The notes under the pieces: generated by a model | What the model saw: the letters and a program-made list of their open reading frames with translations, nothing else | What the model was told of the DNA's origin: nothing | Databases searched by the model: none | Program-made: the position numbers and the translations under genes | Part shown: in pieces, positions 1-64,000 of the stretch | How the letters are laid out: each line of letters begins with the position of its first letter | How positions within the stretch are numbered: the stretch's first letter is position 1 | Assembly (NCBI GenBank): GCA_965222225.1 | Contig: CBDCTK010000002.1 | Location: 800,001 to 864,000 of the forward strand | Reading direction: 5' to 3' | Length of the DNA stretch: 64,000 nucleotides | Source: Candidatus Poribacteria bacterium | GTDB lineage: Bacteria; Poribacteria; WGA-4E; JAJDTR01

Positions 1-45
1 GAGCTGGTATGTTGATAATCCACCTGGTCCGAACTCGAGGGGATT

Positions 46-537
46 ATGACACTTCGAAACAGAGTAACGATTAATTTGGCATGTGGCTTCCTTATGTGTT
101 TCTTTTTGATACCGACGAACGTCGTCGCCCAGTACCGCGGATCTTCGGAAGGCGCGCGACCCGTCCAACGCGGAAAGCATGAAGAACCTTACCAAGAAAG
201 TGCGCTACGCCGATTTGAGATTGTTACCTTAATCTCGCTACCGTTTACCGCAATTCACAGTTTTCTTGTGGTTCGCGGCGTTGAGATGGTCCGACAGAAT
301 GGAATTGCACCAGAACTTTCAAGCACGCATTTTGGGGTTGTAGGTGCCTCCGCAGTTTCCTTCGCACTCTTCATTGGCTTTTGGGATTGGTTGCATACTC
401 ATGATAAAGACTCTTCAGAGCAGTTGATTCCGTCTGTTCCCTCGCTTCAACAGCTGCAAAGAAAGGTTGGAAGTGTTGGCCGGAATGTTGAGGAGCCATC
501 AAGTTTTATGCTTCCCGTCGTTCAGATTCGGTTTTGA
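46..537 (+). CDS. Hypothetical exported/membrane protein
   Basis: 163-aa ORF with signal-peptide-like N-terminus (…NVVA|Q) and two hydrophobic segments; co-directional with def/fmt. Confidence 0.6.
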   Translation: MTLRNRVTINLACGFLMCFFLIPTNVVAQYRGSSEGARPVQRGKHEEPYQESALRRFEIVTLISLPFTAIHSFLVVRGVEMVRQNGIAPELSSTHFGVVGASAVSFALFIGFWDWLHTHDKDSSEQLIPSVPSLQQLQRKVGSVGRNVEEPSSFMLPVVQIRF

Positions 538-655
538 TTAGGTGTAAGGAGAGCCCATTTGCTTAGACGTTCTGTAACGATTTCACTGAATATTTTCTTG
601 GGGAAGTTCCGTTCGAATGATGTTAACTTTCCGATTGTAGATTTACGGTTGATAC

Positions 656-1159
656 ATGGCAGTATTAGAAATTCACACCGGTGACATCCCCATTCTTCGA
701 CAAAAAGCCAAGCCGGTTAAACATATTGGCAACAATGTACTACAACTTATCAAGGATATGTTTGAAACTATGGCAGCCGCCAGCGGGATTGGTCTCGCCG
801 CGCCGCAGATTGGGGTGTCTAAGCAGATAATTGTTGTGGACATTTCTCAGTGCATTCCGGACTGCCCGCCAGTTGCGTTGATAAATCCTTTGATAACGGA
901 GGCGAGTGGGGAGGAACTAGCCGAGGAAAGGTGTTTGAGTTTGCCCGGACATCGAGGCATGGTTCGACGCGCCAGTTCGGTGACCATCCAGGCTCTGCTC
1001 CCCAATGGGGAAGAGATGGAATTGAACGGAAGTCACCTGATGGCAAGAGTTCTGCAACACGAAATTGGCCATCTTAATGGAATACTCTTTATTGATTTGC
1101 TGAGGTCGGAAGACCAGAGACTGCTTGAGGAAGAGGAGGCTAAGGAAGTGGGCGGATGA
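656..1159 (+). CDS. def: Peptide deformylase (motifs 2 and 3 deviate from consensus)
   Basis: GIGLAAPQIG, E(R)CLS, QHEI(G)HLNGILFID motifs; directly upstream of fmt. Confidence 0.92.
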   Translation: MAVLEIHTGDIPILRQKAKPVKHIGNNVLQLIKDMFETMAAASGIGLAAPQIGVSKQIIVVDISQCIPDCPPVALINPLITEASGEELAEERCLSLPGHRGMVRRASSVTIQALLPNGEEMELNGSHLMARVLQHEIGHLNGILFIDLLRSEDQRLLEEEEAKEVGG

Positions 1160-1205
1160 GTTCATCAATTGACAAGGTCTTCATCTGCTTGGCAAGTATC
1201 GTGTA

Positions 1206-2165
1206 ATGCGAATCGTTTTCATGGGCACGAGCGGGTTTTCCGTTCCGAGTCTTCAAGCGCTGATAATGCGGAATTTTGATATCATAAGTGTTGTAACGCA
1301 GCCTGACCGACCGTCCGGGAGGGGCAAAAAATTGATGCCGCCGCCTGTCAAGGTTACAGCTGCACGCCACAATCTGCGGGTCTACCAACCTGAAAGGGTA
1401 AGGAAGCCCGATTTCATTCGTACACTCAAAGAACTCCAACCGGACGCAATTGTGGTGGTCGCCTTCGGACAGATAATTCCCAAAGCTTTGTTAGATTTGC
1501 CTCCTTTCGGCTGTATAAATGTCCATCCCTCTTTGTTGCCCAAGTATCGCGGTGCGGCTCCAATTCAGTGGGCTTTAATAAATGGCGAAGAGGAAACAGG
1601 TATAACAATCATGCTTCTTGATGAGACCGAGGACACAGGTGACATCATCCTTCAGCGGCGTGTCAGGGTTGACCCGCAGGAGAGTGCCGCTACGCTCGCT
1701 AACCGATTAGCATGTACTGCGGCAACGGCGTTGGTTGAGGTGCTGGAAGCAAGCCCTAGTAACGCACCGCCGCCGCACACTCCACAGAATCACGACCAAG
1801 CAACACATGCCCCCAAACTAACCAAAGAAAGCGGACAAATTAACTGGGAAGTATCAGCGGTTGAGGTTTGCAATCTGGTACGCGGCACAGTGATTTGGCC
1901 CGGAGCATATACATTTTTGAATGGCGAAGTTCGCCTGAAGATTCTTGAATGTCAGGTAATGGTTGATGACCTAAAAAGAGATGTGTTGCCGGGGGACATT
2001 ACCGTTACACCGCAGCGCGATTTGACTGTCGGGACGAGCGCGGGGATTGTGCGTATAACGAGGGTGCAGCCCGCCAATAAGCAAATTATGGACGCCAACG
2101 AATTTATCAATGGGTACAGAGTAAAAACAGGTGCACGCTTAATGCGCCAATTTGAGGACAATTAG
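1206..2165 (+). CDS. fmt: Methionyl-tRNA formyltransferase
   Basis: MRIVFMGT, VVTQPDRPSGRG, INVHPSLLPKYRGAAPIQ motifs. Confidence 0.97.
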   Translation: MRIVFMGTSGFSVPSLQALIMRNFDIISVVTQPDRPSGRGKKLMPPPVKVTAARHNLRVYQPERVRKPDFIRTLKELQPDAIVVVAFGQIIPKALLDLPPFGCINVHPSLLPKYRGAAPIQWALINGEEETGITIMLLDETEDTGDIILQRRVRVDPQESAATLANRLACTAATALVEVLEASPSNAPPPHTPQNHDQATHAPKLTKESGQINWEVSAVEVCNLVRGTVIWPGAYTFLNGEVRLKILECQVMVDDLKRDVLPGDITVTPQRDLTVGTSAGIVRITRVQPANKQIMDANEFINGYRVKTGARLMRQFEDN

Positions 2166-2186
2166 CGCAGCCCTGACAAACCAATC

Positions 2187-3155
2187 ATGAATTCTACTTT
2201 AGCTGCCATAATCAAATTTGCTGTTCTGAATTTAGCCATAATCTCGATTGTTGGACTGGTGGTGGTATTCCTTGTTATTCCTTGGTCCGTGCGTTCAAAG
2301 GATGTTGAAGTTCCAGATTTGGTTGGTGAGAGCTACGATCAAGCAGTTGCGTTGCTCTATGACGCGGGTTTACTGGTAGCTGATGACGTTGAGGCAAAAG
2401 CTAGTTCTGACATTCCGAAAGGTTTCGTCCTCGAACAGTCTCCTCCCGCAGACTTCAAAGTCAAGCGAAAGAAGCCGGTACAAATCACGTTGAGTATCGG
2501 CGATCAGATGGTGGAAGTGCCAGACACGACGGGTAAAGCGCTGAAAGAGGTAGAAAAGATATTAAGAGAAGCCGGACTTCGCCGTGGCCGCGTTGCGGAG
2601 GTGCACTCGGATGAGTATGCAGTGGCAGGCGCAGTAATTGCTCAAACACCCTTAAGCGGAACCATGCATCAACAGGGTGCAGCGGTTCACTTGTTGTTGA
2701 GCCTTGGCAAACGATCCAGATTGTTACTGATGCCGGATTTGCGTGGAGAACCGATTGATGAGGTACGGTCTTTGCTCAAATCTAGCGGATTGGAGATTGG
2801 AGATGAGAGCTATGAATCGACGCCTGAAATACCGCAAGGTTCGATCATTAGCCATTCTCCGGTCGCTGGGGAACTGGTGCACATTGGTCAAGTCGTGTCG
2901 CTTGAAATCAGCGGTTCGGCAAAGACCCAATCCGATAGAGGCCGTCTCATCTCGCTTAGGTATCGTGTCTCAAAGGAGGGTGGGCTTCCCAGACGTGTGC
3001 GCCTTGTCGTCGAAGACGAACGCAACACTCTTATCGTTGTTGATAGTCATTATGAACCAGGAGCGTTAATTGAGCGGCCACCCCTCCGCGTTTTTGGCGA
3101 GGCGACGATGACTGTCTACGAGGACGGTGTAGAGGTTCAGAAGAAGGAGTTATAG
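2187..3155 (+). CDS. Membrane-anchored PASTA-domain protein (three PASTA repeats, no kinase domain)
   Basis: N-terminal TM helix followed by VEVPDLVG…, VEVPDTTG…, LMPDLRG… repeats with QSP/QTP/HSP elements. Confidence 0.88.
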   Translation: MNSTLAAIIKFAVLNLAIISIVGLVVVFLVIPWSVRSKDVEVPDLVGESYDQAVALLYDAGLLVADDVEAKASSDIPKGFVLEQSPPADFKVKRKKPVQITLSIGDQMVEVPDTTGKALKEVEKILREAGLRRGRVAEVHSDEYAVAGAVIAQTPLSGTMHQQGAAVHLLLSLGKRSRLLLMPDLRGEPIDEVRSLLKSSGLEIGDESYESTPEIPQGSIISHSPVAGELVHIGQVVSLEISGSAKTQSDRGRLISLRYRVSKEGGLPRRVRLVVEDERNTLIVVDSHYEPGALIERPPLRVFGEATMTVYEDGVEVQKKEL

Positions 3156-3817
3156 TGTTGGGGCGGGAGATAAAAATTGCACCATCCGTTCTCGCATCCG
3201 ATTTTGGTCGACTTGGCGAAGAGGTCTGTCGCGTCGTGGAAGCTGGGGCAGATCTCATCCACTTCGATGTGATGGATGGGCATTTCGTACCCAACCTAAC
3301 CATGGGGCCTCAGTTGATAAAATCAATCAAGCAGTATACGGATTGCCCTTTCGATGTGCATCTTATGATTACCCATCCGCAGAATTATATTGACGATTTT
3401 GCGGATGCGGGCGCGGATTTCATCACTTTCCACATTGAAATTGAGGACTCGATCGAAGAGGTAATTAATTTGATTAAGGCGCGAGGGGTCAAAGCCGGGG
3501 TTGCCCTCCGACCCAAGACGCCAATTTCGGTTCTATTTCCCTATATTGCGGATTTGGACCTTGTATTGCCGATGAGTGTGGAACCCGGGTTTGGCGGGCA
3601 GAAATTCATCATGGGCACCCTTGATAAAATTGACGGTTTGCGAAAGAAGATTTCGGAGCTGGGTTGTGAGGCGTTGATTGAGGTGGACGGAGGCATAAAT
3701 GTAGAAATAGCACCACTAGTGGTAGATCATGGCGCAACGGTTTTGGTTGCAGGCACTGCGATTTTCAATAGTGAGAATCCGAGAGTGACGATTCGGGCGT
3801 TGCGAGACGGAGCGTGA
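3155..3817 (+). CDS. rpe: Ribulose-phosphate 3-epimerase
   Basis: IAPSVLASDF, HFDVMDGHFVPN, MSVEPGFGGQ, EVDGG motifs. Confidence 0.97.
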   Translation: MLGREIKIAPSVLASDFGRLGEEVCRVVEAGADLIHFDVMDGHFVPNLTMGPQLIKSIKQYTDCPFDVHLMITHPQNYIDDFADAGADFITFHIEIEDSIEEVINLIKARGVKAGVALRPKTPISVLFPYIADLDLVLPMSVEPGFGGQKFIMGTLDKIDGLRKKISELGCEALIEVDGGINVEIAPLVVDHGATVLVAGTAIFNSENPRVTIRALRDGA

Positions 3818-3953
3818 CGATATCTAAGATGCTCGGGATTAAGCGTACTAAATTGCGTGTAGACATGGATTTCGATGTTCGTATGGCGGGAGATTGCCGG
3901 CTAGGGTAAGCGCGCTCTCTTCCATAACATTATGGCGAAATAGCGGAGACAAG

Positions 3954-5138
3954 ATGACACAATTATTTGATGAGTTGAAGGCGTCGCCGCGCGTGCTTCT
4001 TGGGCCTGGTCCGAGCGACGCGAGTCCGCGAGTATTGAAAGCAATGACCACGCCCATGATGGGCTACCTTGATGGCGAATTCATCAAGATAATGGATGAG
4101 ACCGTGAATCTCCTGCGCCATGTATTTGGCACGGAAAATAGGCTTACACTGCCAGTTTCCGGGACCGGCACTGCCGGGATGGAAGCTGCGCTCTGCAACG
4201 TCATTGAGCCGGGCGATTCAGTCATAGTAGGTATTAACGGTTATTTTGGTGGACGGATTGCGGACATTGTTGAACGTTGCGGTGGTGTAGTGACCACTGT
4301 CGAAGCGGATTGGGGTTCAGCTATCCGGGTGGAAGACGTAGCCAACGTGATAAAACGTGCCAATCCGAAGCTGGTTGCCATAATCCACGCAGAAACTTCG
4401 ACGGGGGTTCTTCAACCGCTTGATGACATCGGTCAAGTTGTGCGTGAGAGCGGCGCATTGTTCCTCACGGACTGTGTTACCTCCTTAGGTGGACAACCAG
4501 TGGAGTTAGATCGACGCGGGATTGATATCGCCTACAGTGGTACTCAGAAATGTCTCGGCGGTCCGCCAGGACTTGCCCCTATTAGCTTTAGCGATAGAGC
4601 TGTGGAAGTAATTCGCAATCGGGCGAGGAAGGTGCAGAGTTTCTATCTTGATATGACGCTACTGGAAGCTTATTGGAGCGGCGAAGTAAGGGCCTATCAC
4701 CATACGGTTTCCATGTCTATGGTCTATGCATTACATGAGTCACTGCGCGTAGTGCTAGAGGAAGGTCTGAAAGCGAGATATAGACGGCACGAACTTAACG
4801 CGAGAGCACTTGTCGCCGGGGCAGTTGCAATAGGCCTCAAACCCGTTGTACAAGAGGGATTCCGTGCTCCCATGTTAACCACCATCAATATACCGCACGG
4901 CATTGATGATTTGGGAATCCGAAATCGCTTAATTGAAGATTTCGGCATCGAAATCGGTGGCGGTTTAGGCATATTCAAAGGCAAAGCATGGAGAATTGGC
5001 TTGATGGGCGAGTCTTCAACGCAACGCAACGTCCTACTGGTCTTGAGCGCCTTGGAGAAACTCCTTGCCGAGGCAGGTCATAACCTCGAATCTGGCGCTG
5101 GGGTGCGTGCGGCATCAGAGGTTTATGCCCAAGCATAG
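3954..5138 (+). CDS. Alanine-glyoxylate/serine-pyruvate aminotransferase (class V PLP)
   Basis: LLGPGPS, GTGTAGMEAA, HAETSTG, SGTQKCL (PLP Lys), WRIGLMG; ATG at 3954 follows GGAG. Confidence 0.92.
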   Translation: MTQLFDELKASPRVLLGPGPSDASPRVLKAMTTPMMGYLDGEFIKIMDETVNLLRHVFGTENRLTLPVSGTGTAGMEAALCNVIEPGDSVIVGINGYFGGRIADIVERCGGVVTTVEADWGSAIRVEDVANVIKRANPKLVAIIHAETSTGVLQPLDDIGQVVRESGALFLTDCVTSLGGQPVELDRRGIDIAYSGTQKCLGGPPGLAPISFSDRAVEVIRNRARKVQSFYLDMTLLEAYWSGEVRAYHHTVSMSMVYALHESLRVVLEEGLKARYRRHELNARALVAGAVAIGLKPVVQEGFRAPMLTTINIPHGIDDLGIRNRLIEDFGIEIGGGLGIFKGKAWRIGLMGESSTQRNVLLVLSALEKLLAEAGHNLESGAGVRAASEVYAQA

Positions 5139-5457
5139 GGACGAAAACGTCAGATGACATGGACCAAGGATTGTGTTTGGGAATGCCGGCCGACGTAGGA
5201 AAATTCATGGGTGATTGCCATCGTTCGGGCGGTTGTAGGGTCTTTATGTTTTAAGTTTCTGATGATGATTACAGTTAATGAACGGTATCAAAGTAAGAAT
5301 CAGTTTTATTCCTTATTGAGATCTGCCCACACCTCTCACCTTCATCCCAATTCGGTTGAAGCGTGTCTCCTAAACCTCACTTTTTCTGCTACGTCTAAAC
5401 GGTGAAATCCCACGATGAACGCATATTTGTCACTCCAAATTCGTCAATTTTGAGGAA

Positions 5458-7221
5458 ATGCGGAAATTGGAAACCACTCCTGATATAACGTTAATAGAGA
5501 TGATGCTTGATGGTCAACTCATTTCTGAAATTGACCATCAACGGATTCTAGAGGATATCCATTCGGCTGGCCTTTCCGTCGCCGAAGCGCTCTTAAACCA
5601 TGTTGCGCCGGATATAGTTGCGTTCGCCAAGAAAGGAATGGAATGCGGTGTGTCATGTGTTCGTCTGGAGAACATCGAACCAGAGCTTGAAACGACACGG
5701 AAGATGCCTGCCGGATTTGCCTATAAAAACAAGATTGTTCCGATTCATTTAGATGGCAAGACACTTACCGTGGCGATGGCAGACGTGCTGGACGTCATGC
5801 TGATTGACGAGATTCGCCTCGTGACCGAGTGTGAGATTAAGCCGGTGCTTGCGGCTGAGGTGGATGTGGAAGCTGCCATTATCCGCATATATGGGAAAAC
5901 GGCGGGAACAATACTTAGCGAAGGCATCAGAGGTCCTGTCGGCGCGGTTTCAACTCTTCAGCGTGAAACGATTGATGATTTTGGTATTGATGAGAAGGAT
6001 CTCAGCCAAGATCCAACCGTAGTACATGCAGTTGATCAGATGATTATTGATGCTGTGCGATTGAACGCCAGCGATATCCACATTGAGCCGTTTCCCGGTG
6101 TGCTCAAGATTCGTTTTCGAATTGACGGTGTACTGGAAGACCAGCCACAACCTCCTTCACACCTGCAATCGGCGATTACCTCGCGTGTCAAGATTATGGC
6201 TGGAATGAACGTTGCTGAACGGCGCCGGCCGCAAGATGGAAAAATTGGAGTTACCGTTGGAAGTGTGGGAAACCGGCAGATAGATTTGCGTGTCTCAACA
6301 GTGCCAACGGTTGCCACATCGCAGGGCGAAAGCCTTGTCTTACGGATATTAGACAGACAGTCAATCTCTTTCGGATTGGAAGAACTTGGGTTAATGGAGG
6401 ACAATCTGTTATGTTTTGAACGGCTAATTCGAAAACCACATGGCATCATTCTAGCGACGGGGCCAACCGGTAGTGGCAAAACGACAACGCTGTACGCCTG
6501 CTTGAAGAAAATAAATACCCCGGAAGTGAAGATTATAACCATTGAAGAACCGGTTGAATATGAACTTGAAGGAATCAATCAGATTCAGGTCAATCCGGAT
6601 ATTGACGTCACGTTTGCGGCGGGATTGAGACATATCCTACGGCAAGATCCGGACAAGGTCTTAGTTGGCGAGATTCGCGACTATGAAACCGCCGAGATGG
6701 CAATTCACACTTCATTGACTGGCCATTTGGTTTTTAGCACACTGCACACGAATGACGCGCCAGGGGCTATAACTCGACTTATCGACATGCAGGTTGAACC
6801 CTATTTGCTTGCTTCGACCATAGAAGGAGTAATAGCCCAGCGCCTCGCTCGAAAAGTCTGCCAGAACTGTTGTGAAATGTATCATCCCGCGGAACTGCAA
6901 TTACAGGAGTTTTTCGGGCACCACTCTCAGGAGATTGAACCAAGTCTTTTAATTCCACGAGCCGTAGGTTGTAAGGAGTGCAGAGACAGAGGTTATAGGG
7001 GGCGCATTGGCATTTTTGAAGTTCTCGTCATGAGTGAGGAAATTCGAGCGATGACGTTACAACACACATCAACGAACCAACTTCGGCACGCTGCGATTAA
7101 GAGTGGAATGAAAACCCTTCGTGAAGACGGCTGGAAAAAAGTTGTTGCCGGTCAAACGACCATGGAAGAGATTATTCGGCTTACGCAAGAGGACGAATTT
7201 GGCATTGGAGAAGTTGCATAG
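5458..7221 (+). CDS. gspE: T2SS/T4P assembly ATPase GspE/PilB family
   Basis: ASDIHIEP, Walker A GPTGSGKTT, ILRQDPD-GEIRD, TGHLVFSTLHTND, tetracysteine CxxC…CxxC. Confidence 0.95.
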   Translation: MRKLETTPDITLIEMMLDGQLISEIDHQRILEDIHSAGLSVAEALLNHVAPDIVAFAKKGMECGVSCVRLENIEPELETTRKMPAGFAYKNKIVPIHLDGKTLTVAMADVLDVMLIDEIRLVTECEIKPVLAAEVDVEAAIIRIYGKTAGTILSEGIRGPVGAVSTLQRETIDDFGIDEKDLSQDPTVVHAVDQMIIDAVRLNASDIHIEPFPGVLKIRFRIDGVLEDQPQPPSHLQSAITSRVKIMAGMNVAERRRPQDGKIGVTVGSVGNRQIDLRVSTVPTVATSQGESLVLRILDRQSISFGLEELGLMEDNLLCFERLIRKPHGIILATGPTGSGKTTTLYACLKKINTPEVKIITIEEPVEYELEGINQIQVNPDIDVTFAAGLRHILRQDPDKVLVGEIRDYETAEMAIHTSLTGHLVFSTLHTNDAPGAITRLIDMQVEPYLLASTIEGVIAQRLARKVCQNCCEMYHPAELQLQEFFGHHSQEIEPSLLIPRAVGCKECRDRGYRGRIGIFEVLVMSEEIRAMTLQHTSTNQLRHAAIKSGMKTLREDGWKKVVAGQTTMEEIIRLTQEDEFGIGEVA

Positions 7222-7374
7222 TCTTCATGGATTCCTGCTTTCAGTATTCCTTATTTGGTAGTAACCGCTTGTGGACGTAAATCTAGCAACGGATATACAC
7301 ACGAAGGAATCATAAGACTGTCGACTTCTTCAATCGTAACGCTAAGTGTAGAGAACTAGGGACAATATCTACCG

Positions 7375-8598
7375 ATGCCCAGATTTCGCTACGAAGCTCT
7401 TACAAACACTGGTGGAACAGTTAAGAGCGTACAAGACGCAAGTTCCAGAGCGGAACTTGTCTATCAGCTGAAAGCCATGGGCTATTGGCCTCTGGACATC
7501 GTTGAGGATAACGCAGGCGAGACGGGTGACAAACGGATTCAGGTTCCCTGGTTTTCCGCTCGTGTGAAGTCAAAGGATGTGGAATTTTTCACCTATCAGA
7601 TGGCAACACTGATAAATGCCCACATCACTCTGCCACGCGCATTGGCAGTTACGCTCGAACAGATTGATCATCCAGGGTTTCGGCAGATTGTTGAGCGGAT
7701 TAAATACGATATCGAACACGGTTCTACGTTTCATGACGCCCTAAGTCAACACCCAAAGGTTTTTCCGGAGTTGTATGTCAACATGGTTAGGGCAGGAGAA
7801 TCGGGTGCGGTGCTCGGGGTGGTGCTAGAACGGCTCGCAAAATTCTCCGAGCGGCAGCGTTTGCTTAAGGCCGAGGTAATTTCGGCACTTTTTTATCCGG
7901 TAATTCTTTTCACTCTAAGTCTAGGTGTGATAGTTTTCTTGGTGTTGGTTGTTATCCCGAGGTTTGCCGATATGTTCGCCGATTTGGGGATCGATCTACC
8001 TTTGCCAACACGATTGCTGATAGGCACTGTTGGTTTTGTCAAGAGCTATTGGTGGGGGCTAATGATTGGGGGAGCTGCAACTATCTTGGGGATTGTGCAA
8101 TATTCTCGCACTGAAGGCGGAAAACTGGTTTTCGATATCTTGAAACTGAAGCTTCCGCTATTGAGAGCCGTTTGCAGCAACTATGCGCTCGTGCGCTTCA
8201 CACGAACAATGTCAACACTACTAGAGAACGGCGTTTTGCTTCTTCCCGCGCTTCGGGTTGTCAAGGGCACAATTGGAAATTTGGTCTATAGCAATGCGGT
8301 TGCCCAAGCAGAAAAGGGGCTTGAGCAAGGATCGACTTTGTCGAGAGAACTGCAGGAAAGCGCTGTTTTCCCCCCGCTAGTTGTTCATATGGTTGGAATT
8401 GGAGATGAGTCGGGTAATCCGGAGCAAATGTTAGCTAAACTTGCCGATTACTATGACTTGGAGGTACAACAAACCTTACAGCGGTTGACGAGTGCCATCG
8501 GACCGCTTGTAATTTTGATTATGGGAGTAATTGTCGGACTAATCGCGGTGGCAATAATACTTCCGGTGTTTAGGGCAAGTACATCGTTAGCCGGGTGA
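7375..8598 (+). CDS. gspF: T2SS inner-membrane platform protein GspF/PilC
   Basis: MPRFRYEA start, YVNMVRAGESG, three TM segments, VGIGDESG; follows gspE. Confidence 0.95.
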   Translation: MPRFRYEALTNTGGTVKSVQDASSRAELVYQLKAMGYWPLDIVEDNAGETGDKRIQVPWFSARVKSKDVEFFTYQMATLINAHITLPRALAVTLEQIDHPGFRQIVERIKYDIEHGSTFHDALSQHPKVFPELYVNMVRAGESGAVLGVVLERLAKFSERQRLLKAEVISALFYPVILFTLSLGVIVFLVLVVIPRFADMFADLGIDLPLPTRLLIGTVGFVKSYWWGLMIGGAATILGIVQYSRTEGGKLVFDILKLKLPLLRAVCSNYALVRFTRTMSTLLENGVLLLPALRVVKGTIGNLVYSNAVAQAEKGLEQGSTLSRELQESAVFPPLVVHMVGIGDESGNPEQMLAKLADYYDLEVQQTLQRLTSAIGPLVILIMGVIVGLIAVAIILPVFRASTSLAG

Positions 8599-8632
8599 AA
8601 ATGGTCGAAAAAGGTTCAATAAGGAGAGACAT

Positions 8633-9082
8633 ATGCTAATGCCAATAAAAACGGGTGAATCGGGGATGACGCTCATTGAACTTACGATTGTGATGGTGAT
8701 AATAGGGCTCTTGGCGGCGCTTGTTATTCCACAGTTTCGCGGCGTGGTTGATGACGCAAAACTGAAATCTGCCCAGAGCGAGATCCAAGTGTTTGAAAGT
8801 GCACTACAACGGTATTCAATTGATGTAGGGGATTATCCGGCCACAGAACAGAGTTTGATTGCGCTTTGGAACGCCGATAGTCTCACGTCAGGAAATTGGA
8901 GGGGACCATACGTATCAAAACCCAAGTTCAAAGATCCCTGGGGCAAAGATTACGTCTACCGGTATCCCAGTAATCATGAGGGATACGATTACGACCTATA
9001 CTCTTTGGGAAAGGATGGCAAAGAGGGCGGCGACCCACCTTTCAATGCTGATGTTACAAATTGGATTGAGTTAGCCGAATAA
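8633..9082 (+). CDS. gspG: Major pseudopilin GspG
   Basis: Prepilin site G|MTLIE, hydrophobic helix, NWRGPY, DPWGKDYVY, DLYSLGKDGKEGG C-terminus. Confidence 0.95.
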   Translation: MLMPIKTGESGMTLIELTIVMVIIGLLAALVIPQFRGVVDDAKLKSAQSEIQVFESALQRYSIDVGDYPATEQSLIALWNADSLTSGNWRGPYVSKPKFKDPWGKDYVYRYPSNHEGYDYDLYSLGKDGKEGGDPPFNADVTNWIELAE

Positions 9083-9118
9083 GCTGCAGATTTCTGTCGA
9101 TTTTCCCTATATGCACTC

Positions 9119-9787
9119 ATGAACCGGATTAGACGCCTCAAACATTTTACCTCGGAGACAGGCTTCACTCTCATAGAAGTGATGTTGGTGCTCACGTTAA
9201 TTGTGATTCTATCCACAATTACAATGCCATCTCTTCGTGGGTTCGCGGGTTCAACGCGCTTAAAGTCATCGGCGTCAGCCATTCGAGATATGCTGCACTT
9301 TGCGCGGGACATGGCTATCACGGAAGGAACTACCTACCTTGTTGTCTTTGATCTCGATCAAAACCGCTATTGGTTGGCCTCAAGTGAAATATTTCTCGCG
9401 TCAGATCTTGACGCGTCTCTAACTACGACTTCATCAAACATTGTCAACCAAATCGACACTCGCTCATCTGATGCGAGCCAGCCATCCGTTTCGCGCACGA
9501 GTATGATTCTCGGTATTCCTCAGGAGCCAAATCACAACATCCGTTTGTCGCAATTGGTTATCAACCATAACTCCCAGACAAGCCACATTCAATCTGGCAT
9601 TGAATACATCTATTTTTCTCCAACCGGTTCCTCGGAAGACACAATTTTGTACATTCAGGACCAAGATGGAGAAGTTGTATCCATTAGTGTGGATGCTGCT
9701 AGCGCTCGCGTACGAATTCAGGATATTGATGCCGAGGAGAACGGGGAGTTAGGCATGCTACCCCCTAGCAATAACCGTATGAATTGA
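9119..9787 (+). CDS. gspH: Minor pseudopilin GspH/FimT-like
   Basis: G|FTLIE prepilin motif, ARDMAI, IYFSPTG; position after gspG. Confidence 0.85.
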   Translation: MNRIRRLKHFTSETGFTLIEVMLVLTLIVILSTITMPSLRGFAGSTRLKSSASAIRDMLHFARDMAITEGTTYLVVFDLDQNRYWLASSEIFLASDLDASLTTTSSNIVNQIDTRSSDASQPSVSRTSMILGIPQEPNHNIRLSQLVINHNSQTSHIQSGIEYIYFSPTGSSEDTILYIQDQDGEVVSISVDAASARVRIQDIDAEENGELGMLPPSNNRMN

Positions 9788-9791
9788 AGGT

Positions 9792-10244
9792 ATGCGTATG
9801 CAGTTGCGATCGCAGATTAGAGCTTCATCAAAACCTCACCAATCCACGGCGGACGATGACGGTTTCACGCTCGTAGAAATCTTGGTGACCTTGACCGTCT
9901 TGTCGATTGCCCTTCCAGTGTTGATGTATTCCTTTAGGAATGCCGCCCATGGGCAGGCACAATCGGAGAATCGGACTACGGCGGTATACCTGCTTAAGTT
10001 TCGTATGGCGGAAATTGAGCTAATTGGCTACCCGGATATTGGAGAAGAGGACGGTGAGTTTGGTGAAAATTCGCGCTTTCGTTGGCATTCGAGCGTTCAA
10101 GACGTGACATCGGATGAAATCGAGAATCTAAGGCGCGTCACCGTTACCATAATGTGGCAGGAACAGGGAAGGGAGAATTCGATTTCCATGAACACCTATG
10201 TGGCAGATCGGGAAAAGCAGGTGCAAGGACAGAGCGGAAGTTAA
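9792..10244 (+). CDS. gspI: Minor pseudopilin GspI-like
   Basis: G|FTLVE motif, FRW…LRRVTVTIMW pattern; operon order. Confidence 0.85.
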   Translation: MRMQLRSQIRASSKPHQSTADDDGFTLVEILVTLTVLSIALPVLMYSFRNAAHGQAQSENRTTAVYLLKFRMAEIELIGYPDIGEEDGEFGENSRFRWHSSVQDVTSDEIENLRRVTVTIMWQEQGRENSISMNTYVADREKQVQGQSGS

Positions 10245-10263
10245 CAGGGCTAGGGGCAAGAGA

Positions 10264-11160
10264 ATGAGAATACGGAGAAAGGCAGTTGGAAAACCAGCGA
10301 GTCGACATTCCGGGCAAATACACAGCATGACGGAGCGTGGGTTCACGCTAATAGAACTGTTAATCGGTGTGACCGTCCTTGTCATTGTGGGCGGAGTTAC
10401 CTACAAGGTGTTTGATGCATCGGTAGATGTTTACCACAATTCCGAAACTCGGAAGACTATGGCACAAAAGTGCCGGGTCGCGTTGGATTTCTTGAGTAAG
10501 GATTTGAGAAATATTTATGCGGTGCAACAGGATGATTCGCTCGTTCTCATTTCACAGGATAATCCGAACGAAGCGGGGGACAGGGACATTATTAGCTTTG
10601 TCACACTACAGTATACCGACCCGGATCCTTTCCTCACACAACTAAATCAGGGATTAGAAACTGTACGGGCGGAGGAGTCGCTGCCGATAAGTGACGTACA
10701 GCGCGTCGCTTATTATGTTGGCCCCGATTTGTCACAATCAGGGGCCGAATCCGCAAGCCAGCGAGCCGATTTGACAGTGGCAGATGAGGGTGAGAATCTT
10801 GTTCTCTCGCGGATTGCAACGACCTCAATTGATCCGGAGACGGTAATCGCTTCTCTGTTCGATACGGGGACAATTCCAACAGAAGACGAGGATGGAAATC
10901 CAATTCATGTAGAGATTGCCCAAATAATCGATCGTGTGGCATCGTTCGATCTCAAATACTCGGATGGTGAAGATTGGTACGAGTCGTGGGAAGAAACCAA
11001 TGCCATTCCAAAGGCGGTTCAGATTCTAATCGCGGTGCTGACGGAGGATAATAGTCGAATACGTCAGAATTCGGGGCAGAACACGATGACTCAGTCGACA
11101 ATGATTTATCTACCTATGAGCGCCAATTTCGGAGGGCAAGATACCGGCGGACAGCCCTGA
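10264..11160 (+). CDS. gspJ: Minor pseudopilin GspJ-like (start could be 10264 or 10327)
   Basis: G|FTLIE motif, LSKDLRN, YSDGEDWYESW…PKAVQI typical of GspJ C-terminus. Confidence 0.85.
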   Translation: MRIRRKAVGKPASRHSGQIHSMTERGFTLIELLIGVTVLVIVGGVTYKVFDASVDVYHNSETRKTMAQKCRVALDFLSKDLRNIYAVQQDDSLVLISQDNPNEAGDRDIISFVTLQYTDPDPFLTQLNQGLETVRAEESLPISDVQRVAYYVGPDLSQSGAESASQRADLTVADEGENLVLSRIATTSIDPETVIASLFDTGTIPTEDEDGNPIHVEIAQIIDRVASFDLKYSDGEDWYESWEETNAIPKAVQILIAVLTEDNSRIRQNSGQNTMTQSTMIYLPMSANFGGQDTGGQP

Positions 11161-11208
11161 GGAATATCAAGCGGTTGAAGGAATACCGAGGAAGACAGGT
11201 TACGTGCC

Positions 11209-12666
11209 ATGCTTTGCCTTTTCCGTCCCACCCCAAGTATATTAAGGAAGATGCGCCGCTCATCAAATGAACGCGGTCTTTCTCTCGTCGGTACGCTCTG
11301 GATTATAACGATTCTTTCCGTGTTGGCGACACAGTTGCTCCACTCCATTTACCTTGAACGTCGTGTTCAGGCTAATTTTGCGGATCGAACGAAATATCAC
11401 TTTGCCGCGAAGGCGGGATTTGAGCATACGCTTGCAATGCTTCGTGGAGATAGCACGCCGTTTGATTCGCTCGGAGAAGTCTGGGCAGCTACCGTAGAAG
11501 ATCGCATTGAAGATGGTATAATTGACGGGACTATGCTCACCTATCAGGTAGACATTAGCGACGAAAGTTCAAAGGTAAATATCAATACTGCCGAGGTAGA
11601 CACAATTCAGAGACTCTTGGATCTACTAGGTTATGAGAATGTTCAATCTCCCAATCAATCGCTTGCCGATTCAATTGTTGCGAGCCGCCCTTTTCGAACC
11701 GTGCGCGACCTTGCCAAAGTCCCGGGTGTGACTACGACGATACTCTACGGCAGACAACAGCCAACTGTTGGAGGTTTAACTATTGAAGATACTGAAACAC
11801 AGAATATGTCGGGATTGATTAAGTTTACAACAGTCTATTCAGTTGATACGAACACGGATTCGAGCGGTGAAAGACGGCTAAATATCCGGAGTACTGAATC
11901 GCAGCAACTGGTCCAACTTCGGGGCACTAATAATCAACCTGTCTTCAGTCAAGGTGAGGCAGATTCTCTCATCCAACAACGTGATTCGATTGAGAATATC
12001 GGCGATGTTCTCAATCTTAAAGCTATCTCGGAACAAGCCTTCAATAGTATTCGAGATAGGATTCGCACTGATGGCGGTGGAGGTAACGAGGGATTGGTGA
12101 ACATAAACACTGCCGATGCGAATCAATTGCAAACGCTTGATGGCATTGATGAAGGTATTGCCATTCGGATTATCGATCATCGCAACACCCAAGGAAACTT
12201 CCAAAATGTTGATGCAATCAGGGATGTGAATCTAGTCACGACAGATGAATTCAAGAGTATCGTTGATAAGATCTCCACAACTGACGACGAGATATTAAAC
12301 GGTCTAGTCAACATCAACACCGCCTCGTTAGAGGTTCTGCAACTCCTTCCGGAAATGGATGAGTCCAAAGCACAGGCGGTAATCACCCGTAGAGAGTCTG
12401 AGCCAGAAAGTAGTCAACAGACACAAGCGCAATCACAAGATGAAATTGAGGGCAATCCATTTACCGATATTGGTCAACTCCTTGATGTGGAAGGAATTGA
12501 CCCGGATACATTTCAGCAGATAGCAGGGCTCGTTGCGTATCGGTCGCATGGGTTTCTAGTCGAAGCAGCCGGGATTGACGCACGAGGGCGAAAAATCGCG
12601 TCATGTACTGGAGTAGTTGATCGGACGGGACAGACGGTAACGGTTAAGTATTGGCGACAGAATTAG
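11209..12666 (+). CDS. gspK: Minor pseudopilin GspK-like with four HhH/ComEA-like repeats (likely start 11251)
   Basis: ERG|LSLVGTLW prepilin-like site, DSLGEVWA, ISDESSKVNINTA; repeated xNINTA…F units. Confidence 0.85.
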   Translation: MLCLFRPTPSILRKMRRSSNERGLSLVGTLWIITILSVLATQLLHSIYLERRVQANFADRTKYHFAAKAGFEHTLAMLRGDSTPFDSLGEVWAATVEDRIEDGIIDGTMLTYQVDISDESSKVNINTAEVDTIQRLLDLLGYENVQSPNQSLADSIVASRPFRTVRDLAKVPGVTTTILYGRQQPTVGGLTIEDTETQNMSGLIKFTTVYSVDTNTDSSGERRLNIRSTESQQLVQLRGTNNQPVFSQGEADSLIQQRDSIENIGDVLNLKAISEQAFNSIRDRIRTDGGGGNEGLVNINTADANQLQTLDGIDEGIAIRIIDHRNTQGNFQNVDAIRDVNLVTTDEFKSIVDKISTTDDEILNGLVNINTASLEVLQLLPEMDESKAQAVITRRESEPESSQQTQAQSQDEIEGNPFTDIGQLLDVEGIDPDTFQQIAGLVAYRSHGFLVEAAGIDARGRKIASCTGVVDRTGQTVTVKYWRQN

Positions 12667-12689
12667 CGCTGAGTACAAAGTAGGTCAAG

Positions 12690-14414
12690 ATGGCGAAAAA
12701 TCTAGTTATAGCTGTTGATATAGGTACAAACACAGTCAAGCTGGTACAGTTTGCACTAAACTCGTCGGAGATACGGCTTGTCAGAACAAGCGTTGCCAGT
12801 TATCCCCGTGAGAGTGCGACCGGAGACATAAACGCGGAAACAGTATCGCGCACCTTCGAAGAACTGTGGCATGAGGTCAAAGGAGGGAAGCACACGGTCA
12901 TATTGTCAATTCCCAGACTGCTGGTGACAACTCGCCGATTAACAGACTTTCCAGCGTCGGCAAGCGATGAGCAGTTGTCCAGTCTAGTATCCATGCAGGC
13001 TGAAACCGAAATTCCCTTTAGTGCGGAAAATGCCATTTTCGACTACCATGATGTTCACCGTGGGGAAAATGGAGTTTCCGTGGAGCTAATTGCCGCAAAG
13101 CGCAAAAGCGTGCAGAAATACATTGATTATCTACAATCGATTGACGTTGTACCGATGGAAATCATTCCGTCAACGATGGCAACCGCAGCGTTAGCACGGC
13201 GTCTCCTTGGTGAGAATGCGCCAGATCAGACTACAATGATTGTCGATATTGGCGCGGGCAACACAGATATCTGTTTGTTTCAAGGGCAGAAACTTGGATT
13301 TTCCCGAAGTTTTCCGATCGGCGGCAACAACCTAACGCTTCGCTATCAGGATGAAGTTGGCGGTGATTTTGAGTTTGCCGAGCGCATAAAGCTGGGACGT
13401 TCCGGGCTTGACCAAGAATCGACTGATAGGATTCCCACCGACCAATGGGCAGAACAGTTGGCAACACAGATTGAGCAGTCAATCGGGGCGGCACGACGAG
13501 AGTCGGAGTCTGCCTCGTCGGCTAAGGTAGATGAAATCTGGATTTCTGGCGGCGGGGCGCAAGTCTCCGGATTGCCAAATTACTTCACAAACCGGCTTGG
13601 AATTACTACGAGGCCCTGGAATCCGCTAGATGCTTTCAGCGAACAGGGTGGGAAGATTGACACGGCGCCTGTGGGCAATATTGGCGTTACCCTTGCTGTT
13701 GCACTAGGACTGGGCATGAATGCGGCTACCCATGACATAACCTTAGATTTGTTGCCCGGAGAAGAAAAAGCCAAATTGACACAGAGTGAACAGAGGCGGC
13801 GATTGATATACAGCTTTGCCGCAGGAGTAGTTCTATTTGCGGGCATTGGGCTTGGCGGGCTAACATTTAGCAGAACCCAGCAGATGGAAACCGCAGTTTT
13901 GGACGAACAGCTACGGCATATCTCACAATCGGAATTGCGAGCGAAACAGGCGCTCGCCAAGAACTTGGCGACTGCCGACCTTTTGACGCCTCGCGTGTCA
14001 GTGCTGGATATACTCCGCGTATTGAGCCTACGATTTTCTGATCGGACTAGGGTTGCATGGACCAATTTCCATATTATTCGTTTGGATGAACTCGACTCGG
14101 CGAAAATTACGTTCAACATTGAAGCTAAATCTCACGGCGATGTAAGTGAAATGATTCGTGTAATGGGGCAGTCGGGACTGTTCGCCAATATAAAATCGGG
14201 AGACGTCACAAGCGTTAGGCGTGAAAGAGAGGTGTTTTTTCAAACTCAAGTCGTGTGTAATCTGTCCCCGGATGCTCCACGATTGCTTGCACAAACTCGA
14301 TTCCCCGGCACAGTGGCCGGAATCCAGGACCGAGGAGAAGAAGAGATAGTACAATCGGACAAAAAATCGACCACAGAACGTCCACAGTCACCAAGCACGA
14401 ATACTAGGTTGTAG
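12690..14414 (+). CDS. pilM: PilM-PilN fusion (GspL equivalent): actin-like cytoplasmic domain + TM + periplasmic domain
   Basis: IAVDIGTNTVKLV, IVDIGAGNT, IGGNNLT, ISGGGAQ, ALGLG, then LDLLP (PilN INLLP-like) and a TM helix. Confidence 0.85.
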   Translation: MAKNLVIAVDIGTNTVKLVQFALNSSEIRLVRTSVASYPRESATGDINAETVSRTFEELWHEVKGGKHTVILSIPRLLVTTRRLTDFPASASDEQLSSLVSMQAETEIPFSAENAIFDYHDVHRGENGVSVELIAAKRKSVQKYIDYLQSIDVVPMEIIPSTMATAALARRLLGENAPDQTTMIVDIGAGNTDICLFQGQKLGFSRSFPIGGNNLTLRYQDEVGGDFEFAERIKLGRSGLDQESTDRIPTDQWAEQLATQIEQSIGAARRESESASSAKVDEIWISGGGAQVSGLPNYFTNRLGITTRPWNPLDAFSEQGGKIDTAPVGNIGVTLAVALGLGMNAATHDITLDLLPGEEKAKLTQSEQRRRLIYSFAAGVVLFAGIGLGGLTFSRTQQMETAVLDEQLRHISQSELRAKQALAKNLATADLLTPRVSVLDILRVLSLRFSDRTRVAWTNFHIIRLDELDSAKITFNIEAKSHGDVSEMIRVMGQSGLFANIKSGDVTSVRREREVFFQTQVVCNLSPDAPRLLAQTRFPGTVAGIQDRGEEEIVQSDKKSTTERPQSPSTNTRL

Positions 14415-14531
14415 GTAGAATCTCAAGATGAATCCTTTGTGAGTGGTAGTAGATGAGATAACGGTGTTTGAATGTTTTGGTATTGAACGTCACACGCGGG
14501 TTTATTGAGACACTAACGGAAATTGGGTACG

Positions 14532-16037
14532 ATGAGGAAATTAACAAAACGTGAAAAAACGCTGTTAGGTATTGTTGGACTGATTAGCCTCGTAGTCCTT
14601 CTTCTGAGAGTTCTGCCTACAGTTCTGCAAGGGTTGACAGGGACTATGATAGCCGAAAAGCGCGAACGACTTCAATCGGCAAAGAATTTGGTCTTATTGG
14701 ACAAACAGGCGAACCGAATTGACGAGAGTCTACGTGAACTGGTGGGCTTACAGGGGCGGCTGATTTCGGACTCTTTATTTGACGAAATCTCGCAATTGTA
14801 TAATTTACAGACCCTCAACCAAACGCGTCAAATATCGGATTTGGTAGCGTTACATCCTGCTTTGGAGGGCAAAGCGGCGACTCTTTTCGCGTATAAGGAC
14901 CAGCGCGGCGGTTTTACCAAACTGGAAGAATTGAAAACGATTCATGGGTCAATCTTTGAAGGGGAGCAGCCGCGGGTAGTGATTTCGCAATGGATTTCGC
15001 AACTAGCAAGAAAATCTGGTCTCAAACCGGATTACCAACTCAACATCAAACCTTCTCCAGGCAAGAAGACTGAAAAAATCTCTCGTCAGGCAAAACGGAA
15101 TTTCGTTTTGTACAGCTACATGAACGGGCTGGAAGATGAACTTAAGCGCCTCAAAGAACAGGCAGAACAAAAGGCAGAACTGTCACAAGGGAAGCTAGAT
15201 GAAGAGAGTGAGCTGGAGCGTGCGATGTTCGAAGGATGGTGGGGAGATTCTGACTTCGCCAAGGCTAACAACAGCGACATTAAGGATGGCGTATCGCAAG
15301 AAGCCAAACCAGCGAAGGACGAAGCGGCAGTCTACGCCGATCTTAATAGCAATTCCTCATCGGATAGAATTCCGGCTAGAAACCGAGATTTGTCAAAAGC
15401 TAAAGTTCGGTTAAGAAATGAAAATCTAAGTTTCGCACAGTTACCGGCGATTATTCCAATAGAATTGCGGGTCCCATTGATCGAATTTATTCTCTCATTT
15501 ATTACGTTGGAACTAAATGGGGCGACAGAGTTCAAGCGAGGTATCTTTTCAGACCAGATTTCCCGCGTCGATGAAGGCACGTCGCGTAAGTTTCTGGAGT
15601 TTGGACAGACGGGATCCAGTGTCCAAGTTAGGCTTAGAGAGGATAGCGTTCTGCTCGCGAAATTTGAAGATTTGATTGGTCGTTACGAAGCAACTCAGAT
15701 CAATGATTCGGGGGAATCAACTGATGGTATTCTTGACTACGAAGAACAAATAATGGTTTTAACCGAATATGTCGATTATACCGAACTGCAGATTAAACAG
15801 CTCGAAAACTGGCTTGCCGGCGTTTCGTTGACATACCAGCCAGAATTTTACGGTGTTGAGGTGAAGTTCAAAAGTGGAGTAGGCACCATGGTAAAGCTAA
15901 TAGAATCAATTGATGTTTCTACGAAATGGCTGCATGTCAGAAACCTTAAGATTATCAAAGACAAATCGGAGAAAAAAGAGGAGGAAGAAGGAACTAGGGT
16001 CAGTGTGGAGTTATCAATGATGGCACGAATCCTATGA
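14532..16037 (+). CDS. Enlarged GspM/PilO-like protein with internal HhH-like segment
   Basis: KLTKREKTLL + TM N-terminus typical of GspM; C-terminal VEVKF…VKLIESI…LHVRNLKI PilO/GspM-type fold; ~500 aa. Confidence 0.65.
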   Translation: MRKLTKREKTLLGIVGLISLVVLLLRVLPTVLQGLTGTMIAEKRERLQSAKNLVLLDKQANRIDESLRELVGLQGRLISDSLFDEISQLYNLQTLNQTRQISDLVALHPALEGKAATLFAYKDQRGGFTKLEELKTIHGSIFEGEQPRVVISQWISQLARKSGLKPDYQLNIKPSPGKKTEKISRQAKRNFVLYSYMNGLEDELKRLKEQAEQKAELSQGKLDEESELERAMFEGWWGDSDFAKANNSDIKDGVSQEAKPAKDEAAVYADLNSNSSSDRIPARNRDLSKAKVRLRNENLSFAQLPAIIPIELRVPLIEFILSFITLELNGATEFKRGIFSDQISRVDEGTSRKFLEFGQTGSSVQVRLREDSVLLAKFEDLIGRYEATQINDSGESTDGILDYEEQIMVLTEYVDYTELQIKQLENWLAGVSLTYQPEFYGVEVKFKSGVGTMVKLIESIDVSTKWLHVRNLKIIKDKSEKKEEEEGTRVSVELSMMARIL

Positions 16038-16143
16038 CAAAAACGCGAGTAGATTGGGGGCAACCCTGTTCTCATTGTGGGAATTAAGTTGCTTAAATCC
16101 GATGAGTACCCCATTGTTTTGGATAGAGGTGTGATTACCAATA

Positions 16144-19116
16144 ATGAATTCATATTGTTATAAAATTGGCAGGCGGCAACCTAGCTATTTTGCTCTCTTA
16201 CTTCTTATTGTGCTGGCTGCCAATTTGGCGATTATCGGAAGGGTCACGTTTGCGCAGGATGATGAAAAAGCTATGAGCGTATCGGAGCGCGACGAAACCG
16301 GAAGAGCAATTCGGTTTGATTTCAACTTCATTAGCAAGGATCTCAGAGACCTAATTAGATTTTTGAGTCAGGAAACCAATCTGACATTTGTTGCTTCCGA
16401 AAATGAAATCAAGGACAAAAAGTTTGCTTTGACGAACCTCAAAAATGTCACTATGGTTGAGATGATGGAGGAGGTCAAAACCGTCTTGTCGACCTATAAT
16501 CTGACAACAATTCGCGACGGAAACACCGTGCTTATCACAACCTTCGAAAAAGCGGTGCAGATGAAGGTGCCGGTCAAACGAATCACCGCGGATGCGAGCC
16601 AAGTCGAGATGATTGACGAGATTCAGACCTACATCATTCAGTTGGAAAATGCCGTCGCGTCTGAACTCGTGGGAGGTCTCAAACCACTGTTGAACAAAGC
16701 GGCGAATATATTCGCCGATGCAAACAGCAATTCTTTGGTAATTACGGATGTTGCTTCAAACGTACGCCGAATTGCATCAATCTTAGAAGTTGCCGATGAA
16801 GCACCGGAAATGCCGCTCAAGGTGGAAATTGTCCCACTGGAAAACGCTACCGCATCCTCGCTAGCTGCAACCTTGAATCAAGTATTCCAAGATGAGACGC
16901 AGATTGCAAATGTACTCAGGACTATGGGAGCCGCCAAGAATCCTGAAGAGATGCACAGAATGATCGAGAAAGCGAAAGACGATGGAGCCGGCATCGACAT
17001 GATTAGGGGGCGAATCTACATTGCTGCTGACGAAAGCTCGAACTCATTGGTCATCAAAGCGTCCGATGCTAATCTGGTTGCGCTGAAAGACGTAATACGT
17101 CAGCTTGACACTGCACCAAACATTCAGACGGAAATCAAGATATTCCGACTGAACTTGGCAATTGCCGCGGATGTCGCACGAACGCTCGAGGAAGTCATCA
17201 CGGGGCAAAGCGCCGGCAGACGGCCTGGTAGCAGGGCGCAATGGTGGGAACGTCGGGAATGGGATCGTCGCCGGCGAGATGTGCAGCAGGATCGTCGAGG
17301 ACAGGAGTATCAGGGCATTATCGGAAGCGTAAATGTCTCATTCAATGACCGACTGAATGCTGTAGTTGTCTCTACTGATCAGCGGAATCTTCCCTTGATA
17401 GAGAAACTCATAAAGGAGCTCGATCAAGCCGATCCACAAGAGGAAGTCCGAATCTTCTTCCTCAAATTCGCGGATGCTCAGACACTCTCCGATAATTTAG
17501 TAGATCTTTTTGAAGGCGGCACTGCAGGCAGGGACAGGAATAGACCATGGTGGGAAGATCGGGAACAACGCCAATCACAGGATAGTAACTTCGGAGTTCA
17601 GGGAACAGTGCATTTGGTACCGGATTCCAGACTAAACGCACTATTGGTTTCGACGGCTTCGCAGAATTTTCCGACCATTGAAAATCTCGTGGAGCGGCTT
17701 GATGTAAGCATGCCGGATCAGGAATGGGGTACAAAGGTATATCCGTTGAAATACGCGGATGCCGAGAATGTGTCCAACATAATCAACAATGTCTATCAGG
17801 GCGGAAATAACAATAGCAGTTTCTTTTCTTTCCTCCCCCAGCGAAACCAGAACGAAGGATCGCTCGCTGGAAATGTGACTGCGGAGCCGTACATCACTCT
17901 AAACGCGGTAGTTGTAACGACTGCTACACAACGCAACTTTGAACTGATTTCTGAGTTTATTCGCGAACTTGATGTGCCGACTCCTGAAGAACAGAGAGAG
18001 ATTACGCGATTGATTCGGTTGGAGTATGCCAGTGCACAGGAGACCGAAGACCTGCTGGAGAGCATCTGGAGTGAAGGCGGAGATGGCGGATCGGACTTCA
18101 GTTTTAGACGTTTCGTTGCATCGGGCGGGCGCCTTGAACAGAAGGATATCAATTCCCTTCGCGGTCAGGTGGAGATAGCGGCGGACATTCAGACCAATTC
18201 GCTTCTTGTAAGAACTGCCCAGCGGTATATGCCGCAGGTTCAAGCTATGATTGAGCAACTCGACTTTGTGCGGGGACAGGTTTGGATTGACATTCAGATT
18301 CTTGAAGTAACACTGGATGAAAGCACAAAACTCGGAATTGAGCTAACGGCACAGGAGAACAGACTCTTTGGTGAGCAACTCCGAAGTGGAAATCCACTGG
18401 TTGGGAGTGTAGACACGCAGTTAGGGTTGGATCAGGAGATTAGCGGGTTCACCTATAGCATTGCAACGAAGGAGTACATGGGATTGCTTCACATTCTCCT
18501 GCGCGAGAACAAAGTGAAGACATTGTCAACTCCTTCGCTGCTGACTCGAGATAACCAGCAAGCCACGTGGAGTCGTGGACGTACGATTCCATACTTGCAG
18601 AGCGTGGATACGACCAGTCTCCTCGGGGAGGGAGTGAATCAACCTTTATTCAATTACGACTTCATCAGTCCGCCTGTTGGCATAAACATTACGATTACGC
18701 CACACATTGCCAGATCACGAGAGGGATCCGACGGTAAACGTACCATCGGTCTTGATATTGAGCAGATCCAGGCAAGCAATTTCATTGAGTTCACTGATTT
18801 TAACGCGCCAATAACGGAAGATAGTTCAATCAGCGCTTACATTGATGTCGAAGATGGACAGCAGATTGTAGTGGGCGGGATGATCAAGACCAAACAGCAG
18901 GAAGTCGAGAGTAAGGTGCCGATTCTCGGAGACATTCCGTTCGTCGGGCGTCTGTTCAAGCGAACAGAAAAGGTTTCAGAAAACTCCGAAATTGTCATTA
19001 TTATCACACCTCATATCGTCGATATTAAGAACCCCGAGGATTTGGATAAGCTACGGAAGGAAACTGACAAGTGGCGTTCGAATAATGACCAAGGAGAATC
19101 GACACAGGAACAGTAA
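16144..19116 (+). CDS. gspD: Secretin GspD, elongated (990 aa)
   Basis: Signal peptide, six repeated N-domain units, QVWIDIQILEV, TPSLLTRDNQ, KVPILGDIPFVGRLF, IIITPHI. Confidence 0.95.
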   Translation: MNSYCYKIGRRQPSYFALLLLIVLAANLAIIGRVTFAQDDEKAMSVSERDETGRAIRFDFNFISKDLRDLIRFLSQETNLTFVASENEIKDKKFALTNLKNVTMVEMMEEVKTVLSTYNLTTIRDGNTVLITTFEKAVQMKVPVKRITADASQVEMIDEIQTYIIQLENAVASELVGGLKPLLNKAANIFADANSNSLVITDVASNVRRIASILEVADEAPEMPLKVEIVPLENATASSLAATLNQVFQDETQIANVLRTMGAAKNPEEMHRMIEKAKDDGAGIDMIRGRIYIAADESSNSLVIKASDANLVALKDVIRQLDTAPNIQTEIKIFRLNLAIAADVARTLEEVITGQSAGRRPGSRAQWWERREWDRRRRDVQQDRRGQEYQGIIGSVNVSFNDRLNAVVVSTDQRNLPLIEKLIKELDQADPQEEVRIFFLKFADAQTLSDNLVDLFEGGTAGRDRNRPWWEDREQRQSQDSNFGVQGTVHLVPDSRLNALLVSTASQNFPTIENLVERLDVSMPDQEWGTKVYPLKYADAENVSNIINNVYQGGNNNSSFFSFLPQRNQNEGSLAGNVTAEPYITLNAVVVTTATQRNFELISEFIRELDVPTPEEQREITRLIRLEYASAQETEDLLESIWSEGGDGGSDFSFRRFVASGGRLEQKDINSLRGQVEIAADIQTNSLLVRTAQRYMPQVQAMIEQLDFVRGQVWIDIQILEVTLDESTKLGIELTAQENRLFGEQLRSGNPLVGSVDTQLGLDQEISGFTYSIATKEYMGLLHILLRENKVKTLSTPSLLTRDNQQATWSRGRTIPYLQSVDTTSLLGEGVNQPLFNYDFISPPVGINITITPHIARSREGSDGKRTIGLDIEQIQASNFIEFTDFNAPITEDSSISAYIDVEDGQQIVVGGMIKTKQQEVESKVPILGDIPFVGRLFKRTEKVSENSEIVIIITPHIVDIKNPEDLDKLRKETDKWRSNNDQGESTQEQ

Positions 19117-19226
19117 GTATGATCCAATATATAAGACCAATGTCGCAAAATTCTCCGAAGGAATATCTAGAACGTCGGATATCTTCTGTTGAATACGCTT
19201 AACTTTGCTGCTGGAAGTGCCGGCTC

Positions 19227-19691
19227 TTACACTTTTCCTGTTAATCTTGTACCGATCCACGCCATAGGAATGTAGGCGCCCAATAAGTCCACGACGACAA
19301 ACCAAGCGGGAGGCGGCAGCATGAATACATTGATAATGCCAAATATAAGGAAGAGGACGCCAATCACCAACCCCAACATCAGCTTGTAACTGGCAGCTAT
19401 TATTGCGGCGACATAAGCGCCTACCAATGTTCCCACAGCATGTGCCAAGAACGGGACGACGAAATGTCTAAATTCAAAGAGATGCAGGTGGGATTTGATG
19501 GATTCGACATCGGTCACATCAACACCTGCAGGGGGCGGGATAATTTGGGCACCCGCCATGACCAATCCCATATTTACAGCACTACCTGCGATGAGACCTA
19601 CGATGATGGCAAGTACGTTTCTGATTTTTGAATTCACAACTTTCCTCACTGGTTTTGTGGCACAGGAATTGCCTCCTAGTGTCACTTCCAA
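19227..19691 (-). CDS. Small 4-TM membrane protein (likely start GTG 19637)
   Basis: Four hydrophobic segments; PFLAHAVGTLVGA, PAWFVVVDLLGAYIPMAW; upstream sigma70-like promoter. Confidence 0.75.
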   Translation of the reverse strand: MEVTLGGNSCATKPVRKVVNSKIRNVLAIIVGLIAGSAVNMGLVMAGAQIIPPPAGVDVTDVESIKSHLHLFEFRHFVVPFLAHAVGTLVGAYVAAIIAASYKLMLGLVIGVLFLIFGIINVFMLPPPAWFVVVDLLGAYIPMAWIGTRLTGKV

Positions 19692-19839
19692 GAGCCTTAG
19701 GCAGGTTCATTATCTTAATCGCGTTCTGAGCAGTTCGCTGATTTTCTTGTACTCGCGCTCTGACATGCGCGTCCGATGCTTATAAGTAGTTCTTTTCTTA
19801 GGCCGACTTCTCAAAACCCTTTTGAGATATGCGAAAGCC

Positions 19840-19868
19840 ATTTTACCCAGTTTTCGCCGTGCAGTCAA
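19840..19868 (-). promoter_or_regulatory. Sigma70-type promoter (TTGACT-17 bp-TAAAAT)
   Basis: Minus strand reads ttgact gcacggcgaaaactggg taaaat; an 8-bp inverted repeat TCTCAAAA-ccc-TTTTGAGA lies just downstream at 19809-19827. Confidence 0.55.
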
Positions 19869-19965
19869 CAACAACTCTTTTTCTTCTTTGTCGAATTACA
19901 GTCGATGATATGGCGATTGGTGAGGGTTTTCTATCGCCCTCCCTTTTCGGTCGGTTGATCGCTCA

Positions 19966-20020
19966 CTATGGGATCTACTATCGCCTTCGCTATTCGCTCA
20001 GTTGATCCTCCACGCCATCC
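19966..20020 (-). repeat. Degenerate partial copy of the ~92-bp dispersed repeat
   Basis: ctatggga…ctatcgc…tcgctattcgct…ttgatcc aligns by hand (about 39/48 nt) to the reverse complement of 54232-54323. Confidence 0.7.
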
Positions 20021-20079
20021 TCGAAATGTGAAGTTTATTTTCTAAGCGTGCTTGGAATAGGCATAAACCGAAATTGGCT

Positions 20080-21192
20080 CTACGATTGCCTTAGCTGTTT
20101 CAGTAGGTGTCTTGCTTTCAATTGTCGCCACAGGTTCACGCTAGCACTAAACAAAAAACCGAAGCCAATCAATCCTCCGGTTAGACCGGCAAGTGCATAC
20201 TCAGTCAGTGCCATTCCATACCACGCCCCGCCGATTAAGACTGCGGCAATGACAAAATCCTGTATGGAGTGCCTTCGCGCACGCGCTCGCACGATGTGTA
20301 GGTTTTTCAATTTCTGCTGTCTGATATACTTCGAGATTAACTCCAGCGAAACTTGAGGTACATAACGCCGTACTTCCTTCGGACTTGCACCTTGAGCGCA
20401 ACGAAATCCGATGTTATTAGCCACATAGTCTTGAGGTGCGTGGAGCCGGTTGGCACAGCGGAAATATTGTTCCGCGGTACGATCTCGAACTTCGAGCCAC
20501 GAGCCGCCTCGCAAAACCTTTTGCTTTGCACCATAGCCGCGTTCCCGGCGCCGGTTTTCGTTATTATATGGTCTGTACCAGTCCGCTGTCCATTCCCACA
20601 CATTACCTGCCATGTCGTCAGCGCCGTAGGGGCTTGACACTCTCGGTCGACTGCCGACAGGCGTGAGGTAGTCTGTAAGCAATTGTGTGATGAGACTGTT
20701 GTTTGTATTTTCTTTCACGCTGTTCGTCTCGTCTGCGAAGTTTGACGTTTCAAAATCATCCCCCCAAGGGTAAATGCGACCATCAATACCTCTAGCGGCT
20801 TTTTCCCATTCCGCCTCGGTAGGTAATCGTTTCCCCGCCCATTGTGCGTAAGCTGTGGCATCGTGCCAGTTGACGCCGATGATCGGCAGGTTTGCTTCTC
20901 CATGCCGTAATCTTGCGTCGTTCCAATGAGCGGGAGGAGGATGTTCAGTCGATTGAGTGAAACGTTCGTATTCCGCGTTGGTCACGGGATAGCGATCAAT
21001 ATAGTATGGTGCAAGGTTCACCGCGTGAATTGGAGATTCGTCAAGTTTGGCGTGTTTCGATCGTTCAAGCGCAGTGCCGTAAAATGGTTCAATGTCCGTG
21101 CCCATTATAAACGCGCCGGGCGGAATGAGAATTGCCTTAGTGGAGCGAGAGGAAGAACCGTCTTGAGTCTGGCTCATCGTCGATAGGTCCAT
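20080..21192 (-). CDS. FGE-sulfatase/SUMF1-domain protein with C-terminal TM hairpin
   Basis: IPPGAFIMG, YPVTNAEY, RLPTEAEWEKAARG, DMAGNVWEW, RGGSW, NIGFRC; two hydrophobic helices at C-terminus. Confidence 0.9.
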   Translation of the reverse strand: MDLSTMSQTQDGSSSRSTKAILIPPGAFIMGTDIEPFYGTALERSKHAKLDESPIHAVNLAPYYIDRYPVTNAEYERFTQSTEHPPPAHWNDARLRHGEANLPIIGVNWHDATAYAQWAGKRLPTEAEWEKAARGIDGRIYPWGDDFETSNFADETNSVKENTNNSLITQLLTDYLTPVGSRPRVSSPYGADDMAGNVWEWTADWYRPYNNENRRRERGYGAKQKVLRGGSWLEVRDRTAEQYFRCANRLHAPQDYVANNIGFRCAQGASPKEVRRYVPQVSLELISKYIRQQKLKNLHIVRARARRHSIQDFVIAAVLIGGAWYGMALTEYALAGLTGGLIGFGFLFSASVNLWRQLKARHLLKQLRQS

Positions 21193-21992
21193 TCGGATGT
21201 GGTATACTTGGATTGCGCCAAGGATTTAACTGCATCGAGTTCCTCGGTCGAAAGATCGGAAGCAACCAATAGAGTATTCGGCACTTCTTTAAAACCAGCG
21301 ATGACTGCGTCTTCAATCTGTTTACGATTCTTTGGGGAGTGCTGCTTGAGGTTAATTGCCGTTGATTTTTCGGTTAGAGTTTTTTGATAGTCGGGGAATT
21401 TCGACGCGAGTGTCAAAATCTCGGGAGGAGGCATATTGAGTGCGATATAGCCTTGATAAACACCGCCGACGCGATTTCGGCGCTGCGACACGCCCGCAAT
21501 TTTCTTTCCGTTAAGCATGACGTCATGCTCCGCGGGATTGGCGAGGCAAGTGTTCGGTCCAACCGCCGATGCCCTAGACTTGCTGCCTTGTAGTGTGGCG
21601 GGCACATGAATCTGATGAAACCCTTCAAGCAGGCGGTTAGCGATCCAACAGTAGGACGCGGATATATCACTGGGAATCACTCCGTTGCCATGGGGAACAA
21701 TAATCGAGTAGGTCACATCCCAACCATGAACAACTATACCACCACCGGTCATTCGGCGAACAAGCTCGACACCATGGCCTTCACATGTTTTTACGTCAAT
21801 TTCCGTGGTAATCTTTTGAAAGTATCCAAAGCTGAAGGCGGGTAGAGACCAGTCGTAGAGTCGCAACGTCGGCTGAGGGCAGGTTTCTTGTCGTAGCAGA
21901 ATGACCTCGTCGATTGCCATGTTTGTAGCAGCGTCATGCTTCCCTGTTTTGAGCAGTCGCCAGTTGGTATTCATATCGTCTTCGACTCCCAC
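21174..21992 (-). CDS. Lipoate-protein ligase / octanoyltransferase (LplA/LipM family)
   Basis: NMAIDE, LRLYDW…FSFGYFQ, VRRMTGGG, GKKIAGVSQRR. Confidence 0.9.
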   Translation of the reverse strand: MGVEDDMNTNWRLLKTGKHDAATNMAIDEVILLRQETCPQPTLRLYDWSLPAFSFGYFQKITTEIDVKTCEGHGVELVRRMTGGGIVVHGWDVTYSIIVPHGNGVIPSDISASYCWIANRLLEGFHQIHVPATLQGSKSRASAVGPNTCLANPAEHDVMLNGKKIAGVSQRRNRVGGVYQGYIALNMPPPEILTLASKFPDYQKTLTEKSTAINLKQHSPKNRKQIEDAVIAGFKEVPNTLLVASDLSTEELDAVKSLAQSKYTTSEWTYRR

Positions 21993-22034
21993 GGCATTGT
22001 GGCTAGTACATATCCGAGGAACCCCGGATTCTCA

Positions 22035-22063
22035 ATTGTATGATTCGTCAAAGAGTCTGTCAA
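22035..22063 (-). promoter_or_regulatory. Sigma70-type promoter for the lipoate ligase-FGE pair (TTGACA-17 bp-TACAAT)
   Basis: Minus strand reads ttgaca gactctttgacgaatca tacaat. Confidence 0.7.
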
Positions 22064-22151
22064 GCGATTGTTGACGGATAGATCGCTGTTTTTGGCTTTA
22101 TTCCAAATCGGCGTTATTGTACAATACTACATTATTTAACGAGATGGTTTA

Positions 22152-23038
22152 GAGCCTGTTTGAAAAGTCATTTGATTCGATTTCGCATCAAGTAAATGGA
22201 AGCGATGTAAACCATAGTTTCAGCGGTCTTAGGATAGCGTTCATAGTCCAAAGTCAATCGACGAAACCAACCAAACCAAGAAAATGTGCGCTCAACAATC
22301 CATCGTAACGGAACAACCTCAAACCCCTGTTGCCCTAGCGTAGGTGCAATCTCCAGTTGACACTGATGAGCCAGATATAACCAGTCTTCTAATTCGCCAC
22401 GATAGGCAGCATCGGCACACACCAACTGAATCGTTATGTACCAACTAAAGACTTCTGTTAGTAGTTCAATAGCTATCTGATTATCACTCACATTGGCGTC
22501 AGTGACCTTGACCATCAATCGAATACCCGTCGTATCCGTGACTAGATGTCGTTTGCGTCCTTTGACCTTCTTGTGACCATCAAACCCTCTAGTCGTTGCC
22601 AGTTCAGTCGTCTTAACTGATTGACTGTCAATGATAGCTACTGTCGGTGATGGTTCTTTGCCACCATCACGACGTGTTTGTTCATGAAGTGACTGATGAA
22701 TCAAGAGCCATGTATCGTCGGCTTTCCACTTTCTGAAATGGTAATAGACAGTTTGCCACGGTGGCATATCATGGGGTAGCATTCGCCACTGGCACCCTGA
22801 CTTGACGACATAAAAGATGGCGTTGATGATTAAGCACATCTCCCACTTGAGAGGTCTGCCTAAGGGTTGAGGTGTTGGCAAAAATGATGACAGTTTCTTG
22901 CACTGTGCATCGGTCAAATCGCTGGGATAACTCTTGCGGTTTATGTTTACTCCTTTCATTGGTTCAGAATTAACTGCTCCAATGAGTAAACGTAAACATC
23001 AACCGTTCGGACAACTTTTTTCTTTTTCAAACAGGCTC
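22152..23038 (-). mobile_element. IS5-family insertion sequence (IS1031-like), 887 bp, apparently intact
   Basis: Perfect 15-bp terminal IRs GAGCCTGTTTGAAAA (22152-22166) / TTTTCAAACAGGCTC (23024-23038); TTA flanks both sides (22149-22151, 23039-23041). Confidence 0.95.
22168..22959 (-). CDS. IS5-family DDE transposase
   Basis: YPSDLTD, GCQWRMLP, IIDSQSVK, KGRKRH, ADAAY, RWIVERTFSW. Confidence 0.95.
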   Translation of the reverse strand: MKGVNINRKSYPSDLTDAQCKKLSSFLPTPQPLGRPLKWEMCLIINAIFYVVKSGCQWRMLPHDMPPWQTVYYHFRKWKADDTWLLIHQSLHEQTRRDGGKEPSPTVAIIDSQSVKTTELATTRGFDGHKKVKGRKRHLVTDTTGIRLMVKVTDANVSDNQIAIELLTEVFSWYITIQLVCADAAYRGELEDWLYLAHQCQLEIAPTLGQQGFEVVPLRWIVERTFSWFGWFRRLTLDYERYPKTAETMVYIASIYLMRNRIK

Positions 23039-23130
23039 TTACACGTCGCAGCGCTCCGCGGATTGAGAACCTCATTAGTGAAGGCTTGGATTTGGAAATC
23101 CAGGCAGATTAAGCGGCTGAATAGGGAGTA

Positions 23131-23200
23131 GGACTTTCTATGAGCTCTATTGCACTCATTAACCATTCGCTTTATCCCTCACTATTTGTTCTGTTGATCG
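23131..23200 (-). repeat. Degenerate copy of the ~92-bp dispersed repeat
   Basis: tttctatg…ctctat…attcgctt…atccctcactat…gttc.gttgat matches the reverse complement of 35337-35428 and 54232-54323. Confidence 0.7.
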
Positions 23201-23429
23201 ATAGAGTTCCTCGCGGGAAACAATTAGGAGCGTCTCACATCTGCCTGACCAATTCAGTTGTTGTATAATACCGAAGTGCCAGTTCCTTAACGAGAACTAC
23301 GGATTCAGAGTTTATCAGTATAGCTAAACCTCGGAGCGCCGTAGCTTTCAAAATGGACAATGAAAGTGAATTGCTGATTCTTGCACCGTGCAAATTTACA
23401 GCCACGGTTCGACCGTGCTAAGGAAAAAA

Positions 23430-24665
23430 ATGAATGTCGAACAACTAGAAGGAAAAACTATTGGCGCAGCCGTTTCGGGAGGACTTGATAGCTGCACGAT
23501 TACGCGGTGGCTAGTTGATCGTGGTGTTAACGTAGTGTGTTTCACCGCCGATCTTGGTCAACCGGATGAAAAAAACGTTGACGAAATACGAGAACGGATG
23601 CTGGCATCCGGTGCGAAAGAATTCGTAATTGTTAATGCCAAAGATGCGCTAGCCAAGGCTGGAGTGAAGGTCATCCAATGTCAAGCCATGTACGAGGGAG
23701 GCTATTGGAATACAACCGGAATCGCGCGCCATATCACGGTGAAAGCTTTGCTACCGGAGATGCTCAAACGTGGAATAACTATTCTCGGACATGGGTGCAC
23801 TGGCAGAGGCAATGATCAGGTGCGATTTCAACTCGCGGCGAACATGCTAAATCCCGAGGTCACTGTGTATGCGCCTTGGCGAGATTCGGCTTTCTTAGAT
23901 GAGTTTGGCGGTAGGAAGGAGATGATTGATTTCTGCAATGCGCGGGGGCTTCCCATCACCGCCACGCACGAAAAACCCTATTCTACCGATGCAAATCTAC
24001 TTGGCTTAACGCACGAAGCTGGAAGGTTGGAGTCGCTTAAAACGCCTGCCAGGTTCATCACACCCGGAATGGGAATCCACCCCGAGGATGCTCCAGACGA
24101 GGTTGAGTATTTTACCGTAGCCTTTACGAGAGGGATACCCGTGGAAATTAACGGAAGTCCAACGACGCCGCTGCAGGCTATTTTGGAAGCGAACCGAATC
24201 GGGGGGAGAAACGGAGTAGGTATAGGCATCCACACGGTCGAGAATCGATTTGTAGGGATAAAGAGCCGAGGGGTTTATGAGTCGCCCGGGATGGAATTGC
24301 TTGGAAAGTGCTACGAGTATCTGCTTCAACTCATTCTGGACAGACGTGCGCGGCGCGTGTTCAATCAGGTATCAGACACGGTTGCAGAGCAGATTTATCA
24401 AGGGTATTGGTTTGACCCATCCACGCAATCATTGCTTGCGTCAATCGAGCCATTCACGCGACTGGTTCAAGGAACAATTACGGTGGGATTGTATAAAGGC
24501 AATGTCTCGTTTCACGCGGCGGGTGGAGTTCCTCACTCAATCTACTCCGAGGAAACCGCTTCAATGGAGGCAGTCGGGGACTTCGATCATGCCGACTCCG
24601 AAGGATTTGTGTCGGTACTCGGAGTCGGAGCTAGGGCTTTGGCTGTGGGCGGGCAAATTGAGTAA
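23430..24665 (+). CDS. argG: Argininosuccinate synthase
   Basis: SGGLDS, HGCTGRGNDQVRF, YSTDANL, VENRFVGIKSRGVYESPG. Confidence 0.96.
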   Translation: MNVEQLEGKTIGAAVSGGLDSCTITRWLVDRGVNVVCFTADLGQPDEKNVDEIRERMLASGAKEFVIVNAKDALAKAGVKVIQCQAMYEGGYWNTTGIARHITVKALLPEMLKRGITILGHGCTGRGNDQVRFQLAANMLNPEVTVYAPWRDSAFLDEFGGRKEMIDFCNARGLPITATHEKPYSTDANLLGLTHEAGRLESLKTPARFITPGMGIHPEDAPDEVEYFTVAFTRGIPVEINGSPTTPLQAILEANRIGGRNGVGIGIHTVENRFVGIKSRGVYESPGMELLGKCYEYLLQLILDRRARRVFNQVSDTVAEQIYQGYWFDPSTQSLLASIEPFTRLVQGTITVGLYKGNVSFHAAGGVPHSIYSEETASMEAVGDFDHADSEGFVSVLGVGARALAVGGQIE

Positions 24666-24930
24666 GGATTATTGGAGCCACACCGCTATCTTATACGGTT
24701 TCAGCAGCTAAATGTTACACCTCTCCACAACGCCCAATGAATTGCGCTTCTACAAACACCTTCTGCTTGTAACTTATTGGTTACGAATTAGTTTTAGAAA
24801 ATGAGAGAACGCATTCCATCAGTTCCGCCGAGCATGCAATATCATCGGCGAACGCCACTTCGCATGTACGTCGGATATTGATATCCGTGTTTGGTTGCCT
24901 TGATGGGTTGTGGAGCGATGGCAGCAGAGA

Positions 24931-26940
24931 TTAAATTAGGTCCGGATCGGCGATGATTTCAACCATACTCGGACCGTCGTGAGAGAGGGCGTCCGTTAAG
25001 GCACGGTCTAAGTCGTCTTGGTTAGTGACGCGAATGCCTACCGCGCCACAGATGTTAGCGTATTCCGCAAAGTTCGGATTGTGCAGCGAGGTTTGCCAAA
25101 CATCCCAATGTCCGGCGCGCTGCTCTTTGGTGATTTTCCCAAGTTGGTTGTTGTTTAGCAGAATGTGAGTGATGTTCATGCCGTATTTAACCGCGGTGGT
25201 AAGTTCAGCCATGTATTGTCCGAAACCACCATCGCCGGAAACCGCAATCACGCGCCCACCTTTGTAGCGCGGATCGTTTTCTCGAGTTGCGGCAAACGCG
25301 CCTATCGCCGCCGGATACGCGAAACCGATCGAGCCCAAGTACCCGGACATAAGAATTGATTGCCGCGTGCATTCGAAATACCGACCAAATGAGTAGGCGT
25401 TGTTTCCGACGTCCACAGCGATGATTGCATCATCGGGTAGTTGCCTGTTCATGGCTGCAAAGACAGACGCGGAGTTGATTCCTTTTCCGCGGGTCTCAAG
25501 TAGCCGTCGTTCTTTCTCGGTTCTCCAGATTTTCCAACGCTCAGCAATTTCCGGACGTTGATTTATTGTGTCAGTCTTTCCAGTGAGGGCGTTAGAGAGT
25601 AGTTCCATCGTAACACCAATTTCTCCCCAGACAGGTACATCAACGGCGTGAAATTTGCCCAATGTCATTGCGTCAAAGTCAACTTGGATGGTCGGCTTTT
25701 TGTCCGTAATACCAGTATGGTTGCTGAAACTGGCGCCGAGTACGAGCAAGCAGTCAGATTCGTTCATAAACCAACTGGCGATTGGCGTGCCGCTCCGACC
25801 AAGAACACCGCAACCGAGCGGGTGTTTGTCAGAGATTAATCCCTTGCCTTTGAAGGTGGTAATTATCGGGCAATCGAGTATTTCGGCGAAGGCAGTAATT
25901 TCGGGCATATTGAAACGAGCGCCGTGTCCCACGATGATGACAGGCCTTCTTGAGTTTCGGAGCATGTCAATGGCTTTCTGCAGAGAATCCTCCGGGGGAG
26001 AGATTGCCCGTAGTGTAACTCGTCCTTCAGGAGAACCGGCTTCAGCACCTTCCGCCGCGGGTAGGGTCTGCACTTCATCCGGAAAGATTAAGTGTGAGAC
26101 TCCACGATTTAGTATGGCACTTTTGCATGCGAGGGTCATGAGCTCGGCATGTTTGCTGGTATGCAGCACGGATTGTGTCCACTGGGCGACTTTGCCGTAT
26201 GCCGCCTGTAAATCAATCTCCTGAAAGGCGCCGGGTCCGAGGACCTGAGTGTCAACTTGGCCGGTCAGCGCCCATCTTGGCGCCCGGTCAACGTTGGCGT
26301 CCCAAAGCCCCGTCAGTAAATTTGTCGCCCCGGGACCCGCGATTCCAAGGCAGGCAGCCGGCCGTCCTGTCAGTTTGCCGTATGCCGATGCGGCGAACGA
26401 TGCGGCGCCTTCATGGCGAATCCCGATATAAGTCAACTTACCGGCTTCCTCCTGCTCCCGTAATGCGTCAGCCAATCCCAGATTGGAGTGGCCAACCATG
26501 CCGAACACGTGGCGTACTCCCCAATTAACCATCGTTTCTACTATCACATCGGATACTGTACGAATTCGTGGTTGTTCCGGCGCTAATCCGACATAGATGC
26601 CGTCTGATTTTTCTTGCACCGGATAAGTTTCGACTCCATCATCATAACCACCAAGAGGTTTACCGGTAAGTGGGTGGAAATCCCATCCATGCCATGGACA
26701 TCGCAACCATCCCTGCTCTATAGATCCTTCGCCTAACGGACCACCTTGATGTGGACACTTGTTGTCGAGTGCTGCATACTTCCCTTCAAATCGAGTCATG
26801 CAGAACGTCTTGTGCGCACAGGTAATCGATTTAACACGTCCCTCGGGTAACTCATCAATGTCGAGCGCTTTATACCAAATCCGTCCTGCCTCCTCGGTGT
26901 TCACGCCTGCTTCCGTTTCTTCTCTTTTTTCGTGTTCCAT
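24931..26940 (-). CDS. Rieske [2Fe-2S]-fused TPP-dependent enzyme (pyruvate oxidase/dehydrogenase-like)
   Basis: N-terminal CPHQGGPL…CPWH Rieske motif; IRHEGAASF, GPGATN, GDGGFG…NN TPP motif; ATG 26940 after GGAGAGGAG. Confidence 0.92.
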   Translation of the reverse strand: MEHEKREETEAGVNTEEAGRIWYKALDIDELPEGRVKSITCAHKTFCMTRFEGKYAALDNKCPHQGGPLGEGSIEQGWLRCPWHGWDFHPLTGKPLGGYDDGVETYPVQEKSDGIYVGLAPEQPRIRTVSDVIVETMVNWGVRHVFGMVGHSNLGLADALREQEEAGKLTYIGIRHEGAASFAASAYGKLTGRPAACLGIAGPGATNLLTGLWDANVDRAPRWALTGQVDTQVLGPGAFQEIDLQAAYGKVAQWTQSVLHTSKHAELMTLACKSAILNRGVSHLIFPDEVQTLPAAEGAEAGSPEGRVTLRAISPPEDSLQKAIDMLRNSRRPVIIVGHGARFNMPEITAFAEILDCPIITTFKGKGLISDKHPLGCGVLGRSGTPIASWFMNESDCLLVLGASFSNHTGITDKKPTIQVDFDAMTLGKFHAVDVPVWGEIGVTMELLSNALTGKTDTINQRPEIAERWKIWRTEKERRLLETRGKGINSASVFAAMNRQLPDDAIIAVDVGNNAYSFGRYFECTRQSILMSGYLGSIGFAYPAAIGAFAATRENDPRYKGGRVIAVSGDGGFGQYMAELTTAVKYGMNITHILLNNNQLGKITKEQRAGHWDVWQTSLHNPNFAEYANICGAVGIRVTNQDDLDRALTDALSHDGPSMVEIIADPDLI

Positions 26941-27051
26941 GATTCTACTCCTCTCCACTATTTTGAACTCTGATTCCAGATCGACAAGACGCAACTCACC
27001 CTATGCCTAAAACATTGAACCCATAGATGTTCAACCGCGTAAGTCCCACTC

Positions 27052-28407
27052 TCAATATCCCAAACGCTTTGATGTTTCTTCAATGGCATCTCTTAGCACA
27101 TTTACGACAACATATACATCATTTTCGTTTATGGTAAAGGGTGGGCTGATAGCGATGTGGTCACCACTGACGCCGTTAACCAGACCTGGTGCACCGGGCA
27201 TGACCAATACGCCTCTATCGAAGGCAGAATCTACAATCATTGAAGTCACATCCTTTGAGGCATCAAACGGCGTACCCTTGTCCTTGTTGGCAACAAACTC
27301 CATTCCAATGAGTAGTCCCTTTCCACGGACTTCCCCAACTATTGGCAAATTTTGCAAGTCACGGAGCTTGTCGAGCATTAACTTACCCATCTCTGCACAC
27401 CGTGACACGAGATTGTGTTTCTGAATGAAGTTTTGTACGGCAAGGGCAACAGCACAGGAGAGCGGATTTCCTCCATAGGTATGGCCGTGTGTAAACGATA
27501 TTGACTTCGAGTAAATTGCGTCATATATCCTTTCATGTGCGATAGTAGCGGCAATAGGCGTGTATCCGCTGCTTAGTCCTTTTCCCGTAGCCATGATGTC
27601 GGGAGTCACTCCCCAGTGGTCAATACCAAAGTTAAGACCTGTGCGTCCAAATCCGGTCACAACCTCATCAATAATCAGCAGAACGTTATGTCGATTGCAT
27701 ATTTCTTGAATTGCGGGATAGTAATCGGGCGGTGGTGTGACGCCGGCAGCGGAAGTTCCTAGAATTGGTTCGGCGATGAATGCGGAGATGTACTCGCTTC
27801 CCTCTTGGGTGATTACCCGATCAAGTTCGTCAGCACAACTGAGGTGACAGTCGGGGTGAGTTTGTCCGTAGGGACAACGGTAGCAGAACGGCGGCGGAAT
27901 GTGTGGAAAGTCGAGAAGGTATGGAACATAGTCCTTGCGCCAAGGCGTCCGTCCAGACATCGAAAGCGCGCCAATCGTGTTTCCGTGCCAGCTCTGCCAT
28001 CGTGATATCACCTTATATTTCTTGGGATTTCCAGTTTCAATATGGTACTTACGCGCGATTTTCAAAGCGGCTTCAGTCGCTTCCGATCCGCCTGAGACAT
28101 AGAATACTCTGGATAGCCCTTCCGGCGTGAGTTCTGTGATTTTCTCGGCAAGATCGACTTGGGCTTGGGTAAGAAAACGTCCGTATGTGAAACAGACTTT
28201 ACTTGCCTGTTCTTCCATAGCGTCTACCACTTCTTTAACGCCGTGGCCGATACTCACAACGTGGACACCCGCGGCTGCATCAAGATAGCGTTTTCCTTCA
28301 GTGTCAAAGAGATAGATGCCATCACCGTGTGTAATGTATTGCCAATCCTTTTTGAGTGTCCTGTGAAAAATGCGGTCTCCGTCCGGGATTTCAAGCATAT
28401 ATGTCAC
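27052..28407 (-). CDS. Class III PLP aminotransferase
   Basis: GKRYLD, SGGSEATE, SWHGNT, AEPI, DEVVTGFGRTG, KGLSSGY, HGHTYGG. Confidence 0.93.
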   Translation of the reverse strand: MTYMLEIPDGDRIFHRTLKKDWQYITHGDGIYLFDTEGKRYLDAAAGVHVVSIGHGVKEVVDAMEEQASKVCFTYGRFLTQAQVDLAEKITELTPEGLSRVFYVSGGSEATEAALKIARKYHIETGNPKKYKVISRWQSWHGNTIGALSMSGRTPWRKDYVPYLLDFPHIPPPFCYRCPYGQTHPDCHLSCADELDRVITQEGSEYISAFIAEPILGTSAAGVTPPPDYYPAIQEICNRHNVLLIIDEVVTGFGRTGLNFGIDHWGVTPDIMATGKGLSSGYTPIAATIAHERIYDAIYSKSISFTHGHTYGGNPLSCAVALAVQNFIQKHNLVSRCAEMGKLMLDKLRDLQNLPIVGEVRGKGLLIGMEFVANKDKGTPFDASKDVTSMIVDSAFDRGVLVMPGAPGLVNGVSGDHIAISPPFTINENDVYVVVNVLRDAIEETSKRLGY

Positions 28408-28465
28408 CTTAATGATTAGGCAATTTTTGGTGGCTGCATCTCGGCTAAAGTAGCGTTGTCCTCAT

Positions 28466-29422
28466 TTATCCTACTATCGACTTCAGTGTTCCAGTGTCAA
28501 TGTTAGCACCGCTCATTACCATCACGACGTTCTGATTTCTTAGCTCGGTTTTCAGCTTGTGCGCAGCCGCAATTGGGGCTGCTGCCGCTGGTTCTGCCAA
28601 GTTGTGCGTGTATCGTAACGCCATTCGAACGGCTTCTTGAATTTCGTCCTCGCTCACCAAGACGATTTGGTGGATCCCTTTCCTAAGAATTGACAGAGGA
28701 AGCTCGAATGGTACGCGCGTGGCTAGCCCATCCGCAATAGTTTCACATGAGTTGGTTTGGACTGGCTTCCCTGCCTTCCATGAGAGGTAGATTGCCGGCG
28801 CATTTTCCGCCTGGACACCGATAATCTTTGCCTCGGGGTGAATTGCGCGTGCTACGGTAATCGCGCCGCACGATCCGCTACCTCCTCCGATTGGCACGAT
28901 AACCACGTCCGGGTTCGGAAGTTCCTCGAAAATTTCAAGGGAGTATGTCCCCACGCCATGAAATAGCGCAGGTTCTACACAAGGATTCAAATAGTAGAGT
29001 CCACGCTCGGCTTGCAAGTTTTCACAAAACTCACGTGCCTCATCAAAGTCAGCCCCATGTTCGATGAGCTCCGCACCATAGGCACGCATCGCACTGTTCT
29101 TTTCAGGATTGTTCCCGTATGGGACAACGATTGTGGTGTGAACTCCAAATTCCCTTCCGGCAAAGGCTATCGACTGTCCATGATTTCCCCTCGTGACCGT
29201 GATTACGCCGCGCGCCTTCTGTTCATCCGGAAGCTGTGCCATGAAGTTCAAACCCCCCCGAATCTTGAAACTCCCGGTTGGCAGATGATTTTCATGTTTG
29301 ATGTGGGCGTTGAAACCGAGGAAGGTAGATAGCTCAGGGTATGGGATTAATGGAGTGGGCTTTAGAAACCGGTAGACAATACGGCGTGCTGCGATGATGC
29401 CTTGAAATGTAACCAAATTCAA
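28466..29422 (-). CDS. Threonine/serine dehydratase-racemase family PLP enzyme
   Basis: KHENHLPTGSFKIRG, TRGNHGQS, VPIGGGSG, TIADG, SGAN; TTG start at 29422 after AAGGGAG. Confidence 0.92.
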   Translation of the reverse strand: MNLVTFQGIIAARRIVYRFLKPTPLIPYPELSTFLGFNAHIKHENHLPTGSFKIRGGLNFMAQLPDEQKARGVITVTRGNHGQSIAFAGREFGVHTTIVVPYGNNPEKNSAMRAYGAELIEHGADFDEAREFCENLQAERGLYYLNPCVEPALFHGVGTYSLEIFEELPNPDVVIVPIGGGSGSCGAITVARAIHPEAKIIGVQAENAPAIYLSWKAGKPVQTNSCETIADGLATRVPFELPLSILRKGIHQIVLVSEDEIQEAVRMALRYTHNLAEPAAAAPIAAAHKLKTELRNQNVVMVMSGANIDTGTLKSIVG

Positions 29423-29598
29423 AGGAATCTCCCTTGTAAGTAGCCTTGATGTTTGGTACAATAATAGCAGCGCTTGAGAATGCTGTCAACCCAATACGTT
29501 TTGGCATAGACATGTGGTTTCATTTGACGTATATCGCTGCGAAAGAAGTGGTTGAGGCCTCTAAGACTTCACTAGCTGTGCCGGCAAAGAGGGTACAA

Positions 29599-30576
29599 AT
29601 GACAGAGTTACAGTGGCAATCCAATCTGATTGAAGTGAACAACGAAGCGGACCCAATAGAAGTCACTTATCAGAATGGTTGGACAGATGGTTTGCCCGTG
29701 GTTCCACCAACACCGGAGCGGGTAGAACACATGCTTACGGGTACGAAGCGTCCGGCAGATGAGATTATCGCGTTAATTCCGCCCAAATGGGGACGCGCCA
29801 CGGTCGAAAAGATTGCCATCAACGCTGTGATGGCGGGCTGTAAGCCGGAATACATGCCTGTGATCATTGCGGCGATAGAAGCGATGACAACCGAAGCATT
29901 CAGTTTGCATGGCATTCAGGTAACCACATCTCTTATATCACCGCTGTTGATTGTTAATGGTCCCATACGAAGAGAATTGCAAATCAACGATAGTTTCAAT
30001 GTCTTTGGCCAAGGTTGGCGAAGTAACGCCACGATTGGCAGGGCTGTCCGCCTCATCTGCACCAACATCGGCGGTGCATTGCCCGGAGAATTGGATCGCG
30101 CGACGTTCGGGCACTCGGGGAAGTTCACTTATTGCATTGGTGAAAAAGAGGAGGTCAGCCCGTGGTCACCACTGCACGTAGATCGTGGGTTCAAGGCGTC
30201 CCAAAGCACCGTTACCGTCTTTGCAGGCGCTTCACCACGGGTCATTGATGACCACGGTAGCAATACGGCTGAAGGAATCCTCAATACAATTTGCCTTAAT
30301 CTCGCCGTGCCGGGAATCGCCGCCGGAGAAATGGTCATAGTATTGAGCCCAGAGCACTCAAAGACCATTGGCGACGGTGGTTTAACCAAGCATGAGGTTC
30401 AAGGTTACGTGCACGAGCACACTAAGATTGACCATTCCCAGAAGGGCATGATTACCATTCACGAACCTGACGAGGTAGTTGTCATGGTGGCAGGTGGACC
30501 GGCCGGGCGAAGTACGATGGCTGTTTCAGGTTGGGGAGGTTCAACGCGATCTGTAACTGTGCGAATAGATACCTGA
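29599..30576 (+). CDS. Conserved hypothetical protein of the 'GWTDGLPVVPPT' family (often beside UGSC-type proteins)
   Basis: GWTDGLPVVPPTPERV, ATVEKIAINAVMAGC, NATIGRA, SPWSPLHV motifs; ATG 29599 after AGAGGG. Confidence 0.75.
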   Translation: MTELQWQSNLIEVNNEADPIEVTYQNGWTDGLPVVPPTPERVEHMLTGTKRPADEIIALIPPKWGRATVEKIAINAVMAGCKPEYMPVIIAAIEAMTTEAFSLHGIQVTTSLISPLLIVNGPIRRELQINDSFNVFGQGWRSNATIGRAVRLICTNIGGALPGELDRATFGHSGKFTYCIGEKEEVSPWSPLHVDRGFKASQSTVTVFAGASPRVIDDHGSNTAEGILNTICLNLAVPGIAAGEMVIVLSPEHSKTIGDGGLTKHEVQGYVHEHTKIDHSQKGMITIHEPDEVVVMVAGGPAGRSTMAVSGWGGSTRSVTVRIDT

Positions 30577-30799
30577 TGCGATGACACCAAAAGCTATTAA
30601 TACCAGAAATTGAACTCCACGTTTTGATTCACAAAACAGGTTGTAGACACTACTGCTACCTTGGATTTGACACGTTATAGGCGGTGTGAAATTTCAACTT
30701 AAATACTGGATGGGAAATTGGCACTCACATTTAGTCCTACATCAATTTTTTGCGGAAACGAAACGTGTCTGTTGTCGTTTTGTTTGAAAGGAGCCAATA

Positions 30800-31249
30800 A
30801 TGGATGCACACACCTTGTCTCTGCCAATCAGCACTCTTAATCCGAATCAACCTTGTTCAGTGGAAATTGGCACCTCGGTTAATGAAGCTATCCGGTTGAT
30901 GCAGGATGGCAGATTTGGATGCGTGTTGGTTGTTGATGCCGAAGAAAGGCTTGTCGGTATCGTCACCGAGCGGGATTTGCTCGTTGAGATTACTGGCACG
31001 GACGCGAATCCGGAGGACGTGCTTGTTGATGACATCATGACGCCCGATCCGGAATCACTACGTGCAAGTGATCCGATTGCCTTTGCACTAAATCTTATGC
31101 ATCTGGGACACTACCGCCACGTGCCTTTGGTGTTGTCTGATGACGACAGTCGCAGCGATGAAGGCGGCTATCCGGTCGGTGTAATTTCGAGCAAGGACAT
31201 CACCAACTACGTCGCCGCCTTCTTGGAGGAGAGTACGGAGAGGAGATGA
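30800..31249 (+). CDS. CBS-domain protein
   Basis: CBS pair: LVGIVTERDL, IMTPDP, GHYRHVP; AAGGAG RBS. Confidence 0.9.
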   Translation: MDAHTLSLPISTLNPNQPCSVEIGTSVNEAIRLMQDGRFGCVLVVDAEERLVGIVTERDLLVEITGTDANPEDVLVDDIMTPDPESLRASDPIAFALNLMHLGHYRHVPLVLSDDDSRSDEGGYPVGVISSKDITNYVAAFLEESTERR

Positions 31250-31252
31250 AAA

Positions 31253-31792
31253 ATGCTATATGAGGAAGTAGTTGATGAAGAACTGGCTATCATGGATGAA
31301 ACGCCAGATGAACCTTCAAAAACGTTGAGTGCGCACGAAATCCAAGTGCCGCTGCATTCTCTAATGACCCCTCCAGTTATAATTGAAATAGGTGCGAGTA
31401 CCCAAGATGCGATTAATCTAATGATTGATCGTCACGTTGGACACGTGTTAATTGTTTCCGCCGGTATTCTGAAAGGAATTTTCAGCGAACGTGATGTATT
31501 AGTGAAGATTCTAAACCAGCCGGTGGGTAATCTAAGACAGATTCCGGTCGAACGTTTTATGAAAGCGGACCCACAAACCGCCAACGTGAAAGATTCTCTT
31601 GACACCGCAATCTTGTATATGGCGGAGGGCGGATACAGACATGTTCCCGTAGTAGATGAAGAATATCGCCCGGTTGGAACAGTGTCCGTGCGCGATATTA
31701 TTTCCCACTTGGTCGAACATTTCCCCCAAGATGTGCTAACACTTCCGCCCAAACCGATTCGCCGTGCGATGAGATCCCGCGAAGGGGCGTAA
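31253..31792 (+). CDS. CBS-domain protein
   Basis: LKGIFSERDV, FMKADP, GGYRHVPVVD, VSVRDII. Confidence 0.9.
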   Translation: MLYEEVVDEELAIMDETPDEPSKTLSAHEIQVPLHSLMTPPVIIEIGASTQDAINLMIDRHVGHVLIVSAGILKGIFSERDVLVKILNQPVGNLRQIPVERFMKADPQTANVKDSLDTAILYMAEGGYRHVPVVDEEYRPVGTVSVRDIISHLVEHFPQDVLTLPPKPIRRAMRSREGA

Positions 31793-31911
31793 ACATAAAG
31801 ATGCGGTTGCCTAAGAGCGTTAAGAACATGGCAGTATGGGAAGAGTGTGAGTCGTAACCATTGAGCAACAGGGCTTAGTGGCATGACGCCAGATGTGAAG
31901 GGTAGGGAGGT

Positions 31912-33753
31912 GTGATGAAAAAGCGGATTCAGACCATTGAGGAGGCCACAATTTTGTTTGCTGGCGACTCCGGCGATGGTTCGCAGATAATTGGTACGCA
32001 GATGACCGAAGCGTCTGCTATCGCAGGGAATGATGTAGCGACGTTGCCTGATTACCCAGCGGAAATTCGCGCGCCCGCAGGTTCGCTAGCAGGTATATCC
32101 GGCTTTCAGCTACATTTTTCCAGTGAAAACATTCACACACCGGGTGATGCGTGCGATGTTCTTGTCGCGATGAATCCAGCGGCTCTGAAGGTCAACATAG
32201 ATAACCTCAGGCCGAATGGAATTCTCATCGTGAACTCGAACAATTTTGCCTCTCGAAATCTTAAGTTGGCCGGATATGAGAGTAACCCCCTAGAAGATGG
32301 TTCATTGACACGATATCAAGTTTATCCTGTCGAGTTGACCCGGTTAACGAGGGAAGCGCTCAAAAACACAGACTTGAGTCAGCGCGAGGTTGATCGGTGT
32401 AAGAATTTCTTTGCGGTCGGGATGGTTTTTTGGTTGTATAATCGTCCGATGGAGAACACGCTCAGATTCATAAAGGAGAGATACGCAAAAAAACCTCAGT
32501 ATGTCGAAGCAAATTCCCTGGCGCTCAAAGCAGGCAACGTCTATTGCGAAGCGACAGAGCAATTTGCTACGTCCTACGTAGTTGAAGCAGCAGAATTCCC
32601 CCCGGGTAAATACCGGAATATTGAAGGGAATATGGCAACAGCGCTTGGACTTGTTGCCGCCTCCCAAAAGTCGGGACTACAGTTGGTTTACGGTAGTTAT
32701 CCAATTACCCCCGCGAGCAGCATCCTTCACGCTCTAGCGAATCACAAGGCTTACGGCGTAATAACAATGCAGATGGAAGATGAGATTGCCGCCATCGGAG
32801 TCGCCATAGGCGCGGCGTTCAGCGGAGCATTGGGAGTAACCGGAAGTAGCGGACCGGGGCTTGCCTTAAAATCAGAGGCGCTAAATCTCGCCATGATTGT
32901 GGAGCTACCAATTGTTGTGTGCAATATTCAACGCGCCGGACCGTCGACAGGCATGCCTACAAAGACCGAACAGGCAGATTTGTTGCAAATGTATTACGGA
33001 CGGAATGGCGAGTCACCCATTCCGATAATAGCCGCGTCACGACCATCGGATTGTTTCGATGCAATCTATGAAGCTTGCCGCATAGCCGTCAAGTTTATGA
33101 CACCGGTTATCTTTATGTCGGACCTTAATGTTGCGTTTGGTGCGGAACCGTGGAGAATCCCGGAAGTTTCGGATTTGGCTGAAATTGACGTGAACTTCCG
33201 AACAGAGGCGGAGGAATTCAACCCTTACCTTCGCGATGAGATAACGCTCGCGCGCCCATGGGTAAAACCGGGGACTCCTGGTCTGGAACACCGAGTCGGG
33301 GGTTTGGAAAAAGCGGACATCACGGGGAATGTCAGTTATGATCCGGATAATCATGAACAGATGACGCATACTAGAGCAGAAAAAGTCGCTCGTATCGCCG
33401 ATGATATACCGCCCACGGAGATTTTCGGACCCGAAGAAGGAAATCTCCTCGTTTTGAGCTGGGGCGGTACATTTGGTGCTGTCCGCACAGCAGTCGAGCG
33501 CAAGCAGGGGAATGGCGCGTCTGTTTCACACACGCATTTGCGATACCTAAATCCCTTACCCAAGGACTTGGGTGGAATTCTCGAACGGTTCAATCGAATA
33601 CTCATTCCCGAACTCAACCTTGGTCAGCTGCAGAAGTTAATTCGTGCGGAATTTTTGATAGCCACCGAAGGTCTCAATAAGGTACAAGGTCAACCCTTTC
33701 ACGTGTTTGAAGTCGAATCCAAAATCAATGAGTTGTTAGAAGGTGAAGCATGA
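31912..33753 (+). CDS. korA: 2-oxoacid:ferredoxin oxidoreductase alpha subunit (fused gamma-alpha)
   Basis: FAGDSGDG, YPAEIRAP, YPITP, EDEIAA, SGPG, QRAGPSTGMPTKTEQ; substrate specificity not determinable. Confidence 0.92.
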   Translation: MMKKRIQTIEEATILFAGDSGDGSQIIGTQMTEASAIAGNDVATLPDYPAEIRAPAGSLAGISGFQLHFSSENIHTPGDACDVLVAMNPAALKVNIDNLRPNGILIVNSNNFASRNLKLAGYESNPLEDGSLTRYQVYPVELTRLTREALKNTDLSQREVDRCKNFFAVGMVFWLYNRPMENTLRFIKERYAKKPQYVEANSLALKAGNVYCEATEQFATSYVVEAAEFPPGKYRNIEGNMATALGLVAASQKSGLQLVYGSYPITPASSILHALANHKAYGVITMQMEDEIAAIGVAIGAAFSGALGVTGSSGPGLALKSEALNLAMIVELPIVVCNIQRAGPSTGMPTKTEQADLLQMYYGRNGESPIPIIAASRPSDCFDAIYEACRIAVKFMTPVIFMSDLNVAFGAEPWRIPEVSDLAEIDVNFRTEAEEFNPYLRDEITLARPWVKPGTPGLEHRVGGLEKADITGNVSYDPDNHEQMTHTRAEKVARIADDIPPTEIFGPEEGNLLVLSWGGTFGAVRTAVERKQGNGASVSHTHLRYLNPLPKDLGGILERFNRILIPELNLGQLQKLIRAEFLIATEGLNKVQGQPFHVFEVESKINELLEGEA

Positions 33754-34796
33754 GACAGGAAACGTCCAGCCAAGTTCCCGGAGCTGTGCCCACATTAACC
33801 AAAAGGGATTTAGAATCGGACCAAGATGTTAGATGGTGTCCGGGGTGCGGTGATTACTCGATTCTTGCGCAAACGCAGCGAATTCTCCCGGAATTGGGGA
33901 TTCCAAAAGAAAATCTTGTTTTCATTTCCGGAATAGGTTGTTCCAGTCGATTTCCATATTATATGGATACATACGGTTTCCACACTATACATGGCAGAGC
34001 GCCGACGATTGCGGCGGGCGTCAAGATCGCCAACCCTGAACTTTCGGTATGGGTAATCACGGGCGATGGCGATGCGTTATCAATCGGTGGAAACCACTTC
34101 ATTCACTTAATGCGACGCAACTTGGACATTAACGTGATGTTGTTCAACAACCGTATCTACGGCTTGACGAAAGGGCAGTATTCACCGACCTCCGAACAGG
34201 GAAAGGTGACTTACTCATCACCAATGGGGTCCATTGAAAGTCCATTCAACACGATTAGTCTTGCGTTAGCGTCTAGGGTATCATTTGCTGCCAGATCTCT
34301 TGATAGAGATCCAGACCACTTGCGCCGAGTAATTAAGGCAGCGTTTGAACACAAGGGAACTTCGTTCGTAGAGATTTATCAGAATTGCAATGTGTTTAAT
34401 GACGGCGCCTTTTTTCAGTATACCGACAAAGAGACAAAGGCTGACAACACGGTGTTCCTAGAACATGGAGAACCGCTAATTTTCGGAAAGGACCGAGATA
34501 AAGGGATTCGACTCAATGAAGTTCGACCGGAAGTAGTGTCACTTACAAATGGTCAATATACCGTAGATGATCTCATGGTGCATGATCAGTATTCAGATGG
34601 TCCAACCCTCGCACATTTCTTTGCTCGTATGACAGATTTGCCAAACGTGCCAACGCCTGTCGGTATTTTCCGTACTTTCAACAGACCGTGTTATGAGGAT
34701 TTCATGGCGCAACAGATTGATGCCGCGAGGCGAGCAAAGGGAGAGGGTGACTTGGACAGGCTACTGAATGCGGGCGACACGTGGGAAATTGAGTAG
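33750..34796 (+). CDS. korB: 2-oxoacid:ferredoxin oxidoreductase beta subunit
   Basis: WCPGCG, SGIGCS, IHGR, GDGDALSIGGNH, NNRIYGLTKGQ; ATGA overlap with alpha. Confidence 0.92.
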   Translation: MRQETSSQVPGAVPTLTKRDLESDQDVRWCPGCGDYSILAQTQRILPELGIPKENLVFISGIGCSSRFPYYMDTYGFHTIHGRAPTIAAGVKIANPELSVWVITGDGDALSIGGNHFIHLMRRNLDINVMLFNNRIYGLTKGQYSPTSEQGKVTYSSPMGSIESPFNTISLALASRVSFAARSLDRDPDHLRRVIKAAFEHKGTSFVEIYQNCNVFNDGAFFQYTDKETKADNTVFLEHGEPLIFGKDRDKGIRLNEVRPEVVSLTNGQYTVDDLMVHDQYSDGPTLAHFFARMTDLPNVPTPVGIFRTFNRPCYEDFMAQQIDAARRAKGEGDLDRLLNAGDTWEIE

Positions 34797-35336
34797 TTGA
34801 ATAGCTCGCGGACTTAAACAAACTCAGTCTTCATCGGTTTCTACTCCGCCCACTCAATATTCATGGACCTTGTAACTGTTTAGTTCAGTTTACAGATTTT
34901 GTAAAACGGCGTCTATGTTATACGGTATGCCCCACACACCGACATTGCCGATAGTATTCGAAACACTCTCCTCTCTCTTACGCTGGTTGTAGTAATGGAA
35001 TCGGTTGCACGTCTGGTACGGGCTTGTGGTGACTCGATTCATCGGTCCTGGTCTAGCGCTCCTCTGCTCGGTGTGGTCACTTGTTTGATCTGGTTGGCAA
35101 ATCCAGGGCGCACACTCTCCTCCATCATTGCTACGGTGATGCCGTATTGTCACATGATTGTCAATTCATCCGTTTCCTGAATTGCATACTGTGTGCTTTC
35201 GTCCTATCTTTATCTCGCCTCAAGCTGAGGAAGCCCTACTGCATTGTTTTCTTCGGAGATAGACGGCTTCTTATCCCGCATTTTATAGTCATTAAAACTA
35301 AGAATTATACATATAGAATCCTACGTAGTTCGGTTT

Positions 35337-35428
35337 GTAGTAGCGATGAACTGAACGGATAGTGAGGGATCATGGAAGCGAATAGCGGCTGCGATGGAGC
35401 TTCCATAGGAATCCCTTCATTGCGCGTC
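35337..35428 (+). repeat. ~92-bp dispersed structured repeat, full copy A
   Basis: Ungapped match to 54232-54323 with 10 mismatches; internal pairing GAGGGAT/ATCCCTT and ATGGAAGC/GCTTCCAT. Confidence 0.9.
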
Positions 35429-35431
35429 TTC

Positions 35432-35487
35432 TGTGGGAGCGAGTTTTCCTCGTGACAGACAGTCGCGACCGGGAGATCGCTCCTACA
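35432..35487. repeat. REP-like inverted doublet (GTGG/GTAG-type)
   Basis: TGTGGGAGCGA (35432-35442) … TCGCTCCTACA (35477-35487), an 11-bp inverted repeat with one mismatch. Confidence 0.65.
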
Positions 35488-35663
35488 CAAGGTTTATCGT
35501 AACAATCCTCAAGCATCAAACCGCCAATTTTGCTCCGAAATTAAAATGTGCAAATATGACTGTAAATGACTATAGAATGAGCCGAAATCTTCAACCAGCG
35601 TGCCTGCCGGGAATCTGAGAAGTCATGCGGGATAACCTGTCATCATAGAGTGCCCAATTTACG

Positions 35664-37925
35664 TTGAATCTTTCGAGCCTACACGTTAATCGAAAGTTCC
35701 CATATAACAGGAGTAAATGCTTGGAACGCCTGAGCATACACATATCGGAGCACGTACACATTGGACAATCCAAGCGCCAATCTTTGTCGCTTTGGCTAGC
35801 GTTCGTCATTTGTCGTACCCATTCTTTCATCCTACACATACCGCTTTATCTATGTTTCATTACGCTTAGCCACGCCGCCCCGCCCAACCCCTATCTCTTT
35901 TTTGACATGGACCCTGCCTCCGGTGAGTTTAGACCCAAGCTACCGGAAAGTAGCATGGGATTTCGTCGTGCACTCGAAGGCTGCTGCTTTGTTCGTGAAC
36001 AGGCAGTATCACAAACCGATGGTATTGAGTACGTTCTCGGGATAAAAGTGGATTTCTCCGATCAACCCGGAAGTCGCACCGGTGCCGAGATAAACGGCTT
36101 CCTGTTTGGCGAAGAAGAGGTCTCCCTAAAAACCTACTACAGCGAAGTCTCTTACGGACAGATGAACGTCCATCCCGGTCCTGCAGGTGGGGTCATTCCG
36201 ATAGGTGATACGTGGATCCGCGCGGCAAAGCCGATGACGTATTACGGAGAGGGACGAATCAGTGAGGCGCAGTGCAGAGAGCTTACACGCGAAGCGTGCA
36301 TAGCGGTGGATGCTATCGTTGATTTCTCGCAATACGATCGCGATAATAACGGTGTTGTCGATCACGTTTTTATCATCCACGCCGGAGACGATGAAGCCTC
36401 GACCTTGAAACCGGGGGACATCTGGTCAATACTCGTGCGAGGCGTCAACACCGTTCTTGATGGCGTGCGAATTGAAAGCGCCTCCGTCGTTGCTGAAGAA
36501 CCGAGTTTCGCCAAACCGCACCTCGGAATATATTTTCACGAATTCTTCCACGATTTCGGCGCGCCCGATGTATACGGTACGCCTTTCACCGATGCCAACG
36601 ATCACAAATGGGGATTGATGGGCTTTTCTGGTCCTTATCAAGGGGATTTGACTGACGGAATCGGGGACGGCTTGAATCCCAGCCACATCATCGGCTACCT
36701 CAAATGGGATTTCGACGCGCGTCCGGAAAATGGTCGACACGGTTGGATCGAACCGGTCCAGGTTGAGAGAACTGTGACGCAATTGTTCATTCCAAGTTTT
36801 GAACTGTCCCCTTCCCATGACGTATTATTCAAAATCGACATCCCCGGCAAGGTAGATAGGTTAGGGCACAACACCGAATTTTTTCTTATTGAGAACCGAA
36901 ATCGAGAATCGGGCGCCATGTTTGATACACACCTGCCTGAATCCGGGATACTCATCTGGCATATAGACGAGACCGTGTTCCGTCCACCGACAGCACACTT
37001 TGATGCGGCTGGACAAATCTGGCTAGAAGATCCGAACGACCCGAAACACCGTGGCGTAAATCCGAATAACTCGGATCTAGTCGATATTCGGTTTGTTACG
37101 GACGGAGCAGCGTTCTCGGAGAACGATGAACAAACGTCCTTCACGCCCGCAAGCCGTCCAAACAGCAACGCGAACGATGGAATGCCTACCGGAATCGCTA
37201 TAACTAACATAGGCGCGGAAGGGCCATTAATCCCGCTCCTCGTGTCCTTTGGAGACACTTACGAACCCAACGATAATCTTGAAATTGCTTATTCTATCGA
37301 ACTCAACCAAAGGTACGAATCCTTCCTTTTCAATGTGGACGACACACGCGATTATTACCGCTTTGAAGCGGTCATCGGGAACGCTATTATCATTACGCTG
37401 ACCGACATGCCTCATGATGTTGAATACAATCTGTCCCTGCTCGACGCGTCAGGGCAAGAAATTATAGATGGGGTAACCACGGAACTGACCAATCAGCGCA
37501 TCGTATTTCGGCCCGCCAAAGCCGAACCGTTGTTCATTCTTGTCGAATCCCGTGCCGGCTTCAACGCCCTAGACTCATATCACCTAACCGTTCGTGAGGG
37601 CAAGATAGAGTCTGGCGAGTTACAAATCTCCCGAATTCGCGTTTACCCAAACCCCCTTCCCTTAGGAGAAACGCGAATAATCTTCGATTTCACGATTCCC
37701 GATTTTCAACTTGTCGACGAAATAGAATTAGACGTGCTCACGACCGCCGGTGATGTGGTGCACTCAGACCTGCTACGTGATGTAGTAGGCTCTGGTCGCT
37801 TCGTTTGGGATCTTGAACACATCCAAAATCGCTCATTTGCAACCGGGGTATATCTTTACGTCCTCTCCGCTTATCGCAATGATCAGTATGTACGCGAGCT
37901 AGGCAAGATGGCGGTGATACGGTGA
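35664..37925 (+). CDS. Secreted M6-family (immune inhibitor A-like) metalloprotease with PPC-like domain and T9SS/FlgD-like C-terminal domain; true start probably ~35800-35850
   Basis: YYSEVSYGQ, DFSQYDRDNNGVVDHVFIIHAG, HEFFHDFGAPDVY, FLIENR, GILIWHIDE, DTYEPND, RVYPNP…TGVYLY. Confidence 0.88.
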   Translation: MNLSSLHVNRKFPYNRSKCLERLSIHISEHVHIGQSKRQSLSLWLAFVICRTHSFILHIPLYLCFITLSHAAPPNPYLFFDMDPASGEFRPKLPESSMGFRRALEGCCFVREQAVSQTDGIEYVLGIKVDFSDQPGSRTGAEINGFLFGEEEVSLKTYYSEVSYGQMNVHPGPAGGVIPIGDTWIRAAKPMTYYGEGRISEAQCRELTREACIAVDAIVDFSQYDRDNNGVVDHVFIIHAGDDEASTLKPGDIWSILVRGVNTVLDGVRIESASVVAEEPSFAKPHLGIYFHEFFHDFGAPDVYGTPFTDANDHKWGLMGFSGPYQGDLTDGIGDGLNPSHIIGYLKWDFDARPENGRHGWIEPVQVERTVTQLFIPSFELSPSHDVLFKIDIPGKVDRLGHNTEFFLIENRNRESGAMFDTHLPESGILIWHIDETVFRPPTAHFDAAGQIWLEDPNDPKHRGVNPNNSDLVDIRFVTDGAAFSENDEQTSFTPASRPNSNANDGMPTGIAITNIGAEGPLIPLLVSFGDTYEPNDNLEIAYSIELNQRYESFLFNVDDTRDYYRFEAVIGNAIIITLTDMPHDVEYNLSLLDASGQEIIDGVTTELTNQRIVFRPAKAEPLFILVESRAGFNALDSYHLTVREGKIESGELQISRIRVYPNPLPLGETRIIFDFTIPDFQLVDEIELDVLTTAGDVVHSDLLRDVVGSGRFVWDLEHIQNRSFATGVYLYVLSAYRNDQYVRELGKMAVIR

Positions 37926-38008
37926 GTTGTTGAAGTTGTCGTGCGTTAGCAAGTTGAGTTTTTCCGGAAGTTGGCGTGTCAAATTCCATTAACCCAACAA
38001 ATATCGGC

Positions 38009-38037
38009 TTGACAACTTCATAACATTGTGCTAGAGT
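38009..38037 (+). promoter_or_regulatory. Sigma70-type promoter (TTGACA-17 bp-TAGAGT with extended TG)
   Basis: ttgaca acttcataacattgtgc tagagt. Confidence 0.6.
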
Positions 38038-38275
38038 GATAGCACGTTTCTAACGGCATCTAAGCTAGCATCTGTAGAAGCGTGAACCACAGAGTCGGTT
38101 TAAGAATTCACGGGTTTTCACAACTTCGAGAGTCGCCCACCAGAAATTCCACCGATATAGTGCAGTTTTGCACAATATCATTGTTGATTCCTCGGACCTA
38201 GGCGAAAGCACAAACGCAGTTTCATTTGCGGCCCAGGATTCAACCATACCCTGACGGAAAAAGGAGAACATTTTC

Positions 38276-38710
38276 ATGGAAGCCCTCAAGCGAGTCATAG
38301 GAGTCGTTCTGATCATAATTGCGGCGATAGTCGCAATTCACACGGTAATCGAGCCGGTTTACCACACTTCCACTGAAGATAGTCCCTACAGTTCCATTTG
38401 GGACATCATCAACTGGCTCTCTCTCATTTCGATAATACTGGGGTTGATATTCGGCTACATTCGCATGAGTCGCGCGGACGCGAACTCGAGCGGTCAAGAG
38501 TTCTTGGCGGCAAATACACAATTCTACGGATTCATGTTCGTAGCCATAATTTTCTTGTGGAACTGGTTCGGCATCAGCAAAGTCGGATCGGACTTTACCG
38601 CCGTGGGCAACGACCCCCGAACGATGGTATGGATAATCTTTCATGCCATACTCCCGTTGTTGAATGGTGCGATGGCTGTCCACCTGCTGCGAGCCGGTGC
38701 CAGCGAATAG
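38276..38710 (+). CDS. 4-TM membrane protein of unknown function
   Basis: AAGGAG RBS, four hydrophobic helices. Confidence 0.8.
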   Translation: MEALKRVIGVVLIIIAAIVAIHTVIEPVYHTSTEDSPYSSIWDIINWLSLISIILGLIFGYIRMSRADANSSGQEFLAANTQFYGFMFVAIIFLWNWFGISKVGSDFTAVGNDPRTMVWIIFHAILPLLNGAMAVHLLRAGASE

Positions 38711-38993
38711 CCAACAGTATATGTCTTCAAGATCCTAACGGTGTCTCTTCTGCGCTCGCGTTTGCGGGCGTAGAAGCCTTACAAACTGAGATAAAGAAAA
38801 AATGGCATACTTTCACTGTAAACTTTGCTATTACGCCCTGTAAATACAAGGGCGCTCAACAAGACCATGTTTTTTCCATAATTTCAATTCCGCTAAAGGA
38901 GTCACCCAAGAAAATCACAAACGAGAGAAATAGGTGGCAAGTTGAAATAAACTACAACCACAATATGTTCAACAATAGGAGGTTGTTTGAAAT

Positions 38994-39743
38994 ATGAAGT
39001 ATGTTCGGTATGAAGTGAACGGTAGTGTTTCCTACGGAACCCTTTCCGGTGACACGATTTCAGAACTTAGTGGCGATATTTTTGGGGAGTGCGAAGCAAG
39101 CGGCGCGACGGTTGGGCTCTCTGATGTAAAACTGCTCGCACCAACAGTCCCGTCAAAAATCTTGGCAGTGGGGCTAAACTACCGCAGCCATTTGGGAGGT
39201 GAGCCGGAACCCAAGAACCCGGAGATGTTCATCAAAACACCCTCGTGTATCAACAATCCGAACGGCGAAATTGTGCTTCCGGTTGGTGATGATGATGTTC
39301 ACGCCGAGGGTGAACTGGTCGTCGTCATTAAGAATCGCACAAGAAATGTGACGCCGGAGGAAGCGGTTGATAATATTCTGGGCGTCACATGTGGCAACGA
39401 TGTAAGCGCCCGAACTTGGCAACATAACGATCTGCAGTGGTGGCGCGGCAAATCCTGTGACACGTTCGGTCCGATGGGACCAGCCATCGCTACCGACGTT
39501 GATTACGGCAATCTCCAATTAGAGACACGAATCAACGGAAACGCTATCCAATCCCAGACGACCGCTGATCTTATCTTCCCCGTGCCATCCATTGTCAGTT
39601 TTGTCTCGCAGGTGATGACACTCGAACCGGGCGATGCCATATTCACGGGTACACCGGGCACGACAACGGCGTTAGCCGCTGGAGATACGGTTGAAGTGGA
39701 AATCGAAGGGATTGGCATCCTACAAAACACTGTAGTCAGCTAA
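38994..39743 (+). CDS. Fumarylacetoacetate hydrolase family protein
   Basis: KILAVGLNYRSH, EGELVVVI, NDVSAR, GKSCDTFGPMGP, TGTPG; AGGAGG RBS. Confidence 0.93.
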   Translation: MKYVRYEVNGSVSYGTLSGDTISELSGDIFGECEASGATVGLSDVKLLAPTVPSKILAVGLNYRSHLGGEPEPKNPEMFIKTPSCINNPNGEIVLPVGDDDVHAEGELVVVIKNRTRNVTPEEAVDNILGVTCGNDVSARTWQHNDLQWWRGKSCDTFGPMGPAIATDVDYGNLQLETRINGNAIQSQTTADLIFPVPSIVSFVSQVMTLEPGDAIFTGTPGTTTALAAGDTVEVEIEGIGILQNTVVS

Positions 39744-39845
39744 CGTTGGGCGACTGCTAACTCTACGAACGGTATGTAGGTGGTGACCGTGTTGCTCCAA
39801 TCCTCGCGGTCGTCACCCGTTGTAACGTATTGTTCTCACTAAAGT

Positions 39846-40256
39846 ATGGTCTGCCAAATCGAAATTAAACTGAAGGAGTACTCCCGAGGTTTCCATTTAA
39901 TCACTCAGGAGATTCTTCAGCAGGCGGGACCACTGCCGGAAAGCGGAATCCTCCGCGTTTTCATCAAGCACACTTCCGCCGGATTAACCATCAATGAAAA
40001 CGCGGATTACACCGTAAGGGAGGATTTCGAAAGCAGCTTCAACCGCTTAGTTCCCGAAGATGCCGACCATTATGTTCATACGGTGGAAGGCAGCGACGAC
40101 ATGCCCGCGCACATAAAATCAACGCTTGTCGGATCTTCAGTCAGCCTACCGATTACCGACCATCGGTTGAATCTGGGAATCTGGCAAGGAATCTATCTGT
40201 GCGAGTTCAGAAATCGCGGAAGTGGGAGGAATCTAATCCTCACGGTTTATTCGTAG
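39846..40256 (+). CDS. yjbQ: YjbQ/UPF0047 (secondary thiamine-phosphate synthase family)
   Basis: RGFHLIT, HTSAGLTINEN, DMPAHIKS, LGIWQGIYLCEFR. Confidence 0.92.
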   Translation: MVCQIEIKLKEYSRGFHLITQEILQQAGPLPESGILRVFIKHTSAGLTINENADYTVREDFESSFNRLVPEDADHYVHTVEGSDDMPAHIKSTLVGSSVSLPITDHRLNLGIWQGIYLCEFRNRGSGRNLILTVYS

Positions 40257-40286
40257 GATTGGATTAGCAATTGACCGGCTTCAATA

Positions 40287-41165
40287 TTAGGAGTCTGACA
40301 GTCGTGGCTCAGAGTGGTTGCGTCCAAATGACACCGACTGAGCGCCTACTATGCGCGCGTACCAATCGGTAACAGACTTTTCGCCCAAGTGTTTCAGCAT
40401 CCAAGACCTTAGCGGTACATCTTCTTCACGCGGGCTTGAAGTCCCCATTGCACCGGCCTTTGCACCGAGGAGTTGCCTGCGAATCGGGTCGGAACGCTCC
40501 ATTAAGTGCGAAACCGTCCTCTCATCTCTTGGATGAATCCAGCGATGGCTATACCCCATGAAGATGACCTTCCGCGTGATGTTCGATTGATTGTGCCCGG
40601 GCGCGTGGAATAGACGCCGATCGAACATCACCGCAGTACCTGCAGACACCTTTACCTCTATTGCCCCCTCCGGATCTGAAACCCCATCAGCTGGTAGCTC
40701 AATTTCTCGCTTGCGGTGGCTTCCGGGAATCAGGCTAAAATTGCCACGGCCACCCTCCGACACGTCCGTCAGGAAATACCCTACCTTCACAGACAACCGA
40801 GGCTGAGTACCCGCCTCGATGTCGGCGTTTATCCGATCACTGTCCTGATGCCAACCCCGTCGACGCTTCGTTGATTGCGCTTGTTTATCCTGCGGCGGAC
40901 TGACAACCATTTGCGTGTAGTACGAATGGATGTTCCAGCCGAGAACGCCAAAAACCTTTGGAAACGTCCGTGGCCAATCAAGCAGTTCCAAAAACGACTC
41001 GTCTTTGGCAAAGATGTTGTCACCCGGTCCTAGCCGTCCTACAATCTCACTAAAATCCTTGACCATTGAGGTAGGTAAGGCGTCCTTTATCACAAGCAAT
41101 CCGTCGCGTTCAAACGTGGCGCGTTCATCCTCCGTCAAACAATGCTTCAAACACTCTTTATCCAT
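40287..41165 (-). CDS. Phytanoyl-CoA dioxygenase (PhyH) family Fe/2OG oxygenase
   Basis: FERDGLLVI, WHQD, IPGSHR, FDRRLFHA…N…R; likely ATG 41165. Confidence 0.9.
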   Translation of the reverse strand: MDKECLKHCLTEDERATFERDGLLVIKDALPTSMVKDFSEIVGRLGPGDNIFAKDESFLELLDWPRTFPKVFGVLGWNIHSYYTQMVVSPPQDKQAQSTKRRRGWHQDSDRINADIEAGTQPRLSVKVGYFLTDVSEGGRGNFSLIPGSHRKREIELPADGVSDPEGAIEVKVSAGTAVMFDRRLFHAPGHNQSNITRKVIFMGYSHRWIHPRDERTVSHLMERSDPIRRQLLGAKAGAMGTSSPREEDVPLRSWMLKHLGEKSVTDWYARIVGAQSVSFGRNHSEPRLSDS

Positions 41166-41269
41166 GTTCACCCCTTGAACTAATCTCGATGTGTTGGTTA
41201 AAGTGATGATAGACGTTGACCGTTCAAGCACGAGGTTTCAATTATCCAAACTAGGGTCATGAAGATTCG

Positions 41270-42643
41270 TCAATTGTCTGTAGGGTTGCTGGCGGACCAA
41301 GCTGATTGGAGTTCGTTGACCTCAAGGGAGATGATTCGGGCTTTCCCGCCGGAGGCAAAGATTTTGAGTCTTCTGTTCGCCATGTCCGGAAGAAAGCACG
41401 AGCACATTGACAGCTGACCGTCGTTCCCGAACACCTCAATCGAAGTACGGTCAACCAAAATCTGTAATACAATTCGCCCGTCGATAGGTTGAAGCGACGC
41501 GGATTTTTCAAGGCAGGTTAACTTGTGTGCGTTGACATCGTAATGAATGTTCTCCTCGCGCACCGAAAACCCAACAGCTCTCGCATCTCCGAGTTCAATC
41601 TCTGCCCGAATATCAAACAATTCGTCTTCGATGCCATCAAGCAGGTTGTTAGTAGATGTCAATCTTTCGTTATGCCATGAATGTCTCCGCTTGTGAATAG
41701 TTTCAATTTCTCTCACCGGCTTGCGAAACATCCGGATACCCTCGGCGGTAGTTCGTAACGTCAATTCGCAGGGAAAAGTCATCTGTTGGTTAAATGGCAT
41801 ATCGGGGTACTTCCCCCCTTGCATCCAAGCTATCTGCAACCTTCGATTGTCAGTCGTAGGTATGTCGCTCCACGTTTGCGCGGCGTAACAGTTCGCGCCA
41901 TGTTCGGTTCGTAGAACGACACCTTCCGCAGTGAATCGCTCCCCGTCAAACATTCCGATGAAATGCCGCCCGTTTGCTCCCCAGAACACCCATTTTGTGT
42001 GGTCCATGTCGCCATCTACCGGCAGTTCAAAGAGATCCGGGCATTCGCTGGCATCGGGCAAATGGACATCGGACAGTTTCGTCCAAGATTTCAGGTCTGA
42101 TGATCCGAAAAGCGCGAAATCGTTGCTCTCCAAATAGAGCGCCATCACCCATTTCTTCGTAGAACTATGCCAGAATACCTTTGGATCTCGGTTGCCCTTG
42201 GCGATATTGGAAAGCACCGGATTGTTTTCGTACTTTGTCCATGTCCGTCCCATGTCATTGCTGTAGGCGATGCTCTGTGTATAGGCTGTTTCCTTTGGGG
42301 CGAACTCTCCTGCGGAGGTGTATATAACGACTAGTACACTTTCTTCGCCTGTCTGAAATCCTGTGGTGTTGTTCCAATCAACGACCCCCGAACCCGAAAA
42401 AATTGTCCCTAATTCATCGGGTTCAATGGCATGAGGCAACTGTTCCCAATGCACCATGTCCGGGCTCACGGCGTGGCCCCACGTCATATTCCCCCAGTCA
42501 ATTCCCGAAGGATTGTGCTGGAAGAACAGATGGTACTCGCCATTGTAATACATCAGACCGTTGGGATCGTTCAGCCAGTTCTTTTTCGCGGTAAAGTGAA
42601 ACTGGGGACGATACGGTTCCCGGTATAGCGCTTCCTCAATCAT
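41270..42643 (-). CDS. GH32 beta-fructofuranosidase/levanase, no signal peptide
   Basis: WLNDPNG, WGHAVS, FSGS, RDPKV, ECPD, YAAQT, DRTSIEVF. Confidence 0.94.
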   Translation of the reverse strand: MIEEALYREPYRPQFHFTAKKNWLNDPNGLMYYNGEYHLFFQHNPSGIDWGNMTWGHAVSPDMVHWEQLPHAIEPDELGTIFSGSGVVDWNNTTGFQTGEESVLVVIYTSAGEFAPKETAYTQSIAYSNDMGRTWTKYENNPVLSNIAKGNRDPKVFWHSSTKKWVMALYLESNDFALFGSSDLKSWTKLSDVHLPDASECPDLFELPVDGDMDHTKWVFWGANGRHFIGMFDGERFTAEGVVLRTEHGANCYAAQTWSDIPTTDNRRLQIAWMQGGKYPDMPFNQQMTFPCELTLRTTAEGIRMFRKPVREIETIHKRRHSWHNERLTSTNNLLDGIEDELFDIRAEIELGDARAVGFSVREENIHYDVNAHKLTCLEKSASLQPIDGRIVLQILVDRTSIEVFGNDGQLSMCSCFLPDMANRRLKIFASGGKARIISLEVNELQSAWSASNPTDN

Positions 42644-42748
42644 CCATGCCTCCTCGATCTACGAACGTACTGTAATGTTCAGCTCTTTCGAGTGTTATGA
42701 CGTTCAACAATATCGCAATGTCATTCGCGGCGCAACAATACCCCTCCG

Positions 42749-45511
42749 TTATCCTGTACTGTGCATCGCGGCAGCGATGCCATTGATTGCCAAAAACATG
42801 GATTGGCGTAGTTCCGATTTATCTTCGGGCAACGCTCTCCAACGCCGCAGCAGCTCGGTTTGGAGCAAGTTTAACACATCTGTGTACGGATTACGAAGTC
42901 TGATGGATTTTTGGATAACAGGGTTGTTGTCCAATAGCTCTGACTGGCCCGTGATTTGTAGGATGGCATGTTGTGTAAGCTCAAAATCATGCTGTATCCG
43001 TTCGTGAAATGTGCCATCAGAAAGAGAGGCATACCGCTTGGCTATATCCAAACGTGCTCTAGCCATCTCTGCTTGGGCATTGTCGACGATGGCGCGGAAA
43101 AAAGCCCAGTTGCGATAGTGTTCCTTAAGGGCATCGGGGTTGCCTTGATGGTCGTTGATGTACTTGTTTAGCGCGCTACCCATACCATACCACCCTGGCA
43201 AATTGTAGCGCGTCTGAATCCATGAAAAATTCCAAGGAATGGCACGCAAATCCTCAAAGTCCACTTCGCTGCCAGCCTTGCGCGACGCCGGTCGTGAGGC
43301 AATCGGTAGATGACTAATCTGCTCAATTGGCGTTACTCTTACGTACCAAGGCCAAAATTCCTCATCATCAATTAAGTTACGATAAGCCTTCATGGACTCA
43401 CTGGCAAGGAATTCCATCATTGCGTTTGAATCTGGTCCCAAATCCTCGGATTCCGGGTGCGATGTCTTTAGCATAGCGTTGATTATCTGTTCCAAATGCC
43501 TATGAGCGATGCCAGGTTGAGCGTACCGGAAAGAAATCACTTCACCTTGTTCAGTAAAACGGATGCGTCCGTTATACGTTTCTCGTGCCATCGCGAAAAT
43601 TGCGCGATTCGCTCTGCCGCCACCGCGTCCTATAGTTCCGCCGCGCCCGTGAAACAATCGCATCTCAACCTGATGTTCGTAACAAACACGAGCCAGTACC
43701 GCTTGTGCCTTGTGCAGCGACCAATTTGCCATCCAATAACCACCGTCTTTGTTGCTATCGGAATAACCCAGCATGATCTCTTGAAAATCACCGCGTGCTT
43801 TGAGATGGAGACGGTAGATAGGATTCGTGAATAGAGACACCATTAAGGACTCCGCTCGCTCAAGATCGTCAATGGTCTCAAGGAGCGGAACCACATCAAC
43901 AACACTGTGCACCTGTCCACCATCGTAATGCCACAATCCGACCTCTTTAAGCAAGAGTAGTACCTCAAGAATGTCGCTAACCGCGTCAGTCATACTAATG
44001 ATGTAACTACCAATCGAGTCACGGTCGTATTCCACAACCTCTGCAACCAACTCCATTACTTCAAGCATCACCCGCGCGTCGCCCGCAGTTTCCGTTTTGG
44101 GGGGCAACAACGGCCGTCTGTTTTTTAACTCATGTTCAAGAGTCCGAGCACGTTCCACCTCTGTAAGGGAAGAATATTTCGTACACACCCCTCCAATGGC
44201 TAGTAATTCACTGACCGCAGCCTCATGAATTTTGCTGTGCTGGCGAATATCAAGCGCGGTTAGGTGCAGCCCAAATGTCCGTGCCCGGACCACCAAGTCG
44301 GCAAGATGTCCCGTCACAGCAAGCTCTGGCATGTGACTCTCTTTTAAGCAGCGCTGAATCAATTCTAAATCGCTCACAAAACTGGCGCGGTCATATTTCC
44401 CTTCGGTTGCCAAATTCGATTCATCTTGCATCTGTCTCAGCCGCGCCATGATATAGCTGATTTTGATCCGGTAAGGTTCATTCGCGAACGGATGAATCTC
44501 ATCTTCCGTTAATAAACCGCTCTTTGAATCCTTCATCAGGGATTCTTTGAGTGCCTCCGGTACGGGATTGAAGCGATTGGAGATGCTCAAGTCATGCCAA
44601 AGAAGGCGTAATTCGTCTAGGTAAAGATCGATAACCGTTTCCCGGTTGAGGCGAAGTGCGGTACGCGTAATTTCCGCGGTTACATTGGGGTTGCCATCTC
44701 GATCGCCGCCAACCCACGAACGGAAGCGCAGAAATGTGGGTAATTCCACATCTCGCTCATAATATAGCTTGAGCGCCTCCCGCAATTCGCCGTACAATTG
44801 AGGCACGATCTCCCAGACACAGGTACTCAAGAAATGGAGTGCATGCTCCACCTCATCAATCACAGACGGGCGTTCAACTCGAATCTCATCAGTTGCAAGC
44901 AACAGCGCAATCTGAGAATAGATATCCCTGATGACAATATCGCGCTCTGAAGGAAGGAGATTGTGTGATTGGAGCCTGGCAAGTTGCTCGGCAACCTGCT
45001 GCTGTTTGTGAGCGACACTTCGTCGACGCACTTCGGTGGGATGCGCCGTAAACGTCGGCTGAATATCCAAACGCTGTATCCACGTAAGTGTTTCTTCGAA
45101 TGAAACACCTGCCTGTTTGAGGTAGTGGATAGCCTCGGCGATTGATTCCACTCGCGGAGTCCCCGCAGTCGCATTGCTCTGTCGCTCGCGGTTGATGCGT
45201 ACGATTTCACGCTGTTCGGCTTTGTTGACGAGATTGAAAAAGCCAGTGTATGCACGAAGCAACCAAACAATCTGTTCCCTCGACAGTGATTGGATGATTT
45301 CGGCTGCCTGGTCTCGAAGTTCCTCTTTACCCGTGGTTGCTGTATCCTTACAAAGGATTCGCAACTGTTCGGTCAGGTCCAAGATTTTATCGCCCGCCTG
45401 CTGCCGGATGGCATGACCGAGTAGTGATCCCAATAGATGCACCTGCTCGCTCAAAGGCGTCGTAATTCCTGTGCCTTCAACCTCTATCGTTAAGCCTCGC
45501 CAACTGTTCAT
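42749..45511 (-). CDS. ppc: Phosphoenolpyruvate carboxylase
   Basis: FTAHPTE, WVGGDRDGNP, QEIMLGYSDSNKDGG, FHGRGGTIGRGG, LRAIPW. Confidence 0.97.
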   Translation of the reverse strand: MNSWRGLTIEVEGTGITTPLSEQVHLLGSLLGHAIRQQAGDKILDLTEQLRILCKDTATTGKEELRDQAAEIIQSLSREQIVWLLRAYTGFFNLVNKAEQREIVRINRERQSNATAGTPRVESIAEAIHYLKQAGVSFEETLTWIQRLDIQPTFTAHPTEVRRRSVAHKQQQVAEQLARLQSHNLLPSERDIVIRDIYSQIALLLATDEIRVERPSVIDEVEHALHFLSTCVWEIVPQLYGELREALKLYYERDVELPTFLRFRSWVGGDRDGNPNVTAEITRTALRLNRETVIDLYLDELRLLWHDLSISNRFNPVPEALKESLMKDSKSGLLTEDEIHPFANEPYRIKISYIMARLRQMQDESNLATEGKYDRASFVSDLELIQRCLKESHMPELAVTGHLADLVVRARTFGLHLTALDIRQHSKIHEAAVSELLAIGGVCTKYSSLTEVERARTLEHELKNRRPLLPPKTETAGDARVMLEVMELVAEVVEYDRDSIGSYIISMTDAVSDILEVLLLLKEVGLWHYDGGQVHSVVDVVPLLETIDDLERAESLMVSLFTNPIYRLHLKARGDFQEIMLGYSDSNKDGGYWMANWSLHKAQAVLARVCYEHQVEMRLFHGRGGTIGRGGGRANRAIFAMARETYNGRIRFTEQGEVISFRYAQPGIAHRHLEQIINAMLKTSHPESEDLGPDSNAMMEFLASESMKAYRNLIDDEEFWPWYVRVTPIEQISHLPIASRPASRKAGSEVDFEDLRAIPWNFSWIQTRYNLPGWYGMGSALNKYINDHQGNPDALKEHYRNWAFFRAIVDNAQAEMARARLDIAKRYASLSDGTFHERIQHDFELTQHAILQITGQSELLDNNPVIQKSIRLRNPYTDVLNLLQTELLRRWRALPEDKSELRQSMFLAINGIAAAMHSTG

Positions 45512-45630
45512 GATGTTCCTCTATGGCTATGGTGAGCGAATGACGCTCCCCAAAGTCTGGGTCAAATGCCAATCTTAAAATCTAGAATTTTATTATACAC
45601 GACTTTGAGCTGAATACAAGGTGAATTATC

Positions 45631-45659
45631 TTGACAATGCTTTTATTTTCGCGTATCCT
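45631..45659 (+). promoter_or_regulatory. Sigma70-type promoter (TTGACA-17 bp-TATCCT); a second TTGACA-17-TAAAAA lies at 45720-45748
   Basis: ttgaca atgcttttattttcgcg tatcct upstream of the M28 pseudogene. Confidence 0.55.
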
Positions 45660-45800
45660 GAACACGGATAAATTGGACAATGATTAGCAGGTTTTGCCGA
45701 AGGTGCTACGGTATTTGGCTTGACAACCTAAGCGCGTTCAAGTAAAAACCTAACCGCGTCTCATTCCCCCTAAGGAAAATTGGGAATGGAAAAATAGTAT

Positions 45801-47238
45801 ATGAATCTAGCGATTGAAAATCGTATTGTCGATGAAATTTTTGCCAACTCGGAAGCGTATGGAAACCTGCTTGTCCTTGCTGATGACATCGGTCCCCGCC
45901 TCATCGGTACTCCTAACGAAATTAGAGCCCGAGATTACTTGGTGAAAAACCTTTGCCGGTACGGACTAGATAACGTCCGTACCGAAGCATTTCCGCATCA
46001 AGCTTGGAGATCAGAAAGAGAAGAGCTGCATATCATGGCGCCCGTTGAACGAGAAATCGGGTGCCGCTCCACCGTTTTGTCAGCCTCCACACCTGCGGCC
46101 GGGGTAGAGGGTGAGATTGTGCTGCTTGAGCGATGCGATCGCCCTGAGCTTTAAGAACACAAAGAACGTGTGAAGGAACTGATTGTTGTTGCCCATTACG
46201 ATCCGATCCCGCGTCACTTAAAAACACCGTTAGCTACAGAATACGGTGCTATCGCCTTGCTTGAGGCGTTTGGATTCCCGGGGTCCCATCTGTCGGCACG
46301 CGCCTGTGTCTACGAGCAGGTGGCACCCATTCGTTGCTTCCATTAGTAAAGAGGGCCACGACTACGTGCGATGCCTTGAGCAAAGGAAGAGAACTGTCAA
46401 GTTACGACTAACTCTCGACAGCGGCTTCGAGAAAAAAGATGGGTGAAATGTCGTTGGCGAGATTCGTGGAGTGGAGGATTCCCCCGAACATATCGTTATG
46501 GGCGCACATTACGACTCACATCATATTGCACCGGGTGCAGCGGATAATGCTTCTGGAGTTGTCACTATTGTCGAAGCGGCGCGGGCGCTTGTTCAGCACA
46601 GAGAGCACATAAAGCGTACAATCAAAGTGGCGTTTTTCAGCGGCGAAGAGGTTGGGCTAGTTGGCGCTTAGGCTTATACGCATCAACATTACGACGAACT
46701 CGAAGGCACCATCCTAATGCTGAACAACGACGGACAGGGAGGACGACCAAACGGAGTTAGCATCAACACCACTGATGAATTCAAGCCCATTCTGGAGGGG
46801 ATTTCCGAATTGACGGTGAGGTCCTTCACCTTTACAAGATTTCGGTAGGCCGTCCCGGCTGGTATGGAGTCGATCTGTTTCCCTTTCTGTTGAACGGTGT
46901 CCCGGCAATGCTCGCCCATTCTTCGCCCTACCGTCCGAATGACTTCGCCTACGTCCATATCGCAGCGGACACAGTTGATAAAGTATTAGCGCCCGGGCTG
47001 ACCGAATCTGCTGCCGTGAACGCACAAATCGCTTTTAATTTGCAAATCTGCCCGCGTGGCCTGCCCCCGAAAATCACAGCAAGAGCTAGAAGAGATGTTC
47101 GAGAGCTACAATTACATTGAAACATTAGAACTTCTTGATATGTGGCCCGCAGAGCATGCCAAGAAGCGGTTTTTTTTGACTAATCATGCTAGTCAAATGT
47201 GCATGAAAGGAGAGGAGGATGCAAGCCGTATACATTGA
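45801..47238 (+). pseudogene. Disrupted M28 aminopeptidase (carboxypeptidase Q-like, PA domain)
   Basis: Fragments IGPRLIGTPNE, G*NVVGEIRG, GAHYDSH, GAADNASG, FSGEEVGLVGA*, HIAADTVDK separated by in-frame TAA/TGA/TAG stops and several frameshifts. Confidence 0.9.
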
Positions 47239-48175
47239 TGATATTGAGACCATACGCGTTGGAACAAGGGAGATTCCTAAACCCGCCGCCGATGAAGTTT
47301 TGCTGAATGTCCGATCGGCTGGAATCTGTGGAAGTGACATTCACATACTCAAAGGGGAGTTCGGCGTACTTCCGGTTATCCCCGGTCACGAATTCTGTGG
47401 CGATGTTGTTGAAGTTGGGAAGAAGGTCACCACCCACAGCCCAGGCGACCGTGTGGCAGTCAATCCGTCAGGAATTGGCTACGGAACGCTGGTTGCCGGT
47501 GGATTTGAAGATTACGTTGCAGTTCGCGCTTCACTGGCTCATCCCTTGGGCGATCTCACCTACGATGAAGGTGCGTTGATAGAAACTCTTGGATGTATCG
47601 TTCACGCTATTGACAGCGCAGGCGTTACCTTGGGCGATGAGGTTCTTGTAGCGGGTGCAGGACCAATCGGTTTGTTAATGCTACAAGTGGCAAAACTATC
47701 TGGAGCACTCTCGGTTACCGTCACGGATGTCGTTGAAGAAAAACTCGTCAAAGCCAAGGAACTTGGTGCGGACGAGACCATTGTTGTAGACAAAGACCTT
47801 GAGGGCCAAATCCATGCCACGCATCCCGACGGATTCCATCTGACCATTGACGCCACGGGAAATCCCAAAGCCCAAGAACAACTCCTCGGTTTCACCGCTG
47901 ACCAAGGGATGGTATTACTTTTTGGATTCGCGTCGCCTGGCGCCATCATGGGAGTCGAGCCTTATGATATTTTCCGACGTGAACTAAAAATCATCGGGAC
48001 ATACGCGCTCGGCAATAAATTTGAGAGGTCACTGGCTCTTGCTATAGCGAAGCGCGTAAAGCTAGCGGACATCATCAGCCATCATTTTCCCCTTGCCGAG
48101 TTTCCCAAAGCCATTGAGACCACGCGGGGCCCCGAGCCGTCGCTCAAAATCCTAATGCATCCTAACGCATCGTAG
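47219..48175 (+). CDS. Zn-dependent (MDR) alcohol/polyol dehydrogenase lacking the structural-Zn lobe
   Basis: GICGSD, PGHEFCG, GAGPIG; no CxxCxxC segment after GDRVAVNP. Confidence 0.9.
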   Translation: MQAVYIDDIETIRVGTREIPKPAADEVLLNVRSAGICGSDIHILKGEFGVLPVIPGHEFCGDVVEVGKKVTTHSPGDRVAVNPSGIGYGTLVAGGFEDYVAVRASLAHPLGDLTYDEGALIETLGCIVHAIDSAGVTLGDEVLVAGAGPIGLLMLQVAKLSGALSVTVTDVVEEKLVKAKELGADETIVVDKDLEGQIHATHPDGFHLTIDATGNPKAQEQLLGFTADQGMVLLFGFASPGAIMGVEPYDIFRRELKIIGTYALGNKFERSLALAIAKRVKLADIISHHFPLAEFPKAIETTRGPEPSLKILMHPNAS

Positions 48176-48189
48176 TCTCGTGGAAGGAT

Positions 48190-48786
48190 ATAGTTGCAAT
48201 CGCAGATATTGCAGTAGAAAATCTGGCGAAGGCGAAAGAATTGGGAGCGCACGAAGTCTTTGATGCATCCCACAATCTCAAGGAACAGCTTTTGGAAGCA
48301 CACCCGAAACGGTTCCATCTCACGATTGATGCAACGAGAAATCCTCGTGCCCAGGAACAAATGCTAGGTTTCACAAGAAGCGGCGGCAGATTCCTGCTCT
48401 TCGGCGTTGCGGCACCTGCCGATACTATGACCGTCGAGCCTTACGACATTTTCTATCGCGAGCTGAAGATTGTCGGGGTACACAGTTTCGGCGACAAGTC
48501 TGGACGGGCTGTCGGAATTGTCAAGTCAAGGAGAGTGAATCTCGCCGAAATTATCAGCCATCATTTCCCACTTGCTCAATTTCGCAAGGTGCTCGATCTG
48601 ACACGCAGCCCGGAACCCTCCCTCAAGATCCTCATGCACCCGGATGGAGATGCACAGATGGTTGGCAGATTCAGCAACGAAGTGTCCGACCCTACCAAAG
48701 CAACCAATAGAAACGAACAGCGCTGGTTTGCCGTTCTTCGCTATGTAGGTAGGCGCAGCAAGGAATGTAAAGAATGGATTCGCTAA
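48190..48786 (+). pseudogene. 5'-truncated tandem paralog of the preceding dehydrogenase
   Basis: KAKELGA…HPKRFHLTIDAT…VEPYDIF.RELKI…IISHHFPLA…PEPSLKILMHP parallels the C-terminal half of 47219-48175; N-terminal catalytic part absent. Confidence 0.85.
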
Positions 48787-48843
48787 TATCGGAATGTGTT
48801 ATCTTTGCCAGAAATTTCACAGCGGAAGGTATCATCCAAGGTT

Positions 48844-49884
48844 ATGGCAAATGCTAACGCGCTGAAAGAATTTCTCGGCGAAGTCAAAACGACGATTGAT
48901 GCGTACATTCTTGATTTTCTTCCGTCCGAGCATAGTCGCGATGAGGTGCAATGTCTCTACGACATGATGCGGGATTATCCTCAGAGATCTGGCAAACGAA
49001 TGCGGCCCGCGCTGTGTTTGCTCATCTGCGAGGCGTTTGGCGGCAAACGCAAAAACGCATTGAATACCGCAGCGGCGCTTGAACTACTACAGAACTGGTT
49101 GTTAATTCATGACGATATCGAAGATGGATCTGACCTCCGTCGTGGAGAACCATGCCTGAATCTGAAGTATGGTGTGCCGTTAGCCATCAACGCAGGTGAT
49201 GCGCTTCACTGCCGAATGTGGGAGATGTTGCATCGGAATGCGGAGATTCTCGGTCACGAGGTCGCATTCCAGATACTCACCGAATTCACGCGTCTGAGCA
49301 ATCAAGTTGTCGAAGGACAACACATTGAGCTAAGTTGGGTCGATAGCAATCAGTGGAATCTCACCGAAGATGACTATTGGGCGATGTGCGTGCAGAAGAC
49401 CGCGTGGTACACGTCCATCGCACCGTGCCGCTTGGGAGCGATTACAGCAGGGGTGGCAAAGGCTGATGTTGACCATTTTATTGACATTGGTCGAAACTTG
49501 GGCGTCGCCTTTCAAATTCAAGATGATGTTCTGAATCTCATTGGCGACGAAGGGCAATACGGTAAAGAAATCGCTGGAGACATCAGCGAAGGGAAACGCA
49601 CTCTGGTGTTGATTCATCTATTCAATTCGTGTAGGCATGACGAGGCGAACCGCGTAGTTGAGATCATGGCTAAAAATCGAAACAGCAAGAGTTTAGCCGA
49701 AGTCCATGAAGTATTGTCGCTCATGAAAAAATATCGATCGATTGCGTATGCACAGAAGCGAGCCAAGGTGTTAGTGGAACAGGCATGTGCTCAATTCGCG
49801 CAGCGATTCGCCCACATACCGGATAACCGAGCGAAGGATCTCTTTGTGCCGCTTGTGAAATTTGCTATTGAACGCGATTATTGA
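48844..49884 (+). CDS. Polyprenyl diphosphate synthase (GGPPS/IdsA-like)
   Basis: GKRMRP, HDDIED..RRG, GQ.IEL, KT, FQIQDDVLN, DISEGKRT. Confidence 0.93.
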   Translation: MANANALKEFLGEVKTTIDAYILDFLPSEHSRDEVQCLYDMMRDYPQRSGKRMRPALCLLICEAFGGKRKNALNTAAALELLQNWLLIHDDIEDGSDLRRGEPCLNLKYGVPLAINAGDALHCRMWEMLHRNAEILGHEVAFQILTEFTRLSNQVVEGQHIELSWVDSNQWNLTEDDYWAMCVQKTAWYTSIAPCRLGAITAGVAKADVDHFIDIGRNLGVAFQIQDDVLNLIGDEGQYGKEIAGDISEGKRTLVLIHLFNSCRHDEANRVVEIMAKNRNSKSLAEVHEVLSLMKKYRSIAYAQKRAKVLVEQACAQFAQRFAHIPDNRAKDLFVPLVKFAIERDY

Positions 49885-50065
49885 TGGAGTGACATTTGAA
49901 GAATTGACGTGAAGGAAAGGTAGATTGACTTGAGTGGATTCTTATAGAGACTCAGGCGTGAATACTAACAAATCACATGGAACGTGAGTAACTGGATAAT
50001 ATAAGCGAAATCTTGTACCGAATGAGATTACTGTAAAGTTCAACTAATTTGAACGGGGAGAAGAA

Positions 50066-51121
50066 ATGCCATTAGTATCTATGCGACAAATCCTTGACGA
50101 AGCCGCTGCGGGCGGTTACGGAGTTGGCGCATTCAATGTCAATAACATGGAGCAGATTCAAGCCATCATGGAAGCCGCACGTGAAACGCAGTTTCCTCTA
50201 ATCATTCAGGCAAGTCGAGGCGCGCGAAAGTACACCAACGATCGATTCCTGTACCATCTCATGATGGCAGCTGTCGAACTATATCCGGACGTGATGGTTG
50301 CGCTCCATCAGGATCATGGGAATAGCCCGGAAACGTGCAAGTCGGCAATTGAGATGGGCTTTACCAGCGTAATGATGGATGGTTCACTGATAGAGGATGG
50401 AAAAACACCCGCGGATTTCGAATACAACGTTCAGATGACGCGGCAGGTTGTCGAGATGGCACATGCACACGGTGTTACCGTTGAAGGCGAACTCGGCTGT
50501 CTTGGTTCGCTAGAGACGGGTGAGGGCGAAAAAGAAGATGGACACGGTGCGGAGGGAGTTTTGTCACACAATCAACTCCTCACTGATCCCGAGCAAGCGG
50601 TGGAATTTGTCGAGCGCACAGGCGTTGACGCGCTTGCGGTCGCTATCGGGACTAGCCACGGTGCGTACAAATTCACCCGAAAACCTGATGCCGAAGTGCT
50701 TGCCATGGACCGAATCATTGAGATTCACAATTTGCTTCCGAGCACTCATCTTGTGATGCACGGGTCGTCGAGCGTTCCCAAGGACTTGCAGGACATTATC
50801 AACGACCATGGTGGTGAGATTCGACCCACGTGGGGCGTACCAGTCGAGGAAATCCAACTTGGAATTAAGAACGGAGTTCGCAAAATTAATGTGGACACTG
50901 ATAGTCGCTTAGCGATTACTGGAGCAATTCGCAAATTCCTCGCAGAGAATCCGGAAGAATTCGATCCGCGCGGTTATCTGACCCCCGCTCGCGATGCAAT
51001 GAAAGAGGTAATCAAATCCCGGATGTTAAGTTTTGGGGAGGTCGGGAATAGGGTCGATTATGAGCCAATCCCCTTGGAAGCAATCGCTCAACGATATGAC
51101 GAAGAGGCCGCAGGGGCCTGA
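50066..51121 (+). CDS. fba: Fructose-bisphosphate aldolase class II
   Basis: [49 protein letters not shown]. Confidence 0.96.
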
Positions 51122-51217
51122 ACCGCTGTAGCGGAGCAGATTCTGTTTTGAGCGAGCGGATTCCCCTCATGGTCTCTGACGCCCCAGCAGCGGAAGATAT
51201 CCCCGCCTATCAACGCC

Positions 51218-52234
51218 ATGCGTATCCATCACAGAGTAGTAGACCTCAAGCTGATCCACCCCTTCAAGATCTCGCGTCGAGCCGTTGATGAATATCGGCA
51301 AGTGGTTTCAGTCGAAATCGACGGTGGAATGGGAGAGGCGCCTCCTGCTCGTTTCTACGGCGAAACGGTCGAAACCGTACAGGATGCCATAGAGATTCTG
51401 GAATCAGGTCTTGATGGTAATCTAGACGCCATCCAAAGCGTACTGGCGAAACTTCAGTCCGTGCTCAGCGGAAACTATGCTGCCAAGTCCGCGATTGATA
51501 TGGCGCTCCACGATCGGCTCGGTAAAGCATTGGGTGTACCATTGTACCGGCTGTGGGGGCTAGATCCGAACGCGGTGCCGCCGACGTCATATACGATTGG
51601 GTTGGATGAACCGGAGGTCATGCAGCAGAAAACTCGTGAGGCGGAAGATTACGCAATTCTGAAGGTGAAGTTAGGAACGCCTCAAGATGTTCAGATTATC
51701 CACGCGCTCCGCGAGGTTACGGACAAACCGATTTATGTGGATGCCAATACAGCGTGGTCGCCGAAAGAAGCGGTTCGCAAGATTCGCGAGCTTGCTCCTC
51801 TCGGCATTGACATCGTCGAACAACCGAACGCCGCAGACGATTTGGAAGGTTTGAAGTTCATCCGCGAACACTCCGATATCCCGATAATTGCGGATGAGAG
51901 TGTCAAACGTGCAGCCGATATTCCTGCACTAGCCGAATGTGTCGACGGTATCAATATCAAGTTGGCAAAGTGCGGAGGTCTCCTCGAAGCGATGCGCATC
52001 ATAAGCGTTGCACGTGCACATAACTTGAAAGTCATGATAGGTTGTATGATTGAGAGTTCTCTTGGCATTACAGCGGCGGCGCATCTGACACCCCTCGTCG
52101 ATTACGTTGACCTCGATAGCCACCAGTTAATTGCTAACGACCCCTATATCGGTGTTACGCTGAAGAACGGCAAGCTAGTCCTTCCCAACCGCCCGGGTAT
52201 TGGGGTAATCCAAAGAGCTCCGGAACAGAATTAA
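51218..52234 (+). CDS. L-Ala-D/L-Glu dipeptide epimerase (enolase superfamily)
   Basis: PFKISR, LKVKLG, VDAN, EQP, ADES, NIKLAKCGG, GCMIES, DLD. Confidence 0.9.
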   Translation: MRIHHRVVDLKLIHPFKISRRAVDEYRQVVSVEIDGGMGEAPPARFYGETVETVQDAIEILESGLDGNLDAIQSVLAKLQSVLSGNYAAKSAIDMALHDRLGKALGVPLYRLWGLDPNAVPPTSYTIGLDEPEVMQQKTREAEDYAILKVKLGTPQDVQIIHALREVTDKPIYVDANTAWSPKEAVRKIRELAPLGIDIVEQPNAADDLEGLKFIREHSDIPIIADESVKRAADIPALAECVDGINIKLAKCGGLLEAMRIISVARAHNLKVMIGCMIESSLGITAAAHLTPLVDYVDLDSHQLIANDPYIGVTLKNGKLVLPNRPGIGVIQRAPEQN

Positions 52235-52394
52235 AGGCATTCGTTACCACGACGCTCAGTTTGTTTTCAACGTAGAATTGAAAGAACCCGCGTTTAGAAA
52301 TCGAGGACGGATGGTCGATACGGGATAGCGTGCGACGCCCGATGTTTGCCGCCGATTGAATTAACAACAAGAACCTAGCAAGAAAGGATTTCAA

Positions 52395-53108
52395 ATGGAA
52401 TTACGGGATTGTTGCGCTGCTATTACCGGCGGAACCGGTGCATTGGGCACCGCGGTTTGCAAGGCTTACCTAAGGCAAGGGTGTAACGTTGCTATCCCCT
52501 TTATATTCGATCGCGAGATTGAAGGATTCGAGAAAGAGATTGGCGACTTAAAATCACGGGTAACACTTATCCGCCGCAGTGTCGCTGCCGAGGAGGAGGT
52601 CGATTCCTTCTTTCAAACTGCTTTGGAAAAGTTCGGCAAACTTGATGTGTTGGTGAACATCGTAGGCGGTTTCATGGGTGGGATTCCAGTTTCTGATCTG
52701 GAGGTGGAAGATTGGGATGCGATGATGAATCTCAATCTGAAGTCGGCGTTTCTCTGCTGCAGAGCTATCTTACCGAACATGAAAGAACGCAAATCGGGGA
52801 AGATTATCAACGTCTCGGCGCGCGCGGGTTTAAGCGGAGTGGCAGGCATGAGCGCCTACTGTGTTTCCAAAGGCGGTGTGCGTGTGCTCACGGAGTCAAT
52901 TGCGGAAGAGGTTAAGGATTTAGGGATTAACGTAAACGCGATCATGCCGAGTATCATTGATACTCCCGCCAATCGATCGGCAATGCCGGACGAAGATCAC
53001 TCCCGTTGGGTCTCCCCTGCCGACATTGCAAAGGTAATTCTCTTTCTAACATCCGATGACGCCGCTGTTATCAACGGCGCTGCTATACCGGTGTACGGTC
53101 GAGCGTAA
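52395..53108 (+). CDS. Short-chain dehydrogenase/reductase
   Basis: TGGTGALG, NIVGG, YCVSK, PSIIDTPANR. Confidence 0.93.
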   Translation: MELRDCCAAITGGTGALGTAVCKAYLRQGCNVAIPFIFDREIEGFEKEIGDLKSRVTLIRRSVAAEEEVDSFFQTALEKFGKLDVLVNIVGGFMGGIPVSDLEVEDWDAMMNLNLKSAFLCCRAILPNMKERKSGKIINVSARAGLSGVAGMSAYCVSKGGVRVLTESIAEEVKDLGINVNAIMPSIIDTPANRSAMPDEDHSRWVSPADIAKVILFLTSDDAAVINGAAIPVYGRA

Positions 53109-53194
53109 TTCTAGACCGTTTCGCTAATTTCGTCAAATTGCCTCCAAGGCAAAGCCAAAGTTCCGCTTCCAATCTGGCCCGCTAAACTCTAATA

Positions 53195-54188
53195 ACCAAT
53201 GGTGCTAGTTTGAAATTTGGAGGTTAATAAGCATAACATTCCCTTTTGGCTTTGCTTTAACGCGAAAGGTATCAGGGCATGAGACGATTTCCTCGATTCT
53301 ACCGTTAATTTGAGTATCGGTAGCTATCAAATAACGGGAGGAAATCTAGACTCATGACCATAGTAGATTTTATCACAGAACTGTTTTGTTGTGTTGATGA
53401 TAAACTCTCACAGCACGGTAAAAACCATAAGCATAGCCAAGCCAAACTTTATCCGTCTGAAGTGGTTACCATTGCCATGCTCTTTGCGCTCAAGGGTGTG
53501 GGTAATCGAGCCTCCTATCGCTGGATAGCGAACAATTTCAAATCCTTATTTCCGATGTTACCCGAGCGTACCCGATTGTTCCGCTTATTCGACGGGCATC
53601 AACATCTCATTGACGTTTTTATGGCGAATCCTTCGCTTATCGGTGGAATTGACACGTACGGTATTGAATTGATTCACCCGCGCCGAGAAGGGCGCTCTAA
53701 ACGTCAAATCGGACGCAAAGGCATTTCCAACCAACGATGGATTGTAGGTGGAAAACTTTGCTTGCTACACAATCATCTCGGACTGATTGTCAACTGGGAC
53801 TGCGACACTGCCAATGTACATGATGGGAGTGCCTTCCAACATCTCGTTGATGGGGTCAGTGACCAGATGGTTGTTTTTGCCGATGTAAATTTCGCCAAAG
53901 CGGATTGGTTCCCTTCCAACTTGCGTCTGTGCCGACGTGGCGAGTGGAATTCTCGGATGCTGCGAGTGGAATTCTCGGATGCTGGTAGAAACGATTTTGT
54001 CCATGTTGACGCTAGTGTGCCATTTTAAGAAAGTCATGCACCGTCGTTGGAGTTACTTCAAAACGCGAGTCGGCTTTACAATGGCTTTGGTCAATCTCTT
54101 GGTACAGTGGAATGGATTGTCGATTGACGACGATGGCTTTGTGCCTCTGTCAATAGCTCAATTCAGTCTCTAAACTAGCACCAAAGGT
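53195..54188 (+). mobile_element. IS982-like insertion sequence, 994 bp
   Basis: 17-bp imperfect IRs ACCAATGGTGCTAGTTT (53195-53211) / AAACTAGCACCAAAGGT (54172-54188); TAATA flanks both sides (53190-53194, 54189-54193). Confidence 0.88.
53354..54173 (+). pseudogene. Transposase frameshifted by a 22-bp tandem duplication
   Basis: DDE pattern (IDTYG, GGKL, TANVHD, FAD, RMLVET) split across two frames; GCGAGTGGAATTCTCGGATGCT repeated at 53940-53961 and 53962-53983. Confidence 0.9.
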
Positions 54189-54231
54189 TAATACTAATTC
54201 GTAATCCATAGGTTACAAGAACCGAGGGTCC

Positions 54232-54323
54232 GTAGTAGCAATCAACCGAACGGATAGTGAGGGATCAAGGAAGCGAATAGCGACTGCGATAGAGTTCCCA
54301 TAGAAATCCCCTCATTGCGCGTC
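54232..54323 (+). repeat. ~92-bp dispersed structured repeat, full copy B
   Basis: 82/92 identical to 35337-35428 by hand alignment. Confidence 0.9.
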
Positions 54324-54358
54324 CCGGGCGGTTGTAACATTTAGATTCTGAAATCGTA

Positions 54359-56308
54359 TCAGCTATCACTTTCCAGATCAGAGCGGTCGTTTCCTATTGA
54401 GGTGCTTGAGCGCCAGTTCAAGAACCCAACACCCAATACGACGATTAATGCCGGTAGGTGTAGCCAAATCGCGGAGCGAACGAGAATGAATCCCATCCCT
54501 GCAACAAAGAGTATCAGCCGCATCCAAAGGCTCAAGGGCGCCAAGAGATAGCCTGCCATGCACGCAGCCAACGGCACAATCCCAAGCACGGTAATTCCTA
54601 AGCTTACCACGATCGACCAAAGCCCTGCCGTTCCGCCATCGGAAGATAGAGTCAATAATTCCGGGCGCAGCACGAACGCGTACGGCAAGGCGAAACCCAC
54701 CAACGCAAACCGGAAAGCAGCGAAACCCGTTCTCATGATGTTGGCATTCGCAATTGCTGCCGCCGTGTAAGCCGCCAAGGCAACCGGCGGCGTAACCATC
54801 GACATCATCCCAAAATAAAATATGAAGAGATGCGCGGCAAGCGGAACCAATCCCAAGTCAGTCAGAATAGATCCGACCAAAGTTGCCATAAGAAGATAGC
54901 ACACTGACGAAGGCAACCCCATCCCAAGCACAATGGTCGAAACCATTAGAAGTAACAACGCAAGGATTACATTGTTTTGAGCCAGCGGTACAAGCATCCC
55001 CGGCAACTTTGTGCCGATACCCGTCAGCAATACGACACCTAGGGTTAACCCGACACATGATGCTGCAGCAATCAGTGAAACGCCGCCGTGAGCAGCTTTT
55101 GCCATGGCGTCGCAAAGCTCGCGAATCCCTATTCGCGTGTGATGGCTAAATGCACTCACGACAAGTACGATAATCAAACCCCAAGTAACCGCGCGAAATG
55201 GCGTGTAACCGAGAACCAAGAATAAAACAAGTACGCAGAACCCGGCACAGAACACAAATCCCTGTGCAGCAGGGGGCTTTTCATCGAGTTGTTGACTCGC
55301 CGCTTCAGCGGTTGCACCAACTAACTTGGCGCGGAAATGAACGATGAGAAGGAGTGCCCCGTAGTAAAGGAGGGCGGGGATGAGGGCAGCCTTGATTATC
55401 TGCAGATAAGTTACCGGGGGTGTCACAATCTCAAGCATCATGTAGGCGCCTGCCCCCATAATGGGTGGTACCAGCGCGCCACCTGAACTAGCCGCCGCTT
55501 CAATGCCCGCAGCAGTTGTCGGTTGAAACCCTGCGCTTCGCATCATTGGGATGGTAAACGTCCCGGTGGTCGCAGTGTTGGCAACAGCGCTGCCCGACAG
55601 CGACCCCATCATACCGCTACTGATGACGGCAACCTTGGCAGGACCGCCAGCGCTAGAGCGAAACAGCCGTCTCGCGAAATCAATGATATACCGTGTCGCG
55701 CCTGTTTTCTCCAGCACCGCACCGAACAGCACAAACAGAAACACATACGTAAACATCACCTTCAAGGCGATTCCAAATACGCCTTGGCTGTGTAAAAACG
55801 TCTGGCTGACAATACGTTCCCAAGAATATCCGCGATGAAACAGCCATCCCGGCATAGACTGTCCAAAGCCTGCATATAACAGAAAAATAACTGAGAGCAG
55901 TGGGAGAGTTAAGCCAATCGCTCGCCGCGTGGCTTCCAAAACCAGAACCAATCCGAGCAGTCCAATAAAATAATCAATAGATAGTTCCACTCCGGCGCGG
56001 TTTCCAAGGGGTTGGCTCTCTATCCAAAATCGTTGAAACAGAGGTTCCGTTTGGACTAAGATATAACCGAAACAGCCAACAACGCATACAACTAGGATGA
56101 GGTCTATTCCGTGACCGAGAATACTTGCTGTAAGTTTAGAATGAAGGGGATATTTGAGAAAGACGAGAACCAGTCCCAACATGGTAAAAAGCGCCATTTG
56201 GGACTGGGGTAAGAGTTGGGGATAATTGACCTCCGCGAGAACAAACAAACTCAGGAGAATGGCTAACGCTTTAAAAAGTGTTTGGCGGAGGCATTGGACG
56301 GAGTTCAT
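54359..56308 (-). CDS. TRAP transporter fused 4TM/12TM permease (TAXI type)
   Basis: EATRRAIG, GGPAKVAV, SGSAVAN, EAAASSGG..VPPIMGA, LGMGLP, AAHLFIFYFG, TPPVALAAY. Confidence 0.94.
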   Translation of the reverse strand: MNSVQCLRQTLFKALAILLSLFVLAEVNYPQLLPQSQMALFTMLGLVLVFLKYPLHSKLTASILGHGIDLILVVCVVGCFGYILVQTEPLFQRFWIESQPLGNRAGVELSIDYFIGLLGLVLVLEATRRAIGLTLPLLSVIFLLYAGFGQSMPGWLFHRGYSWERIVSQTFLHSQGVFGIALKVMFTYVFLFVLFGAVLEKTGATRYIIDFARRLFRSSAGGPAKVAVISSGMMGSLSGSAVANTATTGTFTIPMMRSAGFQPTTAAGIEAAASSGGALVPPIMGAGAYMMLEIVTPPVTYLQIIKAALIPALLYYGALLLIVHFRAKLVGATAEAASQQLDEKPPAAQGFVFCAGFCVLVLFLVLGYTPFRAVTWGLIIVLVVSAFSHHTRIGIRELCDAMAKAAHGGVSLIAAASCVGLTLGVVLLTGIGTKLPGMLVPLAQNNVILALLLLMVSTIVLGMGLPSSVCYLLMATLVGSILTDLGLVPLAAHLFIFYFGMMSMVTPPVALAAYTAAAIANANIMRTGFAAFRFALVGFALPYAFVLRPELLTLSSDGGTAGLWSIVVSLGITVLGIVPLAACMAGYLLAPLSLWMRLILFVAGMGFILVRSAIWLHLPALIVVLGVGFLNWRSSTSIGNDRSDLESDS

Positions 56309-56310
56309 TC

Positions 56311-57093
56311 CTAGTTCCGGCTCTCGAGCCTGCGTACCCAAATGTTGCGGAAACGCATTGGATTCCCGTGGTCTTGCAGTTTGATTGGTCCTTCAGGTGG
56401 ATGCGGCTCATCATATGAGGGGGCACGACCGTGGCCCGTCGGTCCTAGAATCTCCTGATAGTGCTGTACCAAAACGCCGTTGTGCACGACAGTAGCATAC
56501 GCGGGTGTCAATAACTTCTCTCCATCAAACTGCGGGGGAACGAAGAAAATATCGTACGTTTGCCATTCGCCGGGCTTCCGAGAGGCATTGACGAGCGGGG
56601 GCCACTGCCCGTAGATTGCACTTGCCGCACCGTCGGCATAAGTCGGGTTGTCATAGCCATCCAGCACCTGAATCTCATACGTATTCAGCAGGAAAACGCC
56701 GCTGTTGCCTCGTCCCTGACTGTCCCCCTTGACCTTTGACGGAGTCGCCCATTCCACATGCAACTGGCAGTGTCCAAAATGCTCAGTGGTTTCGATATCT
56801 CCGGTTTTATTGACTTCCATGTAGCCATTTTCGACCTTCCACTGCGCCGGACCGTCGCGTCCTATCCACTGACTCAAATCCGTGCCGTCAAAGAGCACTA
56901 CCGCATCTGACGGGGGGTTGCCGGCCGTCGCCGGCGAACTTTCCGTGCCCGGTGTAACAATCCTCGGTTGAGGCCGCCTTCCATCATGTACTCTCCACTC
57001 CGAATTGGGAATAAACGGAGTATCGTCGTAACCAATACGAGGTTTTTCTGCTTGTGACAAAATGAGGTCTCCTTCTAGGTTCAGATTTAGCAA
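56311..57093 (-). CDS. DUF1080 / 3-keto-glycoside hydrolase family protein (likely TTG start ~57060)
   Basis: PPSDAVVLFDG, LHVEW, GNSGVF, YEIQVLD, GEWQTYDI, LQDHG..RFRNIW. Confidence 0.9.
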   Translation of the reverse strand: MLNLNLEGDLILSQAEKPRIGYDDTPFIPNSEWRVHDGRRPQPRIVTPGTESSPATAGNPPSDAVVLFDGTDLSQWIGRDGPAQWKVENGYMEVNKTGDIETTEHFGHCQLHVEWATPSKVKGDSQGRGNSGVFLLNTYEIQVLDGYDNPTYADGAASAIYGQWPPLVNASRKPGEWQTYDIFFVPPQFDGEKLLTPAYATVVHNGVLVQHYQEILGPTGHGRAPSYDEPHPPEGPIKLQDHGNPMRFRNIWVRRLESRN

Positions 57094-58098
57094 TTATTCG
57101 GGCCAAATGCCAATTTCCTTGTAATAACGAACCGCGCCAGGATGGAACAATGTGCCTGTATCCTTGACGACATTCTTTGGGTTGATTGCTTTGCCTGCCG
57201 GGTGCTTCTTCACCACATCCGCTCGGTGCTCATAGAGAATCTTGGTGAATTGATAAACATCTTTGTCAGCTTGATCCGTCGACGTTATCAGATGCATCGA
57301 ACCAACATTCATCCCGTTGAAGAGTTTTTCTTGATTCCGATACGTCTCCGCGGGAATAGTCGCGGATTCGAAAAATGGATAATCATTGATTAAACGTTCT
57401 TTTGCTTCTGCTTCGAATGGAACGAACAGAATATTTTGGGAAGAGGCGGCTTGGGTAATCGATGCCGTCGGAACTGCGCCACCCAAGAACGCTGCAACAG
57501 CCGAACCATCCGCCAACATGTTCACTGCGCCAGTCTGCGTATTGTTTAGCGGCGTAAAATCTGCATAGGTTACGCCGTGCGCGGCTAGAATCGGTTCTAG
57601 AAAATATTCAAACCCGGCGCCCGCGGGACCGAGTACTACTCGCTTACCTTTTAAATCCGCAAGTCCTTTCACGTCCGACGATTTTTGCGTGATAAAGAGG
57701 GCAACGTTCGGAGCCAGTGTCATCACCGCGCGAATGGGTTGTTTCCGCTTCCACGCGCCCTCGCCTCGAACCGCAAAATAGGAGATGGCGGCATTCGCAA
57801 GGGCAAACTCCAGCTCACCTCTTGAGAGGCGCCGAATGTTTTCTTGCGTGCCTTTCGTGGCTTCCGCGGCAACCTCCCAATTCAAATCGCCTACGTTCTC
57901 TCTAACAACTTGGGAGATTGCACCGCCCACAACAAAAAACGATCCGCCAGGCGGCGCCGTGCCTATGCTGAAAAATTGTTGTTTACCCGTCTTCTTTGCC
58001 AAGACGCTTGTTGCGGTCAAGTAATTGAAACATAGAAAGATAGCAAGTATAGAGATGACAAAAACCCTTTGGTACCGGTGAGTTCCTGCAAAGGCCAT
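57094..58098 (-). CDS. TAXI-family TRAP solute-binding protein
   Basis: Signal peptide, IGTAPPGGSF, ATKGTQEN, DLKGKRV, FHPGAVRYYKE. Confidence 0.94.
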   Translation of the reverse strand: MAFAGTHRYQRVFVISILAIFLCFNYLTATSVLAKKTGKQQFFSIGTAPPGGSFFVVGGAISQVVRENVGDLNWEVAAEATKGTQENIRRLSRGELEFALANAAISYFAVRGEGAWKRKQPIRAVMTLAPNVALFITQKSSDVKGLADLKGKRVVLGPAGAGFEYFLEPILAAHGVTYADFTPLNNTQTGAVNMLADGSAVAAFLGGAVPTASITQAASSQNILFVPFEAEAKERLINDYPFFESATIPAETYRNQEKLFNGMNVGSMHLITSTDQADKDVYQFTKILYEHRADVVKKHPAGKAINPKNVVKDTGTLFHPGAVRYYKEIGIWPE

Positions 58099-58144
58099 GA
58101 AAGTGCTCCTTGGTTATTGAGATTAAGTATAGTCAAATTGACGC

Positions 58145-58882
58145 CTAAATGCCTTGAAACGCAGGGGGTTTGAATTCATCCCAACTCTTGATTGAAGGTA
58201 TTTCCGCAGGCCCCGGCGTCAAAGACGGTCGATCGTTTGAACGATCTAAATAGATAGCCTGCATGCCCAACTCCATTGGTGCCAGCACATCGTTAGTGAG
58301 ATTGTCTCCAATAAAAAGCGCTCGGCTCGCCGGATTGCTTGAAATCCCTGCTCGTTGAAGCGCTTCAGAATAGATTGGATGCCCGGGTTTCTTGAACCCA
58401 AACGAGGCGCTGTCAATAATGAAATCAAAGAAACCATCCAAATCGAATTTCCTGAGCATCCGTTGCGGCCAATCCGGCAGGTAAAAATTTGAAACGACGC
58501 CCATTCTCACCTTATCACGCCACCTTTGAAGCATCTCGATTACTCTCGGTGTACGCCTCAGCGTATTCTGATATCTCAGCTCAAACTGTTCAATAATCCG
58601 ACTTACAAGCGTGTCAACTTCATCCTTGCGGCTCTCATCTTTCTTGGTCAGAATATCCCTGAGTCGATCCGTCAAGTTGACCTCTCCCTAGTCGTTACCA
58701 TCCCACCTGTCCCGCTTCCATCTATCGTAATCGCCCTTAAACTCGACTTAGGTAGCATAGAACCCCGTTTCCACCGGACGACGCAAAATAGGCCTCAAGC
58801 CCGATTCATCTCCCCTGTCATCAAAGTCATCGATAAGTGTATTGAAGCAGTCAAAGAAAACCCAATCGAACGAGGGCTTCAC
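58145..58882 (-). pseudogene. HAD-family hydrolase interrupted by two in-frame stops
   Basis: Motif I FFDCFNTLID lies in frame upstream of the tracked ORF but is separated by TAA (58748-58750) and TAG (58688-58690); VVSN, KP, IGD…ND motifs downstream. Confidence 0.85.
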
Positions 58883-58959
58883 TCTTTTCGCGACAAGGTT
58901 CAAGAGAAACCGTAGTCAATGCACCTCTCTTGAATGTTTGGTTTCTCGAACACCTTTCC

Positions 58960-60234
58960 TTATAGCGTTATCTCCTCGGGAGGAGGACACATCTGCGCCA
59001 TCGGTGTAAAGATTTGGTCGACATCTTTCGTGAACACATTTCCGCTCAAGATATCAACAATCCCTTGTTGACAGTCCGGAAATTGCTTTAAGAATTTAGC
59101 AAAACTAAACTCTTTCGTATAGAAGGCGTACACCAACTTCCGAAAAGACTCCATTCCTTTCACGAACTCTGTACCAAACTGTCCCAGCCGCTCACCCGAC
59201 AAGTCACCGCTTTCAAATGCTCCATTGATTGCGTCCGCCGCCATCTCTCCAGACTTCAGCGCCAAAAACAGCCCTGTAGAATAAACCGGATCCAAGAAGC
59301 CGAAAGCATCCCCCACAAGCACCCATCCATTTCCGGCAATTTGCCGAGCACGATAAGAAAAATCCTTTGTTGTTTTGACCGGGAACAGTTGCTTTGCGTT
59401 TTCTATTCGCCATTTCAAGGCGGGACATTTCTCTAGTTCCGCCTGAAAGATAGCTTCGGCATCTAGTTGCGCGCCATTTGACCGGCGGTCTTGCAGTAGA
59501 TATTTGATTGATCCAACGACTCCCACGCTCACGCGGTCGTAAGGAAGCGGAATATACCAGAACCATGAATCTTTGTTCTCAGTGTGCAAGATTAACGTGG
59601 CCCCCTCATTAATTCCTTCGTCCCGAATTCCCCCTTGAAAGTGAGTGTATATTGACGCCTTCTTGAGTTGAGGCTCAGTGTCGTTGATTTTCAATCGTCG
59701 GGAAATTAATGCGCTTTGGCCCGTCGAATCCGCGATTACTCTTGCAGACAGATCCGTGCTGTCTCCACTTGGAGATTTTGTCCGAACGCCAACTGCTCGA
59801 TCTTTCTCAAATAACACGCTGTGAACGCCGACTCCACGCCGAACCTCTACGCCTTTTTCCCGAGCATTTTCGAGCAGCATTTCGTCAAATTCGCTACGCA
59901 GAACTTGCCACGTTATGGAGCTTTCGTGCGGGTCATTTTCATAGAAATAGAACGGTGCAGAGGCCTTACCGGACTGAGAATAAAACTGAACGCTATGTTT
60001 CTTGGGAAAGTGACTCGATTTCAGTTTTTCCAACATGCCCAGCCGTTCGAACGTCCAGTAACTGGCAGGAATTAGAGACTCGCCAATCTTGAAACGTGGC
60101 TCTGGGTCACGCTCTAGCAGTAGCACGCGAGGACCCTTCTCAGCGACCAAGGTTGCAACGGTGCTTCCTGCGGGACCTCCGCCAATGACAATCATGTCGT
60201 AACATTGTGTCTCTAAAACGCCGTTTGTTTTCAT
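58960..60234 (-). CDS. Flavin-dependent halogenase-family protein
   Basis: GGGPAG, KIGESL, FPKK, WFWYIP, GDAFGFLDPVYSTG. Confidence 0.82.
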   Translation of the reverse strand: MKTNGVLETQCYDMIVIGGGPAGSTVATLVAEKGPRVLLLERDPEPRFKIGESLIPASYWTFERLGMLEKLKSSHFPKKHSVQFYSQSGKASAPFYFYENDPHESSITWQVLRSEFDEMLLENAREKGVEVRRGVGVHSVLFEKDRAVGVRTKSPSGDSTDLSARVIADSTGQSALISRRLKINDTEPQLKKASIYTHFQGGIRDEGINEGATLILHTENKDSWFWYIPLPYDRVSVGVVGSIKYLLQDRRSNGAQLDAEAIFQAELEKCPALKWRIENAKQLFPVKTTKDFSYRARQIAGNGWVLVGDAFGFLDPVYSTGLFLALKSGEMAADAINGAFESGDLSGERLGQFGTEFVKGMESFRKLVYAFYTKEFSFAKFLKQFPDCQQGIVDILSGNVFTKDVDQIFTPMAQMCPPPEEITL

Positions 60235-60282
60235 TGACGTCCTTACGGCAGTTGACTCCGCCGTATGAATTTAATCTCTTGA

Positions 60283-61458
60283 TTAAACGCTATCAATTTT
60301 AACCAATTCCGGCTCAATACGCAGAATTCGATCGTCGTCCGGGGTTGGCTTTCCCCGCCCGTCTCGATTGCTCGTAGCAAGATAAATCTGCCCGTTAGGT
60401 CCCACTAGGACATCACGTAGTCGCCCAAACTCACCTTCAAACAATAACTCTTCATCAACCGCACGACTGCCATCTGGGGAGAGGATTAATCTTACGAGCG
60501 CGGCTCCTCTAAGCGACGTGAAGAGGAGATTCCCTTTCCAGCCGGGGATGAGATCGGCGTTGTAGAAATCTGCGCCGCAAGGAGCTACAGTTGGCGTCCA
60601 AGTTGCCACCGGTTCGACAACACTATTTTCCTTGCAAAAATCCTCTTCCAGACGAACATCGTTATCGCAAAAACCGCGAACGTTAGGCCACCCATAGTTC
60701 CGTCCAATCTCAACTCGGTTGACCTCATCGTTATCCGCCGGACCGTGTTCTGTCAAGTAGAGGTCGTCCATCTCAGGATGAAAGGCCAATCCCTGGGCAT
60801 TACGATGCCCGTATGAGTATACTGTCGTGCCAAACGGATTTCCCGGCGCGGGTTGACCATCCAATGTGAAGCGGAGTACTTTTCCCGCAACGGAGTCAAG
60901 GTCCTGAGAAAGATTTGGCCGGCCGGCATCTCCAGTGGTCATATAGAGAAATCGGTCTCGTCCTATCCCAAGCCGAGATCCGTTGTGAATACCGGCACCA
61001 GGGATGTTATCCAGCAGAATTTCTGTGGCACCGAGCGAAACGCCGTCGAAGCGCATCCTCACCAGCCGATTCCGTATTTCGCGGCCGACGCTAAAAGAGT
61101 GAGCGAGGTAGACAAACGGTTGTGCACCAAAGTCGGGGTGGAAAGCCATTCCCATCAAGCCGCTTTCGCCAACCTCTGTCACCCCAACCACCCCAACTTG
61201 CGTCGCATGACCCCTGGCGGGATCGACGCGATGAATTGTCCCCCTGCGCTCCGTCACCCAAATCACATCGTCAGGTCCCCACGCGATGTCCCACGGCGTG
61301 TCTAACCCGGACGTAAGCGTTTCAACGCGAAGGTTACCTAAGGTAATCAGTCCGTCGTCAATGGAATCGCTCAGAAGGTTCTCAACTCCTGAACACCCGC
61401 ATAGCCAGTGGGCAGAAATCCCTATAGGGATGACTCTAATGAAGTCGCGCCGCCTCAT
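60283..61458 (-). CDS. PQQ-dependent sugar dehydrogenase (GSDH family), Tat lipoprotein
   Basis: MRRRDFI Tat motif + LCGC lipobox; PWDIAW, GLMGMAFHP, HNGSRL, GHRNAQG, EHG, GRLRDV. Confidence 0.9.
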   Translation of the reverse strand: MRRRDFIRVIPIGISAHWLCGCSGVENLLSDSIDDGLITLGNLRVETLTSGLDTPWDIAWGPDDVIWVTERRGTIHRVDPARGHATQVGVVGVTEVGESGLMGMAFHPDFGAQPFVYLAHSFSVGREIRNRLVRMRFDGVSLGATEILLDNIPGAGIHNGSRLGIGRDRFLYMTTGDAGRPNLSQDLDSVAGKVLRFTLDGQPAPGNPFGTTVYSYGHRNAQGLAFHPEMDDLYLTEHGPADNDEVNRVEIGRNYGWPNVRGFCDNDVRLEEDFCKENSVVEPVATWTPTVAPCGADFYNADLIPGWKGNLLFTSLRGAALVRLILSPDGSRAVDEELLFEGEFGRLRDVLVGPNGQIYLATSNRDGRGKPTPDDDRILRIEPELVKIDSV

Positions 61459-61481
61459 TCGGCAGAATTCCAATTCATCGT

Positions 61482-62789
61482 TTATGCGCTGTTATCTTGA
61501 CGACGATCCGTGACTCGACGCGCTTTTAACTCGAATCGCGGTAGTGACCCCTGATTGACTAACTTGACAGCTACGCGTAGACCCAAGGCTCTTCGAATTG
61601 CTTTAACAACCTCATCTCCTAGGGCACGACATTCAGGCGTGCTGGCTTCCAACCGAATCTCCATCTCATCAAGCGCCCCACGACGGTAAACGTCTACCGC
61701 AAACTCTCCAACTTCAGGAAAACTGCGCACGATGTTCTCAATCGTACTCGGATAGACGTTGACACCACGAATGATTAGCGCGTCGTCTAGTCGCCCAATC
61801 ACACCGCCTTCCAGACGCCGATACGAGAGACCACAGCCGCACTCCCCGGAATGCAGCCTCACATGATCGCCCGTCCGGTACCGAATAGCAGGCATACATA
61901 GGCGCCCAAGATTCGTAATTATCAATTCACCTTCATTTGCATAGCTGCCTGTTGTCGGGTCAAAAACCTCAAATATGAACTCACGCTCGTTCAGATGAAC
62001 ACCATCTTGTGCCCGGCACTCAAACCCCCAAGCGCCGACCTCCGTTGCCCCAACATGGTCATAACACTTTGCACCCCACGCAGTTTCAATGCGGCGCTTC
62101 GTTGACGGTATGCTCGCTCCCGGCTCTCCCGCATGAATCGTGACACGGACGCTCGATTTGGCAATATCTATACCCTCTGTTTCTGCAACCTCGGCGAGGT
62201 GGAGCGCGTAGGTCGGAGTACAAACAAGAACCGAAATGTCGTTAAACAGAATTGCCGACAGCCGCTGAAGCGACGTCATCCCGCCTCCGGGAATCGATAA
62301 AGCGCCGATTTGCGCTGCCCCTTCATACGCACTCCAAAAGCCGATAAAGGGACCGAACGAAAATGCAAATAAGATGCGATCCGCGGACGTTACTCCTGTG
62401 GCATCATAAACTGTTTTCCAGCACTGCGCCCACCAGCTCCAACTTTCCGCAGTGTCTAGCCAGCGTAACGGTGCGCCAGTAGTTCCGGACGTCTGATGAA
62501 TTCGGACGTATTGGTCATGGGAGTAGGTATGATTTGTGCCATACGGCGGATTGGAAGTCTGATCTTTGGATAGGTTCTCTTTTGTAGTGAACGGCAAGCG
62601 TCGAATATCGTCAAGTGAGAAGAATTTATCCTCTTCACGAATTCCCGCAGACCGTAGTTTTGTCTGATAAAACGTATTTCCTTTCAGCACTGAAGAAATC
62701 ACACGTTGCAGCTTCTCCAGTTGAATCGTCGTCAACCCATCTCGATCAATCGGTTCAATTGCAGGCGAAGTCCTGTCTTTACTGCTCAT
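61482..62789 (-). CDS. Phenylacetate-CoA ligase (PaaK/F390) family protein
   Basis: LPFTTK, HQTSGTTG, CTPTYAL, AGEPG, GATE, RYRTGD, GRLDD..IIRGVNVYP. Confidence 0.9.
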   Translation of the reverse strand: MSSKDRTSPAIEPIDRDGLTTIQLEKLQRVISSVLKGNTFYQTKLRSAGIREEDKFFSLDDIRRLPFTTKENLSKDQTSNPPYGTNHTYSHDQYVRIHQTSGTTGAPLRWLDTAESWSWWAQCWKTVYDATGVTSADRILFAFSFGPFIGFWSAYEGAAQIGALSIPGGGMTSLQRLSAILFNDISVLVCTPTYALHLAEVAETEGIDIAKSSVRVTIHAGEPGASIPSTKRRIETAWGAKCYDHVGATEVGAWGFECRAQDGVHLNEREFIFEVFDPTTGSYANEGELIITNLGRLCMPAIRYRTGDHVRLHSGECGCGLSYRRLEGGVIGRLDDALIIRGVNVYPSTIENIVRSFPEVGEFAVDVYRRGALDEMEIRLEASTPECRALGDEVVKAIRRALGLRVAVKLVNQGSLPRFELKARRVTDRRQDNSA

Positions 62790-62802
62790 ATGCGTGATTG
62801 TG

Positions 62803-63474
62803 TCAGCTCTTGCGCGCTGTGCCATTTGTAGCGCTTATGAGTTCCTCAAGCGACATATCTGCCAAAGAGAACAACTGCAGATCAGCCAATTCAAACGACG
62901 AATGCCGTGTGATTGCATTTGGAACTGCCACACAGAATATACCGGCTCGTTTGGCAGCTGTCACGCCGTTGAGCGAATCCTCAAATACTATGGCTTCGTC
63001 CTCCGCCACCCTTAATTCTTGCAAAGCTTCCAGATACAGGGCAGGATCGGGCTTTACTCGCTCAACGTCCTCAGAACATTTAATCGTACTAAAGTGATGT
63101 TCGAGTTTCAATCTGGATAAGTTGTCGACTACCCAACTCCTCGGAGAGCTGGAAGCAACACCGAGCCGTAGTCCTAGTGTTTGGGCCTCGGCGATTCGAT
63201 CTTTTACGCCAGGCAAGACCGATTGCAAATCTATCAAACTGCTCTTCAGCGCATTCCGTTTCTGATGGAGTTCCGCTCGATCGAGGGGGTGTCCAAGCTG
63301 TGCTTCAAGATAGTCATACGGGTCAAAGGCATCTGCTGTACCAACGCACTTCAACCACTCCGATATGGGCAACGAGCAACCGTAGTCTTGATATATTTCC
63401 TGCCAAGATTGGTAGACGGGACTTTCAGTGTCAAGGATAAGTCCATCGAAATCGAAGATTACAGCCTTTATCAT
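62803..63474 (-). CDS. HAD-superfamily phosphatase (IA variant 3)
   Basis: IFDFDGLILDTE, VASSS, KPDP, FEDSLNG. Confidence 0.92.
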   Translation of the reverse strand: MIKAVIFDFDGLILDTESPVYQSWQEIYQDYGCSLPISEWLKCVGTADAFDPYDYLEAQLGHPLDRAELHQKRNALKSSLIDLQSVLPGVKDRIAEAQTLGLRLGVASSSPRSWVVDNLSRLKLEHHFSTIKCSEDVERVKPDPALYLEALQELRVAEDEAIVFEDSLNGVTAAKRAGIFCVAVPNAITRHSSFELADLQLFSLADMSLEELISATNGTARKS

Positions 63475-63475
63475 G

Positions 63476-64000
63476 TTAATTTTTCTTGATTTTCCCCCAA
63501 ACCGACGCAAGCTTGAACATAGGTTCAACAGCGGTTGACACAACTCCGGCGTCATATTCTTCGACAGTCATTAGAATTTCTGGTCCGATGTTTGCCACAA
63601 CGCCTCCCAGAGCATAAACCTTTCCATCAACTTCCCCCGACTGCAGGAAGACACGGGGCGTAGGCATATTCAGCTTTGTCGTCCATTGATCGAGCGCCGG
63701 GTAGTATTCCTCTACGGCCTGAACACCCGGTCCTTGGATGAATGTTGTTCCGCCGATGGTATAAATCCTATCATTCAGGACCTCAGCCGCAAATGCGGTT
63801 CGTCCTGTTGGCATATCTGTTTTGGTAGCCCATGAATCTGTTAGCGGGTCGTATTCCTCAACCATTGACAAGACTGGCCCCTGAACCGCAGGTGCTCCGC
63901 CAATAACGTAAATTTTTCCATTGACGGCTGCAGCAGCCATACCCGATCTCGGATTTGGCATATCCGCTTTCCTTGTCCACGAGTCCGTCGCTGGATCATA
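63476..64000 (-). CDS. Kelch-repeat protein (5' end outside window) with conserved C-terminal motif
   Basis: Repeats of GKIYVIGG…VEEYDP..D.W..K.DMPT.R; ends AVEPMFKLASVWGKIKKN. Confidence 0.92.
   Translation of the reverse strand, partial: YDPATDSWTRKADMPNPRSGMAAAAVNGKIYVIGGAPAVQGPVLSMVEEYDPLTDSWATKTDMPTGRTAFAAEVLNDRIYTIGGTTFIQGPGVQAVEEYYPALDQWTTKLNMPTPRVFLQSGEVDGKVYALGGVVANIGPEILMTVEEYDAGVVSTAVEPMFKLASVWGKIKKN

Follow-up and report, generated by a model that had tools for sequence, protein, structure and literature searches.

The mechanism of type II secretion systems (T2SS) is known almost wholly from Proteobacteria. The T2SSs of other phyla have, according to Denise et al. (PMC6668835), little or no experimental support, and the T2SS is held to derive from the type IVa pilus (T4aP; Denise et al. 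2019, PMC6668835). A ten-gene cluster in a 64,000-nucleotide stretch of Poribacteria DNA (the window) raises the question whether a machine with both secretion-type and pilus-type parts exports proteins, builds a filament or takes up DNA. The ten co-directional ORFs, all intact, lie on the forward strand at positions 5458–19116 in the order E-F-G-H-I-J-K-[PilM-PilN fusion]-[~500-aa GspM-type]-D, with intergenic gaps of at most 153 nt (Table 1; the fusion and the GspM-type protein are referred to as L and M), and Pfam and NCBIfam scans agree with the gene content that an earlier note had read from the letters. In our preferred reading, to which we assign a probability of about 0.72, the cluster is a Poribacteria phylum-specific T2SS variant with a pilus-type platform; with such an inner-membrane platform and unusually long tip, platform and outer-membrane parts, it would therefore be a form of an already known machine that is particular to one lineage, not a new kind. 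No account of Poribacteria T2SS architecture was found in the literature.

The scans covered the ten cluster ORFs and the 41 other ORFs of the window (51 in total), with E. coli K-12 gspC-O (L033) as the control for lengths and domains. Promoter and terminator scans gave sites not above shuffled-sequence counts, and Rfam gave no match in the window and chance-level hits only upstream of E. As a side observation, no solved chain resembled the last 95 aa of the M6 peptidase at E ≤ 10.

Table 1 Features of the Poribacteria cluster (positions in the window; residues are those of the respective protein).
Feature	Position	Strand	Evidence
E, assembly ATPase of GspE/PilB type, 587 aa, with N-terminal MshEN	5458..7221	+	Pfam T2SSE 1e-128, MshEN 8e-17
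F, inner-membrane platform protein, 407 aa	7375..8598	+	Pfam T2SSF, 2 stretches
G, major pseudopilin GspG, 149 aa	8633..9082	+	TIGR01710 GspG 128.4 bits, above cut-off 88.85
H, minor pseudopilin, 222 aa	9119..9787	+	N_methyl and GspH; TIGR01708 GspH 3e-12, under cut-off
I, minor pseudopilin, 150 aa	9792..10244	+	N_methyl and T2SSI; TIGR01707 GspI 1.4e-9, under cut-off
J, minor pseudopilin, 320-aa ORF	10198..11160	+	N_methyl at residues 45–69, T2SSJ; TIGR01711 GspJ 9e-13
K, tip pseudopilin GspK with enlarged helix-hairpin-helix (HhH) cap, 485 aa	11209..12666	+	NF037980 GspK 7e-26; T2SSK 1.7e-19; HHH_3
K, HhH modules, residues 118–462 (clearest 291–357, 365–430)	11560..12594	+	Sub-region scans
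L (ORF 8), PilM-type actin-like cytoplasmic domain, residues 1–345	12690..13724	+	PilM_2 4e-34, residues 9–344
L, PilN-type peptide motif ITLDLLPGEE, residues 350–359	13737..13766	+	Aligns with PilN peptide of engineered PilM-PilN chain 5eou
L, transmembrane segment 371–394 and periplasmic PilN-like part 395–574	13800..14414	+	Hydropathy; Pfam PilN E = 0.076
M, GspM-type platform protein, 501 aa	14532..16037	+	Family link through distant relatives; ORF 9 (504 aa) runs from TTG at 14523
M, degenerate HhH, residues 96–145 of 504-aa ORF, followed by basic segment 146–200	14808..14957	+	HHH_3 E = 0.011–0.07
D, secretin GspD, 990 aa	16144..19116	+	TIGR02517 GspD 399.8 bits, above cut-off 351.35
D, periplasmic N0 (~58–128) and six N-domains (164–222, 227–325, 332–430, 435–522, 530–614, 621–707)	16315..18264	+	6 Secretin_N stretches
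D, secretin pore domain, residues 787–960	18502..19023	+	Pfam Secretin 1.9e-36

When the pseudopilins are compared with curated families, G passes the GspG cut-off and has GspG/PulG as its closest solved relatives (9e-18); its C-terminus, SLGKDGKEGG, is of the GspG type, as had been noticed before, and its likeness to the type IVa major pilin is confined to the shared N-terminal helix (PilA models reach 27.5 bits; cut-off 400). A prepilin motif is present in all four of H, I, J and K, and each of them matches best the corresponding Gsp minor pseudopilin model, with scores that, like that of F, lie under the NCBI equivalog cut-offs. The J ORF overlaps the end of I at its start and, because the prepilin motif lies 45 residues into it, the true start of J is most likely at 10264 or 10327. 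K lacks Glu at +5 from the predicted cleavage site, and a missing Glu5 is a hallmark of GspK.

Similarly, D is a GspD and not a PilQ: the PilQ model gives 218 bits, under its cut-off of 284, no AMIN domain was matched, the closest solved relatives are GspD (134 bits) ahead of PilQ (66 bits), and residues 58–220 match the solved N0-N1 part of GspD (5e-8). Where E. coli GspD has three Secretin_N domains, D has six, with boundaries taken from an HMM built from three of its own repeats; of the 26 homologues scanned, 24 have six such stretches and two have five. By analogy, the extra domains should lengthen the periplasmic channel. The PilQ of Thermus thermophilus, which likewise stacks multiple N-domains, has six N-terminal rings that are said to span a wide periplasm (PMC5745081); that protein serves pili and DNA uptake, whereas D is placed with GspD by its curated score and its N0-N1 match. 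From the six N-domains and the Thermus likeness, adaptation to a wide periplasm may reasonably be inferred for D. A search of the literature, including the accessible text of a microscopy paper (PMC5087111), found no figure for the width of the Poribacteria periplasm.

The inner-membrane proteins are less clearly of the secretion type. E scores 579 bits against the NCBIfam GspE model (cut-off 630) and 556 bits against PilB (cut-off 676), and among solved structures PilB ranks above GspE (443 and 396 bits); judged by these scores, E is not clearly a GspE. F reaches 367 bits with GspF (cut-off 424), and 336 and 307 bits with the PilC models. A plasmid collection considered as a source of references for a tree of E contains mostly GspE and lacks a clearly labelled PilB set, and one candidate in it, a Deferribacter megaplasmid, was discarded as it proved to be a conjugative pilus locus. 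The same collection searched with L gave only unfused Acinetobacter PilM.

The PilM of T4aP is an actin-like protein that binds ATP and the N-terminal peptide of PilN, and L (574 aa) is a PilM by sequence. PilM_2 scores 118 bits (cut-off 27), and TIGR01175, at 129.5 bits, narrowly misses its cut-off of 133; the L family profile matches solved PilM chains (4e-28 to 5e-23) and no solved GspL at E ≤ 1, and Pfam gave no T2SSL or GspL_C match (a comparison with the single E. coli GspL sequence by hhalign, at 8% probability, is uninformative). Among 15 sequences, the nucleotide-binding motifs DIGT, DIGAG and GGG are invariant, as are L354, L355, E358 and E359 of the peptide motif, and in the protein atlas, residues 350–540 of P0065, a homologue with 77% identity, are similar to PilN clusters (scores of 0.93–0.95). 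The PilM-PilN fusion described in the earlier note is, accordingly, present in all its parts, i.e. the actin-like domain, the LLP peptide motif, one transmembrane segment and a PilN-like part.

When set beside the PilM-PilN-PilO-PilP subcomplex of T4aP (Myxococcus, Pseudomonas, Thermus), L shares the PilM domain, the LLP peptide placed as in 5eou and the PilN-like periplasmic part; in contrast, its PilM and PilN form one polypeptide, which is paired with a GspM-type protein of 500 aa, a search for PilP gave no match, and pilin, minor pilins and secretin are Gsp-type, with no PilT. In structural terms, GspL itself corresponds to PilM and PilN taken together (Berry and Pelicic, PMC4471445), and L has the same architecture as GspL, with an actin-like domain in the cytoplasm, a single membrane segment and a ferredoxin-like part in the periplasm. 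A fused PilM-PilN beside a GspM-type protein is, therefore, a T2SS platform architecture with a T4aP-like sequence. The earlier label of a T2SS/T4P hybrid was overstated, given that the fusion has GspL architecture and that canonical GspK already has HhH-like modules (see below). A literature search for T2SSs whose L is of the PilM type gave nothing relevant.

The sequence of L and the preference of E for solved PilB are also the features that favour, over an exporter, a type IV filament machine that builds pili or is distinct in some other way, either a T4aP-derived adhesion fibre comparable to Akkermansia Amuc_1098-1102 or a member of the TXSScan "generic" class. L matches the Amuc_1101 family over residues 1–415 (4.6e-32), at 111.6 bits and far under the cut-off of 650. 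The Akkermansia cluster, which is discussed as pili-like, resembles the Poribacteria one in having a PilM-like protein of ~600 aa that extends past its actin-like domain and adjoins a secretin (PMC5332112), and many systems outside Proteobacteria are left in the unclassified "generic" class (Denise et al., PMC6668835). However, as described in that paper (PMC5332112), the Akkermansia cluster has no adjoining E-F-G-H-I-J-K set, and the Amuc_1098 secretin model matches D only at residues 886–960, the last 75 of the pore domain. The GspG identity of G, the complete H-I-J-K set including GspK and the GspD identity of D likewise speak against a filament machine, as do the single E-like ATPase of each locus, with no PilT-like second one, and a GspC-like gene in relatives. 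We regard such a machine as unlikely.

The start of M is most likely at 14532 (MRKL), which gives the length of 501 aa seen in homologues. In the window, M matched no Pfam or NCBIfam family at E ≤ 0.01 (GspM_XpsM, E = 0.18), the family profile found neither GspM nor PilO among solved structures up to E = 10, and hhalign against the single E. coli GspM sequence was uninformative. The homologues of M fall into 59 clusters; with a family-profile search, T2SSM and/or T2SSM_b were identified in 15 of 18 distant relatives (three above Pfam cut-offs). GspM_XpsM was matched in six distant relatives (1e-6 to 1e-3), in the mid-distance homologue P0194 (1e-4) and in L027 (0.0093). For homologue P0013, the protein atlas has a model of low confidence, whose nearest neighbours are T2SSM_b/PilO models. 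These matches suggest that the C-terminus of M is related to GspM, only by way of its distant relatives.

The claim of the earlier note that two components carry ComEA-like HhH segments stands for K, where HHH_3 matches four stretches (1.5e-35) and the ComEA HhH model TIGR00426 reaches 78.4 bits (cut-off 53.1), and is weak for M (Table 1). Residues 284–356 of K also match a solved ComEA chain (8dfk, 6e-6); the M segment matches a ComEA chain at E = 0.47 only, and its relatives carry HHH_3 at 24–43 bits (6 of 7 reach the cut-off of 27) and ComEA-type HhH at 4e-8 to 9e-5. HHH_3 occurs together with T2SSK in all 31 K homologues, and the HhH modules are among the best-conserved parts of K. E. coli GspK has no HHH_3 match and BLASTP of K against it was not significant; it carries both the T2SSK and T2SSK_1st Pfam models, which cross-match HhH-rich proteins, so that, on the evidence of these models, HhH-like modules are already part of canonical GspK. 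We know of no DNA role for these modules, and found no paper that combines GspK with helix-hairpin-helix.

The resemblance to ComEA, a periplasmic DNA receptor, underlies the alternative that the cluster is a DNA-uptake (competence) machine, in which the HhH modules of the K tip and of M would bind DNA. The DNA would then be drawn in by way of the long secretin, as happens in Thermus, whose six-ring PilQ serves DNA uptake (PMC5745081). In addition to the matches above, the net charges of the M HhH-like part (+0.9) and of the segment that follows it (+6.8) are consistent with this possibility. However, the two best HhH modules of K are acidic (−6.1 and −10.2), their hairpin glycine and basic positions being replaced by acidic residues (LDGIDEGIA, LPEMDESKA), and the C-terminal 200 aa of the 31 K homologues have charges of −9 to −29, compared with −2.2 for the HhH part of E. 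coli YbaV/ComEA; because that homologue is also mildly acidic, the charge case against DNA binding is weaker than expected. The K modules differ further from ComEA in lying inside a pseudopilin. In the lineage of the window, the M HhH has lost its hairpin glycines and reads LHPALE, with H111, P112 and L114 invariant. The 51 window ORFs scanned include no comEC, dprA, pilT or comEA standing on its own, and G and D are Gsp-type. The suggestion of DNA or polyanion binding made in the earlier note is not borne out by the acidic K modules, the Gsp-type G and D and the lack of competence genes in the window, and DNA uptake appears to us very improbable.

The absence from the cluster of GspC/PilP, PilT and a prepilin peptidase, as reported before, extends to the 41 other ORFs of the window, and tblastn with E. 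coli GspO and GspC gave no match, either in the window or in any of the 32 loci of relatives (~20 kb each); a prepilin peptidase gene may lie elsewhere in the genome. In 4 of the 32 related loci, a weak GspC_delta-like gene (2e-7 to 5e-4), not seen in the window, is located between M and D. The HR domain of GspC contacts the secretin N0.

All ten genes are present in the same order in 29 of the 32 Poribacteria loci, at 39–91% identity (in L017, E extends beyond the sampled stretch); contig ends truncate the remaining three, in which the genes that are left stand in the same order. The lineage-specific form proposed in the earlier note is supported by this analysis: gene order and protein lengths are conserved throughout Poribacteria, and the extra segments of K and M belong to the best-conserved parts of these proteins, so that the objection set in advance, that the extra segments might not be conserved in relatives, fails. 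The same observations bear on whether the cluster could be a decaying or inactive remnant, its long proteins being the product of drift, of insertions or of artefacts in ORF calling. The locus lacks GspC and the prepilin peptidase, and related clusters have taken up mobile DNA (nine loci have restriction-modification genes between K and L, and L015 has a TnpB gene); however, these insertions fall between genes and not inside them, the window ORFs are intact and the gene order and extra segments are conserved, which leaves a remnant barely credible.

In the preferred reading, i.e. a T2SS variant, the cluster can be compared directly with the classical proteobacterial systems (Gsp/Pul/Eps/Xcp). 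Both have, in one locus, E to K, an L-type protein that is bitopic, a protein of the M type and a GspD with N0, and share the classical GspG C-terminus, a K without Glu5 and the lack of a retraction ATPase. The Poribacteria L differs in being a PilM by sequence that has kept the nucleotide-binding motifs and lacks T2SSL/GspL_C. The unusual lengths of K, M and D pointed out earlier hold when compared with E. coli K-12: K has 485 aa against 327 and four HHH_3 stretches against none, M has ~501 aa against 153 and an HhH-like insert, and D has 990 aa against 650 and twice the Secretin_N domains. Finally, D is the last gene of the Poribacteria cluster, and gspC and gspO are absent from the locus.

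By analogy with the studied T2SSs, the most likely mechanism is one in which the PilM-type cytoplasmic domain of L would hold the E hexamer at the membrane and E would drive the F platform, which would build a short periplasmic pseudopilus from G; primed by the H-I-J-K tip, the pseudopilus would push folded periplasmic proteins outward through the D secretin. Compared with the proteobacterial model, the platform would consist of a natural PilM-PilN fusion with nucleotide-binding motifs kept and a GspM-type protein enlarged three-fold, the K cap would be doubled by ComEA-type HhH modules, and D would present N0 and six ring-forming N-domains. Gene content, family assignments, domain counts and conservation within the phylum are results of the sequence analysis; we infer from them that proteins are secreted, that L touches both M and E and that the channel is longer. 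The cargo is inferred as well, with the secreted hydrolases and surface proteins of Poribacteria symbionts as candidates.

A more far-reaching version has the cluster as a deep-branching T2SS that still runs on a nucleotide-binding PilM-PilN platform, uses the conserved HhH arrays of the K tip and of M at the platform for handling cargo or polymers, and provides the missing export route for surface proteins with Por-type C-terminal sorting domains. Poribacteria have many such proteins, yet the Por (type IX) machinery is absent, a question left open by Kamke et al. (2014, PMC3909097). We consider this version doubtful.

As a T2SS variant that occurs throughout a phylum and in which PilM and PilN are fused into a platform that probably binds nucleotides, the cluster would bear on the origin of the T2SS from T4aP. 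The seven-domain periplasmic part of its secretin, together with the enlarged K and M, would offer a natural test of how such machines scale with envelope dimensions. Poribacteria are uncultured, sponge-associated symbionts, and the cluster is the only candidate outer-membrane protein exporter in the window; it would, therefore, provide a handle on how hydrolases leave these cells or how eukaryote-like proteins come to be displayed on their surface.

The ten co-directional ORFs fill positions 5458-19116 of the window on the + strand with short gaps, between the housekeeping genes def, fmt, a PASTA-domain gene, rpe and an aminotransferase gene upstream and, on the opposite strand downstream, the housekeeping genes for an FGE-sulfatase and a lipoate ligase. 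Family scans of the cluster, and of 41 other window ORFs, among which no GspC/PilP, PilT or prepilin peptidase was detected, agree with the earlier note on both gene content and these absences; the note's description is thus correct apart from two small start changes (M and J). The window also encodes an unusual fusion of a Rieske domain with a thiamine-diphosphate enzyme, two transposase ORFs, and a full alcohol dehydrogenase followed by an ORF that may be a gene fragment.

Features of the cluster (single-letter proteins), of related loci (L with three digits) and of the rest of the window
Feature	Coordinates	Strand	Length (aa)	Position or family-scan result
E		+	587	T2SSE, MshEN
F		+	407	T2SSF
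G		+	149	GspG 128.4 bits, above cut-off (88.85)
H		+	222	prepilin motif; best match GspH
I		+	150	prepilin motif; best match GspI
J	start most likely 10264 or 10327	+	320	prepilin motif; best match GspJ
K		+	485	GspK 7e-26; T2SSK; four HHH_3 stretches; ComEA HhH model 78.4 bits (cut-off 53.1)
L		+	574	PilM_2, residues 9-344
M	start most likely 14532	+	504	no family match at E<=0.01
D		+	990	GspD 399.8 bits (cut-off 351.35); six Secretin_N stretches
GspC-like gene	L008:13402-14244; L027:13293-14132; L028:13293-14141; L030:13293-14135		280	between M and D
DNA methylase	L008:8265-9931; also L010, L011, L015-L019, L022			between K and L
TnpB-type gene	L015:4021-5187 (- strand)			between G and H; OrfB_IS605 plus Cas12f1-like TNB
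Rieske fusion	window 24931-26994	-	687	Rieske [2Fe-2S]; complete thiamine-diphosphate enzyme (N, M, C domains)
Transposase ORFs	window 22168-22959; 53354-54028	-; +		one IS4/IS5-family (DUF4096 plus DDE_Tnp_1); second, shorter DDE ORF
Zinc alcohol dehydrogenase	window 47219-48175	+		full
Possible fragment	window 48241-48786	+	181	partial ADH_zinc_N only
M6-family peptidase	window 35664-37925	+	753	Peptidase_M6

Curated scores and best matches place G, H, I, J, K and D with the Gsp proteins and tilt F towards GspF. E scored 579 bits against the curated GspE model and 556 bits against PilB, both below the cut-offs, and, among solved chains, 443 bits against PilB and 396 bits against GspE. Each locus has one ATPase, and none has a prepilin peptidase within ~10 kb. 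We consider the cluster to be a variant type II secretion system (T2SS), with a probability of about 0.7; a pilus-type or unclassified filament machine, a reading favoured by the higher score of E against solved PilB, appears unlikely.

The long K, M and D remarked on previously stand out as claimed in comparison with E. coli K-12. E. coli GspK (327 aa) has T2SSK_1st and T2SSK without HHH_3, whereas K of the window is longer and has four such helix-hairpin-helix (HhH) stretches. T2SSK models are cross-matched by HhH-rich proteins, which points to a GspK cap that is HhH-like in general and is doubled in K. Within K, conservation is highest in modules 3 and 4 (mean top-residue frequency 0.83 and 0.80 vs. 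0.72-0.74 in the pilin core), which are strongly acidic (net charge -6.1 and -10.2); that the cluster serves DNA uptake seems quite improbable. E. coli GspD (650 aa) comprises N0 and three Secretin_N stretches, whereas D comprises N0, with residues 58-220 matching solved GspD N0-N1, and six N-domains spanning 164-707. The six rings of Thermus PilQ are said to span a wide periplasm (PMC5745081); no measurement of periplasm width in Poribacteria was found in the literature searched.

A profile of 15 L homologues matched solved PilM chains of Myxococcus, Pseudomonas and Thermus (4e-28 to 5e-23) and no solved GspL chain at E<=1; the actin-fold glycine-rich motifs DIGT, DIGAG and GGG are invariant across the alignment. 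Against the engineered PilM-PilN chain 5eou, the aligned region continues into the PilN peptide, with the family motif ..LDLLP.EE (residues 350-359) opposite INLLPWRE of PilN, followed by a single hydrophobic segment (371-394). For the part beyond, the protein atlas shows similarity to PilN clusters (scores of 0.93-0.95, obtained with a homologue of 77% identity), and Pfam PilN matches weakly (E=0.076). Taken together, these features bear out the proposed fusion and identify L as a natural, complete PilM-PilN fusion. Since the counterpart of GspL is PilM plus PilN, according to Berry and Pelicic (PMC4471445), L has the architecture of a T2SS platform; of the alignment complex previously described as type IVa pilus-like, the sequence is so and the architecture is not. 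Long PilM-like proteins resembling L are already present at the database level (NCBIfam Amuc_1101). No description of a PilM-type L within a T2SS, or of an HhH-rich GspK, was found in the literature.

M had no family in direct searches. Alignment, hydropathy and charge indicate an N-terminal membrane helix, a coiled coil, an HhH-like segment (96-145), a basic segment (146-200, net +6.8), a poorly conserved acidic linker and a conserved C-terminal domain. An M-profile search of 1.84 billion representatives returned 83 proteins; among the 18 distant relatives, i.e. those aligning mainly over the N-terminal helix and C-terminal domain, 15 match T2SSM and/or T2SSM_b (Pfam, E<=0.01), three of them above curated cut-offs. 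Six distant relatives match NCBIfam GspM_XpsM at 1e-6 to 1e-3, whereas the mid-distance P0194 gives 1e-4, M of L027 0.0093 and M of the window 0.18. A low-confidence atlas model of an M homologue lies nearest to T2SSM_b/PilO models. Mid-distance relatives show HHH_3 (24-43 bits, 6/7 at or above the cut-off of 27) and ComEA-type HhH (4e-8 to 9e-5). Through this homology chain of relatives, we call M a probable GspM-type protein into which an HhH has been inserted. This HhH is degenerate in the lineage of the window, its glycine hairpin replaced by an invariant LHPAL; of the two components once said to carry HhH segments, K does so and M retains a degenerate form. In four mid-distance GspM-type relatives (P0194, P0195, P0196, P0198), HhH and C-terminal domain are separated by a Jag_N domain (2.6e-10 to 1e-16); elsewhere, this domain is known from Jag/EloR, which binds RNA.

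A scan of 185,579 species genomes yielded 32 related loci, 31 titled Poribacteria and one (L009) 'uncultured bacterium'. The full ten-gene order recurs in 29 loci (E of L017 extends past the stretch examined); L023, L029 and L032 stop at contig ends, retaining 2, 5 and 7 genes in order. Lengths are maintained (K 485-536, L 558-635, M 476-550, D 987-1060 aa), all 31 K proteins combine HHH_3 with T2SSK, and 24 of the 26 D proteins scanned, four near-duplicates being omitted, have six Secretin_N stretches (five in the other two). This conservation upholds the suggestion of a lineage-specific variant; that the cluster is a remnant is very improbable. L007 and L029 are copies of the cluster on two contigs of one MAG; they share the same identity with the window (70% for L, 87% for D) and reflect a duplication either of the locus or in the assembly.

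Nine of the 32 loci have a DNA methylase insert (Pfam N6_N4_Mtase, 2.6e-40) between K and L, which the window lacks. It is accompanied by a full 222-aa partner of unknown family in L008, L018 and L022 and by partner fragments in L010; in L017, a C5 methylase is also present, along with a Bpu10I-like endonuclease. A TnpB-type gene occurs in one locus.

Four loci carry an extra gene whose product has a signal peptide and a highly charged C-terminal tail, matches NCBIfam GspC_delta far below cut-off (2e-7 to 5e-4) and matches no Pfam family; neither the window nor any of the other 28 loci has this gene. As the E+F+L+D tree (midpoint-rooted, 29 sequences, 2540 columns) divides the four loci between two separate branches, we infer that the distribution suggests an ancestral GspC-like gene since gone from the locus in the window's clade. 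The GspC-like proteins have, N-terminally, one copy of a motif of ~28 residues (PPFA..LE..GI....L..D.ELRKK) that is present twice in the distant M relative P0221 (pairwise E-values 5e-8 to 1e-5, composition-uncorrected) and may be a common docking module.

The 59 clusters of M homologues include a sole organism name, Candidatus Poribacteria, and, by the names available, Poribacteria appear to be the only carriers of the M family and of this set of features. No description of a poribacterial T2SS was found in the literature, in which the supplementary tables of Denise et al. 2019 could list similar systems. The last ~90 residues of the M6-family peptidase (YPNP ... GVYLY ... ending ..VIR) may represent a Por/type IX C-terminal sorting domain. 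Pfam at E<=1e-5 gave Peptidase_M6 alone for this protein, and no solved chain matched. Kamke et al. 2014 (PMC3909097) report many Por-type tags in Poribacteria, with no Por system or secretion pathway found. On the boldest reading, the machine would export these Por-type-tagged surface proteins.
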